A stretch of DNA of 64,000 nucleotides from the NCBI GenBank assembly GCA_030655755.1, contig JAUSOQ010000038.1, positions 5,451-69,450 of the forward strand. Reading direction: 5' to 3'. Numbering within the stretch: the stretch's first letter is position 1; each line of letters begins with the position of its first letter. This stretch comes from Coriobacteriia bacterium (GTDB lineage: Bacteria > Actinomycetota > Coriobacteriia > Anaerosomatales > Anaerosomataceae). Positions 1-64,000 of the stretch are shown piece after piece. The translations under genes were made by a program, and so were the position numbers. The notes under the pieces are model-generated. The model was not told the DNA's origin. It saw nothing but the letters and a program-made list of their open reading frames with translations, and made no database searches.

Positions 1-546
1 TTCGAGTGGGCGAGCACCGATCGGGGCGAGGAGCCCGACGTGGTCATGGCGTGTGCGGGCGACGTGCCCACACTCGAGACGCTCGCCGCGGTGGACCTCC
101 TCCGCCGAGAAGCCCCCGACCTCAAGATCCGCGTGGTGAACGTCGTCGATCTCATGACCCTCCAACCTGCCGAGGAACACCCTCATGGCCTCTCGGACAG
201 GGCGTTCGATGAGCTGTTCACCGCCGACAAGCCGGTTATCTTCGCGTATCACGGCTACCCATGGTTGATCCACCGCCTCACCTATCGCCGCACGAACCAC
301 CACAACATCCACGTCCGGGGCTACAAGGAAGAGGGCACCACGACCACCCCGTTCGACATGGTGGTGCGAAACGACCTCGATCGGTTCCACCTGTTCGCCG
401 ACGCGGTCGAGCGCATCCCTAAGCTCGAGCACAAGCGCGCCCACGTGACGCAGTTCGTGCGCGATAAGCTCGTCGACCACCGCGAGTACATCGAACGCTT
501 CGGCGAAGACCTGCCCGAAGTGCGCGAATGGATGTGGGAGTGGTAG
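1..546 (+). CDS. xfp: Phosphoketolase (xylulose-5-P/fructose-6-P), C-terminal part; 5' end lies outside the window
   Basis: Frame 1 is open from nt 1. Translation [26 protein letters not shown]...[38 protein letters not shown] matches the conserved XFP C-terminal region as I recall it. Confidence 0.9.
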
Positions 547-581
547 GCGCTTCACGCAACTGCAATGAGCGGCGAATCGTG

Positions 582-1691
582 ATGCTTGCGCCCGTGGCTA
601 CCGAGGCGGACTTCTGGGCGCACCACAACGGGCTTCGTCGGGCGGGCGCGGCGGTCAGCCTCATGGCGTTCGAGCGTACACACTACGAGGACAAGCGGCG
701 TGACGGGTGCTGGGAATCGCTCGGCAAGGTGGAGCATGGTCGCTACCTTGCCCGCATCCCGAAGTTGCTCGCTGCTGTTCCGAAAGTCCTGCGCGAGACC
801 CGGGCGGGAGACGCGCTGTACTGCTTTGGTCTCGACATGCTCGGTCTGGGGTGGGCCGTCTCCGTTCTGAGGCGCCGGACGTGTCCGCTGGTGCTTGCGA
901 CGAGGGATATCCACAGCGTCCTGGTTGGCTCCAGCGGTCGTGCGAGGTTGCTGCGCGCGCTGGAGCGATTCCTTGTCAAGAGGACCCTCCTAGTTGTGTG
1001 CACGTCGGACTACTACGTGAAGAAGTACTACCTGGAGCAACAGGGATTGAGTGACGCGCGCTACGCGATACTGGAGAACAAGCTGGATGCCGAGAAGCTG
1101 CCTTCCCGGGAGCTACCACCGCGTGAGCGCACGGACGGTGTGCTCACGATCGGGTACTTCGGCCTGCTGAGGTGCCCGACGTCGTGGGACTTCCTCAGAC
1201 GGTTGGCTGAGACGGGAGCGGGTCGGATTCGCGTGGTGGCAGCAGGACTGCCGACCGGTATCGAGGACATCGAGAGCGACGTGGCGGCAGGTCCGTACCT
1301 CGAGTACCGAGGACCCTATCTGTCTCCAGACGACTTGCCTGACCTGTACAGTCGGGTCGACCTCGTGTGGACCATCTATCCATACGGCGTCCCGAATCAG
1401 CAGTGGGCACGCACCAACCGCTACTACGTGGCAGGCTATTTTCGCAGACCGATGATCGCGCAGCGGAACACCCCCGACGGCTACGAAGTGGAACGCTCCG
1501 GCATCGGTGTGCTGATCGATCTGGACTCTCCCGACGAGGCGATCGCGGCCGTTCTCGGCATCACTGGGACTCAGCTGGGGCAGTGGGAGAACAACTACGA
1601 CGCGATCGATGTCGCTCGCTTCACGATCACGAACGACTACGAGCGCGTACTTGAAGAGATGTGTGATGCGGAGCGGGGTGTAGGTCGATGA
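582..1691 (+). CDS. Putative glycosyltransferase-like protein (GT-B/GT4-like); start uncertain (ORF opens at 528)
   Basis: 387-aa ORF with strong G/C third-position bias. Internal ATG at 582 avoids overlap with xfp. Layout resembles polysaccharide glycosyltransferases (ExoL-like), but no diagnostic motif was verified. Confidence 0.45.
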   Translation: MLAPVATEADFWAHHNGLRRAGAAVSLMAFERTHYEDKRRDGCWESLGKVEHGRYLARIPKLLAAVPKVLRETRAGDALYCFGLDMLGLGWAVSVLRRRTCPLVLATRDIHSVLVGSSGRARLLRALERFLVKRTLLVVCTSDYYVKKYYLEQQGLSDARYAILENKLDAEKLPSRELPPRERTDGVLTIGYFGLLRCPTSWDFLRRLAETGAGRIRVVAAGLPTGIEDIESDVAAGPYLEYRGPYLSPDDLPDLYSRVDLVWTIYPYGVPNQQWARTNRYYVAGYFRRPMIAQRNTPDGYEVERSGIGVLIDLDSPDEAIAAVLGITGTQLGQWENNYDAIDVARFTITNDYERVLEEMCDAERGVGR

Positions 1692-1970
1692 AGGCCTTGC
1701 TGATCGATCCGCCGTTGCGAACCCAGCGTGACACACTGCACGAGCGATCATCGGTCTGCGTACTCGAACGGCAACGTCAGGGCGCGGAGGAAGCCTCCGC
1801 TGAGTGCTGCCGTGGCGAGCACGAGGATGAACCACTGCAGCGCCTCTCCCCACGCACGGAGGCATTTTGGGGATTATCGCCGAGCGCGAGACGCCCCAAT
1901 CAGCCGTCATGCGGTCGAGCAGCTGCAGGAGCGACATCACCACTCGGTCGCCTGCCGCGTCAGCGCGCCC

Positions 1971-2624
1971 CTACTCGTACCCCTCGATGAACAGGTTGCA
2001 GTCGTCGAACATCGCGTCGAAGCCCCAGCCGAAGCTGTAGAAGCGCACCGTGTCGATGCGCGCCAGCTTGGGATCGAGCTCCATCAGGTTATCCGATGTG
2101 TACTCGGTCCACTGGTTGTCGGGGATCTGCTGGAAGTTCGGATCGAGCCCCGACGTCGGAGTCATGCACATGCCGTGGTACCACTCGGTCGCCTGGCCGT
2201 TCGCGTCGGTGTAGAAAACGCGCACCTGGGCCCCGCCCTCGGGGAACCACCGCGCGTTGCCGCCGCCGATGTTGCCGCCGTCCTCGTAGTTCACGTAGCC
2301 GAGGTAGGTGACCCGCAGGTCGCTCACGCCGGTGACGTCCATGGCGATGGCCTGGTCCACGCCCGCGCCGCCGCCGCCCGACGTACGCGCGATGTGCAGC
2401 ACGTCGCCGCCGCGCGCCTGCCAGGCGGTCGTCTCGATGGTGTTGTTGCCGGGAGAACCGGCGGGCTTCTGGTCGTAGACGGTCCAGCCGCTGAGACCGT
2501 CCTCGAAACCGTGCCTTTCCGAACTTGAGAAGTCGGCTGTTAGGCAGTATGGTTCCGAAAGAAAGGTAGGGCACCCAATTGGGTGCCCTACCTGCTGTTT
2601 CTTGGCTCGTCGGGGACGAAACAA
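1971..2624 (-). CDS. Hypothetical protein with jelly-roll/carbohydrate-binding-like sequence; N-terminus doubtful, possibly a 5'-truncated remnant
   Basis: 217-aa ORF with good codon bias. The only upstream start is a TTG at 2624, and the 5' end runs through a perfect hairpin terminator (2564-2593). There is no in-frame ATG/GTG until about codon 75 and no signal peptide. Confidence 0.4.
   Translation of the reverse strand: MFRPRRAKKQQVGHPIGCPTFLSEPYCLTADFSSSERHGFEDGLSGWTVYDQKPAGSPGNNTIETTAWQARGGDVLHIARTSGGGGAGVDQAIAMDVTGVSDLRVTYLGYVNYEDGGNIGGGNARWFPEGGAQVRVFYTDANGQATEWYHGMCMTPTSGLDPNFQQIPDNQWTEYTSDNLMELDPKLARIDTVRFYSFGWGFDAMFDDCNLFIEGYE
2564..2593 (-). terminator. Intrinsic terminator: perfect 30-nt palindrome followed by TTTCTTT on the minus strand
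   Basis: AGGTAGGGCACCC-AATT-GGGTGCCCTACCT (13-bp stem, 4-nt loop), then TTTCTTTCGG reading leftward. Coordinates were checked against the ORF 1971..2624 frame. Confidence 0.6.
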
Positions 2625-2639
2625 GAGGCAGCACGCCGC

Positions 2640-2678
<39 letters not shown>

Positions 2679-2955
2679 ACCGTTCCCACGTGCTGTGGGA
2701 TTGTCAGGTTGCCATCCTCGTCATGCCGATGCAACCTGCGCGTGACCGTGGCCGCGTCCCGGGTATACGCGCTCCCCCCGTGCGTGCCGATATATGTAAG
2801 TGTCATCTGATTCGCCATCCATTCGAAAGTCGGCAAGGTTTTCGCAAGAGAAGGGATAGGCGAGCGTAGTACGTTCGCGCTAAGGACGCCACGATGCTTT
2901 ACCGATATACTATTAAGTTGATTTAAGTCGCACTTCGGCTGATGGAAGGCGTGGA

Positions 2956-4125
2956 ATGGAACGGCTCTCGACACGGCACCTCTCAACTGGTGCCATCGCG
3001 ATCACCATCGTTGCGACGCTGCTCTTCAGCGGCTCAGCGGTCGCTGAGCCTGCTCCTCCTACGACCGACCCTATCGCCGAGGTCACCGTAGATGCGGAGA
3101 CTGCCGAGTTCCGGGCGGAACTCGAGGCTAAGCGTGCCGAACTCGACGCCTTCCAAGCACAGCTCGAAGCGCTCGACCGCGAGCTGAGCATCGCGACCGA
3201 AGCCTACAATGCCTCGGTGTTCGAACTCGAGACCACACGTCAGATACTGACCGCGACCAAGCTTGAGCTCGACAATGCCGAGATCGCCTTCGGGGTCCAG
3301 TCGGAACAACTGTCGGACCGCACACGCGAGATCTACCGCAACGGGGAGCTCAACTCCTTAGATGTCTTGCTCGGCTCTAAGTCGGTGACGGACCTCGTCG
3401 CCCGTATCCGGTTCCTCCACACACTCGGCGAGACCGATGCCGATATCGCCGAGACGCTCCGCCAGCAGCGGGACGGGGTTGCCGCTAAAGCGACCGACCT
3501 CGAGAGTGCACAGCTGTATGCCGAGTCGCTGGAGTTCACGCTGAAGGCGCGTCGCATCGAGATCATGCTGCGCATTCAAGAACGGCAGGAAATGCTTGCA
3601 CAGGCACAGTCCGAACTCCTCGACCTACTGGACGCAGAAGCAGGACGACGCCAACAGGAAGAGGCGGCGCTCATGCGAGCGATCCTCTCGGGCGCCAACG
3701 ATGCCGGCATCGTCGTCGAGCCCGGCTCACCGATCGAGACCGCCCTCGGCTATCACGGCATCCCGTATGTCTGGGGCGGAGCATCCACCTCAGGTTTCGA
3801 CTGCTCGGGTCTCATCATGTACGTCTTCGCTCAGCACGGCATGGATCTGCCGCACTACTCAGGTGCGCAGTTCCAACTCGGCGAGAAGATAGCGCCAGCA
3901 GCGCTGCAGCCAGGAGACGTCGTGTTCTTCGGCTCCCCGGTGCATCACGTCGGCATCTATGTGGGCGGCGGCTACTTCGTCCACGCTCCGAGCACCGGCG
4001 ACTTCATCAAGCTCAGCAAGCTGGCCGAGCGCTCGGACTACGCGGGAGCCCGCCGCTATGACTGGAAGCCGCGCACCGGCTCGATCGTCGGAGCGGTCGT
4101 CGATCCCGCCAGCCTGATCAACTAG
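2956..4125 (+). CDS. Secreted coiled-coil NlpC/P60 peptidoglycan endopeptidase (RipA-like architecture)
   Basis: N-terminal signal/TM region, a long Ala/Glu/Leu coiled coil, and a C-terminal YVWGGASTSGFDCSGLIMYVF...HHVGIYVGGGYFVHAP NlpC/P60 Cys-His core. Confidence 0.9.
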   Translation: MERLSTRHLSTGAIAITIVATLLFSGSAVAEPAPPTTDPIAEVTVDAETAEFRAELEAKRAELDAFQAQLEALDRELSIATEAYNASVFELETTRQILTATKLELDNAEIAFGVQSEQLSDRTREIYRNGELNSLDVLLGSKSVTDLVARIRFLHTLGETDADIAETLRQQRDGVAAKATDLESAQLYAESLEFTLKARRIEIMLRIQERQEMLAQAQSELLDLLDAEAGRRQQEEAALMRAILSGANDAGIVVEPGSPIETALGYHGIPYVWGGASTSGFDCSGLIMYVFAQHGMDLPHYSGAQFQLGEKIAPAALQPGDVVFFGSPVHHVGIYVGGGYFVHAPSTGDFIKLSKLAERSDYAGARRYDWKPRTGSIVGAVVDPASLIN

Positions 4126-4216
4126 CCGCTCGCTGCGCTTCCCCATGGCAGTCTGCTATCGTCACTACGTTGGCTTCGTGCCAACGACGCAAGAGGATCC
4201 CGACCGAGGACACATC

Positions 4217-5659
4217 ATGAAAGAACTCATTGCAAACGCACTGGAAGCCTCTCTCGCTGCCGGTGCGACCTATGCCGACGCGAGGGTCGTCCACACGACC
4301 GAGGAGCACCTGTCGGCACGTAATGGCCTCGTGGACGGCATCAGCACCTCGGAGTCGATCGGCATCGGCGTTCGTGTCGTCGCCGCCGGTGCATGGGGCT
4401 TTGCGGCAACCTCCGAGCTTGGTCACGATGCCATCGCAGAAACGGCACGTCTGGCAGTGGCGATCGCCAAAGCCTCTGCCCTCACCCTCCGCACCCCGGT
4501 CCATCTGTCGGCACTACAAGCCTATGTCGACCGGTGGGAGGGTCCTTGCGGAATCGACCCGTTCGGCGTGAGTTTTGAAGACAAGCTCGCAGTCCTTCTC
4601 GCCGCGGACGAGGCCCTTCGCGCCGAGGCTGCCGTCAAGATCGCCAAGGGAAGCCTCGACTTTATCCGCGTCGACAAGGCTTTCGGCTCCACATCCGGCA
4701 GCTACATCGAACAGCGCTACACAGAATCAGCTGCCGGCATCACCGCGTATGCGATCGCGGACGGAGAGGTGCTGCCGCGCAGCTACCCCAACTCGCACGG
4801 TGGACAGGCGGTCCAGGGTGGGTGGGAAGCCATCCTCGCACTCGATCTGCCCGGCAACGCCCCCCGCGTGGCCGAGCAGGCCGCAGCGCTCGTCAGCGCC
4901 GCTCCCTGCCCCCCTACCACAACGACGCTCATCATCGACAGCAGCCAGATCGCACTGCAGGTCCACGAGTCGATCGGCCACCCCACAGAACTCGACCGCG
5001 TCCTCGGCGATGAGGCGGCCTTCGCGGGCACATCGTTCCTCACCCTCGAAGACCTCGGCACGCTGCGCTACGGCTCCGAGCACGTCACGATCACCAGCGA
5101 TGCCACGATACCGGGGTCTCTCGGCAGTTTTGGCTATGACGACGAAGGCGTCCCCGCCCAGCGTGACTTCATCGTGACCGAAGGCCTCTTCACCGGCTTC
5201 CAGTCCTCACGCGAATCCGCGCCTGCAATAGGCCGCGAGAGCAACGGTTGCATGCGCGCCGACGGTTGGAACCGCATACCGCTGGTACGCATGACCACGC
5301 TTTCGCTCGAACCCGGCGGTTGGTCGCTCCCTGACCTCATCGCTGACACAGACGATGGCATCTATCTCGAGACGAACAACTCGTGGTCGATCGACGACCG
5401 TCGCCTCAACTTCCAGTTCGCCTGTGAGATCGGCTGGGAGATCAAGAACGGCGAGCTCGGCCGCATGATCAAGAACCCCAACTACACCGGCATCACACCG
5501 CAGTTCTGGAACTCATGTGACGCCGTGTGCTCGCGTGATCATTGGCAAGTGTGGGGCATTCCCAACTGCGGTAAGGGCGAGCCTATGCAAGTCGCTCACG
5601 TCGCGCACGGAGCCGCACCGGCACGATTCCGCGACGTCCAAGTAGGGGTGGGACGATGA
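4217..5659 (+). CDS. tldD: TldD-family metallopeptidase
   Basis: ATG at 4217 is preceded by GAGGA. HESIGHPTELD (HExxxH) motif and TldD/PmbA-type C-terminus (CGKGEPMQVAHVAHGAAPARF). Confidence 0.9.
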   Translation: MKELIANALEASLAAGATYADARVVHTTEEHLSARNGLVDGISTSESIGIGVRVVAAGAWGFAATSELGHDAIAETARLAVAIAKASALTLRTPVHLSALQAYVDRWEGPCGIDPFGVSFEDKLAVLLAADEALRAEAAVKIAKGSLDFIRVDKAFGSTSGSYIEQRYTESAAGITAYAIADGEVLPRSYPNSHGGQAVQGGWEAILALDLPGNAPRVAEQAAALVSAAPCPPTTTTLIIDSSQIALQVHESIGHPTELDRVLGDEAAFAGTSFLTLEDLGTLRYGSEHVTITSDATIPGSLGSFGYDDEGVPAQRDFIVTEGLFTGFQSSRESAPAIGRESNGCMRADGWNRIPLVRMTTLSLEPGGWSLPDLIADTDDGIYLETNNSWSIDDRRLNFQFACEIGWEIKNGELGRMIKNPNYTGITPQFWNSCDAVCSRDHWQVWGIPNCGKGEPMQVAHVAHGAAPARFRDVQVGVGR

Positions 5660-6999
5660 CTCTGTCCGCCGAGCAGGCCCGCGAACTCGCACGGCGCACT
5701 GTTTCTCTGACACAAGCCGACGCCGCCGAGGCCCTCGTCTCGAGCGAAGACGGCGCCCTCACCCGCTTCGCCGACAACCGCATACACCAGAACGTCGCCG
5801 AAAACGACACGAGTGTCTCGGTGCGCGCGGTCATCGGGAAGTGCACGGGAGTCGCGTCCACCAATCGCCTCGATGATGGATCGCTCGCAGCGTGTTGCGA
5901 GCGCGCCGTAGCCGCCGCCCGCATGGCGCCCGAGGACCCCGACTTCCCGGGCCTCCCCGCTCCGGTGGCCGTCACGACGCCCGACCGCGTGCATCCGTCG
6001 GTCAGCGCGTTTAACGCCGAGGCTCGCGCCCATGCTGCCGCCGCGATCATCGAACAGTCGGCCGAGCGTGGACTCACTGCCGCAGGCACCGTCAGCGCCA
6101 CCGAATACACCGTCGCGGTCGCCAACTCCGAGGGTGTGGACGTGGGCATGAGCGTCACCACCGTTCGCTCCACGGTGCTCTCCATGAGCCCCAAGGGCGG
6201 CTCCGGTTGGGCCTCACACCTCTCGGGCACCGCGGATGACTTCGCACCCGAAGCGCTCGGTGATGAAGCGGTGCTGCTCGCCATGCGCTCCGAGGGTGCG
6301 ATCGCGCTCGACCCGGGCGTCTACACCGTCGTACTCGCACCGGAGGCAGTCTCAGACATCCTCGACTTCCTCGGCTATCTTGGCTTCGGCGCGAAATCGT
6401 ATGCCGAGAAAAGCTCGTTCCTCTCGGGGAATATCGGCGAGCAGCTGCTGTCCCCTTTCATCTCCATCACCGATGACGCAACGTGTGACGAAACGCTTGG
6501 CCTCACCTTCGACTTCGAGGGTATGCCCAAGCTGAGAACGCCTCTCGTGGAGGCAGGGGTCGCATGCGAACCGGTCACGGACTCGTACTGGGCGTCGAAG
6601 TTGGGGATGCGCAACAGCGGCCACGCGCTGCCCGCGCCGAACTCCTACGGCCCGATGACGATGAACCTTCAGATCGCGGCAGGTGACGCCCGTATCGAGG
6701 ACATGATCGGTGCCGTCAAGCACGGCGTGTATGTCACGCGCTTCCACTATGTCAACGTCGAGGACCCCATTCGTGCCGTCCTCACCGGGATGACCCGCGA
6801 CGGCACCTTCATGATCGAGAACGGCCGGCTCGCCATGCCCGTCAAGAACCTGCGCTTCACGCAAAGCGCGGTCGAAGCACTGAACGCGGTCGAAGCGGTG
6901 ACCAGGAAGCGAGTGCTCATCGGGCCCGATGAGGGCGGAGCGAACCTCGCACCCGCACTGCTGCTTTCGAAGTGGGAGTTCACCGGCCAGACACGTTGA
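5656..6999 (+). CDS. pmbA: PmbA/TldE-family protein (TldD partner)
   Basis: ATGA start/stop overlap with tldD. TldD/PmbA-family sequence without the HExxxH motif, as expected for the PmbA partner. Confidence 0.85.
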   Translation: MTLSAEQARELARRTVSLTQADAAEALVSSEDGALTRFADNRIHQNVAENDTSVSVRAVIGKCTGVASTNRLDDGSLAACCERAVAAARMAPEDPDFPGLPAPVAVTTPDRVHPSVSAFNAEARAHAAAAIIEQSAERGLTAAGTVSATEYTVAVANSEGVDVGMSVTTVRSTVLSMSPKGGSGWASHLSGTADDFAPEALGDEAVLLAMRSEGAIALDPGVYTVVLAPEAVSDILDFLGYLGFGAKSYAEKSSFLSGNIGEQLLSPFISITDDATCDETLGLTFDFEGMPKLRTPLVEAGVACEPVTDSYWASKLGMRNSGHALPAPNSYGPMTMNLQIAAGDARIEDMIGAVKHGVYVTRFHYVNVEDPIRAVLTGMTRDGTFMIENGRLAMPVKNLRFTQSAVEALNAVEAVTRKRVLIGPDEGGANLAPALLLSKWEFTGQTR

Positions 7000-7192
7000 T
7001 CACACCAACGGCAGACATACGAGAACCCCAGCACTCTTATCGCGCCGGGGCTCTCATGCTTGCTCCCCGGTTCCGCGGCGGGAGGGGCGCCCACCGCGAA
7101 GCCGCATCGCATGTCAGGTCTGAGTTTTATCAGCCCCGACATGTCAGTTATCGGTTCCCCGGCTGCCAGACTTTAGGGGTTGAGACGCACGA

Positions 7193-7834
7193 TCAGCGCT
7201 CGCCGGCGGCTTCTTGAGCGGCGATGATGTCCTTCACCTTCATGAGCCGCGTCAGATTGCCACGCTCGGCCTCGTCGAGCTTCATCTGAATGTCTTTGAC
7301 GGTCTCATGGATAGACGGGATGAGCACGTACTCCAGCGCATTGACGCGTCGGCGCGTGCGCTCGATCTCGGCGGCCAGGAGCTCGATCGCCTTCTCGCGC
7401 TCGGCCAGCTCGAGCATGCGGGGAGCGACTGCCGCCAGGCGCGCGAGTGCTTCGTCGAGCACGACCGGCAGTGTCGAGAAGCTGTAGCCGCCAGGCTCGG
7501 CGAGCTCAAGCTGCTCGAAGATCGGCACGTGCACGCTCATGACGCTCTTCTCGCTCGTGTCCAGCAGCTCGATCGGAGCTCCCGCGAGCAGCGCCTGCGT
7601 GATCGCGGCGCGGCCTGCCTCAGCACGCGCCACCGCGAACAACCCATAGGCCGCTTTGAGCTCAGCCTCGACCTCAGCACGCAGCTTGCGGTTCGCCGAG
7701 ATGCGCGCGATGAACTCCTTGAGAAGCTCATCGAACTTGTCCTTGAGAAGCTTGTGTCCACGCTTCGCCACGTCACCGCGACGCTTCAGCTTCAGTAGCT
7801 CCATGCGGTTGGGGTTCACGCACATCTTCGCCAT
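7193..7834 (-). CDS. atpD: V/A-type ATP synthase subunit D
   Basis: N-terminus NPNRMELLKLKRRGDVAKRGHKLLKDKFDELLKEF is typical of subunit D. It is the last gene of the ATPase operon. Confidence 0.93.
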   Translation of the reverse strand: MAKMCVNPNRMELLKLKRRGDVAKRGHKLLKDKFDELLKEFIARISANRKLRAEVEAELKAAYGLFAVARAEAGRAAITQALLAGAPIELLDTSEKSVMSVHVPIFEQLELAEPGGYSFSTLPVVLDEALARLAAVAPRMLELAEREKAIELLAAEIERTRRRVNALEYVLIPSIHETVKDIQMKLDEAERGNLTRLMKVKDIIAAQEAAGER

Positions 7835-7838
7835 GCCA

Positions 7839-8033
7839 TCAGCCTCCCAGTCGCACGAGGAGCAGCCATACGATCAGCACGGCGACCGCTACCGCATTCA
7901 CGATGCGGAGCGCGATCACGCCGCGACTCGACTTCCCGCCAAGCTTGCGGGCGGCCTGCGCGCTCAGCAGCTGCACGACCACCAGCACGGCAAGCAGCGC
8001 GAAGATAAGTATTATCAGGGCCGTGTTGGTCAC
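7839..8033 (-). CDS. Small two-TM membrane protein (64 aa) inserted between atpB and atpD
   Basis: GTG start overlaps the atpB stop (GTGA). The stop lies 4 nt before the atpD ATG, and its last codons supply the GGGAGG Shine-Dalgarno for atpD. Two hydrophobic helices and G/C-rich third positions. Confidence 0.55.
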
Positions 8034-9448
8034 GCGTCCGCGCCCTCCTCGGCGATCATGTACTTATCGATGAACGCGTCTTTGATGCGCTTCAGCTCAC
8101 CGCGCGGCAGCAGAGCCATGAGCTCCCAGCCGAGCGCAAGCGTGTCGCCCACCGAGCGGTCCTCGCCACTTCCCTGGCGAATGAAGCGGTCCTCGAACGC
8201 ATCGGCGAAGGCGACGAACGCCTTGTCGCTGTCCGAAAGGGCTGCCTCACCGAGGATGACGGCGAGCTCTTTGGCCTGCAGGCCGCGTGCATACGCGCCG
8301 AACAGCTGGTTGGAGAGGTCGGCGTGGTCCTCACGCGTCTTGCCTGGGCCGATGCCCTTCTGCTTGAGACGCGACAGGCTCGGCAGTACCGCGACCGGCG
8401 GATAGATACCGCGACGGTGAAGGTTGCGGTCGAGCACGATCTGGCCTTCGGTGATGTAGCCGGTGAGGTCCGGGATGGGGTGCGTCTTGTCGTCGTCAGG
8501 CATCGACAGGATCGGTACCTGCGTGATGGAGCCCTTGCGGCCCTTGATACGGCCGGCGCGTTCGTAGATGGTGGCAAGGTCGGTGTAGAGGTAGCCGGGA
8601 TAGCCGCGGCGTCCCGGGACTTCCTTGCGCGCGGCCGAGACCTCGCGCAGCGCCTCACAGTAATACGTCATGTCGGTGAGGATGACGAGCACGTGCATGT
8701 CCTTCTCGTACGCCAGGTACTCGGCAGCGGTGAGCGCCATACGCGGAGTCGCGATACGCTCGACGGCCGGGTCGTCTGCGAGGTTGAGGAACAGCACCGC
8801 ACGCTCGATAGCCGAAGTGTTACGGAACTCGTCGATGAAGAAGTCCGCATCTTCGAACGTGATGCCCATTGCGGCGAACACGACCGCGAACTCGCCCTCG
8901 ATAGGCTCACCGATCTCGTCGGCTGCCTTCCCGCGCTGGAGCACCGCGCTCTGGCGCGCGATCTGCGCGGCAAGCTGGTTGTGTGGCAGACCGCTGCCCG
9001 AGAAGATCGGGAGTTTCTGACCACGCACGAGCGGGTTGAGGCCGTCGATGGCCGAGACGCCCGTCTGGATGAAGTCGTCCGGGAAGTCGCGCGCTGTGGG
9101 GTTGATCGGCTGGCCGTAGATCGACATACGCTTCTCGGGAATGATCTCGGGGCCGCCATCCCGCGGACGGCCGAGACCGTCAAAGACCCGGCCGAGCATA
9201 TCCTTGCTCACGCCTAGCTCAAGCGAACGGCCGAGGAACTTCACTTTGGTCTCGGATGGGTTGGAACCGCGCGTGCCCTCGAACGCCTGCACAAGCGCGA
9301 CATCCGCGTTCACTTCGAGCACGTTGCCCAGGGAGCGGGTACCGTTGGGGAACTCCAACTCGACGAGTTCTCCGTAGGTCACGTCCACGACGTTCTCGAC
9401 GAGCAGCAACGGCCCAACGATGTCGCGGGTGGTCATGTACTCGCGCAT
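8030..9448 (-). CDS. atpB: V/A-type ATP synthase subunit B
   Basis: 472 aa, canonical non-catalytic B-subunit sequence (GPLLLVENV..., [17 protein letters not shown]...). TAATG junction with atpA. Confidence 0.95.
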
Positions 9449-11244
9449 TACCGCTCACCTCCCGCGTATACCACGACTTCTTCTTCGTCGGAGCCGTCAC
9501 CCACCAGCTGCGTCTCGATATCGCTGGCGATCTCGTCGAACTCGGCCATCTGCTCCTCGTTCAGGTACTTCGCGCGCGTGATGCGCTCTCGCACCGGCGC
9601 CGCGAAGATGTCTTTGAGTGCAGCGCCCTTGCCGTGCGCCTCTATCGCCTTCTCATGGAAGAGCAGGATCATCTCCAGCAACCTGTTCTGCTGATCAAGC
9701 GACGTGAACTGGTCGTCATCCCGGAAGGCGTTCTGCTGCAAGAAGTCCTCGCGGATCGACTTGGCGGTCTCCATGAGCACCTGCTCATCGGCGGAAAGGG
9801 CCTCCAGGCCGACAAGGCGTACGATCTCGGCGAGCTCGCTCTCGCGCTGCAGGATCGCCATGCAGCGATCGCGGCGCGCTCGAAACTCGGGTCCGACGTT
9901 CTCGTTCCAGTACGGTGTCACCTTGTCGAGATAGAGCGAGTAGCTGGTCAGCCAGTCGATGGCCGGGAAGTGGCGTTCGTAGGCGAGCTTGTCCTGCAGC
10001 GCCCAGAAGACCTTGACGACGCGCAGGGTGTTTTGCACAACCGGCTCAGAAAGGTCACCGCCGGGAGGCGATACAGAACCGACGACCGACACGGAACCCT
10101 CACGCTCGGCCTCGGTGCCAAGAGTGTGCACGCGCCCAGCACGCTCATAGAACGCGGCGAGCCTCGTGCCGAGATAAGCCGGGAAGCCTTCGTCGCCGGG
10201 CATCTCCTCAAGCCGACCGGATATCTCGCGCATCGCCTCTGCCCAGCGACTCGTGGAGTCTGCCTGCAGTACGACTGCGTAGCCCATATCACGGAAGTAC
10301 TCGGCCATCGTCATGCCGGTGTAAACGGACGCCTCACGTGCCGCGACCGGCATGTTCGAGGTGTTGGCCACGAGTACGGTGCGCTTGACGAGCGGCTCGC
10401 CCGAATACGGGTCCACGAGTTCGGGGAACTCCATGAGCACGTCGGTCATCTCGTTGCCGCGTTCACCGCAGCCGATGAAGATGACGACCTCGGCGTTGGA
10501 CCACTTGGCGATCTGGTGCTGCGTGACGGTCTTGCCGGCGCCGAACGGGCCAGGGATACACGCGACGCCGCCCTTGGTGAGCGGGAAGAACGTGTCGATG
10601 ACGCGAGTACCGGTGGTCAGCGGCTCGTTGGCCGAGATCTTCTTGCGGTACGGTCGCGGGACACGGACCGGCCAGACCTGCATCATGATGAGATCGACCG
10701 TCTCGCCTGCCCCGGTGCTCAGGTGACCGACAGGCTCGGTGACCGTGTAGCTACCCGCAGTGATATCCGCGATCGTGCCCGAGAGAGCCGGCGGCACCAT
10801 GACGCGATGCTCGATGACGGCGTTCTCCTGCACGGTGCCGATGATGTCGCCACCTTCGACCTGATCGCCCGCCTTGACCGTGGGCACGAACTCCCAACAC
10901 TTGTCGCGGTCGAGACCCGGCGCGGTAACGCCGCGCGAAAGGAAAGCACCCGCCATGTGCTCAAGCACGTCGAGCGGACGCTGAACACCGTCGTAGACGG
11001 CCTCGAGCATGCCTGGTCCGAGCTCCACCGAGAGCGGTGCGCCCGTCGCTTCCACGGGGTGACCGGGGCCCAAGCCCTCGGTCTCCTCGTATACCTGGAT
11101 CGACGCACGGTCACCGCGCATCTCGATGATCTCGCCCATGAGCCCTTCCTCGCCCACGCGGACCAGGTCATACATCCTGGAATGGACCAGACCTTCCGCG
11201 ACGACGAGCGGACCGGCGACCTTCACAATCCTGCCCTGCTCCAT
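9448..11244 (-). CDS. atpA: V/A-type ATP synthase catalytic subunit A
   Basis: 598 aa with Walker A GPFGAGKT and the non-homologous region typical of A subunits. Confidence 0.95.
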
Positions 11245-11577
11245 CTATTCTTCCTCTTCTCGGATCAACATGCTCGTGCCGAGCGCGCGCTCGATCGCAC
11301 GGCGTATCTTGGCCTCGCCCATACCGCCAGCACTCCCCGCTCCGGGGATGACCGTCACTGCAGGAACGGGTCGATCCAGCACCTCTGCGATCAAATCCTC
11401 CATCGCCTCGTAGACCGGCTCGGTCACGAAGACGACACCATACTCACCTGCCGACAGCCGCCCCCACATCTCGCGGGCCTCCTCGGCATGTTCGACTGTG
11501 AACACCGCAAAGCCAAGCGGGCGGAAACCCGCCACGCTCGTCGAATCACCCACGACCGCAATCTTCGCCACTCTCAC
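11245..11577 (-). CDS. atpF: V/A-type ATP synthase subunit F
   Basis: 110 aa, IAVVGDSTSVAGFRPLGF...VVFVTE pattern, positioned directly upstream of atpA. Confidence 0.85.
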   Translation of the reverse strand: MRVAKIAVVGDSTSVAGFRPLGFAVFTVEHAEEAREMWGRLSAGEYGVVFVTEPVYEAMEDLIAEVLDRPVPAVTVIPGAGSAGGMGEAKIRRAIERALGTSMLIREEEE

Positions 11578-11582
11578 ACCAC

Positions 11583-12572
11583 CTACTCGTACCGCTCGCG
11601 CAGACGGCGGCGGAGCACCTCGGTGGGCACCCCGGACAACCGTCCGATGAGCAGCATTCTCAGCATCATGACTTCAGCCTGACGCGCCATGACATAGCCG
11701 ATGACAGGCTCGGGTCCCGCCGCGACCATCCTCGCACGCTTCAGATAGCGCACGATAAGGTCGTCGGCGAGCACGTCATAGTTGCCGAGGTCAGCGATTC
11801 GATCAGCAGGCACACCCTTGAGCGGTCCGCGCTTCGAAAGCAACTCGGCGATCTCGGTGATCGGCACCGGATAAAGCTTCATCAGCTCGGCTAACGGCGT
11901 GTTGCCGCCGTCGAGCAGTAACGCCTCGGCGTCAGGCGCACGCCAGTTCTTGGAGCGCGCGCGCAGCAACGCCTTCACATTCGCAAGATCGACCATGAGC
12001 GCCGCGAGTCCGGTCAGAAAGCGACTCTTCGAACTCTTCGCGGCCGTGTTCAGGTCTTCAAAGAGCGCATGATCCACGACACCCGTTATCTGTTCCTCGC
12101 TCACAGCGCAGTCCTCGGCCGACAGCGACATGTAGATATCGCGCAAGAACTTGGGCAGCTGCGCGGCAGAACCTTTGACGACCTCTATCGGCACAGTCCC
12201 GAGTCCAACAAGCAGGTCCTCGACAGGCACGCCGAGCAGTTCGGCCTTCAGCCGCGCCTCAAGGTTGGCGTAGTCGTAGCGAACGCGGAAGAACCGGATG
12301 ACCGGTGACGGCAGGTTCGCCGTGACCAGAAAGCCATACAGTTCATCAAGCGCGAGACCGAGCCCACGCTCGATGCCCTCGACCGTTTCGGCCTCCTCAA
12401 GGAAGCGGCCGTATGGAGAGTCGGAGAGCACACGCTTCTGTTCGCCGAACGTTGGCGCGTCAAGCAACCGCTCGTATGTGCCGCCAGAGAGCATGCGGCC
12501 CTCTAAGACGCGAACGCGCCCCACAGCATAGCCATAGCGTATAGGCTCTGTCACCGACTTCCGAAACAGCAC
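11583..12572 (-). CDS. atpC: V/A-type ATP synthase subunit C
   Basis: 329-aa helical protein at the canonical operon position between E and F. Confidence 0.8.
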   Translation of the reverse strand: MLFRKSVTEPIRYGYAVGRVRVLEGRMLSGGTYERLLDAPTFGEQKRVLSDSPYGRFLEEAETVEGIERGLGLALDELYGFLVTANLPSPVIRFFRVRYDYANLEARLKAELLGVPVEDLLVGLGTVPIEVVKGSAAQLPKFLRDIYMSLSAEDCAVSEEQITGVVDHALFEDLNTAAKSSKSRFLTGLAALMVDLANVKALLRARSKNWRAPDAEALLLDGGNTPLAELMKLYPVPITEIAELLSKRGPLKGVPADRIADLGNYDVLADDLIVRYLKRARMVAAGPEPVIGYVMARQAEVMMLRMLLIGRLSGVPTEVLRRRLRERYE

Positions 12573-12578
12573 GCCCTT

Positions 12579-13181
12579 CTACGCCTCCTCTGCCGGAAAG
12601 AGACCGGCCGTCGCTACTGCCATGAGTTCATCGTGGCGTCCGCTCACCATCGAGTCCGGCGAGACCTCCGCACTCACGCGATCGGCCTTGAGCGTGACAC
12701 CATGCGAGATATCAGCCGCCGTGTCCGAGAAGACAAGATCCAGCGTGCACCCAGCTTCAGCGGCTGCGGCGTCTACCGCAGCACGCAGGCCGGCCAGACG
12801 CTTCCGGTCAGCTTCAGCGACACGCACAACATCGCCACCTCGCGCAGTACGAATGATGCCGCTGGCGATCACGCGTGTGTACGTCGCGTCATCGAACGCC
12901 GCAAGCCGCTCCTCAGCCTGGCGAAGCGCCCGCTCCACGAGTGTCCGCTTGCCGGCCAGTAGCTCATCACGCGCCGCAAGGCGCGCGTTGGCGAGCAGCG
13001 TTGCAGCTCGAGACTCGGCATCACGACGGGTATCGTGCAGCGCATGCTCACGATACCGCTCGCCCTCTCGCTTCGCCTCGGCCATGATCGCCTCGGCCTT
13101 CGCCGTAGCACCATCGGTCAGTGCACGCGCTTCAGCGCCAGCATCACTCTCGATGCGGCCTATGATGTCCGCCAGCGCCAC
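12579..13181 (-). CDS. atpE: V/A-type ATP synthase subunit E
   Basis: 200 aa with an Ala/Glu/Arg-rich N-terminal helix plus a globular C-terminus, at the canonical operon position. Confidence 0.8.
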   Translation of the reverse strand: MALADIIGRIESDAGAEARALTDGATAKAEAIMAEAKREGERYREHALHDTRRDAESRAATLLANARLAARDELLAGKRTLVERALRQAEERLAAFDDATYTRVIASGIIRTARGGDVVRVAEADRKRLAGLRAAVDAAAAEAGCTLDLVFSDTAADISHGVTLKADRVSAEVSPDSMVSGRHDELMAVATAGLFPAEEA

Positions 13182-13185
13182 ACGA

Positions 13186-13692
13186 TCACCCCATGTACAT
13201 GTTGCGTAGCGAGAACAGCATCAGAATAGTGGCGATGAGCGAGAATACGGCGTAGGTCTCGACGAGCGCCGGGAAGATCAGCGCCTTACCCGAGTCCTCG
13301 CTGCGACGCGCGATCATGCCGGCGGCGCCAACGGCTGTCATGCCCTGGTAGATCGCGGTCACCAGGCACAGAACGGCGACCGGCAGGCATGATAGAAAGA
13401 TCTTGAAGCCAAGCTCACCCGGAATAGTGGGAGCCGTTTCCTGCAGCAGGATCTCAAAGAACTGCAGCACCAGGATGGCGGTGATCAGCCCGTAGATGCC
13501 CTGCGTACCCGGCATAGCGGCGAGTGGGAGAACCCGTCCGAACTTCTCGGAGTCCTCGGTCACGATACCCGACGCCGTGTTGGAGATCGTCGTGATACCG
13601 ATGGCCGAGCCGATCCCTCCTCCGATGACAGCGAACCCCGCGCCCATAAGCGCCCACGTCATGCCCGACATACCCCAAAAGACCTCGTTCAC
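13186..13692 (-). CDS. atpK: V/A-type ATP synthase proteolipid subunit K
   Basis: 168-aa, Gly/Ala-rich four-helix proteolipid. GTGA overlap with the atpI stop. Confidence 0.9.
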   Translation of the reverse strand: MNEVFWGMSGMTWALMGAGFAVIGGGIGSAIGITTISNTASGIVTEDSEKFGRVLPLAAMPGTQGIYGLITAILVLQFFEILLQETAPTIPGELGFKIFLSCLPVAVLCLVTAIYQGMTAVGAAGMIARRSEDSGKALIFPALVETYAVFSLIATILMLFSLRNMYMG

Positions 13693-15830
13693 GTTGTCTT
13701 GCCTCCTTCCTGCGACCCTACTCGAGGGTGCAGTACGACCGACTTCGTCTTAGGACCCAGCGGCGCGTAATTGCGGCCGCCCCCTTCGTAGAACTTGCTG
13801 AAGAACTCCACGAACTGCAGACGCGTGGGATGCACGAACGCGCCGAGCAGGTTGATGGCCAAGTTGATGACGTGCAGGATAAGCACGACGAGCACCGCGA
13901 ACACGAGACCGACGACCGGTCCCATCAGCTCCATCACGATGAAGCCGAGCTGGTTGGCGACCTGTCCCACGAGCATACCCGCAAGGCCGAGTGCCGCAAG
14001 TCGCGTGTAGGAAAGGAAGTCCGAGATGAGCCCCGACATCCCATACGTGTCGTAAGCGCCGAGGAGCAAGGCAAGCACCGCCTTGCGACCGGTCTTGGAG
14101 ACGAACATAGAGGCCGCGGTCAACCCGAGGAAGACCTGCGAGACGATGGAAGGCCCGCCGAGCGCAGCCGCGGCGAAGAAGGCCACCGCCGAGATGATCC
14201 ACGCCCACCCAAGCGCCTTGTCCCACGCCGGCGCTTCGACCTTCGAGGGAACCTCGAGCACCCGGCCCTTCAGCAGCAACGTCAGACCGAGGCCCCCGAT
14301 GATGAACGCCGACATCGTACCCGTGAGCAACGCGCCCGCCGCGATAGCCGCAAGCAGCACGATCGTCGAGATCTCACCCGCGACGGCGTCACGCCAGTCG
14401 CCTACCTTGATCTGCATGACAGCGCGCGTGACGATGCCGACCAGGATGTGCACCACGCCGAGTGCGATGCTGATCACCAGGAACAGCATGATGTCCTCAA
14501 GCGGGTCGAAGAGCTTGAACGAGAGCAGGAACGACGGAACCAGATCCGTGCTGACCGCGAAGTAGGAGCCCGTCACGACACCCAGAAGCACCGACGCAGC
14601 GCCTCCATAGGTCAGCAGCTCCATGAATTTTTTCACACCGGGACCAACGTCCAACTTCCGCTTGATGAGCTGAGCGATGATCATGAGCGCGATGCCGTAG
14701 CCGACATCCGCTAGCGCCATCCCGAAGAAGATGAAGAAGAAGCCTGCCATCAGCGGCGTGGGATCGACCTCATGGTATTGCGGGCGTCCGTAGAGATCAG
14801 TGAGCACCTCGAACGGCCGGAGCCACTTCGGATTGTCGAGCTCGATCGGTGGGTGATCGTCGGGATCCGGCTCCTCGAAGGTGAGATCTACATCGAAACG
14901 CACCGGCTCCAGCGCGGCCTCAAGCTTGGCACGTCTGGCAGCCATGACCCATCCCGTTATGACTATGGTGCGCTCGGTCGAACCGAAACGCTCGCGGACG
15001 AGCAATATGTCGCGGGCCGATACAAGCGCCTCGGCCAATCCCACAGAGTGCTCATGGCGTTCCTCAGAGAGCTCCTTCGCCCGCTCGAGCATGCGCTGTT
15101 CTTCGGCATCGAGTTCGACCAGACGCTCCTCGGCGATTGAGATCTCCTCGGCGGGATAGTCAGAAAGCTCGGGGAAACCGACCTCGGTGAAGTTGGTGAG
15201 ATGCAGAGTCGAACGTACTTCGTCGACCTGGTCTCTGTGCGCCATGACCACCCAGGCGGACCTACTGCCTACCGGCCCGAGTTCCTCGACCGAGACCTCG
15301 ACGACAGCCTCGCGCAGACGGGCACGGATGGCCTCGCCCTCGGAGGCTGGGACGGTTCCGGTGAACAGGACAACGTGCTCGCTCCCGCGCCACTGGCTGA
15401 TCTGCAGGTGCAGCGGCTCCCACGGACGCAGGTCCGTGATGAGCGCACGCAAACGCTCGCAGTGACGCTCGATGGAGGCTAGACGGTCGGAAAGGAACAC
15501 GCATTCGCGGTAGAGGTCAGAAAACTCCTCGTCCGGCGCAAGAGCGTAGAACTCATCCTCGCTCATGTGGAACTTCTCGGAGATGAAGGAGGCGAACGGC
15601 GCGTCGGACGTGTGATACCTGCCGAGGAACTCCGCGACGAACTGCGCATCCGCGATCTGCTCGTCGAGTGTGGCGATGCGAGCCTCGACATCTGCCGAGA
15701 CGGGTGCCGGAAGTTCGTTCGCGTCCTGCGCGATATCGAGTACGCCAGCCTTCCTCAGGCTGTCGACGAGTGCCTCTGACGCCAGAGCGTGCGAAATCGC
15801 CGTGACTTTGAGCATGCGCGCTACGGCCAC
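13689..15830 (-). CDS. atpI: V/A-type ATP synthase subunit I (stator a-subunit)
   Basis: 713 aa with a soluble N-terminal half and a polytopic C-terminal half ending in RLQFVEFFSKFYEGGG, characteristic of subunit I. Confidence 0.9.
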   Translation of the reverse strand: MAVARMLKVTAISHALASEALVDSLRKAGVLDIAQDANELPAPVSADVEARIATLDEQIADAQFVAEFLGRYHTSDAPFASFISEKFHMSEDEFYALAPDEEFSDLYRECVFLSDRLASIERHCERLRALITDLRPWEPLHLQISQWRGSEHVVLFTGTVPASEGEAIRARLREAVVEVSVEELGPVGSRSAWVVMAHRDQVDEVRSTLHLTNFTEVGFPELSDYPAEEISIAEERLVELDAEEQRMLERAKELSEERHEHSVGLAEALVSARDILLVRERFGSTERTIVITGWVMAARRAKLEAALEPVRFDVDLTFEEPDPDDHPPIELDNPKWLRPFEVLTDLYGRPQYHEVDPTPLMAGFFFIFFGMALADVGYGIALMIIAQLIKRKLDVGPGVKKFMELLTYGGAASVLLGVVTGSYFAVSTDLVPSFLLSFKLFDPLEDIMLFLVISIALGVVHILVGIVTRAVMQIKVGDWRDAVAGEISTIVLLAAIAAGALLTGTMSAFIIGGLGLTLLLKGRVLEVPSKVEAPAWDKALGWAWIISAVAFFAAAALGGPSIVSQVFLGLTAASMFVSKTGRKAVLALLLGAYDTYGMSGLISDFLSYTRLAALGLAGMLVGQVANQLGFIVMELMGPVVGLVFAVLVVLILHVINLAINLLGAFVHPTRLQFVEFFSKFYEGGGRNYAPLGPKTKSVVLHPRVGSQEGGKTT

Positions 15831-15832
15831 GC

Positions 15833-16138
15833 TCAGTCCACCAGTCCTACCACTACAGCACTCGCGGCGTCAGAAACGCGTTTCTCGGCCTGCTGAAGCA
15901 CCGCCTCGATGTGCACGCGCGCTTCGTCGGTCACCTGCTCGGCATCGCCCTGGGCTCGTGCGATGAGGGCGGCTGCTTCGTTGCCCGCCTCTTCGTCAGC
16001 GCACGCCTTAGCAGCGGCGAGTGCCTCTTCGGCCTTCGCACGTGCGTCTTTCAGTGTCGCCTGTGTCACCTCACGCGCCTGAGCAACGGTCTGACGTGCC
16101 CGTTCCTCTGCGTGGAGTATCTGCTCGAGTTTCTCCAT
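15833..16138 (-). CDS. V/A-type ATPase peripheral-stalk subunit (G/H-like)
   Basis: ATG at 16138 is preceded by AAGGTGG. A 101-aa all-helical Ala/Glu/Gln-rich protein and the first gene of the operon. The longer ORF start at 16171 was rejected. Confidence 0.6.
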   Translation of the reverse strand: MEKLEQILHAEERARQTVAQAREVTQATLKDARAKAEEALAAAKACADEEAGNEAAALIARAQGDAEQVTDEARVHIEAVLQQAEKRVSDAASAVVVGLVD

Positions 16139-16303
16139 GCCCCACCTTCGAGTTTCCACCTCTGAACACATCGTGAAATTCTATCACTTACGAAAACCCG
16201 CGCAAGGGGTTTGTCCACATAAAGAAATCGACCTGCCCACAGGAGGGTGACTCCGAGATCGAACGGCCCGTGTCTTGCTTGCTTTACTAGTATAGTAGTC
16301 GCG

Positions 16304-17566
16304 ATGAGTGAGCCGGTGTATCTGAGGAAGTCTGAGCGACAAGCCATGCCCAAAACAGCGTCGAAATACCGGACGACCGCCGGGGAACTAGCTGCTGCCA
16401 CGCGAAAGAAGCGCCTACGCATCTTCCTCGCAGCGTGCGGCGTGCTCGCAGTTGTCGCCACGGCGATACTCAGCCTCTCCGCGCTGGAGCCGGGCCTTTT
16501 CGCCGGAAGAGACGCTCAGCCGGTGATGGCCACACCAACAAGCGTGCCGACCGTCACCGTCGAACCGACCGCCTCGGTAGAGCCGACCGCACCGCCCGAG
16601 CCCTCCCGTCCCGCGACCATCACCGTTGCCGCGGTGGGCGACATGATCTTCGATCGGCGGGTGAAGACGCTCATCGCCTCGACCAATGGCGCCGAGCCCC
16701 TCTCCGACGTGGCCGCTCAGCTTGCCGTCGCCGACATCGCCGTCGGCAACCTCGAGAGTCCACTTTCGACCGGCGGGATCCGCAACACCGCCAAAGACGT
16801 CACGTTCCGCGGCGACCCGCGCGGCGCCGATGGGCTCGCGCTCGCGGGCTTCGACTTCCTCTCCCTCGCCAACAACCACGTGCTCGACTACGGTCCCGAC
16901 GCGCTCGCCGACACGGTCGCACTTCTCGACGGACTGAGCATCGGCCATGCCGGTGCAGGCGCGAACCGCGACGAGGCATGGACACCCGCTGTGGTCGAGA
17001 CGGACGGCGCCACGGTCGCCTTCCTGTCGTTCTCTCACATCCTGCCCGCAGGCTTCGTGGCGACCGACTCCAGGGCGGGCCTCGCCCAGGGCCGCAACAA
17101 CATGGACGCAGTGGAAGACGCGATCCGCTCGGCCAAAGAGGAGTACGACTACGTCATCGTGAGTTTCCACTGGGGCGTCGAGTACGTTGATGACTGCAAT
17201 GGCGATCAGGTGAAAGATGCGCACCGGGCGGTGGACGCCGGCGCCGACATGGTGATGAGCCATCATCCGCATGTGATCCAGGCCGTCGAGTACTACAACA
17301 ATCGCCTGATCGCCTACTCACTGGGTGACTTTGTCTTCGACCACTACTCGCGCAAAACAGGCGAGGCATTCATACTTGATGCGTCACTCGGCCCTGCCGG
17401 TGTGAGCGACGTGAAGATCACCCCGGTCTACCTCGACAGCAACGGTAAGCCCGAATACGTGCACGGCAAGGAGGCGACGGCGATCCTGGAACGGCTACAT
17501 GACATCTCGGCAAAGCGCGGGACCACCGTCCCCGTCGACGGGGACACCGCGGCGGTGACGCCGTGA
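16304..17566 (+). CDS. CapA-family (PGA_cap metallophosphatase-like) membrane-anchored protein
   Basis: TM anchor followed by AAVGDMIFDRR, GNLESPLS, SLANNHVLDYG, SFHWGVEY and HHPHVIQ motifs typical of the CapA family. The start is uncertain (16247/16304/later). Confidence 0.85.
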   Translation: MSEPVYLRKSERQAMPKTASKYRTTAGELAAATRKKRLRIFLAACGVLAVVATAILSLSALEPGLFAGRDAQPVMATPTSVPTVTVEPTASVEPTAPPEPSRPATITVAAVGDMIFDRRVKTLIASTNGAEPLSDVAAQLAVADIAVGNLESPLSTGGIRNTAKDVTFRGDPRGADGLALAGFDFLSLANNHVLDYGPDALADTVALLDGLSIGHAGAGANRDEAWTPAVVETDGATVAFLSFSHILPAGFVATDSRAGLAQGRNNMDAVEDAIRSAKEEYDYVIVSFHWGVEYVDDCNGDQVKDAHRAVDAGADMVMSHHPHVIQAVEYYNNRLIAYSLGDFVFDHYSRKTGEAFILDASLGPAGVSDVKITPVYLDSNGKPEYVHGKEATAILERLHDISAKRGTTVPVDGDTAAVTP

Positions 17567-18513
17567 GGCCAGCCGCCTCGAACAATCGCCCGCCCCGTCA
17601 CGTACGCTCGCAGCCGCCCACGCGCTCGCCTCAGACTCCCCGCACGACTGCTTCCGGACTGCGACCGGTACGCGATACCGGGCTCAACGTGCGAAGCAGC
17701 CGCGGCCGCAAGCGCCGTCGGAGGCCCTCCCCGTACTCGCTGCTCATCGCACTCTGCTTCATCACGATCGTCGCGATGTTGTTCGTAGTCGGGCGCGCCG
17801 GCTCCAATGATGGCGCGCCCCTTCCCCCGGCCTCGGCTACGCCGGAGGTCGTTGTTGCGGCAACCGAACCGGAGCGTGACCCTACCCCGCGCTTCGCCGA
17901 ATATCAAGAACTCACTCTGCGACTCCCGATCGACCCGGAAGACATCACCGCGATCGCCTTCCACCAGGCGTCCGGCAGCAACGCATTGCACATGACATCG
18001 CTCGCCCCCGATGCGGACATGGAACTCGCCGCCCGGCTCAAAGCGGTACCCCCGCTCCAGGACGCGCCGACAACAGATTCCGACGTTCCCGCCCAGCCCG
18101 ACATCTGGTACGGCTGCGTACTGCGGTTGTGGCGCAGTAACCGCACCGGTGCACCGGACACGGCGGTCGACTGCGGCGCAGACGCAGGCTCGGCGGTCTT
18201 CTCGCCCATCTCGGGCACCGTCGTCAGGGTGAAGGCCTACAAGCTCTACGAGAAGTACAACGACTACGAGATCCACATCCGACCTGATGGCCGAGACGAC
18301 ATCGATCTCGTGCTGCTGCACGTCGACGACGTGCTGATCGCCGAGGGAGACCGCGTGACGGCCGGAGTGACGCGGATCGCGTCGGTGCGCAAGATGTCGG
18401 ACCGGGTCGACTTGCAGCTCGCCGGCTACACCAGCAACGGCGGCGACCACGTGCACGTGCAGCTGAACACGGCCGAGGCGGACCCGTCGCTTTCAGGAGC
18501 CGACGGCTCCTAG
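17563..18513 (+). CDS. Membrane-anchored LytM/M23-like domain protein, possibly catalytically degenerate
   Basis: GTGA overlap with the upstream gene. Arg/Pro-rich N-terminus and one TM. The C-terminus reads SPISGTVVRV...GDHVHVQL (HxH retained), but the usual HxxxD is replaced by DCGAD. Confidence 0.6.
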   Translation: MRPAASNNRPPRHVRSQPPTRSPQTPRTTASGLRPVRDTGLNVRSSRGRKRRRRPSPYSLLIALCFITIVAMLFVVGRAGSNDGAPLPPASATPEVVVAATEPERDPTPRFAEYQELTLRLPIDPEDITAIAFHQASGSNALHMTSLAPDADMELAARLKAVPPLQDAPTTDSDVPAQPDIWYGCVLRLWRSNRTGAPDTAVDCGADAGSAVFSPISGTVVRVKAYKLYEKYNDYEIHIRPDGRDDIDLVLLHVDDVLIAEGDRVTAGVTRIASVRKMSDRVDLQLAGYTSNGGDHVHVQLNTAEADPSLSGADGS

Positions 18514-18740
18514 CCCCCGGTGGCAGTCTCCTGCGGGCCCTCGCCCGCCCGTCGCACCCAGCCCCGGAACCGGCGATCGAACTCGTAGCGCTCGAGCCTG
18601 ACCTTGCGCTCGCAACCTACGCACGTAAGGCCGATGTCCATGCCGAGCTTGGTGACTTCCCACTCGTTGGCCCCACACGGGTGCGGCTTTTTGAGGCGCA
18701 CCACGTCGCCGACATGCACGGGTGTTATTGGTACGGCCAT
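18510..18740 (-). CDS. DUF951-family small protein
   Basis: 76 aa. VGDVVRLKKPHPCGANEWEVTKLGMDIGLTCVGCERKVRLERYEF matches the DUF951 (Bacillus YyzM-like) pattern. The longer 190-aa ORF N-extension was rejected. Confidence 0.75.
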   Translation of the reverse strand: MAVPITPVHVGDVVRLKKPHPCGANEWEVTKLGMDIGLTCVGCERKVRLERYEFDRRFRGWVRRAGEGPQETATGG

Positions 18741-18819
18741 TCCACACCCCTTGCGCCTGTTGCGGGTCCAGCGGGTAGAGTATAACCTGTCAGCACCACT
18801 GCCGAACGAAAGGCCGGCC

Positions 18820-19095
18820 ATGCAGACCAGTGCCATTCTCTCCGTGCTCGGCGAAGATCGTGTCGGGATCGTCGCCGCCGTTTCAGCCGCACTTGCCGAG
18901 ACCGGCACCAACATCGAGGACATCCGACAGACGATCCTCTCGGGTGTCTTCTCGATGACCATGCTCGTGACCGTGGATGAGGAGCGCACGTCGTTCGAAG
19001 GTGTACAGGCGCGCCTCGCCGAAGTGTCAGAGTCGCTCAGCATGCAGATAACGCTGCAGCGTGAGGACGTCTTCCGGTTCATGCATCGCGTCTAG
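18820..19095 (+). CDS. ACT-domain protein (UPF0237 family)
   Basis: [38 protein letters not shown] is a typical ACT fold opener. It sits immediately upstream of a UPF0210 gene, the usual pairing. Confidence 0.85.
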
Positions 19096-19106
19096 AAGGA
19101 GCTCAC

Positions 19107-20471
19107 ATGCTGCAGATCAGCCCGGAGGAGATCGCCGAGACCCTCACCATGATAACCCAGCAGCACCTCGACATCCGCACGGTGACGCTCGGGCTCTCCT
19201 TGGGAGGCTGCGCCGCCGATGACGTTGCGACGGTGGCTGCACGCGTCTATGAGAAGGTGAGCACCGCTGCGCAGCGTCTCGTGCCGGTTGCCGAGGCGAT
19301 CGAGCGCGAGTACGGCATCCCCATCATCAACAAACGCATCGCGGTATCCGCCATCTCCGAGCTGGTATGCGGCAGTGGCCACGACCTCACCCCGATCGCG
19401 GTCGCGATGGATCGCGCCGCTCGCGAGGTGGGTGTCGACTTCATCGGCGGCTTCTCTGCGCTCGTGCACAAAGGCATCGGCGCCGGTGACCGCATGCTCA
19501 TCGATTCGATCCCCGCCGCGCTCGCATCCACCGAACGCGTCTGCTCGTCGGTCAATGTCGCATCCACGCGTGCCGGCATCAACATGGACGCGGTGCTGCG
19601 TATGGCCGAGATCACGCTGGAGACCGCGGCACTGACAGCCGAGCACGACAGCATCGGCTGCGCCAAGCTGGTCGTCTTCTGCAACATGGTGGAGGACAAC
19701 CCCTTCATGGCTGGAGCCGTTCATGGTTCCGGTGAGGCGGACGCCGTCATCAACGTGGGTATCTCCGGTCCCGGCGTCGTGCGCGCAGTCGTGGAGTCGC
19801 TACCAAAAGATGCCGACCTGACAACCGTGGCCGAGGCGATCAAAGCGACGTCGTTCAAGATCACGCGCGCAGGCGAGCTTGTGGCCCGCGAGGCGGCACG
19901 CCGGCTTGGCGTGGAGATGGGGATCGTCGATCTCTCGCTGGCCCCCACGCCCGCCGAAGGCGACAGTGTTGCCGCCATCATCGAGGCTATCGGCGTGAAG
20001 CGCTGTGGCGGTCCCGGCACAACGACCGCGCTCGCGCTGCTCAACGACGCCGTCAAGAAGGGCGGCGCCATGGGCACCAGCTCGATCGGCGGCCTGTCAG
20101 GCGCGTTCATCCCCGTGTCAGAGGACGCGAACATGGTGCGCGCCGTCCGCGATGGCGCACTGACGCTCGAGAAGCTCGAAGCGATGACATCTGTGTGCTC
20201 CGTGGGCCTCGACATGATCGCGATCCCCGGCGACACGGCAGTTGAGACCATCGCCACCATCATGTCCGACGCCTACGCCATTGGCGTCATCAACAGCAAG
20301 ACCACCGCAACACGACTCATACCGGCCATTGGCAAAGTGGCAGGCGACACTGTGGACTTTGGCGGGCTGCTCGGTGCAGCACCGGTCATGAACGTGAGCC
20401 AGTGGGCGGGGACCGTACTGGCGCGACGCGGCGGGCGCTTCCCCGCCCCTCTCAGCAGCCTGCGCAACTAA
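19107..20471 (+). CDS. UPF0210 (DUF711) family protein
   Basis: 454 aa. N-terminus [29 protein letters not shown] and overall sequence are typical of UPF0210. Confidence 0.9.
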
Positions 20472-20563
20472 GGTTTCGCAATCATCCTGCCGATGTATGA
20501 TGCGTAGTAGTGTGTGCATCATCACATGGTGATGCCGAACGGCAGCAAGGCAGAGAGAGACGC

Positions 20564-21376
20564 ATGATGCGGATAGCCAAGACCAGGTTCCGCCTGGGAC
20601 GCGTACGGTCAGGCATCCTCGCCGTGCTTGTCCTATGCCTTCTCGCATCAGTGAGTCCTCTCGCATACGCCGTCGTCGCCTCGGCAGGTCCTACCACGAC
20701 TCTTTCCTCGTACTACGCAGGGGCAACGGATGTCACCTACGAGTTCGGGACCTTTGCTATGGAGGCCGGCGAGACCCTTTTTATGATCGAGTTCACATTC
20801 ACGGGGGACGCAAACGTGACGGCGGCAACACTGCTCGAGCCCGCGGGGACACTCTCGGTGTCAGGACAGACCGTGAGTATCGCAGTGTCGCCCACGCTGC
20901 CGCCTAGCACCGAGTTCGTTGTCCGTATCGGTGGCGTCACCAACCCGACGACGCCGGGTGACTATCCGCTGAACGGCCCTTATACGAGGATCTCTTTCTC
21001 CTACAAGAACGCGAAACTCCAAACCAAGACGGACAGCATACTCATAGCCCACTACACCATCACCGAAGCGCCGTTCCTCACCATGACGATTCCCACCGCT
21101 GACATCGACTTTGGAACCGTGGAGCCCGACGCAGCAGTGCCCTATGGCCCCGGCACGATCCAGGTGGACGTCACGTCCAACTACGGCTACACACTGACCC
21201 GCGAGACGACAGGCGATGTCGCGAGCCTGGGTCTCGTGATCACTGGCGACGCTGCCGGATCGAAGAATGCGGGCACGTCGTCCTACTACGACGCCGTCAC
21301 CATCCTTCCTGATTGGAACACCCCTGCCGGGGTTCCCCTGGTCGCCACGGTGACATACACCGCAGCCATCCCGTAG
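20564..21376 (+). CDS. Secreted two-domain beta-rich protein; C-terminal domain is paralogous to the next gene
   Basis: ATG at 20564. Signal peptide RFRLGRVRSGILAVLVLCLLASVSPLAYA. C-terminal LTMTIPTADIDFGTVEPD...VDVTSNYGYTLTRETTGD...ILPDWNTPAG...VTYTAAIP aligns with the 21584 gene. Confidence 0.7.
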   Translation: MMRIAKTRFRLGRVRSGILAVLVLCLLASVSPLAYAVVASAGPTTTLSSYYAGATDVTYEFGTFAMEAGETLFMIEFTFTGDANVTAATLLEPAGTLSVSGQTVSIAVSPTLPPSTEFVVRIGGVTNPTTPGDYPLNGPYTRISFSYKNAKLQTKTDSILIAHYTITEAPFLTMTIPTADIDFGTVEPDAAVPYGPGTIQVDVTSNYGYTLTRETTGDVASLGLVITGDAAGSKNAGTSSYYDAVTILPDWNTPAGVPLVATVTYTAAIP

Positions 21377-21403
21377 GAACCCCGTACACAGAGCCGCAGC
21401 CTC

Positions 21404-21421
21404 ACCGTTCATCCGTTCAAC
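21404..21421 (+). promoter_or_regulatory. Tandem overlapping ACCGTTC-type boxes (ACCGTTCATC / TCCGTTCAAC)
   Basis: Read directly and verified against the frame of ORF 20861..21424. Lies in the intergenic region upstream of the 21584 gene. Confidence 0.4.
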
Positions 21422-21583
21422 CATCCTTGTGTGCCTTCTGTCACACTATTCTGCCGTACGGCAAGAGCGTATTCATTTCCATACAGCTCCGCCCGATAGA
21501 GGAATCAGAACGAGCCGGCGCGAGTTCTACGAAATCAAATCAAGTCTCGATACGCAGTCTGTCTCAAGGAGGAGAAGAGAGAA

Positions 21584-22045
21584 ATGAAGAAGACACTTCT
21601 GATAGGGATCGTCGCAGCGGCACTGGTCATGGGAATGGTCGCGTACGCGACAGCAGCGACAACCACCGCAACAGTCAGCGCAACGGTCAACCCGAAGCTC
21701 GAGATCACGACGAATGCCACGAGCATCACCTTCGATGCCGTGGATCCCGGTGCCACGAACACCAAGTCCACGACGTTCACAGTCAAGTCGAACAACAGGT
21801 TCACCGTCGCCAGAAGCGAAGTGGTGGGAGACTACCTGCATCCCGTCGTAGCCAATGATTCCTACAACTACAGCGACTTCTCGACCGACATGCATGTTTC
21901 CTATGCGGATCTCGACCAGGGCACCGGCGCCTACGCCAAGGGCGGAGCCGTTGAGGTCAAGGACACCCTCACGATTGCACCCACCTGGGATGTCGCCTCT
22001 GGTGCCTACTCCGGTGCGTATCTGTACACCGTGACCCAGATCTAA
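21584..22045 (+). CDS. Secreted small beta-rich protein (paralog of the C-terminal domain of the 20564 gene)
   Basis: AAGGAGGAG Shine-Dalgarno. Signal peptide MKKTLLIGIVAAALVMGMVAYATA. LEITTNATSITFDAVDPGATNTKSTTFTVKSNNRFTVARSEVVGD...TIAPTWDVASG...LYTVTQI. Followed by a strong terminator. Confidence 0.75.
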   Translation: MKKTLLIGIVAAALVMGMVAYATAATTTATVSATVNPKLEITTNATSITFDAVDPGATNTKSTTFTVKSNNRFTVARSEVVGDYLHPVVANDSYNYSDFSTDMHVSYADLDQGTGAYAKGGAVEVKDTLTIAPTWDVASGAYSGAYLYTVTQI

Positions 22046-22089
22046 CGCCGCGCCGGCAGGTGAGTGTCTGACTCACCCAGGGTCTCGGA

Positions 22090-22122
22090 GAACCCGCCTG
22101 GAATCCAGGCGGGTTCTTTCTT
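22090..22122 (+). terminator. Intrinsic terminator after the 21584 gene
   Basis: GAACCCGCCTGGAATCCAGGCGGGTTC (11-13 bp stem) followed by TTTCTT. Confidence 0.8.
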
Positions 22123-22129
22123 GCGTCCC

Positions 22130-22164
22130 AAATGACCGTTCGTCCTCTACATGAACGGTCATTT
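22130..22164. promoter_or_regulatory. 12-bp inverted repeat AAATGACCGTTC-N11-GAACGGTCATTT containing a perfect ACCGTTCGTC box (22135-22144)
   Basis: Read directly; coordinates verified against the frame of ORF 21969..22178. Could be a protein operator or an RNA hairpin. Confidence 0.5.
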
Positions 22165-22216
22165 CCCTGGATTCCCAAGCGTATCTAGCTAGCCATTCAT
22201 CCGTTAGTAGTCCGCA

Positions 22217-22264
22217 ACCGTTCATTCGTCACACACTCATACCGTTCGTCTACCGATAAACGGT
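22217..22264. promoter_or_regulatory. Cluster of ACCGTTC boxes: ACCGTTCATT (22217-22226,+), perfect ACCGTTCGTC (22241-22250,+), ACCGTTTATC (22255-22264,-)
   Basis: Read directly; coordinates verified codon by codon against ORF 22197..22529. Lies 40-90 nt upstream of the 22303 gene start. Confidence 0.5.
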
Positions 22265-22302
22265 ATAGCAGACGAGAACAACGGCAACGGATGGGGGTGT
22301 GA

Positions 22303-22590
22303 GTGATGAAGCGGACGATCGTAGCGGTCCTGACCGCAGCGGTGCTCATCATCTCCCTGCTCCCCGCCGTGGCAGCCGCAGACAGCGGAACCGTCAATGT
22401 GAGCGTCCACGTGGGCGAGCGCATCGTGCTCACCCCAACAGCAGACGGAGTCACCGTACAGGCCAACATCCCGTGGCAGCTGGTCGTCGATACGACCGAG
22501 GGCGCACTCACCGTGACCGGTGAGCCCACAAGCGGCTACCGGGTGGAGCTTCCCGAGACAGCCACAGCGTACTGGGTGGTCACCGACTAA
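22303..22590 (+). CDS. Secreted small protein (95 aa) with W-x-L-like motifs
   Basis: GTG 22303 / ATG 22306 after GGGGGTG. Signal peptide MKRTIVAVLTAAVLIISLLPAVAAA. Mature part is beta-rich and contains PWQL and a terminal YWVV. Confidence 0.65.
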   Translation: MMKRTIVAVLTAAVLIISLLPAVAAADSGTVNVSVHVGERIVLTPTADGVTVQANIPWQLVVDTTEGALTVTGEPTSGYRVELPETATAYWVVTD

Positions 22591-22638
22591 GAAGAGATAT
22601 CCTCACCGTTCGGCGCGGTAGAAGGAGAGCCTGCTGAG

Positions 22639-23691
22639 CTACTCGGCAGGCTCTTCGGATTCAGCGGACACGTCTACATCAGCCGGGGCGACCTTCTCCG
22701 CACGTCGCACTCTGCGGTGCGCAGCCCTGACAGCCTGCTTCCACGACAGATACATCAAGATGAGCGCCACAACAACGACCACGACGATCGCCAACCACAG
22801 CGGCGCGATCCACACGGTCCGGTCCTTGACCACCTGATCTTGGATCGTCGACCCGGGAGAAGCTCCCTCGCGGGGGTACTCCACCGTGAGCCTGGCCGTG
22901 AAACGACCCAACGTGGGGATGCCCTCGGCCACGCCGGAGCGTTCGAGATTGGTTCCCGCATACACTACCGTCTCCGACGCCACCGCGCTGCCCCATACCT
23001 CGTTCTCATCACCGTCGAGCAGCGCCAGTCTGGCTGTGACCATCTTGTCGATGTTGCCTTCGTTGCGGATCAGGAAGACCCACGGCATCTCATTACCCAG
23101 AATGGGGCTGCGTACACTGAAGGGCCGCACATCCATGCGCTCGACAAGTTCACCCTGTACGCGGATACGTATACGCGCACCCAGCCTACCCGCCACCTTC
23201 GCAGATGACCCCTCGGAGGTGTCATCGGGCGTGAGCATCTCGAAGAAGAGCAGCATCTGGTGGTCTCCGGGGGCCACTTCCTCCGGAACCGTGAAGGAGA
23301 ACTTCACCGGCGTTCGCTCACCAGGCGCAAGCGTTATCAACGGCGTGTTGCCCAGCGACTGCGTCGAGCTGGGGATTTGAATACTGATCCACGCCGTAGG
23401 ATTGGACGCGAAACCTTCCGAGGTCCTATTAGGAACCTCGTAGGTGACGCCGCCCTTCTCGTCGATGACCTGGACGCCGGAGTAGACGAGGACATCGAGT
23501 GTCTCATCGCCGTCGTTCATCACCACGAGTTCGCCCTCACCGCTCCCCCCTGGAGCGACTGAGAAGTCGAACGACCCGGTGGAAAGCCCGAGTGTCCTCT
23601 CGGCCACCGCAGTGCCGGGAAGCAGGGCGACCGCCAACATGCAGGCAAGCGCGATGACGGTCAATCGGCGGCGGAACGTCACGCCGCGCAT
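22639..23691 (-). CDS. Cell-surface protein resembling DUF916/DUF3324 (WxL-interacting, CscA-like): signal peptide, two beta domains, C-terminal TM anchor
   Basis: Signal peptide MRGVTFRRRLTVIALACMLAVALLPGTAVA. FDFSVAPGGSGEGELVVMNDGDETLDVLVY...GGVTYEV...ITLAPGERTPVKFSFTVPEEVAPGDH. C-terminal WLAIVVVVVVALILMYL followed by a basic tail. Family assignment is from memory of the domain patterns. Confidence 0.75.
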   Translation of the reverse strand: MRGVTFRRRLTVIALACMLAVALLPGTAVAERTLGLSTGSFDFSVAPGGSGEGELVVMNDGDETLDVLVYSGVQVIDEKGGVTYEVPNRTSEGFASNPTAWISIQIPSSTQSLGNTPLITLAPGERTPVKFSFTVPEEVAPGDHQMLLFFEMLTPDDTSEGSSAKVAGRLGARIRIRVQGELVERMDVRPFSVRSPILGNEMPWVFLIRNEGNIDKMVTARLALLDGDENEVWGSAVASETVVYAGTNLERSGVAEGIPTLGRFTARLTVEYPREGASPGSTIQDQVVKDRTVWIAPLWLAIVVVVVVALILMYLSWKQAVRAAHRRVRRAEKVAPADVDVSAESEEPAE

Positions 23692-24434
23692 CAGATACCC
23701 ACCGCGCCGCGGAACTCTTTGACCTGACGCCGTGCCACGGGGATCTGGGTCTCATCCCGGTCCACAACGACCACGACATAGGAGCCATCGACGCGCAGGA
23801 TCTCCTTCACGCGGTTCAGGTTGATCATGTAGCTGCGATGCACGCGCTGGAAGACGTCTTTGGAGAGCTTCTCTTCCAGATCGCTCAGCGTGAGGTCCAC
23901 GAGGTACTGGTTCTCGTAGGTGTGCACGTAGGTGGACTTGTTCTTCGCTGAGATGTAGATGATGTCCTCGATATTGAGCAGCACCGTGCGGCCACCTTTG
24001 CGGACGGCGAGTTTGCGAAAGTCGCCTTCACCCGCCAGACCGGGAGCAGCGACAGCCGGACGCACACGCACCAGACTGCGGACTCGGGCGGACAGCTCCA
24101 TGAGATTGAACGGCTTGGTGACGTACTGCTGCACGCCTTGTTTGAAGGCGAGTATCTTGGCGAGATCTTGAGTCTTGGCTGTGAGCATGATCACGGGGAT
24201 GTCGGCGGTCGCCGGGTTGTTGCGGATCTCCATGAGCGCCATCCAGCCGTCGACGCGCGGCATCATGATGTCCAGCAAGATGACGTCGACCGGCTCCCGA
24301 TCGAGCACCTCAAGGGCTTCGGCGCCATCACCCGCACTGACGACATGCATGCCGTCGGCTTCAAACCCCATGCGGATCATCTCTTGGATGGACACGTCGT
24401 CGTCGACGACCAGCACGTTGATAGGATCCGACAT
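23691..24434 (-). CDS. Response regulator with REC + LytTR DNA-binding domain (no adjacent kinase)
   Basis: ATG 24434 after GAGGAGG. VLVVDDD...DVILLDIMMP receiver and a C-terminal LytTR pattern (IIYISAKNKSTYVHTYENQYLVDLTLSDLEEKL...FQRVHRSYMINLNRV). Its stop codon shares 1 nt with the start codon of the 22639 gene. Confidence 0.9.
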   Translation of the reverse strand: MSDPINVLVVDDDVSIQEMIRMGFEADGMHVVSAGDGAEALEVLDREPVDVILLDIMMPRVDGWMALMEIRNNPATADIPVIMLTAKTQDLAKILAFKQGVQQYVTKPFNLMELSARVRSLVRVRPAVAAPGLAGEGDFRKLAVRKGGRTVLLNIEDIIYISAKNKSTYVHTYENQYLVDLTLSDLEEKLSKDVFQRVHRSYMINLNRVKEILRVDGSYVVVVVDRDETQIPVARRQVKEFRGAVGI

Positions 24435-24551
24435 TGACCCTCCTCGGCCTGCAGGCCTGTCTGCCACAGGCGAACGACCATTCATCGCTTGGCGGCGCCG
24501 AACATCAGGACGTTTCGCTTGCAGAGTATACCGCACGTCTGACCCGACGCA

Positions 24552-25994
24552 CTACTGAGAACGGGTCACCAACCACTCATCTATCGCCTGTGCAGCACGC
24601 TTTCCTGCTCCCATGGCCAGGATGACCGTTGCAGAACCGGTCACGATGTCCCCACCGGCGAACACACCAGGCTTCGAGGTCGCGCCCTGCTCGTCAGCCA
24701 TGATGTACCCGCGCCTCGTCAGCTCAAGGTCCGGCGTCGTCTTCGTCAGCAGCGGGTTCGCACGCGTGCCCACCGCGACGATGACCGTGTCGCAGTCGAT
24801 CGTGAACTCGGAGTCCAAAACACACACTGGCGCGCGGCGTCCGCTCTCGTCCGGCTCGCCAAGCTCCATCCGTGTCGCTACCAGACCGGTCACCCAACCA
24901 TCGTGCCCCTCTATCCGGGAAGGCGAGCACAGCATCTTGAACTCGATGCCCTCCTCGCGCGCATGGTGCACTTCTTCTTTACGTGCAGGCATCTCTTCCT
25001 CGCTGCGCCGGTAGACCAAGAAGACATCCTCGGCGCCCAGGCGTTTGGCGGTACGCGCCGAGTCCATAGCAACGTTGCCGCCGCCGATGACCGCGACCTT
25101 GTGGCCGCGCCACACAGGCGTGTCCGCCTTGGGGAACTCATAGCCACGCATGAGATTCACGCGCGTGAGGAACTCGTTGGCCGAGTACACGCCGTTGAGG
25201 TTCTCTCCCGATATGCCGAGAAACACCGGCAGGCCGGCCCCGTTGCCGACGAACACCGCATCGTATCCCTGCTCGGTCAGCAACTCATCGACGGTGTAGG
25301 TGGCGCCAACGACGACGTCGGTGACGAACTCCACGCCCATGATACCGAGCATCTCGATCTCAGCTTGGACGATCGCCTTTGGCAGGCGGAACTCGGGAAT
25401 GCCGTAGGTGAGCACACCGCCCAAGGCGTGCAGGGACTCGAACACCGTCACACCGTGGCCGAAGCGCCGAAGCTCGCCCGCACACGCGAGTCCTGCGGGG
25501 CCGGAGCCCACGACCGCCACCCGCAAGCCAGTGTCCGCGCCTACCTCGGGCTCGCAGCGTTCGCCGAGTTCGCACGCAAGGTCGAAATCACCCAACCAGC
25601 GCTCGAGCCGCCCGATAGCGACCGGCTGACCCTTCTTGCCGAGCACGCAAGCCGCCTCGCACTGCTCTTCTTGCGGACACACGCGGCCGCAGACCGCAGG
25701 CAGCGCGTTGCGCTCTTTCAGCACCGCCACTCCCTCGGCATACTCGGCGTCGATGATGTGGCGGATGAAGGACTTGATGTCGATATTGACCGGGCACCCC
25801 TCGATACAGGTGGGGTTCTTACACTGCAGGCAGCGGTCCGCTTCCGCCTTCGCCTGCTCCTGCGTGTAGCCGAGGTTCACCTCATCGAAGTCGCGAGCCC
25901 GCTCGGCAGCGGGGCGCTCGGGCATTGCCACGCGCGGTCCACGAGAGGGCTTGTGGCGCGGCTTCTCACCGCCGGGGGCATCTACTTGTGGCAT
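24552..25994 (-). CDS. nfnB: GltD/NfnB-family NADPH-dependent oxidoreductase (glutamate synthase small-subunit-like, 2x[4Fe-4S] + FAD/NAD)
   Basis: ATG 25994 after AAGGGAG. CLQCKNPTCIEGCPV and VAVVGSGPAGLACAG motifs. Paired with an upstream PyrK-like subunit, as in NfnAB. Confidence 0.85.
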   Translation of the reverse strand: MPQVDAPGGEKPRHKPSRGPRVAMPERPAAERARDFDEVNLGYTQEQAKAEADRCLQCKNPTCIEGCPVNIDIKSFIRHIIDAEYAEGVAVLKERNALPAVCGRVCPQEEQCEAACVLGKKGQPVAIGRLERWLGDFDLACELGERCEPEVGADTGLRVAVVGSGPAGLACAGELRRFGHGVTVFESLHALGGVLTYGIPEFRLPKAIVQAEIEMLGIMGVEFVTDVVVGATYTVDELLTEQGYDAVFVGNGAGLPVFLGISGENLNGVYSANEFLTRVNLMRGYEFPKADTPVWRGHKVAVIGGGNVAMDSARTAKRLGAEDVFLVYRRSEEEMPARKEEVHHAREEGIEFKMLCSPSRIEGHDGWVTGLVATRMELGEPDESGRRAPVCVLDSEFTIDCDTVIVAVGTRANPLLTKTTPDLELTRRGYIMADEQGATSKPGVFAGGDIVTGSATVILAMGAGKRAAQAIDEWLVTRSQ

Positions 25995-26821
25995 GAGCAC
26001 TCCCTTGAATACTCGGCGTCAGCAAGGCGCTCGTCATCGACGTAGACGCGCTGGCGGCTCATGAGCTCCTCGAAGTCCACAAGGTGGCCGTCGAAGTCAG
26101 GGCCGTCGACACAGCCGAACTTGGTCTCCCCGCCCACGGTCACGCGACAGGCTCCGCACATGCCGGTGCCATCGACCATGATCGGGTTGAGGGAGACCGT
26201 CGTGGGTACGTCGAACTCTTTGGTGGTCGCAGCACAGAACTTCATCATGATCACGGGGCCGATCGCCATCGCGTGATCCAGCACACCGGCCGCAGACAGC
26301 TCCTTCAGCGGCGCAGTCACAAGATCCTTGCGTCCGGCGGAGCCATCATCGGTGCACACGATGAGCTCTGTGAGCGGCAGCGCCTTGAACTCGTCTTCGA
26401 GTATCAGCAGATCGTCGTTCCGCGCACCGAGTATCACGGTGACCTCGTTTCCCGCGGCAACCATCGCTCGGGCGACCGGATACGCCACTGCGGCGCCAAC
26501 GCCGCCACCCACGACCGCGACCCGCCCGAGCCCGTCTACATGCGTCGGTACGCCCAGCGGACCGACCACATCGACAAGCGCATCACCCACCTCGAAATGC
26601 GACAGCTTGTGCGTCGTCTTGCCGACGCGCATGAAGATGAACCGGATCCAGCCTTCCTCGGCAGACCAATCGGAGAACGTGAGCGGGATACGCTCGCCGT
26701 TCTCGTCCACTCTAAGCATGAGGAACTGCCCGGCTTTGGCCTTGCGAGCGATGGCGGGCGCCTGAACACCCATCTCGAAGACGGATTCCGAGAGCTGGCG
26801 CTTGTGGATGATGGTGAACAT
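25982..26821 (-). CDS. nfnA: PyrK-like FAD/NAD(P)/[2Fe-2S] subunit (NfnA-like; sulfide/dihydroorotate dehydrogenase-like)
   Basis: 279 aa. FTIIHKRQLSESVFEMGVQAPAIARKAKAGQFLMLRV...RIPLT and a C-terminal CGACRV...CVDGP cluster motif. 13-nt overlap with nfnB. Confidence 0.85.
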   Translation of the reverse strand: MFTIIHKRQLSESVFEMGVQAPAIARKAKAGQFLMLRVDENGERIPLTFSDWSAEEGWIRFIFMRVGKTTHKLSHFEVGDALVDVVGPLGVPTHVDGLGRVAVVGGGVGAAVAYPVARAMVAAGNEVTVILGARNDDLLILEDEFKALPLTELIVCTDDGSAGRKDLVTAPLKELSAAGVLDHAMAIGPVIMMKFCAATTKEFDVPTTVSLNPIMVDGTGMCGACRVTVGGETKFGCVDGPDFDGHLVDFEELMSRQRVYVDDERLADAEYSRECSCHK

Positions 26822-26923
26822 GGGCGACCTTCCGGTCGTGGACTACACTTGGTGCGGGCATGACGCCCGTGACATCCGACCAGTATACTAGCCGTCCGTA
26901 CCGAGGCAACAAGGAGGGGACGC

Positions 26924-27952
26924 GTGCGCAGGATCGTCACGATCGCAGTCGCTCTCGCGCTCGGCGCATGCCTTGTCGGCTGCGCCCTCGCCGACAAGCC
27001 GATCGTTGTCAGTCGCGTCACGCTCGGCACCGCTGTGAAGATCACCGCATATGGAGACGCGAACGCAGCTCGCGATGCCGCAGACGGCGCCTTCTTAGTG
27101 ATGGACGATGTGTCCGCCGAACTCGACGCCTACTCGCAGGACACTCCGGTCTCGCGCTTCAACCAAGACCCTTACACGCCTCAGGAGCTCTCCACGCGCG
27201 CTCTGACCGTCCTTGACGCCATCGAGCGACTGGACGTGGCCGAGAGCTTCTCCCCGGCATTGCTCGGCGTCTCAGCGCTCTACGGGTTCGAATCGAGTGA
27301 GACGGTGCCGTCCACCCTCCAACTCGAGGTCGCCGTCGCCGCAGCGGACTCGTTCTCTCGCGACGCCGGTCTTGCGAGCTTCACGATGCGGACGAGCGAT
27401 GGCGTGCCGCCTCCGGGCCTCGACTTCGGCGGCGCCGCCAAGGGTCTCGGGCTCGACGAAGCGCTCGATGGACTCCGTGCGGGTGGCGTGACCGACGTGG
27501 TCGTCTCGGCGGGCAGCACCACGGTCACACTCGGCAAGAAGCCCGACGACGAGCCCTGGCGCATCGGCATCGAAGATCCGCGAGATGAAGAACGGGTGCT
27601 CGCCGTGGTGGAAGCGCTCGTGCCCTGCGCGGTCTCGACCTCGGGCGACTATCAGCGCTACTTCGAGTTCGACGGCGTACGCTACCACCACATCCTCAAC
27701 CCCGTAACCGGCGTTTCGGCACACGGACTGCGCTCACTCACGGTGTTCGGACCGCTCGATACGCTTTCCGGGCTCGATGCGGACATCCTGTCCACGGCCC
27801 TGTTCGTCATGGGCGCCCAGAAAGCCGAGACCTACGCGCGAGCGCGCGGCCTCGGCCTCTACATGGTGGACGACGAAGGACGGACACTCGTGGTGCCCGC
27901 CCCTGAAGACTGCGGTGTGCGCCTCGTCGTGGAGACCGAGCCGATTCGCTAG
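26924..27952 (+). CDS. apbE: FAD:protein FMN transferase ApbE, lipoprotein
   Basis: Lipobox LVGC. GGAAKGLGLDEA, VSTSGDYQRYFEFDGVRYHHILNPVTG and TALFVMG motifs. Confidence 0.9.
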   Translation: MRRIVTIAVALALGACLVGCALADKPIVVSRVTLGTAVKITAYGDANAARDAADGAFLVMDDVSAELDAYSQDTPVSRFNQDPYTPQELSTRALTVLDAIERLDVAESFSPALLGVSALYGFESSETVPSTLQLEVAVAAADSFSRDAGLASFTMRTSDGVPPPGLDFGGAAKGLGLDEALDGLRAGGVTDVVVSAGSTTVTLGKKPDDEPWRIGIEDPRDEERVLAVVEALVPCAVSTSGDYQRYFEFDGVRYHHILNPVTGVSAHGLRSLTVFGPLDTLSGLDADILSTALFVMGAQKAETYARARGLGLYMVDDEGRTLVVPAPEDCGVRLVVETEPIR

Positions 27953-28356
27953 ATGTACTGCTTCACGATGCCGTAGACGACCGGCATCTCCCACATCTCG
28001 CCATTCCACGCCTTCACCGCGCCGATGATCGCGAGGACCAGCCAGGCGGGATAGACAAGCGCCCATCCGATAACGGCGAGGACCTGGATGACGGGTACTG
28101 CGCTCAGAACGCCAAGGACGACGTTCGCAGCGATCAGGACAATCGCAAGACCCAACGCCTGGATGGCGTGATGGCGGATGAACTTCTCGTCTTTGTACGG
28201 CTCTATGAGGATGGCGATCAGGGCGACGATGCCGGTCAGATAGCCGACAGCGGCGAGAATCTTGCTCGTATCGCTGGCGGGTCCGTAGCCACCACCTACG
28301 GGTGCCACGGGGGGTGTTGCGGGAGCGGGAGGTGGGCCAGTATAGTCATCAGACAT
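27949..28356 (-). CDS. DUF4870-family membrane protein with Pro-rich N-terminus
   Basis: ATG 28356 after GAGGAGAGG. ILAAVGYLTGIVALIAILIEPYKDEKFIRHHAIQAL pattern. The longer 279-aa ORF extension was rejected. Confidence 0.7.
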   Translation of the reverse strand: MSDDYTGPPPAPATPPVAPVGGGYGPASDTSKILAAVGYLTGIVALIAILIEPYKDEKFIRHHAIQALGLAIVLIAANVVLGVLSAVPVIQVLAVIGWALVYPAWLVLAIIGAVKAWNGEMWEMPVVYGIVKQYI

Positions 28357-28494
28357 GCAGATCATCCTCTCCTCGGTTGCTGCGCGGCAATCGAGTGCCG
28401 CGTCCCTCGATTGCAGTATACCCGTACACCCTGGTAAACTGACCATTGATAGCGCCTTCCAGCGGGGTTTTCTTACCCTGGAGGAGACACACCA

Positions 28495-29721
28495 GTGATA
28501 CGCAGACGCGCTCTGATAGTGACCATCTCCCTGGCTCTCATAGCCTCTCTTTCCGTGGTACCCCTCGCTTTCGGAGCGACCGAGGCTGAACTGCGCGATC
28601 ACGAACAGGCCGCAGCCGACGCACGCGAGGCCGCAGCAGCTGAGGATGCGAAGGCCAACCAGCTCGCAGCGGAGGTCCGCAGCTTCGACGACCGCATCGA
28701 CGCGATCGAGGCCGACATCTCCGCACTTGCCGATGACATCGAAGCCGCTACGACAAGGGCCGATCGGCTCAAGGCCGAAGTCGACCAACTCAGGAGTGAG
28801 ATCTCCGCCAAAGAAGCTGAGATCGCCAAGACGCAGGCCGAGTATGAGCGCCAGCAGAGTTTACTTGCGGGACGACTGCAGGAAAGCTACAAGCAGGGCG
28901 ACCTGTTCTACCTTGAGATGCTCTTCAGCTCGAAGAACATCGAGGACCTTATCGCGCGCACCACGCTTGTGCAGCGTGTGATCCGCCAGAACGAGGAGAT
29001 CGTCGGCGACCTCAAGACGACGCAGCAATCCCTCGAAAGAGCCAAGACCGAACTCGATCGGATATTCGAGACGGTCAACACAAAGCGGCTCGAGGCCGAG
29101 GCCGAGGAGAAGCGCCTCACGACACTTCGCTCTCAGCATGCAAGCAAGCTGGCAGAACAGAAGAACGTGCAGGACAGCAAAGCCGCACTCATGGCCGAGA
29201 GCAAGGAGAACGCGGCACGCCTGCGCAAACTTGCCGAGTTCGAAGAGGCCGAGTCCGCGAAGATCGCGAAAGAGCTCTACGGCACCGGTTCGGGCTACTA
29301 CGCCGGCATCATGGCGTGGCCGGTTCCCGGGTTCTACCGCGTATCATCACCCTTCGGCTACCGGATACACCCTATTCTCGGCATAAGGAAGCTCCACACG
29401 GGTATCGATATCGGCCGCAACCTCGATCCTCCGAAGTCGATCGACGGCGCTGCGATCGTTGCGACTGAAGACGGCAAAGTCATCTACGCGAGTTACCGAA
29501 GCGGGTATGGCAACACGGTCATGATCGATCACGGAAACGGCATAGTCACGCTCTACGCGCACCAGCAGAATGGCGGGATCAAGGTCAGCGTTGGGCAGAA
29601 CGTGACCAAGGGGCAGCGCGTCGGCACCGTGGGTTCGACCGGACTCTCGACCGGTCCTCACCTGCACTTCGAAGTACGCGTGAACGGCACGTGCGTCGAT
29701 CCCATGAAGTACCTCAAGTAG
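28495..29721 (+). CDS. Coiled-coil M23 peptidase (EnvC-like architecture)
   Basis: GTG start after GGAGGAG, signal peptide, long coiled coil, then HTGIDIG...GNTVMIDHGNGIVTLYAHQ...GSTGLSTGPHLHFEVRVNG. Confidence 0.9.
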   Translation: MIRRRALIVTISLALIASLSVVPLAFGATEAELRDHEQAAADAREAAAAEDAKANQLAAEVRSFDDRIDAIEADISALADDIEAATTRADRLKAEVDQLRSEISAKEAEIAKTQAEYERQQSLLAGRLQESYKQGDLFYLEMLFSSKNIEDLIARTTLVQRVIRQNEEIVGDLKTTQQSLERAKTELDRIFETVNTKRLEAEAEEKRLTTLRSQHASKLAEQKNVQDSKAALMAESKENAARLRKLAEFEEAESAKIAKELYGTGSGYYAGIMAWPVPGFYRVSSPFGYRIHPILGIRKLHTGIDIGRNLDPPKSIDGAAIVATEDGKVIYASYRSGYGNTVMIDHGNGIVTLYAHQQNGGIKVSVGQNVTKGQRVGTVGSTGLSTGPHLHFEVRVNGTCVDPMKYLK

Positions 29722-29724
29722 TAG

Positions 29725-30288
29725 CTAGCTGCCGTTGTACTCCTGCATGGCGCTATCCGCTCCGCTCTCCAGAACGTGCAGGACCGCCTGCGCACCGGTC
29801 GGCACGGCCGCCCTGAGCCGCTCGGCGGCATCCTTACGCATCGGCTCCAGCACGTAATCTGCGGAGTCCTGACGACCGGGCGGTCGTCCTATGCCGAGTC
29901 TGACGCGAAGATAGGCTGGGCCGAGTTGTTCGTTGAGCGAACGCAGCCCGTTGTGTCCTCCGTGACCGCCGCCGCGCTTGACGCGCACGGTCTCCTCCGG
30001 CAGATCGAGGTCGTCGTGGATCACGATGATCTCGGACACGGGCACGCCATAGGTGTCCGCGAGCTTGAGAACGGCCTTGCCGGACAGGTTCATGAAGGTC
30101 TGCGGCTTGGCAAGGACAAGGTCATCATCGCCGAAGCGGACGAGGCCGACTTTAGCGCCGGCTTCGTCCTTCCAGTAGTTGACGCGCAGGTTCTCGGCCA
30201 GTAGATCCACGACCATGAACCCCGCGTTGTGTCTTGTCTCGGCGTACTCGGACCCGGGGTTTCCGAGCCCCACCACCAGTCGTGACAT
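29725..30288 (-). CDS. pth: Peptidyl-tRNA hydrolase
   Basis: VVGLGNPGSEYAETRHNAGFMVVD...HDDLDLP...GGHGGHNGLRS. Confidence 0.95.
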   Translation of the reverse strand: MSRLVVGLGNPGSEYAETRHNAGFMVVDLLAENLRVNYWKDEAGAKVGLVRFGDDDLVLAKPQTFMNLSGKAVLKLADTYGVPVSEIIVIHDDLDLPEETVRVKRGGGHGGHNGLRSLNEQLGPAYLRVRLGIGRPPGRQDSADYVLEPMRKDAAERLRAAVPTGAQAVLHVLESGADSAMQEYNGS

Positions 30289-30297
30289 GGCGCTCGA

Positions 30298-30948
30298 CTA
30301 GGCCTCTTCGCCGGACTCGTCTTTGCCGACCTCAGGTACCTCGACGGCTCCTTCGATAACCCCGACAGCCTCCTCCTCGACCTCAGCGGTCGGAGCAGAG
30401 ACTGCGCAGATGATGATGTCGGGATCGTTCATGATCGTGACGCCTGCGGGCGGTACGATATCCCGCACATGGAGAGCATCGCCCACGTTGAGCGGCGTGA
30501 CGTCGATCTCGATGATCTCAGGCAGATCCTTGGGGAGCGCCTCGATATGAAGTTCACGCAGCTCGTGCAGAAGAACACCACCGGTACGCTCACCCTCTGA
30601 AGAACCGATGAACGTGATCGCCACGACGGTACTGATCGACTTGCCCATACGAACGGCCCAGAAATCGATATGCCGCACGACGCTTTTGACCGGATCGCGC
30701 TGAACCTCTTTGATGATGACGTTCAGGGGTTCAGCGGCACCTTCGACGACCAGCTTGACAAGGGTCGAGCCGACAGCGGCATGGGTCATCATACGCTCGA
30801 ACTCTTTACGCTCGACCGTGATCGGCAGTGCATCGACTTCAGCGCCATACACGACGGCGGGAAGTAGACCCTCCTTCACGAGCGCGTGGCTCGCCTTGCC
30901 GATGATCTCGCGGGGCTTCGCGTTCAATTTGACTGTCGTGGTGCTCAT
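30298..30948 (-). CDS. rplY: 50S ribosomal protein L25 / general stress protein Ctc
   Basis: ATG 30948 after AGGAGGG. Long Ctc form with an acidic C-terminus. Positioned between prs and pth as in Bacillus. Confidence 0.9.
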   Translation of the reverse strand: MSTTTVKLNAKPREIIGKASHALVKEGLLPAVVYGAEVDALPITVERKEFERMMTHAAVGSTLVKLVVEGAAEPLNVIIKEVQRDPVKSVVRHIDFWAVRMGKSISTVVAITFIGSSEGERTGGVLLHELRELHIEALPKDLPEIIEIDVTPLNVGDALHVRDIVPPAGVTIMNDPDIIICAVSAPTAEVEEEAVGVIEGAVEVPEVGKDESGEEA

Positions 30949-31030
30949 TTCGTCGTTCCCTCCTGGTATGGCATCACCCTGCATGACGCAAGGGTACAGG
31001 CCTGCTTGTAGTCGATATCAGACCGGAATC

Positions 31031-31999
31031 CTACAGCTGGAAGTCCGGGTCGAACAGCTCAGAGACGGACTCGTCGTTGTACACGTTCTGGATCGCGTGC
31101 GCGAACAACGGCGCCACACTCAGGACATGTATCTTCCCGGTGCGACGCTCGTCGGGAACCGGCAGTGTGTTGGTCACGACCACCTCGGCGATAGGCGCCT
31201 CCGCGATCCTATCGTAAGCGGGACCCGAGAAGATGCCGTGTGTCGCGGCGACGTACACTTTCTTCGCACCCGAGTTCATGAGCGCTTTGGCGCCCTCGGT
31301 AATCGATCCCGCGGTGTCGATCATATCGTCGGCCACGATACACGTGCGACCCGCGACCTCGCCGACGACGTGCGTGATCTCGGCGACATTGTGCTCGGGA
31401 CGACCTTTGTGCATGATCGCGAGAGTCGCACCCAGCATGTCGGCCAGCTTCTTGGCTGCCTTCACGCGACCGACGTCGGGGGACACGACCGTGAGATCCT
31501 CCATCTTAAGACTCTCGAAGTAGTCCGCGAGGATCGGCAAAGCTGTCAGATGGTTCACGGGCTGATTGAAGAAGCCTTGGATCTGACCCTGGTGGAGATC
31601 CATGGCGATAACGCGGTCCACGCCCGCGACCGTGAGCAGGTCCGCAACGAGCTTCGCGGTGATGGGCTCACGCGCAGCCGACTTCTTGTCCTGGCGAGCA
31701 TAGCCATAGTGCGAGATGACTGCGGTGATCGTCCGTGCACTTGCACGCTTGGCAGCGTCAATCATGATGAGGAGCTCCATGATCGACGCGTTGACCGGCT
31801 CGCACATGGATTGCACGATGAAGACGTCCGCACCGCGGACACTCTCGAGGTAGCGGACGTAGATCTCGCCGTTGGCGAACTTGCTGATCTTGATGTTGCC
31901 GAGTTCGATGCCGAGGTGCTGTGCGATACCCTCGGAGAGTTCGCGGTTGTTAGTCCCCGCAAACACCATCATGCGCTTGCCGCTCGTCATGCTCGTCAT
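31031..31999 (-). CDS. prs: Ribose-phosphate pyrophosphokinase
   Basis: Canonical Prs sequence (DLHQGQIQGFF, VSPDVGRVKAAKKLA, CIVADDMIDTAGS). Confidence 0.95.
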   Translation of the reverse strand: MTSMTSGKRMMVFAGTNNRELSEGIAQHLGIELGNIKISKFANGEIYVRYLESVRGADVFIVQSMCEPVNASIMELLIMIDAAKRASARTITAVISHYGYARQDKKSAAREPITAKLVADLLTVAGVDRVIAMDLHQGQIQGFFNQPVNHLTALPILADYFESLKMEDLTVVSPDVGRVKAAKKLADMLGATLAIMHKGRPEHNVAEITHVVGEVAGRTCIVADDMIDTAGSITEGAKALMNSGAKKVYVAATHGIFSGPAYDRIAEAPIAEVVVTNTLPVPDERRTGKIHVLSVAPLFAHAIQNVYNDESVSELFDPDFQL

Positions 32000-33390
32000 C
32001 GCTCCTCCGAGTCGCCTTCCCGTTCACGTCCGGTCCGTTGTTTGCGAGCCCAACCCTCAACATGGCGCTGCTCCGACCGCTCGATACCGAGCGCATCAGC
32101 GGGCACATCACGCGTGATCGTACTGCCTGCAGCCGTGACCGCCCCTTCGCCAACGGTGACCGGTGCAACGAGCATCGTGTCTGAGCCGATGAAGGCTCCA
32201 TCGCCGATGACCGTCGAATGTTTGCGCACACCGTCGTAGTTACAGGTTATCGTACCCGCGCCGACATTGGCGCTTGCACCGATGGTCGCATCGCCGATAT
32301 AAGACAGATGCGGCACCTTCGCACCTTCGCCAAGCGTCGAGTTCTTGATCTCAACGCTCGTCCCGGCCTTGGCCATCTTCTTGAGAACGGTTCCGGGCCT
32401 TAAGTACGCTCTGGGCCCAACAGTGGCACTCTCCCCAACGATGGCCTTCATAAGGATCGACGAATCCACGACCGCACCGTCATCTATACGGGAGTCGGTC
32501 ACACGACTGTCGGGACCTATCACGCACTCCTCGCCGACATGAGAGTCTCCCAGAAGGAATGTCATCGGCTCAAGAACAGTGTCCTTGCCGATGGTCACGT
32601 CCGGCCCGATCCAGACGAGATCGGGATCGGTCATCGTGACGCCGGCGAGCATGTGCGCCCGATTGATGCGCGTCTGCAGCACCTTGACGGCCTCGGCCAA
32701 TTGGACGCGACTGTTCACACCAAGGATTTCCTCGGGTTCGTCTGTGGCGACGTCGACCACTGCAAGACCTTCTGCACGCAAGACCCCGACCGTGTCCGTG
32801 AGGTAGTACTCCCCCTGTGCGTTCGTGTTGCTCAGATGTCTCAGATGAGCGAAGAGCAGTCGCGTATCAAAACAGTAGGTGCCCGTGTTCACTTCGCCGA
32901 TGGAGCGTTGATCGGGAGAGAGATCCTTGTCCTCGACGATGCTGATCAAAGCACCGTCTTCCCCGCGAACGATACGCCCGTAGCCCGACGGATCGGAAAG
33001 AGACGCCGTGAGGACCGCAGCTGCGGCTCCCGACCGCTCTCGCGCCTCCACAAGACGAGTGATCGTCTCGGCACGAAGCAACGGCGAGTCACCGGACAGG
33101 ACCACAAGTGAGCCATCGATATCCGCAAGCGCGTCGGAGGCGCACATCACGGCGTGGCCGGTCCCAAGTTGCTCCGACTGACGGACGAACACCACATCAT
33201 CGAGCAGGGACTCCACGAGCTGTGCCCCGTGGCCGGTGACAACGACGATCCGATCACAACCCGACTCGCGGGCAGCAGCGATGGCATAGGCCACCATCGG
33301 CACCCCAAGGATGCGATGTGCGACCTTGGGAAGCCCGGACTTCATTCGGGTTCCCTCGCCTGCTGCAAGGATCAAAGCCGCCGCGCCCAT
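31996..33390 (-). CDS. glmU: Bifunctional GlcNAc-1-P uridyltransferase / GlcN-1-P acetyltransferase
   Basis: ATG 33390 gives MGAAALILAAGEGTRMKS. Left-handed beta-helix hexapeptide C-terminus. The longer ORF start at 33531 was rejected because it runs through tRNA-Gln. Confidence 0.93.
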   Translation of the reverse strand: MGAAALILAAGEGTRMKSGLPKVAHRILGVPMVAYAIAAARESGCDRIVVVTGHGAQLVESLLDDVVFVRQSEQLGTGHAVMCASDALADIDGSLVVLSGDSPLLRAETITRLVEARERSGAAAAVLTASLSDPSGYGRIVRGEDGALISIVEDKDLSPDQRSIGEVNTGTYCFDTRLLFAHLRHLSNTNAQGEYYLTDTVGVLRAEGLAVVDVATDEPEEILGVNSRVQLAEAVKVLQTRINRAHMLAGVTMTDPDLVWIGPDVTIGKDTVLEPMTFLLGDSHVGEECVIGPDSRVTDSRIDDGAVVDSSILMKAIVGESATVGPRAYLRPGTVLKKMAKAGTSVEIKNSTLGEGAKVPHLSYIGDATIGASANVGAGTITCNYDGVRKHSTVIGDGAFIGSDTMLVAPVTVGEGAVTAAGSTITRDVPADALGIERSEQRHVEGWARKQRTGREREGDSEER

Positions 33391-33437
33391 CGGTCCCTTT
33401 CCGTTCTTGACGGGACTTGAGAGTCCCGGTCGTATCA

Positions 33438-33512
33438 TGGCTGGGGCGGTAGGATTCGAACCTACGGATCGAGGAGCCAAAGTCCCCTGCCTTGCCGCTT
33501 GGCTACGCCCCA
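33438..33512 (-). tRNA. tRNA-Gln (anticodon UUG), CCA encoded
   Basis: UGGGGCGUAGCCAAGCGGCAAGGCAGGGGACUUUGGCUCCUCGAUCCGUAGGUUCGAAUCCUACCGCCCCAGCCA folds as a cloverleaf. Anticodon loop is CUUUGGC. Confidence 0.93.
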
Positions 33513-33534
33513 GTGCCCACATTTGAGGCACGCC

Positions 33535-33566
33535 GAAAACGCCCGCACATCACTGGCGAGCGGGCG
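33535..33566 (-). terminator. Hairpin plus U-tract downstream of spoVG (upstream of tRNA-Gln)
   Basis: Minus strand CGCCCGC-N13-GCGGGCG followed by TTTTCGG. Confidence 0.5.
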
Positions 33567-33631
33567 AATTGTACCACAGCAGAAGGTCAGCGCGTGCGAT
33601 GCAACAGCGCTTCGAAGAGCTCTCGCGTTCG

Positions 33632-33922
33632 TCAGACTTCCAGCTCATCGGCCTCTGAGAACACATCAAGGCCGCCCTCCGACTCGAACTCGGCAAGAAC
33701 GACAGCCTGGATCATGTTGCGCGCATCCGTGTTGATCGGATGGCAGATATCGCGAAACTCCCCGTTGGGAAGCTTGCGGGAAGGCATGGCCACGAACAGT
33801 CCCTTGTCGCCGTTCACGATCCGTAGATCATGGACGACGAACACGTCATCGATCACGATGCTCGCGATCGCGCAGACCTTGTTCATCGCCACGGGGCGCA
33901 GTGTGACTTTCGTGATATCCAT
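33632..33922 (-). CDS. spoVG: Septation protein SpoVG
   Basis: MDITKVTLRPVAMNKVCAIASIVIDDVFVVHDLRIVNGDKGLFVAMPSRK is a near-canonical SpoVG N-terminus. Confidence 0.93.
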   Translation of the reverse strand: MDITKVTLRPVAMNKVCAIASIVIDDVFVVHDLRIVNGDKGLFVAMPSRKLPNGEFRDICHPINTDARNMIQAVVLAEFESEGGLDVFSEADELEV

Positions 33923-33998
33923 CGTTCCCCCCACGGGTCTCATCGTCTGCTGTTCACTTCGACGGAGGGTGGGGATTCCCTTCTTACAACGCCTGGAC

Positions 33999-34928
33999 TC
34001 AGCCGAGCCAAGCGTCGCCCTCTTCAGTCCGGACGATCCTCGCACCGGAAGGACTCGTGCGCGTCACCGCCGACCACCAACCTCTGTCGCGCGCCTTCTC
34101 GGCGATAGACGAAGCCACTTCCGGTGTAGGGCACAGCGCGAAGACGGTGGAGCCGCTACCGGCCATCTCGGCGCCGAGAACACCCGGCTCCGAGCGCAGG
34201 AACGCAAGCGCACCACCTACCGATGGGACCATCCCCGTGGACGCTTCTGTAAGGTTGTCGAACAGTAGGCCGCCGATGTTCGTTCCCGTAGACGCAAGCG
34301 CGCCCAGCAGCGGCTCCACTGGCGGTGCCGGGGGCAGAAGCAACCGGTCGAATGCAGCGTATGCAGCCGCTGTCGGCACGGGCTCTCCGGGGTTGATAAC
34401 GACCACGTCGAGACCGGGGTCCGGCAGCCGACGCACCAGAGTGTCACCCCTGCCGGTGTACAGGGCCGTCCCGCCCACGAGGAAGAAAGCGACGTCCGCA
34501 CCGACCGCTCGCGCAACGTCGACGACCTCGGGCGTTTCAGCGGGTACCCCCCACATGGCGCAGAGCGCCACGATCGTAGCCGCAGCGTCGGAGCTACCCC
34601 CGCCCAGACCTCCTGCGGCCGGTATCCGCTTATACACGGTGAATGCGCCTTGGAGTTCTCGGCCGAGGCGTTGCGCTAAAGCCATCGAGACGAGCGACAC
34701 CAGATCCTCGCCACGCGGGATGCCAAGGTCGGGTTCATAGGTGACAGAGAAGGAGTCATCCGGATCGACTCTGACCACGTCAGCCAGCTCGAGAGCCTGG
34801 AACACCGTCGTCAGGTCATGATAGCCGTCAGGCCGCCTCTGCCCGACCGCCAGATACAGATTCACCTTCGCCGGAGCAACGAGTGTGAGCAGTCTGATCT
34901 CTCCCCTGGTACACAACACGCGGGGCAT
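33999..34928 (-). CDS. ispE: 4-diphosphocytidyl-2-C-methyl-D-erythritol kinase
   Basis: APAKVNLYLAVGQRRPDGYHDLTTVFQ and the GHMP kinase motif PAAGGLGGGSSDAAA. Confidence 0.9.
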   Translation of the reverse strand: MPRVLCTRGEIRLLTLVAPAKVNLYLAVGQRRPDGYHDLTTVFQALELADVVRVDPDDSFSVTYEPDLGIPRGEDLVSLVSMALAQRLGRELQGAFTVYKRIPAAGGLGGGSSDAAATIVALCAMWGVPAETPEVVDVARAVGADVAFFLVGGTALYTGRGDTLVRRLPDPGLDVVVINPGEPVPTAAAYAAFDRLLLPPAPPVEPLLGALASTGTNIGGLLFDNLTEASTGMVPSVGGALAFLRSEPGVLGAEMAGSGSTVFALCPTPEVASSIAEKARDRGWWSAVTRTSPSGARIVRTEEGDAWLG

Positions 34929-34966
34929 GATCGCCCCGCGCGCATCGCATTACCGGTTGGTCGACT

Positions 34967-35248
34967 CTAGTTCAGCCAGGGGAAGAGACCCTCGCCGGTC
35001 TCGGGGTGCGTAAGCTCCACCGTACCAGTGAGGATGTCAACGTAGCTGTAGGAGACCCGCGCGGTCCGTCCGCGCTTCTCATCGATCTTGAGGACGAAAA
35101 GACTCGGATGAGTCTGTTCGAGAACGCCCTCACGCTCCAGGATCTTCGAGCGGCCCATGTTCGCCTTCAAACACATCCGGCTACCCATGAGACCTTCGAG
35201 ATCACTGCGGATACGGCCGACCGTTTCAACCTGCTTTATGGTTTCCAT
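34967..35248 (-). CDS. veg: Veg protein
   Basis: ATG 35248 after GAGGAGGAG. RIRSDLEGLMGSRMCLKANMGRSKILEREGVLEQTHPSLFVLKI...VSYSYVDILTGTVEL parallels Bacillus Veg. Confidence 0.85.
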   Translation of the reverse strand: METIKQVETVGRIRSDLEGLMGSRMCLKANMGRSKILEREGVLEQTHPSLFVLKIDEKRGRTARVSYSYVDILTGTVELTHPETGEGLFPWLN

Positions 35249-35302
35249 GCAACTCCTCCTCGAACGTGATGAGTATACAGCATGAGACTGCAAAACACAA
35301 GG

Positions 35303-36160
35303 TCAGAGCCGTTGTGCATGCAATTCTGAGCCAAGGCGCACGAACTCCTCGATACCCAGCATCTCGGCTCTCACCCCCCCATCTATGTCTGCCGAAGCCA
35401 GCATCTCATCGACATCGACCACATCACCCAGGGTCGCCCGAAGCGAGTTACGCAACGTCTTCCTCCGCTGGGCAAACGCCGCTTCGGTGACCCGCGCGGT
35501 CGACTCCAACACCTCCGCCGACTCCGCACGTTCAACGCGCTCGATGCGTATCACGGCCGAGTCCACCCTCGGCGGTGGCAAAAAACACGTCCGGGCAACC
35601 ATGAAGCGATCGGTGACCCGTGCGCATAGCCCGAGCTTGACCGTATAGGCGCCATACGACTTCGTCCCCGGCACGGCCGCCATGCGGTCAGCGACTTCTG
35701 CCTGCACCATCACCGTTGCGGAGCGCAGCGACGACATGCCCTCAAAGAAGCGCAGGACCACGGTCGCAGCCACCGCGTACGGTAGATTGGCGACCATTGC
35801 CAAGGGTGCGGCCCCGGCATCACCCAGCATATCGAAGGGCACTGACACGGCATCGGCACTGACGATATCGAGGTTCTGACATGAGGATGTCATCTCGGCA
35901 AGTACCGGCAACAGCTTGTTATCGCGCTCAACGGCCACGACGCTTCCCGACACTTCGCACAACGCAAGAGTCAGCGTTCCGATCCCCGGTCCGATCTCTA
36001 AGATCCGTCCTGCGGGATCGATCCGGGCGAAGTCGACGATCCGCCGAACGATGTTGTCATCGACGAGGAAATGCTGCCCGAGTGACTTCCGGGTGTACAG
36101 GCCGTGACGCCGCAGGACAGCCAGCGTGGCCGAAGGGCTGGCCAGCGGCGAGCCGCTCAT
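35303..36160 (-). CDS. rsmA: 16S rRNA (adenine1518/1519-N6)-dimethyltransferase
   Basis: KSLGQHFLVDDNIVRRIV...ILEIGPGIGTLT...NLPY. Confidence 0.93.
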   Translation of the reverse strand: MSGSPLASPSATLAVLRRHGLYTRKSLGQHFLVDDNIVRRIVDFARIDPAGRILEIGPGIGTLTLALCEVSGSVVAVERDNKLLPVLAEMTSSCQNLDIVSADAVSVPFDMLGDAGAAPLAMVANLPYAVAATVVLRFFEGMSSLRSATVMVQAEVADRMAAVPGTKSYGAYTVKLGLCARVTDRFMVARTCFLPPPRVDSAVIRIERVERAESAEVLESTARVTEAAFAQRRKTLRNSLRATLGDVVDVDEMLASADIDGGVRAEMLGIEEFVRLGSELHAQRL

Positions 36161-36170
36161 AGGGCTCCTT

Positions 36171-37232
36171 CTAGTGGATGATGGTGATGCTCACGGTACG
36201 GCGGCCCCAGTTGATCGCTGCGCTAAGCGCCGCCGATTCACCGCCCGCCCAGTAGCAGACGTCGATCTTGTTGCCATTGATCGCGCCACCGGTGTCGGCG
36301 GCGATCGCATATCCATAGCCCGGCACGTACATCTTGGTGCCAAGCGGGATGACCGAGGGATCCACCGCCACGATGCCCCAGCCCTCAGGGATCTTGTAGC
36401 GTGTGATCCTGCTGTTGATGACCGAGATGCCACCGCACCCCGCGTCCCAGGGAGTGTACGCGGTCGACGTCACCGTGAGGCGATCACCGTCTCTGGGCGC
36501 CGGATTCGCAGTCGTCGCACCCCGGGAGATGGGGATGTTGTTGGCCACACGCATCGTACCTGCGGCCATGATCTCATCGACGGGCTCGGTGAGGATGATC
36601 TCTTCCTTGAGGTTGCGAGCGCCCTCCTCGCCTCCCGTCACGATGACTTCGTAGATGCGGATCGCCTTGCCCGGTACGCCCTCACAGATCACGCGACGCG
36701 AACCAACGGCGAGCTTCGGGTCATTCTCGACCATCGTATCGAAGTCGATCCCGACTTCCTCTCGGACGATGCGCAGGAAGACGTCGGTGGCGATGATGGT
36801 CATGCCTGGAGACAGGACCGTGTCCACGGTCGGCGACACACGCAACCCGAGTGAGGGATCAAGCCCGGCCGCGACGAGAGCGTCCGCGACGGTCGAGCCG
36901 ATCACACGCAGCTCGATGATGTCTCCGCCGCAGTCGATGCTGACCGGGATCGCATGACGCACGACGACCATCTCGGCATCGGCGAGTGGTTGACCTAGTG
37001 AAGGACTCACGATGTCGCCATCCGCAAGGACGATGTCGACCTCGTCCAGAAGGGCGCCGATCGTGGCGGCCTGCGTCTTGTAGTAGGCGGTCTGGCCATC
37101 AACGACGACCGTGACGCCTTTATGAGCCCAAACGAACCCGGAGACGACCATGGGGACGACGAGTGCTACGACGAGTGCTGGGATGATGTAGTGGGTCTTC
37201 AGGAGACGGGCCGGTAGCGCCGGCTTGCTCAT
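36171..37232 (-). CDS. YabE-like cell-wall protein (TM + DUF348 repeats + G5 + 3D domain)
   Basis: TM anchor. VVVDGQTAYYKTQAATIGALLDE-type DUF348 repeats, a G5-like segment, and a C-terminal TSTAYTPWDAGCGG...VAVDPSVIPLGTKMYVPGYGYAIAADTGGAI 3D domain. Confidence 0.8.
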   Translation of the reverse strand: MSKPALPARLLKTHYIIPALVVALVVPMVVSGFVWAHKGVTVVVDGQTAYYKTQAATIGALLDEVDIVLADGDIVSPSLGQPLADAEMVVVRHAIPVSIDCGGDIIELRVIGSTVADALVAAGLDPSLGLRVSPTVDTVLSPGMTIIATDVFLRIVREEVGIDFDTMVENDPKLAVGSRRVICEGVPGKAIRIYEVIVTGGEEGARNLKEEIILTEPVDEIMAAGTMRVANNIPISRGATTANPAPRDGDRLTVTSTAYTPWDAGCGGISVINSRITRYKIPEGWGIVAVDPSVIPLGTKMYVPGYGYAIAADTGGAINGNKIDVCYWAGGESAALSAAINWGRRTVSITIIH

Positions 37233-37353
37233 AAAGCACCTTTGCATTGGCAACAGTTCGGTGACGCATCGTCCGAGTATACCCGACCCTGAAGGGGGGC
37301 GACAACGCAGCAGCCGCTCAGGATGCCTCATCCGACGGACGGTCGAAATCCGC

Positions 37354-37941
37354 TCACTCTCGGCGCATCGCGTCCTCGGCGATCATCTTGCCCAGAGCAC
37401 GCGCCTCTTCGAGCGCCTCAGGATGACGGCCCACATCACTCGGCGAATCGACCGATTCCACCTTGACCTCACCAAGGTAGTCGACGCCAAGAACCGCGAA
37501 GACGCTCTTGGTCGAGTACTGCGCCGCGACGAAACCGTAAGGATCGCCCCCACCCCGCACAACGATATAGCCCCCGGGCCGCCTGCGCGGCAGCGGAAGC
37601 TTCAGCACGTGTGTGCGCGCCCAGTAGGGCTGCATGCGATCGTAGAGGATCTTGAGCACTGACGGTACCGTGGCGAAGAACACCGGGCTGCCGACGATGA
37701 TCGCATCTGCCGAGTCGATGAGCGTGTAGATCTCACGCATACCGTCACGGATGACGCACTCCCCTGTGAGCGAACACGAGTTGCAGCCGCGACACGGGTG
37801 GATATCGGCCTCTGCCACAACGAGCATATGTACGCGCGCACCCGCCTCGGCGGCGCCTTTCAGCGCAGCATCAAGCATTCGCTCGCTGTTACCGTGACGG
37901 CGCGGGCTGCCAGCGATGCCGAGGACCAGTGGGGAGTCCAT
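37354..37941 (-). CDS. Iron-sulfur flavoprotein / NADPH-dependent FMN reductase family
   Basis: LGIAGSPRRHGNSE flavodoxin-like start plus the compact Cys motif HPCRGCNSCSLTGEC. Confidence 0.8.
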   Translation of the reverse strand: MDSPLVLGIAGSPRRHGNSERMLDAALKGAAEAGARVHMLVVAEADIHPCRGCNSCSLTGECVIRDGMREIYTLIDSADAIIVGSPVFFATVPSVLKILYDRMQPYWARTHVLKLPLPRRRPGGYIVVRGGGDPYGFVAAQYSTKSVFAVLGVDYLGEVKVESVDSPSDVGRHPEALEEARALGKMIAEDAMRRE

Positions 37942-38792
37942 CAGCGCGCGCCTCCAAAGACCTTGCGCGCATTTCGAAGTGCGGCGGAAGCGACGTCGCG
38001 CGAGTCGATCCCTTTGACCTCGGCGATACGCGCAGCGGTCACCACCGTCAGCGCTGGCTCGTTCGTGCGACCGCGGTACGGTTCCGGCGCAAGGAACGGG
38101 CTGTCAGTCTCAACGAGGAGCCGCTCGAGCGGAACGATGCGCGCAGCCTCGCGTATAGCCGTCGCCTTCTTAAATGTCGCCGGTCCCGCGAATGAGAGAT
38201 AGCAGCCAAGTGCCAGGAAGCGCTCGGCCAGCTCTGGTCCCTCGGTGAAGCAGTGTATGACGCACCCCGTATCCGGTATGCCCACTTCGCGCAGGATATC
38301 GATGCCTTCCTCGTGAGCCTCACGCAGATGCACGACGACAGGCAACCCGGCGGTGCGGGCGAACTCCAGACACTCCCGGAACACCCGGCGCTGCTCGTCG
38401 CGCGGTGAATGATCGTAGTGGAAGTCCAAGCCTATCTCGCCGATCGCGCCGACCGCAGAACAACCGGAGAGCACATGCAGTCGGCCCATCGCTGCCCAGT
38501 CGAAGTCCTTCGCGTTGTGAGGATGGGCGCCAACCGCGATCCGTATCTCCGGCACCGCTCGATCACTTCCGCGGGTCTCGAGTAGCTCGGCCGCCTGAGC
38601 ACGCCACATCTTGTAGGAGTCGAACGTACGCGGCGCGTCTTCGGTCACGTCCGCAACAGTGACGACCATCGCGATACCGGCTTCAGCCGCCTCGGCCAGC
38701 GCGATGACTGGATCGTCGAGCATGACGAGGTGCGCATGCGCATCCACACATGGTGCGCCGAGATCGGGAAGTATGAGTGCCTGCTTGGTCAT
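37941..38792 (-). CDS. tatD: TatD-family metal-dependent hydrolase
   Basis: ATG 38792 gives MTKQALILPDLGAPCVDAHAHL. Contains GEIGLDFHYD and ETDSPFLAP motifs. The 396-aa ORF extension overlapping metG was rejected. Confidence 0.9.
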   Translation of the reverse strand: MTKQALILPDLGAPCVDAHAHLVMLDDPVIALAEAAEAGIAMVVTVADVTEDAPRTFDSYKMWRAQAAELLETRGSDRAVPEIRIAVGAHPHNAKDFDWAAMGRLHVLSGCSAVGAIGEIGLDFHYDHSPRDEQRRVFRECLEFARTAGLPVVVHLREAHEEGIDILREVGIPDTGCVIHCFTEGPELAERFLALGCYLSFAGPATFKKATAIREAARIVPLERLLVETDSPFLAPEPYRGRTNEPALTVVTAARIAEVKGIDSRDVASAALRNARKVFGGAR

Positions 38793-38805
38793 GAGATGTC
38801 CCGGA

Positions 38806-40368
38806 CTACTTGTCCTCGTAGATACGAGGGTAGAGCGGTTCACCTTTGGTGACCACGGAGCCCGCAGGCAGCTGACCCCACTCCGCCGCGGCAGCGATGT
38901 CGGTGACGACAGTGATGTCGCCGAGTCCCAGGCGCACCCAGACTTCTGCCGAAGTCGATGGCATGACAGGCGCCGTGAACAGCGCAGCGATACGCACGGC
39001 CTCGAGAGCATTGTAGATGACCGCGCCAAGACGACCGGCGGTCTCCTCGCTCTTCGCGAGGTTCCACGGCGCCTGGTTCTCGATGTAGCGGTTCGCGTCT
39101 TTGATGACGTCCCAGGTCGCATCGAGCGCACTGACGTAGTCCAGCCGCGTCATCGCATCCTCGTACTTCTCCGGCAGGAAGCCGGCGAACGCCTTGAGTG
39201 TCGCATCCTCGTCAGTCTCTGGCTCATCGGCTGGGACGGTGGGCACGATGCCGTCGAAGTACTTCCCCACCATGTTGAACAGCCGGGAGCACAGGTTCCC
39301 CCAGTCGTTGGCCAGGTCGCCGTTGTAGCGCTGGACCATCGACTCCATCGAGATGGAGCCGTCCTGGCCGAAGGTGACGTCTCGCAAGAAATAGTAGCGG
39401 TACGCGTCCACACCGAAGCGCTCCACCAGCGATGCCGGCGTCTGCGCGTTGCCCTTGGACTTGCTCATCTTCTCGCCTTTGGTGAGCAGGAAACCGTGCG
39501 CGAACACACTACGGGGTGGCTCGACACCGGCGGCCATGAGCATCGCCGGCCAGATCACGCAGTGGAATCGGATGATGTCCTTACCCACGAAGTGGTACTG
39601 AGCAGGCCAGTAACGCTCGAACTTCGCCTGCTCCGCGGGATCGTCACTACCGTAGCCGATCGCGGTGATGTAGTTGAGTAGCGCGTCGATCCAGACGTAC
39701 GTGACGTGGTTCTCCGCGAAGGGAAGCGGCACGCCCCAGGTGAAGTTGGTGCGAGAGATCGAGAGGTCCCTGAGGCCCTGCCTCACGAACGAGAGGACCT
39801 CGTTGCGCCGTGTCTCCGGCTGGATGAAGTCCGGATTCGCCTCGAAGAAGTCGAGCAGGGGCTGCTGGAACTCGGACAGCTTGAAGAACCAGTTGTCCTC
39901 CCGGATGAACTCGACATCCCGACCGCACTGCGGACACTTGCCCTCCTCGAGCTGCTCCTCGGTCCAGAAGGTCTCATCGGGGACGCAGTACCAACCGTCG
40001 TAGTGGCCCTGGTACAGATAGCCTCGCTCGTGCAGCGAGACCCAGAACGCTTGGACGCCACGCTTGTGACGGTCTTCGGTGGTGCGGATGAAGTCATCAT
40101 ACGAGATGTCGAGCATCTCCCAGGCAGCCTCGAACTTGGGCGCGATCGTGTCGACCCAGGACTGCGGGTCCATGCCGTTCTCCTCGGCAGCCTGGGCGAT
40201 CTTCTGCCCATGTTCGTCGAGACCGGTCAGGAACATGACATCATGCCCGGTCATTCGCCGGTAGCGCGCAAGCGCATCAGCCGCTATCGTCGTGTACGCC
40301 GTACCCAGATGAGGCTCGGCGTTCACGTAGTAGATGGGGGTAGTGACATAGAACGTGCGGTCACTCAT
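38806..40368 (-). CDS. metG: Methionine--tRNA ligase
   Basis: YVTTPIYYVNAEPHLGTAYT (HIGH region), the KMSKSKGN motif and a Zn knuckle CPQCG. Confidence 0.95.
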   Translation of the reverse strand: MSDRTFYVTTPIYYVNAEPHLGTAYTTIAADALARYRRMTGHDVMFLTGLDEHGQKIAQAAEENGMDPQSWVDTIAPKFEAAWEMLDISYDDFIRTTEDRHKRGVQAFWVSLHERGYLYQGHYDGWYCVPDETFWTEEQLEEGKCPQCGRDVEFIREDNWFFKLSEFQQPLLDFFEANPDFIQPETRRNEVLSFVRQGLRDLSISRTNFTWGVPLPFAENHVTYVWIDALLNYITAIGYGSDDPAEQAKFERYWPAQYHFVGKDIIRFHCVIWPAMLMAAGVEPPRSVFAHGFLLTKGEKMSKSKGNAQTPASLVERFGVDAYRYYFLRDVTFGQDGSISMESMVQRYNGDLANDWGNLCSRLFNMVGKYFDGIVPTVPADEPETDEDATLKAFAGFLPEKYEDAMTRLDYVSALDATWDVIKDANRYIENQAPWNLAKSEETAGRLGAVIYNALEAVRIAALFTAPVMPSTSAEVWVRLGLGDITVVTDIAAAAEWGQLPAGSVVTKGEPLYPRIYEDK

Positions 40369-40482
40369 CGGTTACACGACTCCAAATGTGGGCATTTATG
40401 GAACTAGCCGAGTAGTTATCGGGGTACTTATGATAGCGCACGATGACTGACACGTAAGCGTCACCGGGAAAGGCAGGACCAG

Positions 40483-40725
40483 ATGAGTGATACAGGGATC
40501 GTGCGTCGGGTGGACGACTTGGGACGCATCGTCATTCCCATGGAGCTCCGCCGCACCCTCGGCATCAACGTAAAGGATCCGCTTTCGATCTCCGTCGAGG
40601 GTGAGCGCATCATACTCGAGAAGTACCGTAACGCCTGTGTGATCTGCGCCAGCCAGGAGAACATCTCGCAGTTCAAGGGCCGCTCGATATGTGACGCGTG
40701 CATCAAGGAGATCAAGAAGCGCTAA
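40483..40725 (+). CDS. abrB: AbrB/SpoVT-family transition-state regulator with a C-terminal four-Cys tail
   Basis: TGIVRRVDDLGRIVIPMELRRTLGINVKDPLSISVEGERIILEKY swapped-hairpin domain, then CVIC-x14-CDAC. Divergent from metG as in Bacillus. Confidence 0.9.
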   Translation: MSDTGIVRRVDDLGRIVIPMELRRTLGINVKDPLSISVEGERIILEKYRNACVICASQENISQFKGRSICDACIKEIKKR

Positions 40726-41555
40726 TCACCGAGCGCGATCCGGTACACATCATTGCGTGCGGTGCCCGTCTGCTCGGCAACGAGCTTCACCGCATCCTTC
40801 CGTGATGCTCCGCCGGCCATCAGTGTACCCAGCCTTGCCCTGATGTCGGAGTCGTCGACTTCTGCCGGGCCACCAGGCAGCGGTGGCCCGACCAGCAACA
40901 CCACCTCACCTTTCAGCTCTCGTGTCGCAAGCGAAGCGGCAAGCGCTCCGACCTCATCGCGCGTCACTTCTTCAAAGACCTTCGTGAGTTCGCGCGCCAT
41001 CGCAGCACGCCGTCCCGGTAGCACGCTCGCGATACCGGCAAGCGTGGCCGCAGTCCGTCTCGGCGACTCGTAGAAGACGAGCGTCGCATCCAAAGCGGCG
41101 AGCTTCTCCAGCTCGCGCGTCCGCTCTCCGGCCTTCCTCGGAAGAAAACCCCCGAAGTAGAACGCATATGTTGGCAGACCGCTCGCCACCAGCGCGGAGA
41201 TGATGGCCGATGCCCCCGGCAGCACCTCGACGCGCAGTCCCGCTTCCAGACACGCGTCGACCAGATGTGCGCCGGGATCGGAGATGCCGGGCGTGCCCGC
41301 GTCCGAGGCAAGGGCCACCCGCTGTCCGCGAGCGACACGCTCGACCACGACGGGCGTGCGGACTTCGAGGTTCCTAGCGTGGTATGCCTCAAGCGGCGTG
41401 TGGATGTCGTAACGCGCGAGCAGCTTCCGGGTGACCCGCGTGTCCTCGGCCTCGATGATGTCGGCATCGCGAAGAGCATCCAGCACCCGGAACGTGACAT
41501 CGCCGAGATTGCCGATGGGGGTCGCACAGACAATCAAGACACCGCTATCCGACAT
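40722..41555 (-). CDS. rsmI: 16S rRNA (cytidine1402-2'-O)-methyltransferase
   Basis: LIVCATPIGNLGDVTFRVLDALRDADIIEAEDTR. Its stop codon overlaps the abrB stop on the opposite strand. Confidence 0.93.
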   Translation of the reverse strand: MSDSGVLIVCATPIGNLGDVTFRVLDALRDADIIEAEDTRVTRKLLARYDIHTPLEAYHARNLEVRTPVVVERVARGQRVALASDAGTPGISDPGAHLVDACLEAGLRVEVLPGASAIISALVASGLPTYAFYFGGFLPRKAGERTRELEKLAALDATLVFYESPRRTAATLAGIASVLPGRRAAMARELTKVFEEVTRDEVGALAASLATRELKGEVVLLVGPPLPGGPAEVDDSDIRARLGTLMAGGASRKDAVKLVAEQTGTARNDVYRIALGD

Positions 41556-42426
41556 CGGGCACCCCCACAGCTACCGGATGCAGAAGACGATACCAGTACG
41601 TCCAGGCCGAGACATCGAACAGTGCGTACGGGCCGAGCAAGACGACACCCGGCAGCACGATCCATTGCCAGGCGAGTGCGGGCGTCAGGAGCACTACCCC
41701 GGTGAGGCCGAACGCATCGAGAGCGAACACGAAGGGCAGAAGGACGAACGTGGCGACCCACGCTGTGATGAAAAGCGACGCGCCTACGGCGAGGGTCCGC
41801 GGCAACGAGCCCGTGAGATCGGATACCGCGGCATGCACCGCCTCCATGGGGCGCACGCCGCCAAGGACCGCATGACGAACGGCGAGATCGCGCCATGCCC
41901 ACACGACTATCGCAAGAACGACCGCGAATCCGGAGTAGATGCCGATGGTGAAAAAGTCGAGCCCCCGCTCGGCGGTGTTCGCGACCGCACCGCCATCGAG
42001 GGCCGCCGCGCCGAGTGCGACAAGCGTCACGATCGGGACGAGCACCGGAACCACCACGAGGACATCGACTGCGACGACATCGCGCCACACGCGTGACCCG
42101 TCGCGCCAGGACTCAGCCGCAGTCAGCTTACACCGCTTTAGCGATGCATCAGCGGCGAACACAAGTGCCGCCGTTGCGATCTCCGAGATCAGCCACAGCC
42201 CTATCACGCCCGCAAGAACACCGAATGCGATGGCCCACGAAGCGGCAGGTCGCTCAGTAAGCCACGCGGCCAGGACCATGTTCGAGGCGAACAGCGGCTC
42301 GCCACTCTCAGCGTGGGTGACCGCAAGCTGCGTCGACCCGAGCATCGCGAGGATCCCGATGGGCCATAGCCTCACAGACCGTCGGGTGAAGCGGAACGCT
42401 GAGGATAGGGTGGCCCATACGCTCAC
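41545..42426 (-). CDS. Polytopic membrane protein of unknown function (paralog of the next gene)
   Basis: 293 aa with multiple hydrophobic helices and good codon bias. Shares motif order with the 42430..43446 protein (for example LAVRHAVLGGV vs LAVRYGVLHDV). Confidence 0.6.
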   Translation of the reverse strand: MSVWATLSSAFRFTRRSVRLWPIGILAMLGSTQLAVTHAESGEPLFASNMVLAAWLTERPAASWAIAFGVLAGVIGLWLISEIATAALVFAADASLKRCKLTAAESWRDGSRVWRDVVAVDVLVVVPVLVPIVTLVALGAAALDGGAVANTAERGLDFFTIGIYSGFAVVLAIVVWAWRDLAVRHAVLGGVRPMEAVHAAVSDLTGSLPRTLAVGASLFITAWVATFVLLPFVFALDAFGLTGVVLLTPALAWQWIVLPGVVLLGPYALFDVSAWTYWYRLLHPVAVGVPDVG

Positions 42427-42429
42427 TCG

Positions 42430-43446
42430 TCAGACCTCCGGAACGTCCTCGACCGGCTGCACGACCGGGGGCGCTGCCTCGGTGGCGGACGGAGCGGAGG
42501 ATGTGGGAGCGTAGCCTTGCGTCATACCCGGCATCGAGACCGCGGTAGCAACCTCGGCGCCGGTCATCCGGCGGAAGAAGATCGTCCAACTTGCCGAGTA
42601 GAACGTGTTGTAGATCGCTCCCGGCAGGAGCAGAAGCAGCACCAACATGAACAAGAGGCCGACTCCCGCGAGAACGGCGCCCGAAACGATGAGCAGGATC
42701 GCAGGGATCAAAATGATGAAGCTCGCGACCAGGATGACGACTCCGTAGGCGAACTGAGGCAGGAGCATGACCAGCCACATCACTGCCGCCCCACGTTTGG
42801 CCCGAAGATCAGCCCACCCCTGCTTGATCGCCTGGCCGAACGTCACATCGTGCAGCACGCCATAGCGCACCGCCAACTCGCCGATGACACTGACGAGGAA
42901 TCCCACGCCAAGGATGAGGACGACGGACAACACGAGCGTGCCGCACATCATTCCGCCGAACCCGAGCGCCGCTGCAATCGATTCGTGCTCGAAACCGGCT
43001 GCGAGCCCAAAACCTACACCGAAGAGCAGGATGACCATGACCCCGATGATCAGGAGCATGGGAAGTCCCAGCATGAGACCGATCATGAACGTGCGACCCC
43101 AGTAGCGGAAACCTACCCGCCAGCCATTGCCGGCCTTGACGGGACGGCCTTCCTCGGCCTCGTTCACAAGATGTGCGAGGCCACCACGTGCGGCGATACC
43201 AAGAACGAACATGACCAGGACGAAGACGACGAACGCCACAGCGAGCACGACGAGCAGGACCACGTTCTGCTCGACCCATCGGCCGAACGGCTCGAGGTCG
43301 GCGTACGTGGAGTTGTCCCTCCACTGGGCCATATTACCGGTGCTGCCGCCGCTCGAGGACGCCACAGCGAAGAAGCCGAGCACCCATAACACCTTGTGGC
43401 GCCAGGTGACCTCCCCGGCCTTTTTGAGGATCCCGAAGTAGTCCAC
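42430..43446 (-). CDS. Polytopic membrane protein of unknown function with a Pro/Ala-rich C-terminal tail
   Basis: 338 aa. N-terminal MDYFGILKKAGEVTWRHKVLWVLGFF, six or more TM helices. The antisense 290-aa ORF is Asp/His/Arg-rich and was rejected. Confidence 0.65.
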   Translation of the reverse strand: MDYFGILKKAGEVTWRHKVLWVLGFFAVASSSGGSTGNMAQWRDNSTYADLEPFGRWVEQNVVLLVVLAVAFVVFVLVMFVLGIAARGGLAHLVNEAEEGRPVKAGNGWRVGFRYWGRTFMIGLMLGLPMLLIIGVMVILLFGVGFGLAAGFEHESIAAALGFGGMMCGTLVLSVVLILGVGFLVSVIGELAVRYGVLHDVTFGQAIKQGWADLRAKRGAAVMWLVMLLPQFAYGVVILVASFIILIPAILLIVSGAVLAGVGLLFMLVLLLLLPGAIYNTFYSASWTIFFRRMTGAEVATAVSMPGMTQGYAPTSSAPSATEAAPPVVQPVEDVPEV

Positions 43447-43470
43447 GCTTCCCCCTTTGTCTAAACGTCG

Positions 43471-44589
43471 TTACTCGATCGTCTTGAGTTCGTATGTGCG
43501 CGAACCAAGGCCGAGTGACTCCGCATACGCCATCATATGCGTGCCATCGATACCGCTCACCTCGGCGAACTTGTCGGTGCCCTTGGCAAGACCCTCGCCT
43601 CGAGAACCCGGCAGGCCCGCCGAAGCGTTCACCAGGTCGTAGGCCGCCTGGTCGATCGCAACGATGTCGGTCGAGGCAAGTACGCCGATGTCGGCGACGA
43701 TCGGCGCATCGGAGAAGTTCCAGCAGTCGCAATCCGGTGAGATGGCGGTAAGGAACGAGAGGTAGACGACCTTACCCGCCTTGCCCGAAAGCACTCCTGC
43801 GACGTGTTCGGCGATCTTCTCCTGCAACATGGCCGCCTCGGTCTTCCACTGCGTAGCGATGGCGCCGTACGGACATGCCGCAACACACTCACCGCATCCG
43901 TAGCAGACCTCGTAATCGACCACTGCAACACGATCGGGCCCGATGGTGATGGCGCCCACCGGACACCACTGCACGCAACGCTTGCAGGCCGTGCACTTCT
44001 CGGCCGTCACTTCGGGTCGGAAGTCCGCGTGCATGCGCTGCTTCGCCGAGCGACAGCCTAGACCCATGCCGACGTTCTTGAGCGCTCCGCCGAAACCAAC
44101 CGCCTCGTGACCCTTGACGTGCGTCACGACGACCATCGCATCCGCATGGACAGCGGCGGCGGCGATCCGAACGCTGTCGAAGTGTTTGCCCGAGATGGGC
44201 ACATCGACCGCCTCACGTCCGTCGAGACCGTCCGCGATGATAAGCGGCGCATCAATGGTCGCGTAGGCGAAACCGTTGTGCAGTGCGCATGCCAGATGAT
44301 CGACCGCATTGAAGCGCTGACCACGATAGAGTGTGTTGGCGTCAGTCAAGAACGGCTTGCCTCCAGCCGCCTTGACGCGTCGCACGACCTCGCGCAGGTG
44401 GATGGGCTGCACGAATCCGGTGTTGCCTTCCTCTCCGAAGTGCAGCTTGATGGCGACCAGATTCTGATCGAAAATGGCCTCCTTAAGACCCGCGCGATCC
44501 AGAAGATCCCCGGCACGTTTCACAAGACTGCGCTTCATCTTCGAGCGTATCGGGGCGAAGTACACCACGGGCTTACGGGTGTCGGTCAT
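43471..44589 (-). CDS. DUF362 domain protein with a 2x[4Fe-4S] ferredoxin insert
   Basis: VAIKLHFGEEGNTGFVQP...FLTDANTLY DUF362 pattern plus CTACKRCVQWCP and CYGCGECVAACP. Confidence 0.85.
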   Translation of the reverse strand: MTDTRKPVVYFAPIRSKMKRSLVKRAGDLLDRAGLKEAIFDQNLVAIKLHFGEEGNTGFVQPIHLREVVRRVKAAGGKPFLTDANTLYRGQRFNAVDHLACALHNGFAYATIDAPLIIADGLDGREAVDVPISGKHFDSVRIAAAAVHADAMVVVTHVKGHEAVGFGGALKNVGMGLGCRSAKQRMHADFRPEVTAEKCTACKRCVQWCPVGAITIGPDRVAVVDYEVCYGCGECVAACPYGAIATQWKTEAAMLQEKIAEHVAGVLSGKAGKVVYLSFLTAISPDCDCWNFSDAPIVADIGVLASTDIVAIDQAAYDLVNASAGLPGSRGEGLAKGTDKFAEVSGIDGTHMMAYAESLGLGSRTYELKTIE

Positions 44590-45560
44590 CGATGCAGCCC
44601 CTCCCGCGCGTCATGTTCATCGAACGCAAGCGCTGCGGCGCCGAGAACACCTGCGTCGTTACCGAGTTCGGCTTGCACGACACTCACGTCCCTGCGTCCC
44701 GCCAGCGCCTCGGCCGCTATGATCTCGGCAGCCCGCTCCACTAAAAATCCGCACGACTCGCCGATACCGCCTCCGACGACGATAAGCTTGGGGTTCAGAA
44801 GGTTCACGATACCGACGAGCGCTTCGCCGAGGATCGCTCCCGCGTCCAGCAAGATGCCACGCGCTATCTCGTCACCGGCAAGCGCCGCGTTGATGACGTC
44901 CTCGGCAGTCACCGCCTCCGGGTCTCCACCGGCCATATCGCGTATCGCCTGACCGCGGAACTCGCGCGCAACCTCCCGGCCGCGCGCAGCGATCGGCGGA
45001 CGGCCGAGATAGGATTCTATGTGACCCTTACCCCCGCACGGACATGGCGCGCCATCGAGGCGCACGACCATGTGCCCGATCTCACCACCAAGACCACGGG
45101 AGCCACGGTACGGTTCCCCATCAAGGAACAGCAAGCCGCCGACACCCGTACCCAGCGTGATCATCACAAAGTCACGAACGCCCTTACCGGCGCCGAAACG
45201 ACTTTCGCCGATGCCTGCACAGTTACCGTCATTATCGATGGTCACGTCATGGCGGATCCGCGACATCACGAGCGAGCGTACGTCAATGCCGGCGAGCGGC
45301 AGGTTCGTGCAGAACTCGACCGACTGTTTGAGGAAATCGATCTGCGCCGGCAGACCTATACCCACTCCCGCGAGTTCGGCAGGGTGGGTGCCTCCCATGA
45401 CCTCGCCGATGAGGTCGACGATCACATCGATGACGCCGAACGGGCCCGTCTTCGGCGTGAGTGTGCGGGCCTCTTTGAGCATGCGGCCCTTACGTTCGAC
45501 CAGACCGGCAGCGATGCGGGTGCCGCCGACGTCGACGCCTATAGCGTACGTCGTACGCAT
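44586..45560 (-). CDS. ROK-family sugar kinase (glucokinase-like)
   Basis: AIGVDVGGTRIAAGLV, DNDGNCAGIGE and the Zn motif HMVVRLDGAPCPCGGKGHIESY. Confidence 0.88.
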   Translation of the reverse strand: MRTTYAIGVDVGGTRIAAGLVERKGRMLKEARTLTPKTGPFGVIDVIVDLIGEVMGGTHPAELAGVGIGLPAQIDFLKQSVEFCTNLPLAGIDVRSLVMSRIRHDVTIDNDGNCAGIGESRFGAGKGVRDFVMITLGTGVGGLLFLDGEPYRGSRGLGGEIGHMVVRLDGAPCPCGGKGHIESYLGRPPIAARGREVAREFRGQAIRDMAGGDPEAVTAEDVINAALAGDEIARGILLDAGAILGEALVGIVNLLNPKLIVVGGGIGESCGFLVERAAEIIAAEALAGRRDVSVVQAELGNDAGVLGAAALAFDEHDAREGLHR

Positions 45561-45605
45561 GACACCTCCCGAGTCGTGTTGTGAGAGCGGGCACCACCGA
45601 TGATA

Positions 45606-46100
45606 TCAGTAGTCCCAGATGATGCCCCGATTCTTGATGATGCCCATTTGTTGCATCCGTTCGAGCATGCGCTTCTCGGTCACACCGAAGAGCCGGGCGA
45701 GGTAGCGGTAGTCGTTGAACCACTTCTTGGCTTGATCGCGCACCATGAACTCGGGGATCTCGAGCTCGTCGGCGATGATGTCGGCCTCATGATGCTCGTA
45801 TGTGCTGCCCTTCGGATAGTTCTCAGAGACATCGGCCATCAGTACCAACAAGTGGCCAAGAACGTGTCCGAGTCCTGCCCGCTGCGTGTCCGGTTCCTTG
45901 GTGGTGTTCACTAAAACGCTCGGCATGCCGTCCTCGTAGATCAGCGCTGCCGTGAACCAGAGCGGCAGCTCCAAGCTCAGAACGGGCACGCCAAGGAACC
46001 GCGTGATGTCATCGATCGGCACCGGCGGCTCCTCGATCCCCGCCTTCTTGATCACGTCCTCGGCAAGTAACCGATAGTATGCGTCCGTGTGAAGCGACAT
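45606..46100 (-). CDS. ImmA/IrrE-like (DUF955) protein with a degenerate metal motif HVLGH
   Basis: The family layout is conserved (RAGLGHVLGHLLV ... EADIIADELEIPEFMV ... LARLFGVTEKRMLERM), but the HExxH Glu is replaced by Val. Confidence 0.6.
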   Translation of the reverse strand: MSLHTDAYYRLLAEDVIKKAGIEEPPVPIDDITRFLGVPVLSLELPLWFTAALIYEDGMPSVLVNTTKEPDTQRAGLGHVLGHLLVLMADVSENYPKGSTYEHHEADIIADELEIPEFMVRDQAKKWFNDYRYLARLFGVTEKRMLERMQQMGIIKNRGIIWDY

Positions 46101-46256
46101 ATCCCTCCAGAGTCACGCGTTCATACTGACAGGATAGCGGTACCATGTAAGTATCGGCTTAGACAGTGGGTCGAGTTGAGCATCCCGTTGAGCGTCCTAC
46201 GTCCTATGCCGATATCTTCCTCAGACGAACACGCTCGGAACATGGGAGGGAGCACG

Positions 46257-48164
46257 GTGGAGAGTCGGCCCGGTCAGGGCGCCCAGATGCACGCCGAGCA
46301 GACGTTGCGCCTGCTCGCCAGCGCCGCCAACGCCGTACGCCTCTACCCTGAATCCAGTCCTCTTCGAGAGGCCGCCATCGAACGCTTCACCGAGGCGAGC
46401 GCAACACTGGCCTCTCAGGGACCCTTACAGTTCATTGTGGACCGCAATCAATTCGTCATACAGGGCACACCTGTCGGCCATGCATATCCCCAGGTCGCTG
46501 CACTGGCAGAGGCGTTGCACGCGCTGCAGGTGGGTCAACTGATCATCGCACCCGGTATAACCACAGACGAAGTGAAGGCGTTTCTTCAGATCCTCGGCAT
46601 GGAGGCGCGTTCGGTTCGCGCCTCGGGCGGGGCGCGCGACGCGCTCGTACGTGCCGGCGTCAGCAACATCGCCTTGGTCGAAGTGAGCCTTCGTGCGTCC
46701 ACGGAGACCGGCATCATGGGAGTCGATCTGACCGTCGCGCCCGTGGAGGATATCGCGACCGAACTCCCGGGGCTTGCTCACCAGTGGCTCACGTCCCTTA
46801 AAGACGGCGCCGGCCGAGACGACATGGCCTCCGCGATCGACAGACTCGAGACCGCCGCTCGCGACCTTGCAGCCAAGCGCGTGACCGAAGCGCTCCTGCG
46901 ATTGGACGAGAGCACCCGTGTCAACATCATCACTGCGGCGATGCAGGCCGACTCCTCCGGCCAGCGGATGGACGGCATGCTGAAAGTCATCTCGAAGATG
47001 ACACCCGCGGCACTCGCACGTCTGCTGAAACTCGTGGCCACGCGACTCGAGCAAGAACCCAGCGCACTTGTGAGTACGATCGATATCCCGCCCGAAGTCG
47101 CACGCGAGCTCCAGGCACTACTGACGTCATCACCACAAAGTGAAGAGCAACGTGGTGTCCCGGCCGATCCGCGGATCGAGGAGATGGCGGAGGACATGGC
47201 CGAGGCGCAAGAACAAGACTCGGAGCGGATCGAGCAGCTCGTCTCGGTCACCAAGACGACATCGCCCGCCGGACGGGCACTGGCGACCACCGTCGAGATC
47301 GCACGACTGCGGCCGGGTGAAGAATCGGTCAAGGCCCTGGGTGAGGCTATCCCGCCCGCGATCCGTGCGTCGGCGTTTTGCGAGGTTGACGCCGCCATGG
47401 CCTTGTTGCATGACTTCGCCTCGGACAGTGAGCTTGCGCCAGCGATAGCGCAGATACGATCCCGTCTCTCGAATCCGGAGCTTCTCGCGGACGTATGCCG
47501 CGTACTCGTTGGAAACCCCGACGAGGAAGGTGCGGTCGCGATCATCTCGGCAGCGGGTCCGGCCGGCGCGGAGGTGCTGCTCGCGACATACATCGACGCT
47601 GATGAGGCGGGCCGTACGGCTTTGCAGCCTGTGGTCGCGCGATTGGCCGAGAGCATTGGCGCGGCCACCAGCCGCATCGTGCGCACCGGCGATCATCAGG
47701 CCGCCGTCGTCGTCGTCCGTCTCCTGCTCTCTTTGCGAGACAAGCGCGTATTACCCACGATCGCACAGGCGCTCGAACACCTCGATGCGGCGGTCCGCTC
47801 GGCCGCCGTCACAGCGATCGCGGAGCTGCCCGGACCTGAGAGCACGCAACTGCTGAAAAAGGCGCTCTCACACCGGGATCCCGAGACGCGGCGATTCGCA
47901 GCCCATGAGATCGGACGCCTGGGTATCCGTGACGCAGTGCCCGCACTCCTGAAGATCCTCGAGGATGTACGGCTCATCGAAAGAAATCACGAGCTGAAGA
48001 AAGAAGTCTTAAAAAGTCTGGAGATACTGCGGCCGACGGAAGCCCTTCCGGAACTTGGCCGCATGGCGAACCGTCGATTCGTGCTCGGCAAGCAGGATCG
48101 CGAGCTGCGCTACCTCGCTCGCCGTGTCTTCGCAAGCACACGTAGGGATGAAAGTGACACCTGA
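46257..48164 (+). CDS. HEAT-repeat (PBS-lyase type) protein whose N-terminal domain is related to that of the downstream HD-GYP protein
   Basis: GTG 46257 follows GGGAGGGAG (alternative starts 46206/46242/46287). C-terminal repeats LDAAVRSAAVTAIAEL...HRDPETRRFAAHEIGRLGIRDAVPALLKIL. Confidence 0.65.
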   Translation: MESRPGQGAQMHAEQTLRLLASAANAVRLYPESSPLREAAIERFTEASATLASQGPLQFIVDRNQFVIQGTPVGHAYPQVAALAEALHALQVGQLIIAPGITTDEVKAFLQILGMEARSVRASGGARDALVRAGVSNIALVEVSLRASTETGIMGVDLTVAPVEDIATELPGLAHQWLTSLKDGAGRDDMASAIDRLETAARDLAAKRVTEALLRLDESTRVNIITAAMQADSSGQRMDGMLKVISKMTPAALARLLKLVATRLEQEPSALVSTIDIPPEVARELQALLTSSPQSEEQRGVPADPRIEEMAEDMAEAQEQDSERIEQLVSVTKTTSPAGRALATTVEIARLRPGEESVKALGEAIPPAIRASAFCEVDAAMALLHDFASDSELAPAIAQIRSRLSNPELLADVCRVLVGNPDEEGAVAIISAAGPAGAEVLLATYIDADEAGRTALQPVVARLAESIGAATSRIVRTGDHQAAVVVVRLLLSLRDKRVLPTIAQALEHLDAAVRSAAVTAIAELPGPESTQLLKKALSHRDPETRRFAAHEIGRLGIRDAVPALLKILEDVRLIERNHELKKEVLKSLEILRPTEALPELGRMANRRFVLGKQDRELRYLARRVFASTRRDESDT

Positions 48165-48177
48165 GAGGTGAAGCCCC

Positions 48178-49656
48178 GTGACTGAAATGAACAAAGACAA
48201 CGAAGAACGTCTTGAGTCGCCGGAGGAGCTCGCGGCCATAACGCAGCCCGCTACACGCGATCCCTTCTCGACCGCGAAACGACTCGAAGCGGCGCGTGAG
48301 CTCGCACGCGCGCTTGCGGTGGCGCAGAACAACTCCTCGCTCTACCCGTCCACTCATCCGCTCGCTGTCGAGTCGATGAATGAGCTGGCGGGTGCCGTCA
48401 GCGCGATCATGGCCATGGGCTTTGAGGAAGTCACGCTCAACGTCTACAAGAGCACCCTGTTCATCGAGAACCACGTGCTGCCCGAGGAGAGTGTTACCTA
48501 CCGCAAGCTGATAGAGGACCTTCTCGCACGCGGTGTCTCGGCTGTCACCCTGAACGAGACCTTTGGACCGCAGGATGCGTCGGCATTCGCCGCCCTCCTC
48601 AACGCGAGCGAGATCCGGGACATCGATGCTGCACGAGACTACCTTGAGACAAGCGGCGCCCACGGCGTGATCGTGGCCGAGACGACCGAACTCGACGCTG
48701 CCAAGGAGGTCGAGGCCCGCGAGAACAAGGCCCGCGGCAAGGAATCATACGATTCCGGTGTGGAGCTTATGCACGACGTCGAGACGCAGGTGAAGCTCGG
48801 CAAGGTGTTCGAAGTGGAACCGTTGCAGCACCTGATCAGCAACCTCCTCAACACACTGTTCAAAGACCCGGCGGCGATCCTCGGCCTGACCGCCATCAAG
48901 AGCCACGACGACTACACACTCAACCACTCGATCAATGTCTGTATCCTTGCGCTGGCGCTCGGCGCCGCGCTCGGCCTGGACGCCGATTCGTTGAAGTCGC
49001 TGGGTCTCTCGGCGCTGCTATACGACCTTGGCAAAGTGCGCATTTCTGAGGACATCCTCAACAAGGAAGGCCCACTGAGTGCGGACGAGTGGCAGATCGT
49101 GAAGAGCCATGCTGCCGAGGGCGCGGACCTGCTCAAACGCATCCAACTCATCGACCAGATGCCGATGATCGTTGCCTACGAGCACCACCAGCGACACGAC
49201 CTCCAGGGCTACCCTGAGCTGAGCGAACCGCACGAGCAACATCTGTTCAGCAAGGTGGTCGCACTGTGCGACGCCTACGACGCGATGACGACACGTCGGC
49301 CATTCAGGCGCGAGATCCGTCCCGACAAGGCACTGGCGGTCCTGATGCAGGGCCGCAATAAAGCCTACGACCCTTCAGTCACCAAGGCACTCGTCGCGAT
49401 GCTCGGCATCTATCCGATGGGGGCGGTGGTGAGCCTGGACGACGGCTCGATCGCCGTCGTGTTCCGCGTGAACCGCGACGACCTCCTGCGCCCGCGCGTG
49501 AAGACGATCATCGACGCCAAGGGACGCTGGCTGGCGGAGTCAGAAGTCATCGACCTCAGGCTGATCGATCCGCAGACGGGCAAGTTCGCCATGTCGATCG
49601 ATGAGTGCGTACCAGCTGCCGAACACGGCATCGAAGACGTGTGGCAGTACCTGTAG
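48178..49656 (+). CDS. HD-GYP domain protein (putative c-di-GMP phosphodiesterase)
   Basis: HSINVCILALALG, LLYDLGK and EHHQRHDLQGYPE motifs. GAGGTG Shine-Dalgarno before GTG 48178. Confidence 0.88.
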   Translation: MTEMNKDNEERLESPEELAAITQPATRDPFSTAKRLEAARELARALAVAQNNSSLYPSTHPLAVESMNELAGAVSAIMAMGFEEVTLNVYKSTLFIENHVLPEESVTYRKLIEDLLARGVSAVTLNETFGPQDASAFAALLNASEIRDIDAARDYLETSGAHGVIVAETTELDAAKEVEARENKARGKESYDSGVELMHDVETQVKLGKVFEVEPLQHLISNLLNTLFKDPAAILGLTAIKSHDDYTLNHSINVCILALALGAALGLDADSLKSLGLSALLYDLGKVRISEDILNKEGPLSADEWQIVKSHAAEGADLLKRIQLIDQMPMIVAYEHHQRHDLQGYPELSEPHEQHLFSKVVALCDAYDAMTTRRPFRREIRPDKALAVLMQGRNKAYDPSVTKALVAMLGIYPMGAVVSLDDGSIAVVFRVNRDDLLRPRVKTIIDAKGRWLAESEVIDLRLIDPQTGKFAMSIDECVPAAEHGIEDVWQYL

Positions 49657-49695
49657 CGTAACGGCAGTACGCCGAGCGGCGTCGAGAGAAGCGAC

Positions 49696-49730
49696 AAGGC
49701 GGACCCGGGAAAGGGTCCGCCTTCTTTATT
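49696..49730 (+). terminator. Intrinsic terminator between convergent operons
   Basis: AAGGCGGACCC-GGGAAA-GGGTCCGCCTT followed by CTTTATT. Confidence 0.8.
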
Positions 49731-49749
49731 CGCGTACTGAGATCGTGTG

Positions 49750-50052
49750 CTACAGGCCGCCCTCGATCTCGGAGAAATCACTGTCGTCAGGCAAAGCGGT
49801 GTTGTCGAGCTCGCGCTGGATGGCCTCAAGCTCTTTCATGATGGCATCGTTATCGGAAGATCCGGAGTCCGGCTCAGCCGAAGCGTCATCCACTGTCGCG
49901 CTCTCCTCGGTCGGCGTTGCCACGCTCGATGGAGCGACCGCCTCGGGGACGGCCACTCCATCGTCAGGTACTGCTGTATCACGTGTGGCACATGCACTCA
50001 GACACACCATCGTGAGAGCGAGTGCCAATGCGATTGCGATAGCTCGTTTCAC
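49750..50052 (-). CDS. Small acidic lipoprotein
   Basis: MKRAIAIALALALTMVCLSAC lipobox. Asp/Glu/Ser-rich mature part. 4-nt overlap with the upstream gene. Confidence 0.65.
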   Translation of the reverse strand: MKRAIAIALALALTMVCLSACATRDTAVPDDGVAVPEAVAPSSVATPTEESATVDDASAEPDSGSSDNDAIMKELEAIQRELDNTALPDDSDFSEIEGGL

Positions 50053-50585
50053 TCAGAAACCGTTTCTCCCAGTCCGTCCAGCAGATCGCCGACCATGTCC
50101 TGCAGCATGCTTGCCGCAGTTCGAAGCTGATCACGGGACTGCTTCATGATGCGCACAGACTCACGCGCCTGCGAACGTGCCTGCGAGAACGCACCGCGTT
50201 TGTCCCCGGCATCCGGCACGCCCTTGAACATATTGGCGGCCAGCTGCTCCTGGACCCGGGCCTGTTCCATCGTCCGGACCGAGAGCTGCAACTGCTCGCG
50301 GATCGCGTCACAGTCGCCGCCCGCTGCTTCTACCTTGTCGCAGAGCTCGAGCAGACGCTCTTGGCTACGCTCGAGCATCGCAGCGTAGTTCTCGAACCGC
50401 AGCGCACGAAGCCGCAGCGCATTGATGACCCGCTGCTCGAACATTTGCGCATGTGCATCGGCGACCACAGTATTGGCTCTGCCGCTTGACGCTGGCGCAG
50501 CAAGCGCGATAGCGGGAACCAGCATCGCGATAGCGAGCACGCCAACGAAGAACCCTAGCGTGAGCTTCTTGGTCGTGATCCTCAT
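50049..50585 (-). CDS. Secreted all-helical protein of unknown function
   Basis: ATG 50585 after GAGGTGG. Signal peptide KKLTLGFFVGVLAIAMLVPAIALAAPA. Gln/Arg/Ala-rich helices. Lies downstream of the two-component system. Confidence 0.65.
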   Translation of the reverse strand: MRITTKKLTLGFFVGVLAIAMLVPAIALAAPASSGRANTVVADAHAQMFEQRVINALRLRALRFENYAAMLERSQERLLELCDKVEAAGGDCDAIREQLQLSVRTMEQARVQEQLAANMFKGVPDAGDKRGAFSQARSQARESVRIMKQSRDQLRTAASMLQDMVGDLLDGLGETVSE

Positions 50586-50711
50586 TCGTACCACCTCGTC
50601 CTCATGATAGCGTGTTGCGCACACCTACGAACATCTCATGGGTATATTGTCGGCCCCCGAAGTTGCCTACGTATTCAGTCAGTGTTGAGTTGGTGTTGAG
50701 CGTGAACGATC

Positions 50712-52127
50712 TCAGTGGTACGCAGGAAGCGATACGACGAAGCGGGATCCGCCGAAAGGTGAGTCATCCACACGGATCGTTCCGTCCATCAACTCCACAA
50801 GCCGCGCGCATATGGAAAGACCGAGGCCGGAACCACCCGTCTCGGCGCAACGCGATGGATCGAGACGCACGAAGCGTTCGAAGATGCGTTCGCGCTGCTC
50901 CACAGGAACTCCCGATCCAGAGTCATCCACCAGCAGCGACCAGCGGTCGTCCTCGCATGAAGACGAGATCCGCACCTGCCCGCCCTCCGGCGTGTAGGCG
51001 ATCGCGTTGGCCGTCAGTGCGCTCGCTATCTGAAGCAGTCGAGATTCGTCGCCGAGAGGGACCTGGCCATCGCAGGAGAGGTCATCCACTAAAAACTCGA
51101 TGTCCCGGCATCCGGCGACCGCTTCGTGTCGACTCCTGAGCGCCTCGGCAAGCGCTCCTGTATCGACAACGACCTCATCGAGTTCCAACCGGCCGGAGTC
51201 TATGTCAGCCAGAACGAGCAGGGTCTGGGTGAGTTCGGCCAGACGGCCCGCTTCGTCGCGGATCCCGGTGAGGAAGCGATGGCGAACGTCCGGCTCCGTC
51301 GCTGTCCCGTCGAGCATCGCGCCCGCGAAGCCGCTGATGGTGGTGATCGGGGTGCGCAGTTCGTGGGACACGTTGCCGACGAACTCCTTCTGAGCGCGGT
51401 ATACATCAGAGACTCGCGTGGACATGCGATTGAACGAGCGTGCAAGCGAAGCTACTTCATCCTCGCCCTCGACATCGACCTGTCGGCCCCATTCGCCGCG
51501 CGCAACCGCCTCAGCGCCCTGCTCCAGACGCAGAACCCGACCAGAGAGGCGCCGTGCGACCAACCCACCGGTCAGCCACGCCACTACTGTTGCGATCAAC
51601 GCCGAGATACCGAGAAGCACGAGGACACCCGCTTGCGCGCCGTTGATCTCGCGCACGGGTTGGAGCGCCAGGAGATACCCCCCTTGCTCGCCCTCGACCG
51701 GCGCGGCGACGACGACCGCACGCCCACCGCCCAACGCGGCGACAGCCGTGCGGACCCCGCGTTCGTCGGCTTCGCCGAGCACACCAAGGTCATAGCTTTT
51801 GGCAGTGTCCTTCTCCGAGGAGAGCAGGACCACGCCTTCATCATCGGTGACGACGAGTCTGGCGCCGATCAAGCCGGCCTGCACACGGAACAGGCGCACC
51901 CGTAGTTCTCCTGTTGCGCCGGAGTCACCGCTGCCGAGCTGTCCACCTGCTGAGAGCCCCGTGGCAAGCGCGGAGACCTGGCGGCCGAGTTCGGTGGTGC
52001 GATAGTCGACGGTGTAGCGAAGCCATGCCGCATAGAAGACGACGAAGACGACGGCGACCGAGATACCCGCGACGGCTAACATGCTCAGCCGTGTTCGAGT
52101 GACGAGCGAAGACGAGCGTGTCGACAT
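50712..52127 (-). CDS. Sensor histidine kinase (2 TM, HAMP, HisKA, HATPase)
   Basis: H-box FVGNVSHELRTPIT, N and G boxes (ALTANAIAYTPEGG, DDSGSGVP, GGSGLGLSI). Confidence 0.92.
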   Translation of the reverse strand: MSTRSSSLVTRTRLSMLAVAGISVAVVFVVFYAAWLRYTVDYRTTELGRQVSALATGLSAGGQLGSGDSGATGELRVRLFRVQAGLIGARLVVTDDEGVVLLSSEKDTAKSYDLGVLGEADERGVRTAVAALGGGRAVVVAAPVEGEQGGYLLALQPVREINGAQAGVLVLLGISALIATVVAWLTGGLVARRLSGRVLRLEQGAEAVARGEWGRQVDVEGEDEVASLARSFNRMSTRVSDVYRAQKEFVGNVSHELRTPITTISGFAGAMLDGTATEPDVRHRFLTGIRDEAGRLAELTQTLLVLADIDSGRLELDEVVVDTGALAEALRSRHEAVAGCRDIEFLVDDLSCDGQVPLGDESRLLQIASALTANAIAYTPEGGQVRISSSCEDDRWSLLVDDSGSGVPVEQRERIFERFVRLDPSRCAETGGSGLGLSICARLVELMDGTIRVDDSPFGGSRFVVSLPAYH

Positions 52128-52813
52128 CAGCCACCGTCCTTGCGGACCCGATATCCCACGCCTCTGACCGTCTCGATGAAGCGGGGAGCAGCAGCGTCAT
52201 CGCCCAGCTTCTCGCGCAGATGTCGGATGTGCACGTCGACACCACGCAGATCGACGAAGTCCGAGAAGCCCCATACCGCTTCGAGCAGGCGCTCTCTTGA
52301 GAAGACGACACCGGGGTCGCGCAGCATGGTGACCAGAAGGTCGAACTCCTTCGCTGTGAGAACGACCTCCTGCCCATCGACCTTTGTCTCGCGCCTTGCG
52401 GTGTCGAGCCACAATCCGCCATGGACATGCACGTGTTCGGCGCCGTCCGCCGCCGCAGTACGACGCATGACCGCCCGCACGCGGGCCACGAGCTCGGGCG
52501 GGCTGAACGGTTTGGTGACGTAGTCGTCTGCCCCGTCCTCGAGCAGCGAGATCTTCTCTAGCTCATCTGCGCGAGCAGTGAGCATGATGATGGGCACGGT
52601 GGAGCGCTTCCGGATCGACCGGCACACCTCGGCGCCGTCGATGCCCGGAAGCATGATGTCGAGGATGACGATATCGTACGGTTCGGCCAACACCGCCTCG
52701 AGCGCGGCAGCGCCGTCAGCAGCCTGCCCGACCTCGAAGCCGGCGGCTGACAGATAGACCGACACGAGGTCGCGGATCTTCGCCTCATCATCGACGACGA
52801 GCACTTTGGGCAT
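52127..52813 (-). CDS. OmpR-family response regulator
   Basis: KVLVVDDE...IVILDIMLPGIDG receiver and a winged-helix C-terminus RFIETVRGVGYRV. 1-nt overlap with the kinase gene. Confidence 0.95.
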   Translation of the reverse strand: MPKVLVVDDEAKIRDLVSVYLSAAGFEVGQAADGAAALEAVLAEPYDIVILDIMLPGIDGAEVCRSIRKRSTVPIIMLTARADELEKISLLEDGADDYVTKPFSPPELVARVRAVMRRTAAADGAEHVHVHGGLWLDTARRETKVDGQEVVLTAKEFDLLVTMLRDPGVVFSRERLLEAVWGFSDFVDLRGVDVHIRHLREKLGDDAAAPRFIETVRGVGYRVRKDGG

Positions 52814-52843
52814 CGTCTTCCCTTCGCCTCACGTGCGCCACAA

Positions 52844-52910
52844 GTGTACAGCGAGACTCGGGACCTGCGCACTGCGAGAGTGCGGCACTGACTTGCGAGT
52901 CGAAGTACAC
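52844..52910. promoter_or_regulatory. Imperfect inverted repeat GTGTAC..GACTCG / CGAGTC..GTACAC upstream of the two-component operon
   Basis: GTGTACAGCGAGACTCG (52844-52860) and CGAGTCGAAGTACAC (52896-52910). Also TCGCA/TCGCA/TCGCT repeats at about 21-23 nt spacing on the minus strand. Confidence 0.3.
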
Positions 52911-52992
52911 GAGGACATGGAACGGCCTTCAACGGCTACCCGCAGATCTGGGGACGCAAGCGCTGTGGACACCACGCCAGAGAAAAGGACCG

Positions 52993-53029
52993 CATAAACA
53001 GAAGAGCCGCCCGCATGGGACGGCTCTTC
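52993..53029 (-). terminator. Intrinsic terminator downstream of tRNA-Phe
   Basis: Minus strand GAAGAGCCG-N11-CGGCTCTTC followed by TGTTTATG. Confidence 0.7.
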
Positions 53030-53039
53030 GCGCGTTCTA

Positions 53040-53115
53040 TGGTGGCCAGAGACGGACTTGAACCGCCGACACGCGGATTTTCAATCCGCTGCTCTACCAA
53101 CTGAGCTACCTGGCC
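53040..53115 (-). tRNA. tRNA-Phe (anticodon GAA), CCA encoded
   Basis: GGCCAGGUAGCUCAGUUGGUAGAGCAGCGGAUUGAAAAUCCGCGUGUCGGCGGUUCAAGUCCGUCUCUGGCCACCA. Coordinates checked against the ORF 52936..53160 frame. Confidence 0.95.
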
Positions 53116-53223
53116 GTTGTGATGCTGAAACATGGTACCGACGGCGCGTTGCGCGGTCAAGGCAAGAGCTGTTCTCAGGCTAGAATAGGACAGAACGCAT
53201 CGCCACTGACGAAGGGAAACGTC

Positions 53224-53943
53224 ATGAACATGCGCTTGCGAACATCGGTTCTGGTTGCCATCGCGGTACTGGCAATAGCAGCGTCAATGACCACAGGTTG
53301 CTGCCCGCTGCTGGAGAGCGCCGCCCCCGACGCGCCGCTGATGCCGGCCGAGAAGCCTGCTGTGAATACGGAACCGACCCTCGATGAATGGGCGCGCTCT
53401 GACACGAAGACAGGAGAGTTCGAGCTGAGCACGGTGTACCCGGACGGTGTGAGCCTGACTCAGACGGGCGAGTTCTGGCTTGAAGGTGACAGGGTGCGCT
53501 ACGACCTGTACGAGGATGGCGTACTCATCCGCTCCATCATCTCCCCTGACGGCGCAGACGCGTTCTTCGCGCAGCATGCGGAGAAGATCTGCGAGCCTTC
53601 GGTCGCTGACGGCCCCTACTACCTCCGGCAGTTCTCGGTTCCTTCAAAAACCGCCATCGAGGACGGCGTCGACGATGAGACCGGCGCAGCCCGGATGAAA
53701 TACCTCCAGCAGGAGACCTACGCGATCGAAGGCTCCGCGAACGGCTGGTACTCCGAAGACATCACCTACCTGGTCGAAGACGGCACGGTAGTGGGCATCA
53801 TCACCCGCGGCTGTGTGCCCGAAAGCGATGGGACGGTCGGCGAACTTCAGACGTCACGACGCATCTTCACAAGCGTCGAGGTCGGCGGGGAGATTCCCGC
53901 AGGCACGTTCGACCTGCCGTATCCGGTGCAAAACGTCGACTGA
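53224..53943 (+). CDS. Exported protein / possible lipoprotein of unknown function
   Basis: ATG 53224 after GAAGGGAA. Signal peptide MNMRLRTSVLVAIAVLAIAASMTTGC. Confidence 0.7.
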   Translation: MNMRLRTSVLVAIAVLAIAASMTTGCCPLLESAAPDAPLMPAEKPAVNTEPTLDEWARSDTKTGEFELSTVYPDGVSLTQTGEFWLEGDRVRYDLYEDGVLIRSIISPDGADAFFAQHAEKICEPSVADGPYYLRQFSVPSKTAIEDGVDDETGAARMKYLQQETYAIEGSANGWYSEDITYLVEDGTVVGIITRGCVPESDGTVGELQTSRRIFTSVEVGGEIPAGTFDLPYPVQNVD

Positions 53944-55488
53944 TCACAGGCGGTTCAGCCGCTCCAGATAGCGCGAGTAGTCGGGGTCGCTCATGAATGA
54001 CCTTACGCGACGGTGTCCCACCGCGAGTGCGTGTACGGGCGCGAGCTTGTACTCCAGGTGCAGCCTCCCCCACCAGTAGAGGCGCCGCCATGGTCCGAAT
54101 CGCGCAAGGAACTTCCGCTGTGCTGTGCCCAGATGTCGCCAGCGCGCGAAAACGGCACGCACAGCCGTCAGGACGATACGTCGGACCGAGTAGAACGCCC
54201 GGTATTGCTCGGCCACCAGTTCCTGCATCTCGACCGGAGCCATCTTCCGGGGCTTGATCACGACATGCATACCGTCGTAGTACGCAAGGTCGTCCGTCTT
54301 CTCGAACAGCAACGCGTGGGCAGCCTCATGCACCCGGGTACGCTTGGTACCCGGAAGCGGCACTTCAAAAAGGTACTGGAGCGAGCTGACGTACTTGCGT
54401 GCGTACTCCCCGTTGCGGCGCACGGTCTCGCGCGTGTCATCGGCAAGCGCGATGAACATGCCGTGGATGACCAGCCCGGCGCGTTTCATCGCGCGCAGAG
54501 CTCGAGCAGTACGCTTGCTGTCGATGCCCTTGCCGAGTGACGCGAGACTCTCATCAGACGAGGATTCCACACCGATACACACGATGGTCACCGTGGCCGC
54601 CTTACGTAGAAGCTTCAGGAACTGCTTGTCGATCCGCCCATCGCCGGTGAATGCCGAATCTGCGCGGATCTGCGTCACCAGTGTGCGTGCAAAACCCCGC
54701 TCGGCCACAGAAGCCAGGAACTTCTCGAATGCTCCTTTGTTGGCGGCGGCGTTGTCGTCGACGAGGAAGGTGGTGGGATAACCGGCGTCTTGCGCCTGCA
54801 TGAGTTCGTCGAGCGCGTGCTCGTCACTTCGCACGACATAGCGAGGCCAGATCTCGCAGACTTCGCAGAAGTCACAACGGCTCGGACAGCCACGGGCCCG
54901 CCACGCCCACGCGACCGACGCCTGTTGTGCATCCAGCACGAGCGAGCGATCCACGAGCGGCAGGACATCGAGCTCCTCGTGCGAAAGCTGCCGCGACAAA
55001 GGGCCCTCGTGCAGACCGGCGTCATCACGCCAGATGAGACCATGGATGTCTTCGAGACGCTCGGCCGAATCTCCGAACAGGACCGCCAGTAGCCGGGGAA
55101 ACGTGAGTTCGGCCTCTCCCCGCAAGATGAAGTCAGCTTCAAGATCCAAGCTGCGCATCGGAGCGCACGTGGGCTCGGGTCCGCCGAACACGACTATGGC
55201 CTTCGGGTTCGCCTCACGTACTGCGGCAAGAAGCTCAGCCGTACGCGGCATGGTGCAGGTGATCGCCGAGAAGCCAACGACATCTGCCGACGCGACGAAC
55301 TCGCGGTCGACAGAACCTCTGCCGCTCACATCCTCCACGAACGCGCGAACATCGTAACCAGCGTCCCGAAGCACCGTTGCAAGAAGCGGCACACCGCGAC
55401 CCATGGCGACGTGGGAGTAGATATTGAGCCCGGGAGACCCGGCCTCGATGAGCGCGATGCGCTTAGAACAGCGTATGTCAAAAACCAA
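53944..55488 (-). CDS. B12-binding-domain radical SAM protein
   Basis: N-terminal cobalamin-binding-like domain (RIALIEAG...VVGFSAITCTM), radical SAM motif RGCPSRCDFCEV (CxxxCxxC), long helical C-terminus. Confidence 0.88.
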   Translation of the reverse strand: MVFDIRCSKRIALIEAGSPGLNIYSHVAMGRGVPLLATVLRDAGYDVRAFVEDVSGRGSVDREFVASADVVGFSAITCTMPRTAELLAAVREANPKAIVVFGGPEPTCAPMRSLDLEADFILRGEAELTFPRLLAVLFGDSAERLEDIHGLIWRDDAGLHEGPLSRQLSHEELDVLPLVDRSLVLDAQQASVAWAWRARGCPSRCDFCEVCEIWPRYVVRSDEHALDELMQAQDAGYPTTFLVDDNAAANKGAFEKFLASVAERGFARTLVTQIRADSAFTGDGRIDKQFLKLLRKAATVTIVCIGVESSSDESLASLGKGIDSKRTARALRAMKRAGLVIHGMFIALADDTRETVRRNGEYARKYVSSLQYLFEVPLPGTKRTRVHEAAHALLFEKTDDLAYYDGMHVVIKPRKMAPVEMQELVAEQYRAFYSVRRIVLTAVRAVFARWRHLGTAQRKFLARFGPWRRLYWWGRLHLEYKLAPVHALAVGHRRVRSFMSDPDYSRYLERLNRL

Positions 55489-55677
55489 CAGCCCCTAGGT
55501 AACACAAGCATCCGTCACGCAGACGAGAACACGAACGATCCGACGATGCAGACCGCCATAAGAGAGTACGTATCCGGTCATGCGAGTGACGAAACCACAG
55601 AAACGCCCGATGGTCCCCTGCGTGAGCCCGACGGCGTGGACATGCGCTTCGTCGCGTTCATCAGGCGCGGGTAGCGG

Positions 55678-56405
55678 CTACTCCGCCGTGTTGCGGGCGA
55701 CGTACTCGGCCACCGGTGTCAGCGACTTACCTGCCTTCGCCAGCGACGCACTGCGACCCGTCAGCCGGAAGACGCCGCCCTCGACCTCGTAGAGCACGAC
55801 GATTCCGCAGTCCACGGCCAGCTTGCCAAGACGCACGGTGTCTTTGGGGTCGAAGTTCCAGCCGCTCGGGCACGGGGTGTGTTCATGTGGATGTAGCGCA
55901 GGCCGTGGATACCCCGCGCCTTGACGACCTTGTCGTAGACGTCGGTAGGATACGCCGCCGAGGTGGACGCGACGTAGGGGATGTCGTGCGCCTCCATGAT
56001 GCGCGGCATGTCCTTGAGGTTCTCGCGCTTGCCTGCCCATGTCGTGGTGGTACGGGCGCCCTGCGGTGTGAGGCCGGAGCGCTGCGTACCGGTGTTCATG
56101 TACGCCTCGTTGTCGTAGCACACGTAGATGAAGTCGTCGTCTCTCTCAGTAGCGCCCGAAAGCGCCTGGATGCCGATGTCGCCCGTGCCGCCGTCGCCCG
56201 CCATGGCGAGTACGGTCATGTCGTCGGCACGGCCCATCGCGCGTAGACCGGCGGCGGTACCCGCAGCGGCAGCCGCAGTGCTGGGGAACGCGACGTTGAT
56301 CCACGGCACGTTCACCGAGGAGGTCGGGTACATGCCGCCAAGCACCGTGAGGCAGCTTGCGGGGACCGTCATGACCACGCGGCCTTCAAGCGCTTTGGTG
56401 ATCCA
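55678..56405 (-). pseudogene. porB: porB-like 2-oxoacid:ferredoxin oxidoreductase beta subunit remnant: N-terminus deleted, internal frameshift
   Basis: The TPP domain GDGGTGDIGIQALSGATERDDDFIYVCYDNEAYMNTG is intact, but the frame changes near 55872-55878 (YIHMNTP / CPSGWNFDP lie in different frames). The N-terminal Cys-x-x-Cys region is absent. Confidence 0.8.
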
Positions 56406-57420
56406 GTCTGGCTCGCGATCACGCAACCCCGTGTCGAGGTCGGCGATGGCGCGCCGAGTGGCGTCGGCGAGGTCCTCGGGCAAGACATCGCGACCGCCAA
56501 GGCCGCAGATGCAACCGAAGACAGCCGGGGACTTCTCGGCGGATTGAAGCGCAGCCTTGAGGTCAGTCGCGATGGGACCCTCGTAGCCGTAGCTGAGCGC
56601 CTTATCGAAGACGACCGCCAGCCGCTTGCCTGCAAGACGCGCGCGCAGCTCAGTGGCGGGGAACGGTCGATACGAGCGTATGCCGAGGACGCCCACGCGA
56701 GCGCCTCCAGCACAGCGCCGTGGTGCAGCGCACGGAACTCCATGTAGCCGGGACGCATGACGCCGTCAGCATCGGGTCGCGTGTCGGCGATGGTGACCGG
56801 CCCGATGTTGCGCGGATCGGCGGGGTCGACTATCTGCAGCGGGTCGGTGCGCGGGGGTAGGAACGCATCGATCTGCTCGGCGGAAGGAATGTCGACGGGC
56901 ATGACGGTGTGGGAGAGCAGAAAGCCGTCATAGCAAACCATCACCGGGACGTTGAGCCGCTCGGCGATGCGGTACGCCTGCACCGTGGTGTCCAATATCT
57001 CCTGGTTGTTGCGGCAGTAAAGTTGCACCCAACCGGCGTCGCGCACGCTCATCGAGTCCTGCTGGTCGTTCAGCACGTTCCACGGCGCGGCCATGGCACG
57101 GTTGGCGATGCACATCACGATGGGGAGGCGCGCACGGCGGCCCACCAGACCTGCTCGGTCATGTAGGCGAGGCCGTTGGCGGACGTGGCGGTGAAGACGC
57201 GCGCACCCACAGTGGACGCGGTGATGCAGACGGTGAGCGCCGAGTGCTCGGACTCGACGGTGACGAACTCGGCGGGCAACTCGCCGGACTCTACCCACGC
57301 CGAGAGCGTCTCGACGACGGGCGACTGCGGCGTGATGGGGTATGCGGCGATGACCTGCACGCGTGCGAGCTTTGTCGCGATGGCGGCTGCTTCGTTACCC
57401 GTGATGACCTTCATCGTCAT
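56406..57420 (-). pseudogene. porA: porA-like alpha subunit remnant: frameshift, internal deletion, fused in frame to the porB remnant
   Basis: The N-terminus MKVITGNEAAAIATKL...AYPITPQS...TATSANGLAYMTEQ stops at 57115. RLPIVMCIANRAMAAPWNVLNDQQD continues in another frame. About 55 residues are missing between ...HHGAVLEAL and VGVLGIRSYRPFP (near 56700-56725). Confidence 0.8.
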
Positions 57421-57489
57421 CGATTACTCCCTACCTCAAGACTGTCCGGACGATTGTACATGTCCCTCCAGTCGCCATCTGGACATCCG

Positions 57490-58467
57490 TCATCTCACTC
57501 CGGGCAGACCGCGCTCGACCATGAAGCGCACGGCTTCGTTCATGTTGACCGGCCGAAGCGCGGTGACGGGGTGGCTTGCAGCCCACACGCGGAACATCTC
57601 GTCGACGAAGCCCTGACCAACGGACTCCACACCGTCGAAGTCGACATCGACCTCCGCGAACTGATCCAGTCCCTCGAGCAGGAGCTTGGCTTCACTCCTG
57701 GAGACGAGTCGAGTGCCGTAGGTCAACAACTTCACTACAGGACGACTCCTGTCGAAGTCTAGACCATGCGTGAACTCACCGAACACCTGTGCCATCGTGC
57801 GAGTGCTGCAATCGGCAATGGAGCACCTGACCTTGGTCCCAGCCCTGTCACGGTCTCGCTCGACGCTCTGGTCGGCGATGACGTTGTCGACGACCCAGCA
57901 CCAGCCATTCGCAGCGAGTTCGAACCGGTCAACGGCCTTGGACGTGAAAAAGATCCCCTGGCCGCTGTGTCTCGCCGGATCGGTGGTGCGCTTGCCCTTC
58001 GAGAGTTCCTGGATCGCCGAGAGCGTATCCGGAAGACCAAGTTCTAAGCGAAGTCGAGCGAATGCTCCCACACCATCGTCGGACACCTCGAACGCGAGCT
58101 GTCCATCCGCTACCCAGAAGTGCACTCCCGCCGACGTTCCCCCTGAGTGATCGATCGCATTGTTGAGCATCTCCACGAATGCATACTCGACGATGTGGAC
58201 GACGGGTGCGGAGACCTCGAGTCCAAGACGAGAAGCCACGTCCCTCCAGACCTCATGTTCGGCCAGCCCTGCGAGTGGCACGGTGAGAGTGAGCGATGGT
58301 GACCCCAGCGAGTCCAGAGACGCCTCGACGGCATCGAGATCGAAGAGCCGATGTCCTCCATCGGTCCGCTCGGACGGTATGACGCCGGCGTTCGCCAGCT
58401 CCCGGACTTTGGAGACAGAGAATCCGAGCGCCTGGGCGACCCGGCCTATTCGCACGTGCGTGACCAT
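57490..58467 (-). CDS. Fusion protein: excisionase/MerR-type HTH + GHKL ATPase + STAS-like DUF4325 domain
   Basis: IGRVAQALGFSVSKVRELANAGVIPSERTDGGHRLF (HTH). EMLNNAIDHSG, SDDGVG and SGQGIFF (N, G1, G2 boxes). C-terminal SRSEAKLLLEGLDQFAEVDVDFDGVESVGQGFVDEMF (DUF4325 pattern). Confidence 0.8.
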   Translation of the reverse strand: MVTHVRIGRVAQALGFSVSKVRELANAGVIPSERTDGGHRLFDLDAVEASLDSLGSPSLTLTVPLAGLAEHEVWRDVASRLGLEVSAPVVHIVEYAFVEMLNNAIDHSGGTSAGVHFWVADGQLAFEVSDDGVGAFARLRLELGLPDTLSAIQELSKGKRTTDPARHSGQGIFFTSKAVDRFELAANGWCWVVDNVIADQSVERDRDRAGTKVRCSIADCSTRTMAQVFGEFTHGLDFDRSRPVVKLLTYGTRLVSRSEAKLLLEGLDQFAEVDVDFDGVESVGQGFVDEMFRVWAASHPVTALRPVNMNEAVRFMVERGLPGVR

Positions 58468-58536
58468 GTTCCAGCGATCCCTATCAGCGAGTTATAAATC
58501 TTAGTACATGTAGATTATAGCTTAGTATCATCTCAT

Positions 58537-58558
58537 AAATCTATATCTTTATAGATTT
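58537..58558. repeat. 9-bp inverted repeat AAATCTATA-TCTT-TATAGATTT inside an AT-rich islet
   Basis: Read directly. It sits in a roughly 75-nt stretch (about 58488-58560) that is conspicuously AT-rich compared with the rest of the window. Confidence 0.6.
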
Positions 58559-58599
58559 TATCGCCCTAGAACCGGGCAAACCTACATTCTCCTCCTCAT

Positions 58600-59060
58600 C
58601 ACTCCACTCCGCCGTCGGGCGCGACTATGAATACGTCCGGCATGGCACGGTCTCGATCCTGGCCGGTATCGACCTGCACTCGGGCCACATCTTCGCCAAC
58701 GTGGAGGACCGTCATCGCAGCGTGGAGTTCATCGGACTGCTCAAGCGGCTCGACGAGTACTACCCGCCAGACGCGACCATCCGCGTGGTGCTGGACAACC
58801 ACTCGGCCCACATCTCCAAGGAGACGATGGCCTATCTCGGTACTCGGCCGGGGAGATTCGAATACGTTCACACCCCCAAGCACGGCTCCTGGCTCAACCT
58901 CATCGAGTGCGTGTTCTCCAAGATGGCCAGGACGTTTCTGCGCCACATCCGTGTTGACTCGATCGAAGAGCTGAAAGCACGCATCCTGCAAGGCATCGAC
59001 GAGTTCAACGACTCACCCGTCGTGTTCCGCTGGAACAAGTTCGATCTGGGGTTGGTCTGA
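58600..59060 (+). mobile_element. IS630-family (DDE_3) transposase gene remnant lacking the N-terminal roughly one third to one half
   Basis: In-frame translation RDYEYVRHGTVSILAGIDLHSGHIF...FIGLLKRLDEYYPPDATIRVVLDNHSAHISKET...HTPKHGSWLNLIECVFSKM...FRW carries the IS630-type DDE region. No HTH part, no credible start, and no terminal inverted repeats were identified. Confidence 0.75.
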
Positions 59061-59273
59061 TGTGTAACCGTTGTTCAGGAACGGACTACTAGTCTCATAG
59101 AGACCTCCTCTCGGCCGACGCACTCCTGGCGGCGGCCAACGATCAAGTGGTTAATCGAAGTGCTGGCGTACCTGTAGGTCATTCCCCATTGCGTAACAAT
59201 CGTTACAACTGTGCGTGGAATCAACGACGGGGCCGGAGATCCCTCGCTCATGTCGAGGTCTCGCCACGCACGG

Positions 59274-59304
59274 CAAAGCAGAAGGGCCGCCCAAAGGCGG
59301 CCCT
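59274..59304 (-). terminator. Intrinsic terminator downstream of tRNA-Asp
   Basis: Minus strand AGGGCCGCC-TTTG-GGCGGCCCT followed by TCTGCTTTG. Confidence 0.7.
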
Positions 59305-59316
59305 ACGTGAGTTCTA

Positions 59317-59393
59317 TGGCGGGAGTGACGGGGCTCGAACCCGCGACCTCCGGCTTGACAGGCCGGCGCTCTAACCAGCTGAGCTACACCCCC
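59317..59393 (-). tRNA. tRNA-Asp (anticodon GUC), CCA encoded
   Basis: GGGGGUGUAGCUCAGCUGGUUAGAGCGCCGGCCUGUCAAGCCGGAGGUCGCGGGUUCGAGCCCCGUCACUCCCGCCA. Coordinates checked against the ORF 59151..59513 frame. Confidence 0.95.
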
Positions 59394-59570
59394 GAGGGTG
59401 CGTCCGCTTTCGCAGACAGCACGCGGAATGTTACCAGCGACCCGCGCCTGTGTCCACAACAACCTGGATGCTGTGTCACTCATCTCACCAACGAGGTCAC
59501 GAGTCCCGCCCAAAGCCCCAGATCGAGCCGTCCGCCCTGAGCGGGCGAAAGCACGTGCCCGCCGTGCCTC

Positions 59571-60098
59571 CTACTCGCACTCCCAGCGAGAACGCCAGGA
59601 CATCGCTAGCGCGATGCCGAGAGCCAACAGGCTGCCGAGAGCCGCACCGAAGATCGCGGCGCCCTTGGGGTCGAGGACGACGTGCACGCCTTCCGCGATC
59701 TCAGCATGCGGTGAAGCGACGATACCGACCCAGCCTTCTTTGATGCTCACACTGCGCGCAACGATCGCCGCCGCACCACCGGTCTGAACGCTGATGTCGC
59801 CCGCAGCGAGCATCCACTGGGAACCGCCATTCGAGATATGGGCGTCGCCCTCCACGAAGATCGCCCCGGCACCCGCCTGCTCGAGCTCGACGTCACCGGT
59901 GGTGAAGATGCCACCGATGCCTGCGCGCTCCACACGTACACCGCCACTCGCACTCACTCCGCCGACAGCGGAGAGCGAGACCGTGACGTCACGGCCGCTG
60001 ATCGAACCGATCGCGCTCGTCTCGATGCTCGTATCGCCCGCCTCAAGCCCTTCGAGTGTGACGTTGGCGACATGTTCATGCTGTTCTTGCTCGGTCAT
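59571..60098 (-). CDS. Repeat-rich (beta-helix-like, bactofilin-like) protein with a C-terminal TM anchor
   Basis: 175 aa. Roughly 18-20-residue Gly/Val/Ile/Ser repeats (SAIGSISGRDVTV, SAVGGVSASGGVRVE, AGIGGIFTTGDVELE, AGAGAIFVEGDAHIS ...), then AAIFGAALGSLLALGIALAM. Confidence 0.6.
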   Translation of the reverse strand: MTEQEQHEHVANVTLEGLEAGDTSIETSAIGSISGRDVTVSLSAVGGVSASGGVRVERAGIGGIFTTGDVELEQAGAGAIFVEGDAHISNGGSQWMLAAGDISVQTGGAAAIVARSVSIKEGWVGIVASPHAEIAEGVHVVLDPKGAAIFGAALGSLLALGIALAMSWRSRWECE

Positions 60099-60149
60099 GA
60101 GATACCCCTTCCCTCGGCTACCTTGAGGTACTTACCCCGGGGTCAACCG

Positions 60150-61028
60150 TCACTGCCATTCGAGCAGGATGTGATAGTCCCGCTCGTAGTCTTCAACCGA
60201 GTACGGCTCGGGCGCCGCATGCCACGGCATCGTCCAACTATCCACGGTGAGGTTCGTGAAGTTGCCACGCACGAAGCGCTCACTCACACCGAAGTCGAGC
60301 AGCGGATCGTTCACCGACATGCCGAACAGACACGGCACGTCGTAGGGCCCGGCGAGTTCGCTGCCAGGAATGGTGAGGATCTCGTCGACCTGTGCGATGA
60401 GCGCATCCAACGACTGCAGGGTGAAGCTTTCAAGTCTGCGGCTCAGGTCCGCCGAGGTCTCGAACTTACCGACGGTCTTCATGAACCACGCGAGCGCTGC
60501 GGTCCCCCTGCGCGAGCGCAATGCGCTCGCCAAGCCCTGTCGGGCGGCCCGAGAGCGCACGGTGAACAGCGCCGCCTGCAGGGCGAGCAGCTTCACCCGA
60601 GAGTGTCTCAGACACTCGTTACCCACGAACGGCGCCAGAAGACACACGCGGTCGATTCGGTCGGCGTGCAACTGAAGCGCGCGCATGGTGAGAGCGCCAC
60701 CGAACGAGAAGCCGAGGAGCGAGAAGCGTTCGGCGCCGATCGCGTCGGCGAGTTGTCCGACCGTCTCGGCCACCAGAGTACTCGAGAACGGCTGCTTAAA
60801 CGGCTCGCTGCCACCGTGGCCGGGTAGTTCGAAGAAGTGAACGCGATAGCGCTGACCGACGAACCGGATGAGCGGCTCCCAGTCGTCGATCAGAGAGATC
60901 GTCGCCGGCACGATGATGACGGGCGGACCGTCGCCGAACACACCCACGTTCAGGCGAGTCAGGGGCAGGTCGAACAGCTGGTGAACGATCTCGTCGTCAG
61001 CAACGCGATCGGCGATGCCGGTCGTCAT
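60150..61028 (-). CDS. Alpha/beta-fold hydrolase
   Basis: ATG 61028 after AAAGGAGA. HGGSEP oxyanion-region-like segment and nucleophile elbow LLGFSFGG. Confidence 0.75.
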   Translation of the reverse strand: MTTGIADRVADDEIVHQLFDLPLTRLNVGVFGDGPPVIIVPATISLIDDWEPLIRFVGQRYRVHFFELPGHGGSEPFKQPFSSTLVAETVGQLADAIGAERFSLLGFSFGGALTMRALQLHADRIDRVCLLAPFVGNECLRHSRVKLLALQAALFTVRSRAARQGLASALRSRRGTAALAWFMKTVGKFETSADLSRRLESFTLQSLDALIAQVDEILTIPGSELAGPYDVPCLFGMSVNDPLLDFGVSERFVRGNFTNLTVDSWTMPWHAAPEPYSVEDYERDYHILLEWQ

Positions 61029-61102
61029 CGCGTCTCCTTTGTGGGGTATCAAGTGCGTCGCCGATTATGCCGCCCAACGCGCACAAGTGCAAACCACCCA
61101 GC

Positions 61103-61417
61103 TCAGCGGTTCGACAGGTACTCGACAACGGCGCTCTTCTCGTCCTCGGTCAACTGCGCGCCCTTATCGGCCATGCGCTCTACGGTAGCCTCCCAACCGA
61201 CTGCGTCGTAGCTCGTCTCATCGACCCGCTGAAGATCGTGACAGACGATGCACCGCTCGGCGACCAACGCCTCGCCGTCGAGTATCTGCCGGCCGATCTC
61301 GCCCTCGTTGGGAAGTGGTTCGATAGTGGTCGTCGTATCGCTGCCACACCCTGAAAGAGCCGCCACCGCCAGCATCAGGGCGAGCAGCGGAAGCAGCATG
61401 CGATTACGGGAACGCAT
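61103..61417 (-). CDS. Small monoheme c-type cytochrome-like lipoprotein
   Basis: Lipobox AALSGC, a single CIVCH heme-binding motif (CxxCH) and a downstream Met candidate ligand (VERMADKG). Confidence 0.65.
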   Translation of the reverse strand: MRSRNRMLLPLLALMLAVAALSGCGSDTTTTIEPLPNEGEIGRQILDGEALVAERCIVCHDLQRVDETSYDAVGWEATVERMADKGAQLTEDEKSAVVEYLSNR

Positions 61418-61527
61418 AGTGCACCTCCGGGTTCGTATCAAGTCCTAGCGGGTCTATACCCTGCCTCGGGTATGATTGCCTCAGCCACGACATCATCACT
61501 GGCGACCGATCAGGAAGGGGCAACTTC

Positions 61528-62274
61528 GTGAAACTGCTCAAGAGCTGGCGGTTCAGGCTCGGCGCCATCCTTGTCGCCAGCTCGGCCGTCCTCTACCTCG
61601 TCCACTATCTGATCTTCCACGACTTCCATCACATCGCGATCTACACGGTACACGACATCGCGTTCCTGCCGCTCGAGGTGTTGCTCGTCACGATGGTGCT
61701 CCACGAACTGCTGGAGAGCCGCTCCAAGCGCGAGATGCTCTACAAGCTCAACATGGTGATAGGCGCATTCTTCTCGGAGGTCGGGACCGGGCTTCTCGGC
61801 AGATTGGCGACGTTTAGTGAGAACGTCGAAGGCGTCAGAGACGACCTCATTGTGAAACCGAGCTGGACGCACAAGGAGTTCACCAGCGCCGTAGGCGAGC
61901 TTCGCTCGTATGACTTCAGGATCGATGCCGGCCGAGGTGACCTCGCGGGACTGCGCGACTTCCTGGTGTCCCGGCGAGACTTCTTGCTCCGCTTGCTGGA
62001 GAACCCGAACCTGCTCGAACACGAAACGTTCACCGATTCGCTGTGGGCGGTCTTCCATCTTGCCGAGGAACTCGAACACCGCACCGATCTCAGCGAACTC
62101 CCGCCATCTGACCTGGCCCACCTCTCCGGCGACATAAAGCGCGCGATGGCGGCTCTCGCCGTCGAGTGGGTGGAACACCTGGAGCACCTCAAGGACTCCT
62201 ACCCGTACCTGTTCTCGCTTGCTGTCCGTACGAATCCGCTTGATCCACAGGCGCGTGTGGAGGTCACGACGTGA
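61528..62274 (+). CDS. Membrane-anchored (2 TM) helical protein of unknown function
   Basis: GTG start. LGAILVASSAVLYLVHYLIF and IAFLPLEVLLVTMVLHELL helices followed by a soluble helical domain. Strong G/C third-position bias on this strand; the antisense 225-aa ORF was rejected. Confidence 0.65.
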   Translation: MKLLKSWRFRLGAILVASSAVLYLVHYLIFHDFHHIAIYTVHDIAFLPLEVLLVTMVLHELLESRSKREMLYKLNMVIGAFFSEVGTGLLGRLATFSENVEGVRDDLIVKPSWTHKEFTSAVGELRSYDFRIDAGRGDLAGLRDFLVSRRDFLLRLLENPNLLEHETFTDSLWAVFHLAEELEHRTDLSELPPSDLAHLSGDIKRAMAALAVEWVEHLEHLKDSYPYLFSLAVRTNPLDPQARVEVTT

Positions 62275-63044
62275 GACTGGGAGCTGACGAGCGCTCCGAA
62301 GAGCGCTTCGACGAACTGCTTGCGGCAGGACAGTCCGCCGTCGATGTCATGTTCGGCTGGCTCGATGCCGGCCTCGAGTTCGATCGTACGGTCCCCGCGT
62401 TCGTCGGCTCGCTGTTCGCGATCCGCAGCACGCGCAACCTCAAAGCGGTCCAGCTGCTGTGCGCGGCCGGCTACGCGGTGGAGGCCCAGACGCTGCTGCG
62501 CAACATGGTCGAGGACGCAGTCACTCTCGGGTACATCTCCACCAAACCCGACAAGCTCGCCAAAGACTGGCTGAGCTTTGAGAACCCACGCCTGGCGAGC
62601 GAAACCGACCTGCTCGCGATATTGCAAGAAGACGTCCCCGATACGGTTCCTGCGCCGGTGCCCGAGCGAGCGAAGTTCTCGAGGTGGACGCGCCTGTCAC
62701 TGTTCGCGATGGCCGAACGCGCCGACCGCGCAACACCCGGCATCGCCGAGTATCTCGAGTACGTCTACCCGGTACTCTCCGACCGCGCGCACGGCAACAT
62801 CTCAAGCAGCACAAGCTATGCGAAAGCACACCCGGATGGGACGCTCGAGGCGCTCTACAAGCCCTCGGCACGTCAGGTCGACATCACACTCTGCAACGCC
62901 GTGACCGTGGCGCTCACCACCGCCGAGCGCGCGAAGGCCCTGGGCGTCGACCTCGATCTCACGGCACTGGAGCAGACAGAGCGGGACGTCTACGCCGCCT
63001 GTGGTATGTCAGAAGGGCCACCGCCTATCGGCGACGAAGGGTGA
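62271..63044 (+). CDS. Helical protein of unknown function (DUF5677/AbiV-like pattern, tentative)
   Basis: GTGA overlap with the upstream gene. NLKAVQLLCAAGYAVEAQTLLRNMVEDAVTLGYI resembles the helical hairpin signature I associate with DUF5677/AbiV-type proteins. Confidence 0.6.
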   Translation: MRLGADERSEERFDELLAAGQSAVDVMFGWLDAGLEFDRTVPAFVGSLFAIRSTRNLKAVQLLCAAGYAVEAQTLLRNMVEDAVTLGYISTKPDKLAKDWLSFENPRLASETDLLAILQEDVPDTVPAPVPERAKFSRWTRLSLFAMAERADRATPGIAEYLEYVYPVLSDRAHGNISSSTSYAKAHPDGTLEALYKPSARQVDITLCNAVTVALTTAERAKALGVDLDLTALEQTERDVYAACGMSEGPPPIGDEG

Positions 63045-63739
63045 CGCGAAGTCCTCTGCGCGCTACTATGGTGCTGATGGGAACCTCTCGGACACACATC
63101 GTCCGTCGAGACCGGCGAGGCGCTCGCAGCGCCGGTGCACTCCCCTCACTCACCCTTTCTCCCGGTATCTTTACGCCCGTGGCACCTGTCGCGGGCGTTT
63201 TGGCACACCCGAAGTGCAGCCAATCGCTCGCAGAACGGGAGGTCGATCGCAGCATGCATCGCACCGGCTCGACGAGACCGCGTAAGCGCCCCGGCCACTA
63301 CGCCTTCGCTTCGGCCCTGCAACACAGCATCGAGATCTCGCGATTCACACGCATCTGCCTGAAGGAGCGGCATATGCATCGCTCGTACGGACATGCGCAG
63401 TACTTCTGAGCTCACACTCGTGTGGATGGAGAAGCGCTAGGGGTACGCCCGTGAGCGCACCCCTAAGCATCACATCCTTGCAAGGCGGGTCAGCCTCCCT
63501 GCCGAAGGTCCCGTCTCTGGAAGAGCACGACCGACGCCGCGATCAACACGACCGATATCACGGCCAGTACTGCGACGTGAAACCCGGGGCGTTCCAGTAC
63601 AGCGGAGAACACCTCCGCCGCCCAACATGTTTGAGATGAGCGGCAACGCGCAGCGTTGGCCGCTCGATCTCATGGTTAGCAGTCAGCTCATCCGAGAAAC
63701 ACAGCGTGCGCCTATCCAGACCAATCACGATCTGGGCCG

Positions 63740-64000
63740 TTACCCCTGCTTGGTGTCGCGGAACAGCACGACTTTCCTCTCTGCTCCTTTGGCTCTATAC
63801 ATTGCCGTATCAGCATTCTTCAAGAGGATGTCAGCCGTTTCTCCATCTGCGGGATACACGGCAATACCGATACTGCATCCTATAGAAAGAACTGTCCCAC
63901 TGGATTCGAAGGCCTCGGCAATCCGACCGATCATCTTCTCTGCAAGGCGGGTGACTTCAGCTTCTTGTCTGACCTCCAACAACAGGCACACATACTCGTC
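63740..64000 (-). CDS. GGDEF-domain (diguanylate cyclase) protein, C-terminal end only; 5' part lies outside the window
   Basis: SIGCSIGIAVYPADGETADILLKNADTAMYRAKGAERKVV is the typical end of a GGDEF domain. Visibly lower G+C than neighbouring genes. Confidence 0.8.
   Translation of the reverse strand, partial: DEYVCLLLEVRQEAEVTRLAEKMIGRIAEAFESSGTVLSIGCSIGIAVYPADGETADILLKNADTAMYRAKGAERKVVLFRDTKQG

Follow-up and report, generated by a model that had tools for sequence, protein, structure and literature searches.

Analysis of the window, which is the whole 64-kb stretch of DNA studied here, confirmed all five open reading frames (ORFs) of one locus, and their coordinates were the same as the gene calls in the public record of the contig. 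The genes, designated A, B, C, D and RR, and the hairpins lying between them are as follows:

20564-21376, forward strand: gene A, 270 aa
21584-22045, forward strand: gene B, 153 aa
22089-22117, forward strand: terminator-like hairpin 3' of B, a 14-nt perfect stem followed by TTTCTT
22303-22590, forward strand: gene C, 95 aa
22626-22654, no strand: hairpin between the convergent genes C and D, with the right arm reaching into the last D codons
22639-23691, reverse strand: gene D, 350 aa
23691-24434, reverse strand: RR gene, encoding a REC-LytTR response regulator, 247 aa

The hairpin between C and D is probably a bidirectional terminator. A first-pass annotation had described five adjacent genes forming a unit, with A, B, C and D as signal-peptide proteins; both descriptions held, the ORFs matching the public gene calls and standing in the same order in all relatives recovered, and each of the four N-termini, read from the sequence by eye, beginning with a basic n-region and continuing through a hydrophobic stretch to an AxA site. 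The 1-nt abutment reported for the D and regulator genes was seen as an overlap of the RR stop codon and the D start codon in TGATG. A motif scan of the ORFs of the window detected neither an LPXTG protein nor a TLxTC sortase signature, and the Pfam-annotated gene calls showed no sortase and no kinase within 10 kb of the locus, in agreement with the absence of LPXTG proteins and sortases noted earlier.

Gene order was the same in all the genomes that were recovered with D (21 of 21) and in another four contigs, and the association of the genes is therefore not due to chance; in the gene-neighbourhood comparison that had been proposed, the genes were thus co-conserved. The locus lies at the same core-genome site in more than 20 Anaerosomatales-type genomes, with the RR and D genes adjacent in every locus. 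It is probably vertically inherited in Anaerosomatales-type Coriobacteriia; its core-genome context is conserved and there is no sign of transfer. The surface proteins of the locus diverge far faster than the neighbouring genes, and identity across loci was 69-95% for RR versus 43-77% for D.

A profile of the B-type domain (~105 aa) searched against the whole 64-kb window matched B (E 6e-29), A (E 1.9e-28) and C (E 1e-5) and nothing else. In A, the match covered the C-terminus (residues ~162-267 of 270, window positions ~21050-21367). A domain of this length had been assigned to the first two proteins, and this part stood, with the listed motifs visible in the A/B domain alignment; the assignment was too narrow for the third protein, as C turned out to be a member in shortened form. 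Comparison of the C and B families on hhalign gave Prob 91% and E 9.3e-7. The B-type family contained 912 representative clusters, and all of the sampled ones (10/10) were unnamed or "hypothetical protein". Pfam found nothing on the B-type domain, with the WxL model below its curated threshold on A, B and C, and no NCBIfam model attained its curated threshold on these proteins. The AlphaFold2 model of B had a pLDDT of 71 (core 80-90), and Foldseek matches of this model, which included the signal peptide, were weak throughout (best E 5e-3), with a weak likeness to the chaperone-usher pilins FimF and CsuA/B (TM 0.40-0.47). The domain of A, B and C is an unannotated beta-sandwich with a weakly pilin-like predicted fold.

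The three proteins carry this domain in different settings. Protein A, the large partner, consists of a signal peptide, a variable N-terminal domain, a linker and the C-terminal B-type domain. Its N-terminal domain matched DUF2808 weakly (0.044 in the window protein), and the same model matched 11 A homologues (best 2.9e-8). Orthologues of A span 263-961 aa, the giant forms carrying Ig-like, MG2 and FixG_C domains, of which the Ig and MG2 domains are stalk-like and were counted in favour of an appendage. Protein B, the small partner, has a signal peptide, an N-terminal strand of alternating hydrophobic residues (TATVSATV) and one B-type domain. Protein C has a signal peptide and a mini-protein of ~69 aa, the N-terminal half of which is homologous to the B-type domain without the DFGxVDPG hairpin; ANxPWxL is conserved in C, as is Y-x-(V/L)-V at its C-terminus. 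Neither A nor B has paired cysteines.

Protein D contained a signal peptide and a pair of Ig-like beta-sandwich domains, followed at the C-terminus by a transmembrane (TM) helix and a basic tail. The AlphaFold2 model (pLDDT 80) placed the beta-sandwiches at residues 34-153 and 166-296 and the helix at 298-333, which bore out the two beta domains and C-terminal TM described in the first-pass annotation. Pfam PF06030 (WxLIP_PGBD) was sub-threshold in the window protein and matched 18 of 23 D-family members (best 3.2e-7). On hhalign, the D family aligned with six bona fide WxL-interacting proteins (WxLIPs) at Prob 97.8% and E 7.9e-13, over 267 columns that took in both domains and the TM, and the reversed control gave 0.05. 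Foldseek of the D model returned the Enterococcus faecium WxLIP structures 9i1y_A (2.9e-8) and 9i25_C (3.1e-8), the chaperone-usher chaperone CfaA (7e-9) and RbmA (1.4e-8). Protein D is homologous to WxL-interacting proteins (DUF916 + DUF3324-type + TM), as its resemblance to such proteins had suggested. The accompanying statement, that Csc/WxL clusters are described for low-GC Firmicutes, did not hold strictly, since "DUF916 alone" proteins are listed for some Actinobacteria and CPR.

The locus probably encodes a cell-surface appendage with the build of a WxL cluster or Pam operon and a different, unannotated subunit domain, in which D would hold the subunits by strand complementation. The homology of D, the shared domain and the size of its family, the weak pilin likeness of the B model, the synteny, the WxL/Pam-like architecture, the stalk domains of the giant A forms, and the sub-threshold Pam matches and box enrichment described below support this explanation. 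The presence of one chaperone- or anchor-like gene here against three in Pam counts against it, as do the weakness of the B-model matches and the scores of A, B and C below every curated Pfam WxL and NCBIfam threshold. After Sec export, D would remain in the membrane and bind A and B at their pilin-like domain via an inserted beta-strand, as has likewise been proposed for WxLIP-WxL and for PamC/D-pilin. Hydrophobic residues alternate strictly in the N-terminal strands of B and C, and A contains a linker strand; donor-strand exchange may therefore link the subunits into a chain. By analogy, the chances that such exchange would yield a short fibre are about even, and D could possibly polymerise the pilin-like subunits; in a fibre, the variable A would act as the adhesin at the distal end, with C as adaptor or terminator. 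On this explanation, the locus would bring Actinomycetota within the range of a Gram-positive surface-complex or pilus system.

A canonical WxL cluster comprises one WxLIP, one small WxL and one large WxL (PMC10599100), and the clusters of Lactobacillales and Bacillales sometimes include a small LPXTG protein. The present locus is similar in that D is homologous to WxLIP across its two domains and its anchor, in having one partner that is the domain alone and another with variable N-terminal modules and the same C-terminal domain, in the adjacency of genes whose products are all secreted, and in the proposed insertion of a strand from the WxLIP into its partner. It is improbable, however, that the locus is a true but highly diverged WxL/Csc member, in which the domains of A, B and C would be WxL domains binding peptidoglycan non-covalently and D would only stabilise them, with no fibre. 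The known crystal complex of a WxLIP with a long WxL (PDB 9i25), the small/large partner arrangement, the literal PWxL of C where WxL motif 1 sits, the C-terminal strand motif G-x-Y-x3-V-x-Y-T-V that aligns with the second WxL motif region (P 0.0028-0.03), and the small WxL proteins of pXO1 and Bacillus thuringiensis that end in LTYS(I/V)V, with Tyr for Trp like the B family, all fit it. Nevertheless, PF13731 was absent from the top families at E <= 1 in 146 of 146 family members, the B profile scored <= 3 bits on 12 real WxL domains with HMMER, and hhalign without signal peptides aligned 29 columns only (P 0.03), which upheld the earlier remark that the small proteins do not obviously match the canonical WxL domain. 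The domain is also shorter, at ~105 aa where WxL domains have 160-190 aa. The locus differs from the known clusters further in that the partner domain lacks a dual W-x-L motif, the truncated paralogue C stands in place of the small LPXTG protein with no sortase substrate, and the host is a high-GC actinomycete class of sediments and groundwater rather than a gut Firmicute, with a locus that is single-copy, core-genome and LytTR-coupled.

The Pam pilus of CPR bacteria (Ca. Mycosynbacter amalyticus; bioRxiv 10.64898/2026.03.03.709456) may be a closer mechanistic analogue than Csc. Both belong to cells without an outer-membrane usher and have Sec-exported subunits with truncated Ig-like C-terminal domains, a single-domain subunit beside NTD-linker-CTD subunits, and a FimC/PapD- or RbmA-like two-domain protein whose C-terminal TM helix anchors it in the membrane, as described for PamC/D and PamR. 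That the locus is a Pam pilus proper, derived from or common with CPR and with A, B and C orthologous to PamA/B/E and PamT and D to PamC/D or PamR, is nonetheless distinctly improbable. NCBIfam CPR_Pam_pilin_C gave recurrent, colinear, sub-threshold matches in 14 of 146 family members (consensus 4.9e-4), and PamT matched in the same manner, but the matches scored 14-23 bits against curated cut-offs of 55 and 240 bits, and the D family had no Pam-related NCBIfam match. The Pam authors report no homologues outside CPR, and the core-genome context without sign of transfer also argues against this origin. There is one membrane-anchored protein here instead of PamC, PamD and PamR, and the subunits are much smaller, lack the cysteine pairs and come from a lineage outside CPR, and a filament of the present locus is a prediction.

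The locus also has traits of chaperone-usher pili (Fim, Pap, Csu, CFA/I). D is folded much like the periplasmic chaperones, the B model is similar to FimF, CsuA/B and the PapG pilin domain, the N-terminal strand of B with its alternating hydrophobic residues is like an Nte, and A follows the same two-domain adhesin plan as FimH and PapG. In contrast, the locus has no usher, the host has no outer membrane, D is membrane-anchored, and there is no significant sequence similarity.

The RR protein contained Response_reg (1e-27) and LytTR (3e-27) domains and keeps the phospho-acceptor Asp together with the Thr and Lys-Pro residues. The consensus of the LytTR regulator AlgR is 5'-CCGTTCGTC-3' (PMC4064291), and boxes of this consensus precede B, C and the RR-D operon and are conserved there. 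The candidate elements are as follows:

20533-20544, forward strand: palindrome TGCCGAACGGCA upstream of A, read from the sequence, preceded by TGCCGATG at 20488-20495
21405-21442, forward strand: LytTR-type boxes upstream of B, CCGTTCATC at 21405, CCGTTCAAC at 21413 and CCTTCTGTC at 21434
21452-21463, forward strand: conserved palindrome TGCCGTACGGCA downstream of the B-upstream boxes
22130-22164, forward strand: inverted repeat AAATGACCGTTC / GAACGGTCATTT, with a box CCGTTCGTC inside at 22136
22217-22269, forward strand: C promoter region with boxes ACCGTTCATTCGTC and CCGTTCGTC (22242-22250), then TACCGATAAACGGTA, then a -10-like TATAGC
24478-24530, reverse strand: RR-D operon leader with a -10-like GGTATACT (TATACT, 24530-24525) and a reverse-oriented box GATGAATGG at 24486-24478

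Elements related to TGCCGAACGGCA/TGCCGATG recur upstream of B and C. Upstream of B, CCGTTCAAC and CCTTCTGTC lie 21 nt apart, start to start, and the box module is conserved in 11 loci (L001, L003-L006, L011, L013, L015-L017 and L019). The boxes ACCGTTCATTCGTC and CCGTTCGTC of the C promoter are ~20 nt apart, with the footprint found in 14 orthologous loci, and the RR-D leader elements are conserved in nearly all loci. A pair spacing of ~21 nt is typical of LytTR sites. Across 17 loci, the density of CCGYTYRTC was 2.77/kb in the cluster intergenic zone and 0.20/kb elsewhere, a 14-fold difference that strengthened the earlier suggestion of dedicated transcriptional control. Family knowledge and this conservation suggest that RR binds the boxes; phosphorylated by a kinase encoded elsewhere, it would bind the paired boxes, turn on B and C and autoregulate RR-D.

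It is highly improbable that the regulator is a mere neighbour controlling other genes, with A-D an envelope-structural or nutrient-binding set without strand complementation: RR varies far less between loci than A-D, which would suit a housekeeping regulator, no kinase is adjacent, and the 9-mer CCGTTCGTC shows no over-representation across the whole window (3 observed versus 1.6 expected), but the gene overlap, the adjacency of the pair in every locus and the conservation of the paired, enriched boxes precisely in the cluster intergenic regions stand against it. The REC + LytTR architecture of RR is that of AlgR/AgrA-type regulators, and the candidate targets carry the AlgR consensus and the variants CCGTTTGTC and CCGTTCATC in pairs ~20-21 nt apart. 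AlgR, too, governs surface appendages, in its case type IV pili. The locus differs from these systems in that the cognate kinase gene is not adjacent and RR is predicted to be co-transcribed with the structural gene D.

All five ORFs of the gene unit proposed by the first-pass annotation were found as described, and the public contig record, a MAG named 'Coriobacteriia bacterium' with locus tags Q7J82_035xx, has identical gene calls:

20564-21376 (+), A, secreted protein, 270 aa
21584-22045 (+), B, secreted protein, 153 aa
22303-22590 (+), C, secreted protein, 95 aa
22639-23691 (-), D, membrane-anchored homologue of WxL-interacting proteins (WxLIPs), 350 aa
23691-24434 (-), RR, REC-LytTR response regulator, 247 aa

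The signal peptides ascribed to A, B, C and D could be read from the sequence, each N-terminus combining a basic n-region with a hydrophobic stretch and an AxA site, and the 1-nt abutment of D and RR was seen as an overlap of the RR stop codon and the D start codon (TGATG). A motif scan of the window ORFs detected neither an LPXTG-type C-terminus nor a TLxTC sortase signature, in agreement with the earlier reading, and no sortase was present among the Pfam-annotated gene calls within ±10 kb. The small LPXTG-anchored CscD of the Csc cluster (Siezen 2006), which implies sortase dependence, was absent here. The cluster flanks contained cell-envelope genes, namely PGA_cap (CapA-like), two M23 peptidases, one of them with a PcsB-like coiled coil, and DUF951 (window 16247-18513; 3746-4972 in the retrieved locus L031), which fits an envelope-related neighbourhood.

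The resemblance of D to DUF916 + DUF3324-type proteins was borne out over both domains. The window protein scored 20.6 bits (E 4.8e-4) against Pfam WxLIP_PGBD/DUF916 (PF06030), under the GA of 27.3; the same model was matched by 18 of 23 D-family members (best 3.2e-7), and several D orthologues already had a precomputed PF06030 assignment. The DUF3324 Pfam model was matched by none of the 23. A WxL-like consensus, which gave 140 bits on PF13731 as a positive control and found no chain in the PDB, was used to fetch real WxL/WxLIP genes, and real WxL clusters were taken from plasmids of B. anthracis (pXO1), B. thuringiensis, L. plantarum, E. mundtii, E. faecalis and Pontibacillus. Aligned by hhalign with six real WxLIPs, the D family gave a probability of 97.8% and an E-value of 7.9e-13 over 267 columns (query 35-314, template 49-335; reversed control 0.05). 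This single alignment started at the conserved N-terminal F-D-F/L strand, crossed both domains, including the HBD, and reached the TM helix.

The AlphaFold2 model of D, built from the family alignment (pLDDT 80), contained two beta-sandwich domains, the second at residues 166-296, and a long C-terminal helix at 298-333. A search of the PDB with the D profile by sequence returned nothing relevant. Foldseek searches of the PDB with the model returned top hits from E 7e-9 to 4e-6: CfaA (7e-9), RbmA (1.4e-8), the E. faecium WxLIP 9i1y (2.9e-8, 277 columns) and 9i25_C, a WxLIP bound to a long WxL protein (3.1e-8), followed by the FimC, DraB and CsuC chaperones. D is established as a WxLIP homologue by homology and fold, having the DUF916/PGBD N-terminal domain that a WxL cluster calls for, and also the second Ig-like domain and C-terminal TM helix (hhalign, AlphaFold2 and Foldseek, without a DUF3324 Pfam match).

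The ~105-aa B-type domain that the first-pass annotation had seen in both A and B was recovered by a profile, which matched B at 6e-29 and A at 2e-28 (residues ~162-267 of 270, window 21050-21367). C matched more weakly (1e-5), and the profile had no further match in the 64 kb. The C family lacked the DFGxVDPG hairpin and aligned with the B-type domain over its N-terminal half (probability 91%, E 9.3e-7). These matches establish that A, B and C all derive from one domain. A word-indexed search with B alone returned only 2 proteins, and a locus-derived alignment followed by an exhaustive profile search was needed to obtain the family: 912 representative clusters, 301 of them at E ≤ 1e-10, or ~900 clusters at 50% identity. 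All 10 members sampled were unnamed or 'hypothetical protein' entries from Actinobacteria MAGs. The members fell into length classes of ~135-170, ~265 and 855-900 aa, with the domain C-terminal in every case. Small and large partners like those of a WxL cluster were accordingly distinguished at the locus, B consisting of the domain alone and A and its orthologues (263-961 aa) carrying it C-terminally; in the giant forms of A it was preceded by FixG_C, Ig_VWA7, MG2, NPCBM_assoc or DUF7507 Ig-like modules. At threshold, A, B and C were matched by none of the Pfam or NCBIfam models, and the B-type domain is a new family that merits a model in one of these databases.

The model of B was an Ig-like sandwich (pLDDT 71, core 80-90). 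Its Foldseek matches were weak (best 5e-3) and included PapD-like domains, FimF, CsuA/B and the PapG pilin domain (TM 0.40-0.47); a sequence search of PDB chains with the B profile gave nothing relevant. The mature N-termini alternated hydrophobic residues strictly (TATVSATV in B, TVNVSVHV in C), and this stretch was unpaired in the B monomer model. Profile checks of A, B, C and 146 homologues gave no match to TasA, camelysin or SCPU, and DUF4402 appeared only at 0.06-0.08, in C and 3 of the 146. Matches of B-type proteins to Arch_flagellin, BcfA, StfA, Wzz, ExtJ and JUQZ were dismissed as signal-peptide artefacts because they were confined to the N-terminal hydrophobic segment. The signal peptide of B (21584-21655; MK[KR]T[IL][LI]I..V.ALVFG.V.YA in A2, the alignment of B-type proteins) had a mean pairwise identity of 61%, against 32% for the mature part, with no comparable excess in C (39% vs 43%) or D (33% vs 47%). 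A dedicated peptidase, a retained anchor or a constraint at the RNA level might lie behind this excess.

For want of a WxL domain, the locus does not qualify as a WxL cluster. The first-pass annotation had remarked that the small proteins do not obviously match this domain, and the searches agreed: PF13731 (WxL) did not match A, B or C at E ≤ 1, the family was missing from those matched by the 146 homologues, and none of 12 real WxL domains scored above 3 bits with the B profile. Two or more PF13731 proteins within four genes of a WxLIP, as in the definition of Hassan, Chaudhuri & Williamson (2023), were not found. The dual Trp-x-Leu motif was also absent from A, B and C. A and B had Y-T-(V/A) at the place of motif 2 and S-N-x-x-(F/Y)-T-(V/L) at that of motif 1, while PWQL occurred once, in C only. 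An hhalign match of the B family to WxL, confined to the last strands (P 0.0028; reversed control 0.19), was rejected as proof of homology because the signal peptides had driven it, P rising to 0.03 once they were trimmed. Judged from these sequence comparisons, a WxL identity is not detectable for the B-type domain. Small 'WxL domain-containing' proteins of two Bacillus plasmid WxL regions, B. anthracis pXO1 (L023 3890-4495) and a B. thuringiensis plasmid (L026 2878-3474), ended in LTYS(I/V)VTGP, with Tyr for the motif-2 Trp, so even annotated members of the family do not all have the literal motif. The LTYS(I/V)V ending of the pXO1-type proteins resembled the T-Y-T-(V/I) of the B family, which is suggestive only.

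The other system compared was Pam, a pilus system of CPR bacteria. Cryo-EM of Pam filaments revealed NTD-linker-CTD pilins joined by donor-strand exchange, together with a single-domain PamT, FimC/PapD-like PamC and PamD with a C-terminal TM helix, and PamR, an RbmA-like anchor that also has a TM helix (bioRxiv 10.64898/2026.03.03.709456). The same 2026 report describes Pam pilins as confined to CPR, and it mentions neither DUF916 nor WxL. D had the corresponding architecture, a FimC/PapD- or RbmA-like two-domain protein with a C-terminal helix (Foldseek and AlphaFold2, PamC/D/R being compared by description), and its partners looked like minimal pilins. CPR_Pam_pilin_C (NF058581) was matched by 14 of the 146 B-family members at E ≤ 0.1, the best E-values being 1.2e-4 among the 146 and 6.9e-5 in the sequence set A3; the score reached 23 bits, where the cut-off is 55. 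The B consensus matched this model at 4.9e-4 over the last two strands (profile positions 114-145 of 148), and PamT matches were colinear (78-139 and 207-238 of 241), every Pam-model match being far under the curated cut-offs. With a WxLIP homologue of the PamC/D/R fold and minimal-pilin-like partners, the locus is intermediate between the WxL and Pam descriptions. V-type ATPase subunit genes (V_ATPase_I, ATP-synt_C) were located ~7 kb from the cluster (window ~13689-15815; also 1-2275 in the orthologous loci L034/L035). ATP synthase genes adjoin pam operons in CPR (bioRxiv 10.64898/2026.03.03.709456), and the parallel is probably a coincidence of a conserved core-genome neighbourhood.

A WxLIP strand has been predicted to complete the WxL sandwich (Hassan et al. 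2023, PMC10599100). By analogy, D may stay membrane-anchored and capture the pilin-like domain by strand complementation, and A may supply binding specificity. Chances seem evenly balanced that the subunits chain through N-terminal or linker strands, the alternative being a static WxL-type complex; the alternating N-terminal strands of B and C are the sole indirect sign of donor-strand exchange. The locus could encode an usher-less actinobacterial donor-strand-exchange pilus, in which D polymerises the minimal pilin B, the modular adhesin A sits at the tip and the half-domain protein C caps or anchors the fibre; we put this forward tentatively, as somewhat less probable than its opposite. Coriobacteriia are monoderm, and no usher-like gene was present within ±10 kb, where the neighbours were all housekeeping. 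If the pilus reading is true, Firmicute WxL clusters, CPR Pam pili and Gram-negative chaperone-usher pili, which are now treated as unrelated, would be one ancient monoderm 'chaperone-only' fibre family. It would also account for the 'orphan DUF916' proteins of Actinobacteria and CPR, such as the unexplained 'DUF916 alone' entries from Actinomadura, Actinoplanes, Auritidibacter, TM7x and Kazan bacterium (Table S5 of PMC10599100). The locus is best filed as a WxLIP/Pam-like locus from a phylum new to this kind, and its subunit family is undescribed. WxL clusters count as a gut-Firmicute speciality, and here a WxLIP homologue occurs in Actinomycetota with its own fast-evolving pilin-like partners, which suggests that strand-complementing, membrane-anchored two-Ig-domain 'chaperones' are a general solution to surface building in bacteria without an outer membrane.

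Word-indexed search gave 48 homologues of D, all from environmental Coriobacteriia or 'Actinobacteria' MAGs and including the cultured Parvivirga hydrogeniphila (order Anaerosomatales). When one genome was scanned per species, 21 loci were recovered, and the co-conservation that the first-pass annotation had named as a check was found: nearly all of those on long enough contigs had the order ApbE, pyrK-like, gltD-like, RR, D, convergent C, B, A, DUF711 and ACT, as did four additional contigs. Identities to the window proteins separated the housekeeping genes (gltD-like 75-91%, DUF711 73-93%) from the surface genes (D 43-77%, C 32-67%, B 30-52%, A 26-48%), with RR at 69-95%. On this pattern the locus is old, fixed and vertically inherited, and its exported products evolve fast. 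The GC content was slightly lower at the locus (0.60-0.61 vs 0.63-0.65); a mobile island was rejected despite this dip, as the core-genome position between gltD/pyrK-like and DUF711/ACT was constant in all genomes examined. C was absent from some genomes and A ranged from missing to 961 aa. The invariant core consisted of RR, D and one B-type gene, which offers a simple core for experiments. The D orthologue was split into ORFs of 190 and 141 aa in L035 (6855-7849; HGW-Actinobacteria-7, PHET01000003.1) and intact (344 aa) in L034, a near-identical JGI contig, and the split is either a frameshift/pseudogene or an assembly error.

RR contained Response_reg (PF00072, 1.1e-27) and LytTR (PF04397, 3.3e-27) domains, a full-length match to BtsR (1.3e-28) and the phospho-acceptor set DD, D, T and K-P. 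The AlgR (LytTR) consensus is CCGTTCGTC, and CCGTTTGTC is one of its known variants (PMC4064291). Over the whole window the number of CCGTTCGTC copies was not significant, and significance lies in clustering and conservation only. Two copies of the exact 10-mer ACCGTTCGTC were found in the 257-nt spacer between B and C, and 6 of the 11 window copies of ACCGTTC fell within 21404-22611. Across 17 loci, CCGYTYRTC occurred at 2.77/kb in the intergenic zone of the cluster vs 0.20/kb elsewhere (14-fold). Paired boxes, 20-21 nt start to start, were located upstream of B and of C and were conserved in orthologous regions. The synteny and the conservation of the boxes are both established; these putative sites have the LytTR arrangement of paired ~9-bp boxes with a ~12-bp spacer. 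The RR-D operon had its own conserved GGTATACT element with a reverse-oriented box ~45 nt downstream, and in three loci a perfect box adjoined its -10. A regulon with an AlgR-like operator can be predicted from the locus.

LytTR regulators are usually paired with LytS/AgrC-type kinases. No histidine kinase was found within ±10 kb of RR, and the sole kinase in the window by motif scan (50715-52196 (-), 494 aa, HAMP + HisKA + HATPase_c), 26 kb from RR, is not of that type. Judging from the domains and boxes, RR would be phosphorylated by a distal kinase, drive B and C, and autoregulate.

A scanner for sigma-70 promoters and terminators found nothing, and hairpins and -10-like elements were located by repeat search and comparative footprinting. 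The leader of B was long (~150 nt) and conserved. A second conserved set, consisting of (G/C)CCGAT(A/G) motifs and the short palindromes TGCCGAACGGCA, TGCCGTACGGCA and TACCGATAAACGGTA, was present near the LytTR-type boxes. The elements were as follows:

20488-20495, second conserved set
20533-20544, second conserved set
21452-21463, second conserved set
21492-21499, second conserved set
22089-22117, hairpin after B
22251-22265, second conserved set
22626-22654, hairpin between the convergent C and D
24525-24530 (-), promoter-like element GTGCGGTATACT / GGTACAAT, ~95 nt upstream of RR, kept in nearly all loci

The (G/C)CCGAT(A/G) motifs and palindromes may represent a second operator, or else stems in the 5' RNA.

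What the first reader, a model, noticed from the sequence alone, without database searches (positions are those of the whole stretch)
21404..22290. Repeated ACCGTTCGTC boxes (AlgR-type LytTR core) in the intergenic regions of the surface-protein locus
The 10-mer ACCGTTCGTC occurs twice perfectly within 106 nt (22135-22144 and 22241-22250). Each copy is paired with an inverted near-copy 4-5 nt away: ACCGTTCATG on the minus strand at 22150-22159, and ACCGTTTATC on the minus strand at 22255-22264.

Further variants:
- ACCGTTCATT at 22217-22226, which starts 24 nt upstream of the second perfect box.
- GCCGTTGTTC on the minus strand at 22276-22285.
- Tandem ACCGTTCATC / TCCGTTCAAC at 21404-21421, upstream of the 21584 gene.
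- ACCGTTCGGC at 22605-22614.
- GCCGTTCGGC on the minus strand at 20534-20543, just before the 20564 gene.

As I recall, CCGTTCGTC (with CCGTTGTTC as a weaker variant) is the core binding sequence of AlgR, the archetypal LytTR regulator, at the Pseudomonas algD promoter. A LytTR regulator is encoded about 1.4 kb away. Two exact 10-mers this close together are very unlikely by chance. The array looks like the cis-regulatory code of this locus.
Basis: partly seen in the sequence, partly recalled or inferred. Interest (0 to 1): 0.65.

Follow-up and report, generated by a model that had tools for sequence, protein, structure and literature searches.

The report
Binding boxes of a LytTR regulator
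The repeated ACCGTTC(G/A)TC boxes are real, are conserved across dozens of uncultured Coriobacteriia, and are most likely the DNA sites through which the neighbouring LytTR response regulator controls its own gene and a variable surface-protein gene cassette; this is a solid but fairly ordinary regulon prediction.

Summary
The boxes are real and not chance. ACCGTTCGTC occurs twice in 64 kb (0.21 expected), both times in the 257-nt gap before the 95-aa gene. Five of the window's 28 ACCGTT lie within 130 nt.

I compared 80 orthologous loci from Coriobacteriia/Anaerosomatales MAGs. Unbiased 7-mer counts make CCGTTC(G/A)TC the most widely conserved word in two places:
- the intergenic regions of the surface-protein cassette;
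- independently, the 120 nt upstream of the LytTR response-regulator (RR) gene, including genomes that lack the cassette.

A matrix hit lies upstream of the regulator in 42/77 loci, upstream of cassette genes in 38/90, and upstream of any other gene in 2/710.

The boxes form 20-21-nt direct repeats or convergent pairs, which is the LytTR pattern. The core equals the published AlgR consensus. No covariation supports an RNA hairpin. In a relative, the box region is an untranscribed gap in two of four metatranscriptomes.

Best reading: these are operator sites of the adjacent orphan LytTR regulator. It probably represses its own gene and controls a variable, WxL-interacting-protein-like surface cassette. 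Binding and the sign of regulation are inferred, not shown.

Three peripheral boxes (20534, 22276, 22605) are not conserved. The 22130-22164 palindrome is lineage-specific. Verdict: a new member of a known kind.

The parts
22241..22250 (+). Promoter-proximal box ACCGTTCGTC upstream of the 95-aa gene. Its CCGTT core is invariant in 14 species.
   Evidence: 17.5 bits; invariant columns.
22255..22264 (-). Inverted box ACCGTTTATC, convergent with the proximal box (12-mer offset 14). It overlaps GATAAA. It is kept only in the window, L001-3, L005 and L058.
   Evidence: (17.0 bits).
22253..22259 (+). CCGATAA element, 2-3 nt after the proximal box in every p95 promoter. GATAAA (22254-22259) is the probable -10 hexamer.
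   Evidence: GCCGATA 8-fold enriched; C-G-A invariant. One search shows the same box-N3-hexamer geometry in five regulator promoters. RNA contig ends in L015 fit this.
22217..22230 (+). Upstream partner boxes: ACCGTTCATT (22217-22226) overlapping TTCATTCGTC (22221-22230). The second is the conserved one and lies 20 nt upstream of the proximal box.
   Evidence: spacing profile.
22192..22206 (+). Composite GCCATTCATCCGTTA (a box plus a second CCGTT offset by 8). It is conserved as RCCGTTCRTCCGTTAAT in L001, L003, L006 and L011.
   Evidence: (9.9 bits).
22130..22164 (.). Distal convergent box pair inside a perfect 12-nt inverted repeat (ACCGTTCGTC / ACCGTTCATG). It is lineage-specific. Analogous convergent pairs occur in L015, L018, L028, L032, L035, L040 and L062.
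   Evidence: (I8).
21404..21421 (+). Tandem composite ACCGTTCATCCGTTCAAC, 163-180 nt upstream of the 153-aa gene. It is conserved in L003 and degenerate in L002.
   Evidence: (16.5 bits).
21430..21463 (+). Conserved block of the 153-aa gene's promoter: weak box GCCTTCTGTC (21433-21442), N10, then palindromic box-like GCCGTACGGC (21453-21462). The period is 20 nt.
   Evidence: block shared by L002, L003, L006, L007, L011, L035, L058; GCCGTAC, GTCACAC, CACACTA enriched.
24477..24486 (+). Degenerate box ACCATTCATC in the leader of the regulator gene, about +33 to +42 from the inferred start and on the opposite strand to the gene. It is conserved in L001-L005.
   Evidence: (11.1 bits).
24525..24530 (-). 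-10 hexamer TATACT (GGTATACT) of the regulator gene's promoter.
   Evidence: GGTA[TC]A[AC]T conserved in 74 of 78 upstreams.
23691..24434 (-). Orphan response regulator, receiver plus LytTR domain. The acidic pocket D11-D13, D55, T85 and K107 are present.
   Evidence: Response_reg 1e-27, LytTR 3e-27; best LytTR family BtsR, below cut-off; (70-95% identical orthologues in 80 genomes).
22639..23691 (-). 350-aa membrane-anchored surface protein. Its start overlaps the regulator's stop by 1 nt (TGATG). It is a distant relative of WxL-interacting protein (DUF916).
   Evidence: 24 of 41 orthologues hit WxLIP_PGBD, best E 1.7e-7.
22306..22590 (+). 95-aa secreted protein. It is the first gene downstream of the main box array.
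21584..22045 (+). 153-aa secreted beta-sandwich protein.
20564..21376 (+). 270-aa secreted protein, a paralogue of the 153-aa protein. Other genomes carry 850-960-aa versions with Ig-like domains.
22089..22122 (+). Intrinsic terminator of the 153-aa gene: a 14-nt perfect stem followed by TTTCTT. It separates that gene from the box array.
   Evidence: I5; -27.3 kcal/mol.
22626..22654 (.). Hairpin between the convergent 95-aa and 350-aa genes; a bidirectional terminator.
   Evidence: I9; -27.7 kcal/mol.

Best explanation
The 10-nt boxes, consensus (T)RCCGTTC(A/G)TC, are operator sites for the response regulator (RR) encoded at 23691-24434. This is an orphan receiver+LytTR protein.

**Shown**
- The boxes are the most conserved words in the non-coding DNA of the surface-protein cassette and in the regulator's own promoter. 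This holds across about 80 species of Coriobacteriia/Anaerosomatales.
- They occur almost nowhere else in about 1 Mb of flanking DNA.
- They come as 20-21-nt direct repeats and as convergent pairs.

**Inferred**
- The regulator is presumably phosphorylated at D55 by an unlinked kinase. It then binds pairs of boxes as a dimer or higher oligomer.
- At its own promoter the boxes lie on or just after the -10 and the start site, so it most likely represses itself.
- The 350-aa surface protein is translationally coupled to the regulator, so its level should follow the regulator's.
- At the 95-aa gene's promoter, two boxes are centred near -41 and -20 of a weak GATAAA -10 with no -35. A third, inverted box lies over the -10, and further boxes lie at about -70 and -120/-135. 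I favour occupancy-dependent control:
  - activation from the upstream pair by substituting for the -35, about 50%;
  - shut-off when the -10-overlapping site is filled, or plain repression, about 40%.

The output is the amount of a fast-evolving set of secreted Ig-like/WxL-interacting-type envelope proteins.
For: **Clustering in the window**
-.

**Unbiased word counts**
- In the cassette intergenic regions of 49 loci, the words present in most loci are ACCGTTC (26), CCGTTCA (25), CCGTTCG, GTTCGTC and GTTCATC.
- Anchoring on CCGTT alone recovers C-R-T-C downstream and T-R upstream.
- In the 120 nt upstream of the regulator gene (78 loci), the top words are CCGTTCG (37 loci), CGTTCGT (36) and GTTCGTC (35). 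These rank ahead of the -10 element.

**Specificity**
- Matrix hits of 13 bits or more lie upstream of the regulator in 42/77 loci (15/24 of those without the cassette), upstream of cassette genes in 38/90, and upstream of other genes in 2/710.
- Densities are 3.13, 0.47 and 0.04 per kb.

**Architecture**
- In an alignment of 14 species, the proximal CCGTT and the CGA of CCGATAA are invariant while the flanks diverge.
- Same-strand partners peak at 20-21 nt. Opposite-strand partners peak at offset 14.
- Published LytTR sites are two direct or inverse 9-11-nt repeats separated by 11-13 nt (PMC4847170).
- The published AlgR core is CCGTTCGTC, with CCGTTTGTC as a weaker variant (PMC4064291).
- The YehT/BtsR site oligo holds GCCGCTCA and ACCGCTTA. 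BtsR is the regulator's best full-length family match.

**Operon link**
- The regulator's stop overlaps the start of the 350-aa gene. That order is kept in 55 loci.

**Regulator promoter**
- Of 68 boxes, 49 are centred downstream of -12 relative to the start inferred from the conserved GGTA[TC]A[AC]T.

**RNA**
- In relative L015, two of four biocathode metatranscriptomes leave 9094-9252 uncovered. All boxes lie in that gap. The flanking genes are covered, and the contigs stop 9-14 nt before the ATG.
Against: - No binding, expression or start-site experiment exists for any of these organisms. The regulator-box link is guilt by association plus family resemblance.
- The sign of regulation is unresolved. 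The -10 of the 95-aa gene could be GATAAA (22254) or TATAGC (22264), which moves the boxes by 10 nt.
- Box positions in regulator promoters vary widely, from -48 to +77. That suits a repressor or roadblock but not a single fixed mechanism.
- 27 of 78 regulator upstreams, and 17 of 55 cassettes, have no box at my thresholds.
- The window's own regulator promoter has only a degenerate box (CCATTCATC).
- Two of the four metatranscriptomes do cover the box region. This could be read-through or DNA.
- Many loci are related, so counts of loci overstate the number of independent events.
- Only +/-7 kb per genome was visible, so the regulon may be larger. Another regulator with the same specificity cannot be excluded.
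Confidence: 0.75

Rival explanations
1. The boxes are genuine conserved operator sites, but a different transcription factor encoded elsewhere in the genome reads them. The LytTR regulator is merely one of its targets.
For: - The conservation data show that something reads the boxes, not which protein does.
- The regulator is an orphan with no kinase nearby.
- Boxes over the core promoter of the regulator gene would fit any repressor.
Against: - The box equals the AlgR (LytTR) core and resembles the BtsR site.
- Its 20-21-nt direct and convergent pairings are the LytTR pattern.
- Within +/-7 kb, the boxes track only the regulator gene and the cassette operonically fused to it, in about 80 genomes. 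They stay with the regulator gene when the cassette is absent.
- Autoregulation is usual for this family (my own knowledge: agr, com, blp, pln).
Confidence: 0.13
2. The inverted repeats (22130-22164 and 22239-22266) act as RNA hairpins (terminator, attenuator or stabiliser), and the 'boxes' are just their arms.
For: If transcribed, both would fold well: -17.9 kcal/mol (z = -5.4) and -11.4 kcal/mol (z = -4.7). 22130-22164 lies just after the 153-aa gene.
Against: - A much stronger terminator with a T-run already ends that gene at 22089-22122. The repeat has no T-run.
- Across 14 species the proposed proximal helix is 62.5% paired. That is no better than shuffles (283 of 500 reach it), and covariation does not exceed the controls. 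The left arm (the box) is invariant while the right arm decays.
- Most boxes in other genomes are direct repeats or single.
- The box region is untranscribed in two metatranscriptomes of L015.
- There is no Rfam match.
- The distal repeat is absent from the closest relatives.
Confidence: 0.03
3. The repeats are recombination or mobile-element sequences: inverton ends, cassette-exchange sites or miniature repeat elements. This would be linked to the presence/absence polymorphism of the cassette.
For: - The cassette is missing in about 24 of 80 loci and varies in gene content.
- Inverted copies flank about 80-110 nt of promoter DNA (I18).
Against: - No recombinase or transposase is in the locus.
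- The boxes are also upstream of the regulator gene in cassette-less genomes.
- They do not sit at the cassette borders.
- The single DNA run assembles one contig with no alternative joints, though contigs hide rare variants.
- Only 10 nt are conserved, not a longer element.
Confidence: 0.03
4. Chance clustering of a GC-rich word.
For: With up to 2 mismatches the 10-mer is no more frequent than expected in the window (102 found against 92.6 expected).
Against:: the clustering, the cross-species conservation and the positional specificity are all far beyond chance.
Confidence: 0.01

Closest known systems
AlgR (with AlgZ/FimS) of Pseudomonas aeruginosa and its binding sites
   Same: - It is a LytTR response regulator.
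- The 9-nt core CCGTTCGTC is identical, and the tolerated variant CCGTTTGTC is also seen here.
- Sites work in either orientation and at very different distances from the start site, including downstream of it.
- AlgR both activates and represses (PMC4064291).
   Different: - The phylum is different (Actinomycetota, class Coriobacteriia).
- There is no adjacent AlgZ-type kinase, and orthology to AlgR was not shown.
- The boxes here are tightly clustered in 20-21-nt direct repeats and convergent pairs next to the -10, rather than being isolated far-upstream sites.
- The targets are secreted Ig-like envelope proteins, not alginate or pilus genes.
BtsR (YehT) and YpdB of Escherichia coli (LytS/LytTR systems)
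   Same: - BtsR is the best full-length family match of the regulator.
- The YehT site has ACCGCTYA-like direct repeats (oligo in PMC4847170). These are close to the RCCG(T/C)TCA variants found here.
- These are small, local regulons.
   Different: - The score is far below the BtsR family cut-off (100 bits against 246).
- There is no LytS-type kinase next door.
- The targets differ: there a transporter, here surface proteins.
Peptide quorum-sensing LytTR regulators (AgrA, ComE, BlpR, PlnC/D, FsrA)
   Same: - They recognise paired 9-11-nt repeats with an 11-13-nt spacer at weak promoters, and they regulate themselves (PMC4227749; PMC4847170).
- The LytTR fold is shared, though similarity is weak.
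   Different: - There is no peptide, kinase or exporter gene in the locus.
- The boxes overlap the core promoter of the regulator gene, which suggests negative rather than positive feedback.
- The box sequence differs from ACAGTTAAG-type sites.
WxL / Csc cell-surface-complex gene clusters of Firmicutes
   Same: - The 350-aa protein has a signal peptide, Ig-like domains, a C-terminal membrane anchor and weak WxLIP_PGBD (DUF916) similarity in 24 of 41 orthologues.
- It is clustered with several small secreted proteins.
   Different: - Pfam detects no WxL domain in the small proteins.
- All WxLIP matches are weak: the window's protein scores 20.6 bits against a cut-off of 27.3.
- LytTR control has not been described for WxL clusters (my own knowledge).

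Membership tests
LytTR-regulator operator sites | A regulator with a LytTR DNA-binding domain is encoded at the locus. | tested here: met
   Response_reg 1.1e-27 and LytTR 3.3e-27 at 23691-24434(-). LytTR domain against PDB 3d6w, 1e-9.
LytTR-regulator operator sites | Two direct or inverse repeats of 9-11 nt separated by about 11-13 nt (PMC4847170). | tested here: met
   The 10-nt boxes have same-strand partners peaking at 20-21 nt, giving a 10-11-nt spacer. Convergent partners peak at offset 14. The convergent spacing is shorter than the textbook value.
LytTR-regulator operator sites | The sites are conserved at the promoters of the regulator's own operon and of adjacent targets. | tested here: met
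   42/77 regulator upstreams and 38/90 cassette-gene upstreams have a hit, against 2/710 other genes.
LytTR-regulator operator sites | The regulator physically binds the repeats. | not testable with these tools
   This needs EMSA, footprinting or DAP-seq.
AlgR/AlgZ system | Core binding sequence CCGTTCGTC. | tested here: met
   compared with PMC4064291.
AlgR/AlgZ system | The regulator is orthologous to AlgR. | tested here: inconclusive
   The best curated LytTR family is BtsR, at 100 bits and below its cut-off. No AlgR model appeared among the 25 families listed. I made no direct comparison with an AlgR sequence.
AlgR/AlgZ system | A cognate AlgZ/FimS-type sensor kinase is encoded next to the regulator. 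| tested here: not met
   The neighbours are a gltD-like oxidoreductase and the 350-aa surface protein. The same synteny holds in 80 loci. The only kinase tested in the window (50712-52127) is paired with an OmpR-type regulator.
Peptide quorum-sensing LytTR modules (Agr/Com/Blp/Pln) | An adjacent histidine kinase, peptide precursor and processing/export genes. | tested here: not met
   none is present in the locus in any of the genomes.
WxL / Csc surface-complex cluster | A DUF916 (WxLIP_PGBD)/DUF3324 protein with a C-terminal membrane anchor. | tested here: inconclusive
   The window's protein scores E 4.8e-4 and 20.6 bits, below the cut-off of 27.3. 24 of 41 orthologues match, best E 1.7e-7. 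The anchor WIAPLWLAIVVVVVVALILMYLSW was read. No DUF3324 hit.
WxL / Csc surface-complex cluster | WxL-domain proteins in the cluster. | tested here: not met
   There is no Pfam hit for the 95-, 153- or 270-aa proteins or their orthologues. The fold model of the 153-aa protein is a generic beta-sandwich with no significant PDB match.
Intrinsic terminator / structured RNA element | A conserved helix with compensatory changes; a T-run for a terminator. | tested here: not met
   pairing equals the shuffles; no Rfam match; no terminator-pattern hit; the fold is possible but no T-run follows.

The most novel reading that the evidence does not exclude
This would be a lineage-wide orphan LytTR regulator, conserved at 70-95% identity across Anaerosomatales-like Coriobacteriia. 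It would use the same DNA word as Pseudomonas AlgR but work mainly from inside the core promoter.

- One box abuts the -10 at -25 to -16. The same geometry occurs in the 95-aa gene's promoters and in five regulator promoters.
- Other boxes lie over the start site.

On this reading it is a LytTR repressor/switch with negative feedback. It would set the expression of a presence/absence-polymorphic, fast-evolving WxL-interacting-type (possibly filament-forming) surface cassette. That would be a new promoter geometry for the family. The shared word could reflect either convergence or deep conservation of the LytTR-DNA code between phyla.
Probability: 0.25. Interest if true: 0.55.

Novelty: new member of a known kind. 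Interest (0 to 1): 0.42.

Why it matters
- It gives a concrete, testable regulon for an uncultured but widespread group of subsurface, digester and biocathode Coriobacteriia, for which no regulatory biology is known. The regulon comprises the regulator, a 10-nt word, promoter architecture and target genes.
- It shows that the AlgR word CCGTTCGTC is read, apparently by a LytTR protein, in a distant phylum. This is useful for predicting LytTR specificity from sequence.
- It ties an orphan response regulator to a variable cell-envelope cassette that is likely to matter for attachment (electrodes, minerals, partners).
- It is not a new kind of system. The gain is annotation and a clean case for experiment.

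Tried and rejected
1. **7-mer enrichment over whole cassettes, coding DNA included.** It was dominated by codon and amino-acid composition (Thr/Tyr/Val-rich proteins). I redid it on intergenic DNA only, after a simple GC3-based gene call that I validated on the window.
2. **Identity of the small proteins.**
   - Pfam and NCBIfam gave nothing usable. The weak PamT and BcfA hits cover signal-peptide-proximal residues only.
   - The word-indexed homology search found one relative.
   - The AlphaFold model had pLDDT 58, and no Foldseek PDB match reached E below 1e-3. I report only a 'generic Ig-like beta-sandwich'. The Pam pilus paper was not pursued.
3. **RNA data for the window itself.** Only one groundwater DNA run holds it, so I used a relative (L015) with metatranscriptomes. 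These are contigs, not reads, so start sites are only bracketed.
4. **Structural variants or invertons in the source metagenome.** One contig, no joints. This is weak evidence.
5. **Consensus sigma-70 and terminator scan.** No hits. The lineage's own -10 emerged only from the regulator-promoter alignment.
6. **Rfam.** Nothing.
7. **PDB sequence search.** Receiver-domain hits swamp the list. The LytTR domain alone gives 3d6w, and ComE/AgrA weakly.
8. **Kraxenberger 2012 (YehT site).** The paper is not held. I used the oligo printed in PMC4847170 instead.
9. **Metagenome-wide pattern scan for paired boxes.** Considered and not run. I estimated hundreds to thousands of chance matches for a 16-18-nt degenerate pattern, so the result would not have been interpretable.
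Full report
**1. Observation**

- ACCGTTCGTC is exact at 22135-22144 and 22241-22250. It occurs nowhere else in the 64-kb window. The expectation is 0.21, and 2 of 100 shuffles reach two copies.
- The listed variants are present (21412-21421 and 22276-22285 I read).
- The relaxed 10-mer is not enriched window-wide (102 found against 92.6 expected). What stands out is the clustering: 5 of the 28 ACCGTT hexamers lie in 22135-22264.
- Box 1 sits inside a perfect 12-nt inverted repeat at 22130-22164.
- The window has about 62% G+C, and the box-bearing gaps are the least GC-rich stretches.

**2. Gene context**

The genes around the boxes are as follows.
- A DUF711 gene at 19107-20471(+).
- Three genes for secreted proteins without a Pfam family: 270 aa at 20564-21376, 153 aa at 21584-22045 and 95 aa at 22306-22590, all (+).
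- Convergent with them, a 350-aa membrane-anchored protein at 22639-23691(-) with weak WxLIP_PGBD similarity.
- A receiver+LytTR response regulator at 23691-24434(-).
- A gltD-like oxidoreductase.

The regulator's stop overlaps the 350-aa gene's start by one base (TGATG). The receiver has the usual acidic pocket, D55, T85 and K107 (read). No kinase is adjacent. The one kinase I found in the window is paired with its own OmpR-type regulator. The regulator's best curated LytTR family is BtsR, far below the cut-off.

A strong terminator at 22089-22122 ends the 153-aa gene just before the box array. Another, at 22626-22654, separates the convergent genes.

**3. Related loci**

A scan of one genome per species returned 80 loci, L001-L080. 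These are MAGs labelled Coriobacteriia, Anaerosomatales or 'Actinobacteria' from groundwater, sediments, digesters and a biocathode. Their regulator is 70-95% identical.

Synteny is gltD - regulator - [350-aa, 95-aa, 153-aa, 270-aa-type genes] - DUF711. In 55 loci the cassette is present, with the 350-aa gene fused to the regulator's stop. In about 24 loci the regulator is followed directly by DUF711. So the regulator is a core gene and the cassette is a variable insert. Cassette proteins evolve fast, at 30-50% identity. The 270-aa type also exists as 850-960-aa proteins with FixG_C, MG2 and Ig-like domains. 24 of 41 orthologues of the 350-aa protein hit WxLIP_PGBD, best E 1.7e-7.

**4. The motif is conserved and specific**

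I called genes with a GC3-based heuristic that reproduces the window's genes.
- In the cassette intergenic DNA of 49 loci, the 7-mers present in the most loci are ACCGTTC (26), CCGTTCA (25), CCGTTCG, GTTCGTC, CGTTCGT and GTTCATC.
- Anchoring on CCGTT alone, the flanks give T-R-CCGTT-C-R-T-C.
The fifth, at 41873, is inside a gene.
- Hit density at 13 bits or more is 3.13 per kb in cassette intergenic DNA, 0.47 in other intergenic DNA and 0.04 in coding DNA outside the cassette.

**5. The key new result**

Nearly all 'other intergenic' hits lie 30-110 nt upstream of the regulator gene.
- A hit occurs there in 42 of 77 loci: 27/53 with the cassette and 15/24 without it.
- A hit occurs upstream of 38 of 90 cassette genes.
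- A hit occurs upstream of only 2 of 710 other genes.
- A matrix-free count confirms this. In the 120 nt upstream of the regulator gene, the top 7-mers over 78 loci are CCGTTCG (37), CGTTCGT (36) and GTTCGTC (35). These rank ahead of the promoter's own -10 words.

These regulator-upstream sites were not used to build the matrix. The word therefore follows the regulator gene, not merely the cassette. That is the classical signature of an autoregulated local regulator.

**6. Architecture**

- Upstream of the 95-aa gene, 14 species share [weak box]-N10/11-[box]-N2-3-CCGATAA. The proximal CCGTT and the CGA are invariant while the flanks diverge.
- In the window, the conserved upstream partner is TTCATTCGTC at 22221-22230, 20 nt before the proximal box.
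- Around strong boxes, same-strand partners peak at 20-21 nt and opposite-strand partners at offset 14. This matches the published description of LytTR sites as two direct or inverse 9-11-nt repeats separated by 11-13 nt (PMC4847170).
- The 153-aa gene's promoter has a 34-nt block (21430-21463) conserved in at least seven distant loci. I read it as a weak box, N10, then a palindromic box-like GCCGTACGGC. The tandem composite at 21404-21421 lies upstream of it.
- The core CCGTTCGTC and the variant CCGTTTGTC are exactly the published AlgR sites.

**7. Position relative to promoters (inferred)**

- Regulator promoters carry an obvious -10, GGTA[TC]A[AC]T. In the window it is TATACT at 24525-24530(-).
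- I placed the start 7 nt after the hexamer. Of 68 boxes of 11 bits or more, 26 are then centred between -12 and +20, 23 further into the leader, 10 in the -36 to -12 region and 9 further upstream. This favours negative autoregulation.
- Five regulator promoters have box-N3-TATA(A/C)T. The 95-aa gene's promoters have box-N3-GATAAA in the same orientation. GATAAA (22254-22259) is therefore my preferred -10 there.
- That choice puts the boxes at -25 to -16 and -45 to -36, with the inverted box (22255-22264) on the -10. TATAGC (22264-22269) remains an alternative.
- In relative L015, two of four biocathode metatranscriptome assemblies cover the regulator, the 350-aa and 95-aa genes up to 9-14 nt before the ATG. 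They resume at the 3' end of the 153-aa gene. The 160-nt box region between is left uncovered. This fits a start just after GATATA and an untranscribed operator region. The other two runs do cover it, which could be read-through or DNA.

**8. Rivals**

- **RNA hairpins.** The repeats would fold. But the proposed proximal helix is no better paired than shuffles, and it shows no covariation across 14 species. The right arm decays while the box stays. There is no Rfam match. A real terminator already precedes the distal repeat, and that repeat is missing from the closest relatives.
- **Recombination or mobile repeats.** There is no recombinase. The boxes are not at the cassette borders. The source metagenome gives one contig with no alternative joints.
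- **A different regulator reading the boxes.** This cannot be excluded without experiments, but the LytTR-type word, the spacing and the strict association with the regulator gene argue against it.

**9. What is weak or wrong in the finding**

- The boxes at 22605-22614, 20534-20543 and 22276-22285 are not conserved. The first is part of a block that lacks one T in relatives, CACCGT(T)CGGCGCGGT.
- The window's own regulator promoter has only a degenerate CCATTCATC, although that variant is conserved in L001-L005.

**10. Verdict**

The finding is a real, conserved cis-regulatory array. It is best explained as the operator set of the adjacent orphan LytTR response regulator, which controls itself and a variable surface-protein cassette. 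The sign of regulation at the cassette is open.

It is a new member of a known kind. Its use is as annotation, and as a clean experimental entry point into an uncultured lineage.

Noticed in passing
window 22252-22259, 21492-21500, 20488-20496: A second conserved promoter word, TGCCGATA(A/C/G), precedes all three cassette genes. GCCGATA is 8-fold enriched in cassette intergenic DNA. It may be the -10 (GATAAA-type) or a site for another factor.
   Followed up: partly
window 21430-21463: The 34-nt block TGTGCCTTCTGTCACACTATTCTGCCGTACGGCA upstream of the 153-aa gene is conserved almost letter for letter in distant loci (L002, L003, L006, L007, L011, L035, L058). That is more conserved than a simple pair of boxes needs to be.
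   Followed up: partly
window 20510-23691; loci L001-L080: The surface-protein cassette between the regulator gene and DUF711 is presence/absence polymorphic (absent in about 24 of 80 species) and varies in gene number. The 270-aa type also occurs as 850-960-aa multi-Ig proteins.
   Followed up: partly
window 23689-23693: The regulator's stop and the 350-aa protein's start overlap (TGATG), implying translational coupling of a transcription factor with a membrane-anchored surface protein. The arrangement is kept in most loci.
   Followed up: partly
window 21507-21528: An imperfect palindrome, AGAACGAGCCGGCGCGAGTTCT, in the long leader of the 153-aa gene is conserved in L002 and L003. It may be a 5'-UTR structure.
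   Followed up: no
window 22600-22620: The block CACCGT(T)CGGCGCGGT just after the 95-aa gene's stop is conserved in L001-L005. It only mimics a box in the window.
   Followed up: partly
L015:5300-14200: The regulator and the cassette of Coriobacteriaceae bacterium EMTCatB1 are transcribed in four biocathode metatranscriptomes. RNA contigs run continuously from the gltD-like gene into the regulator gene.
   Followed up: partly
window 7839-15830: A V/A-type ATPase gene cluster on the minus strand: catalytic A and B subunits at 9448-11244 and 8030-9448, and an I-subunit-like gene at 13689-15830.
   Followed up: no
window 50712-52813: A classical HAMP-HisKA-HATPase kinase with an OmpR-type response regulator; the only kinase found among the window proteins scanned.
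   Followed up: no
L041, L044, L061, L065, L078 (regulator upstream): These loci have two same-orientation boxes 45 nt apart, one at about -48 to -39 and one over the inferred start (-3 to +7). This hints at looping or cooperative repression.
   Followed up: no
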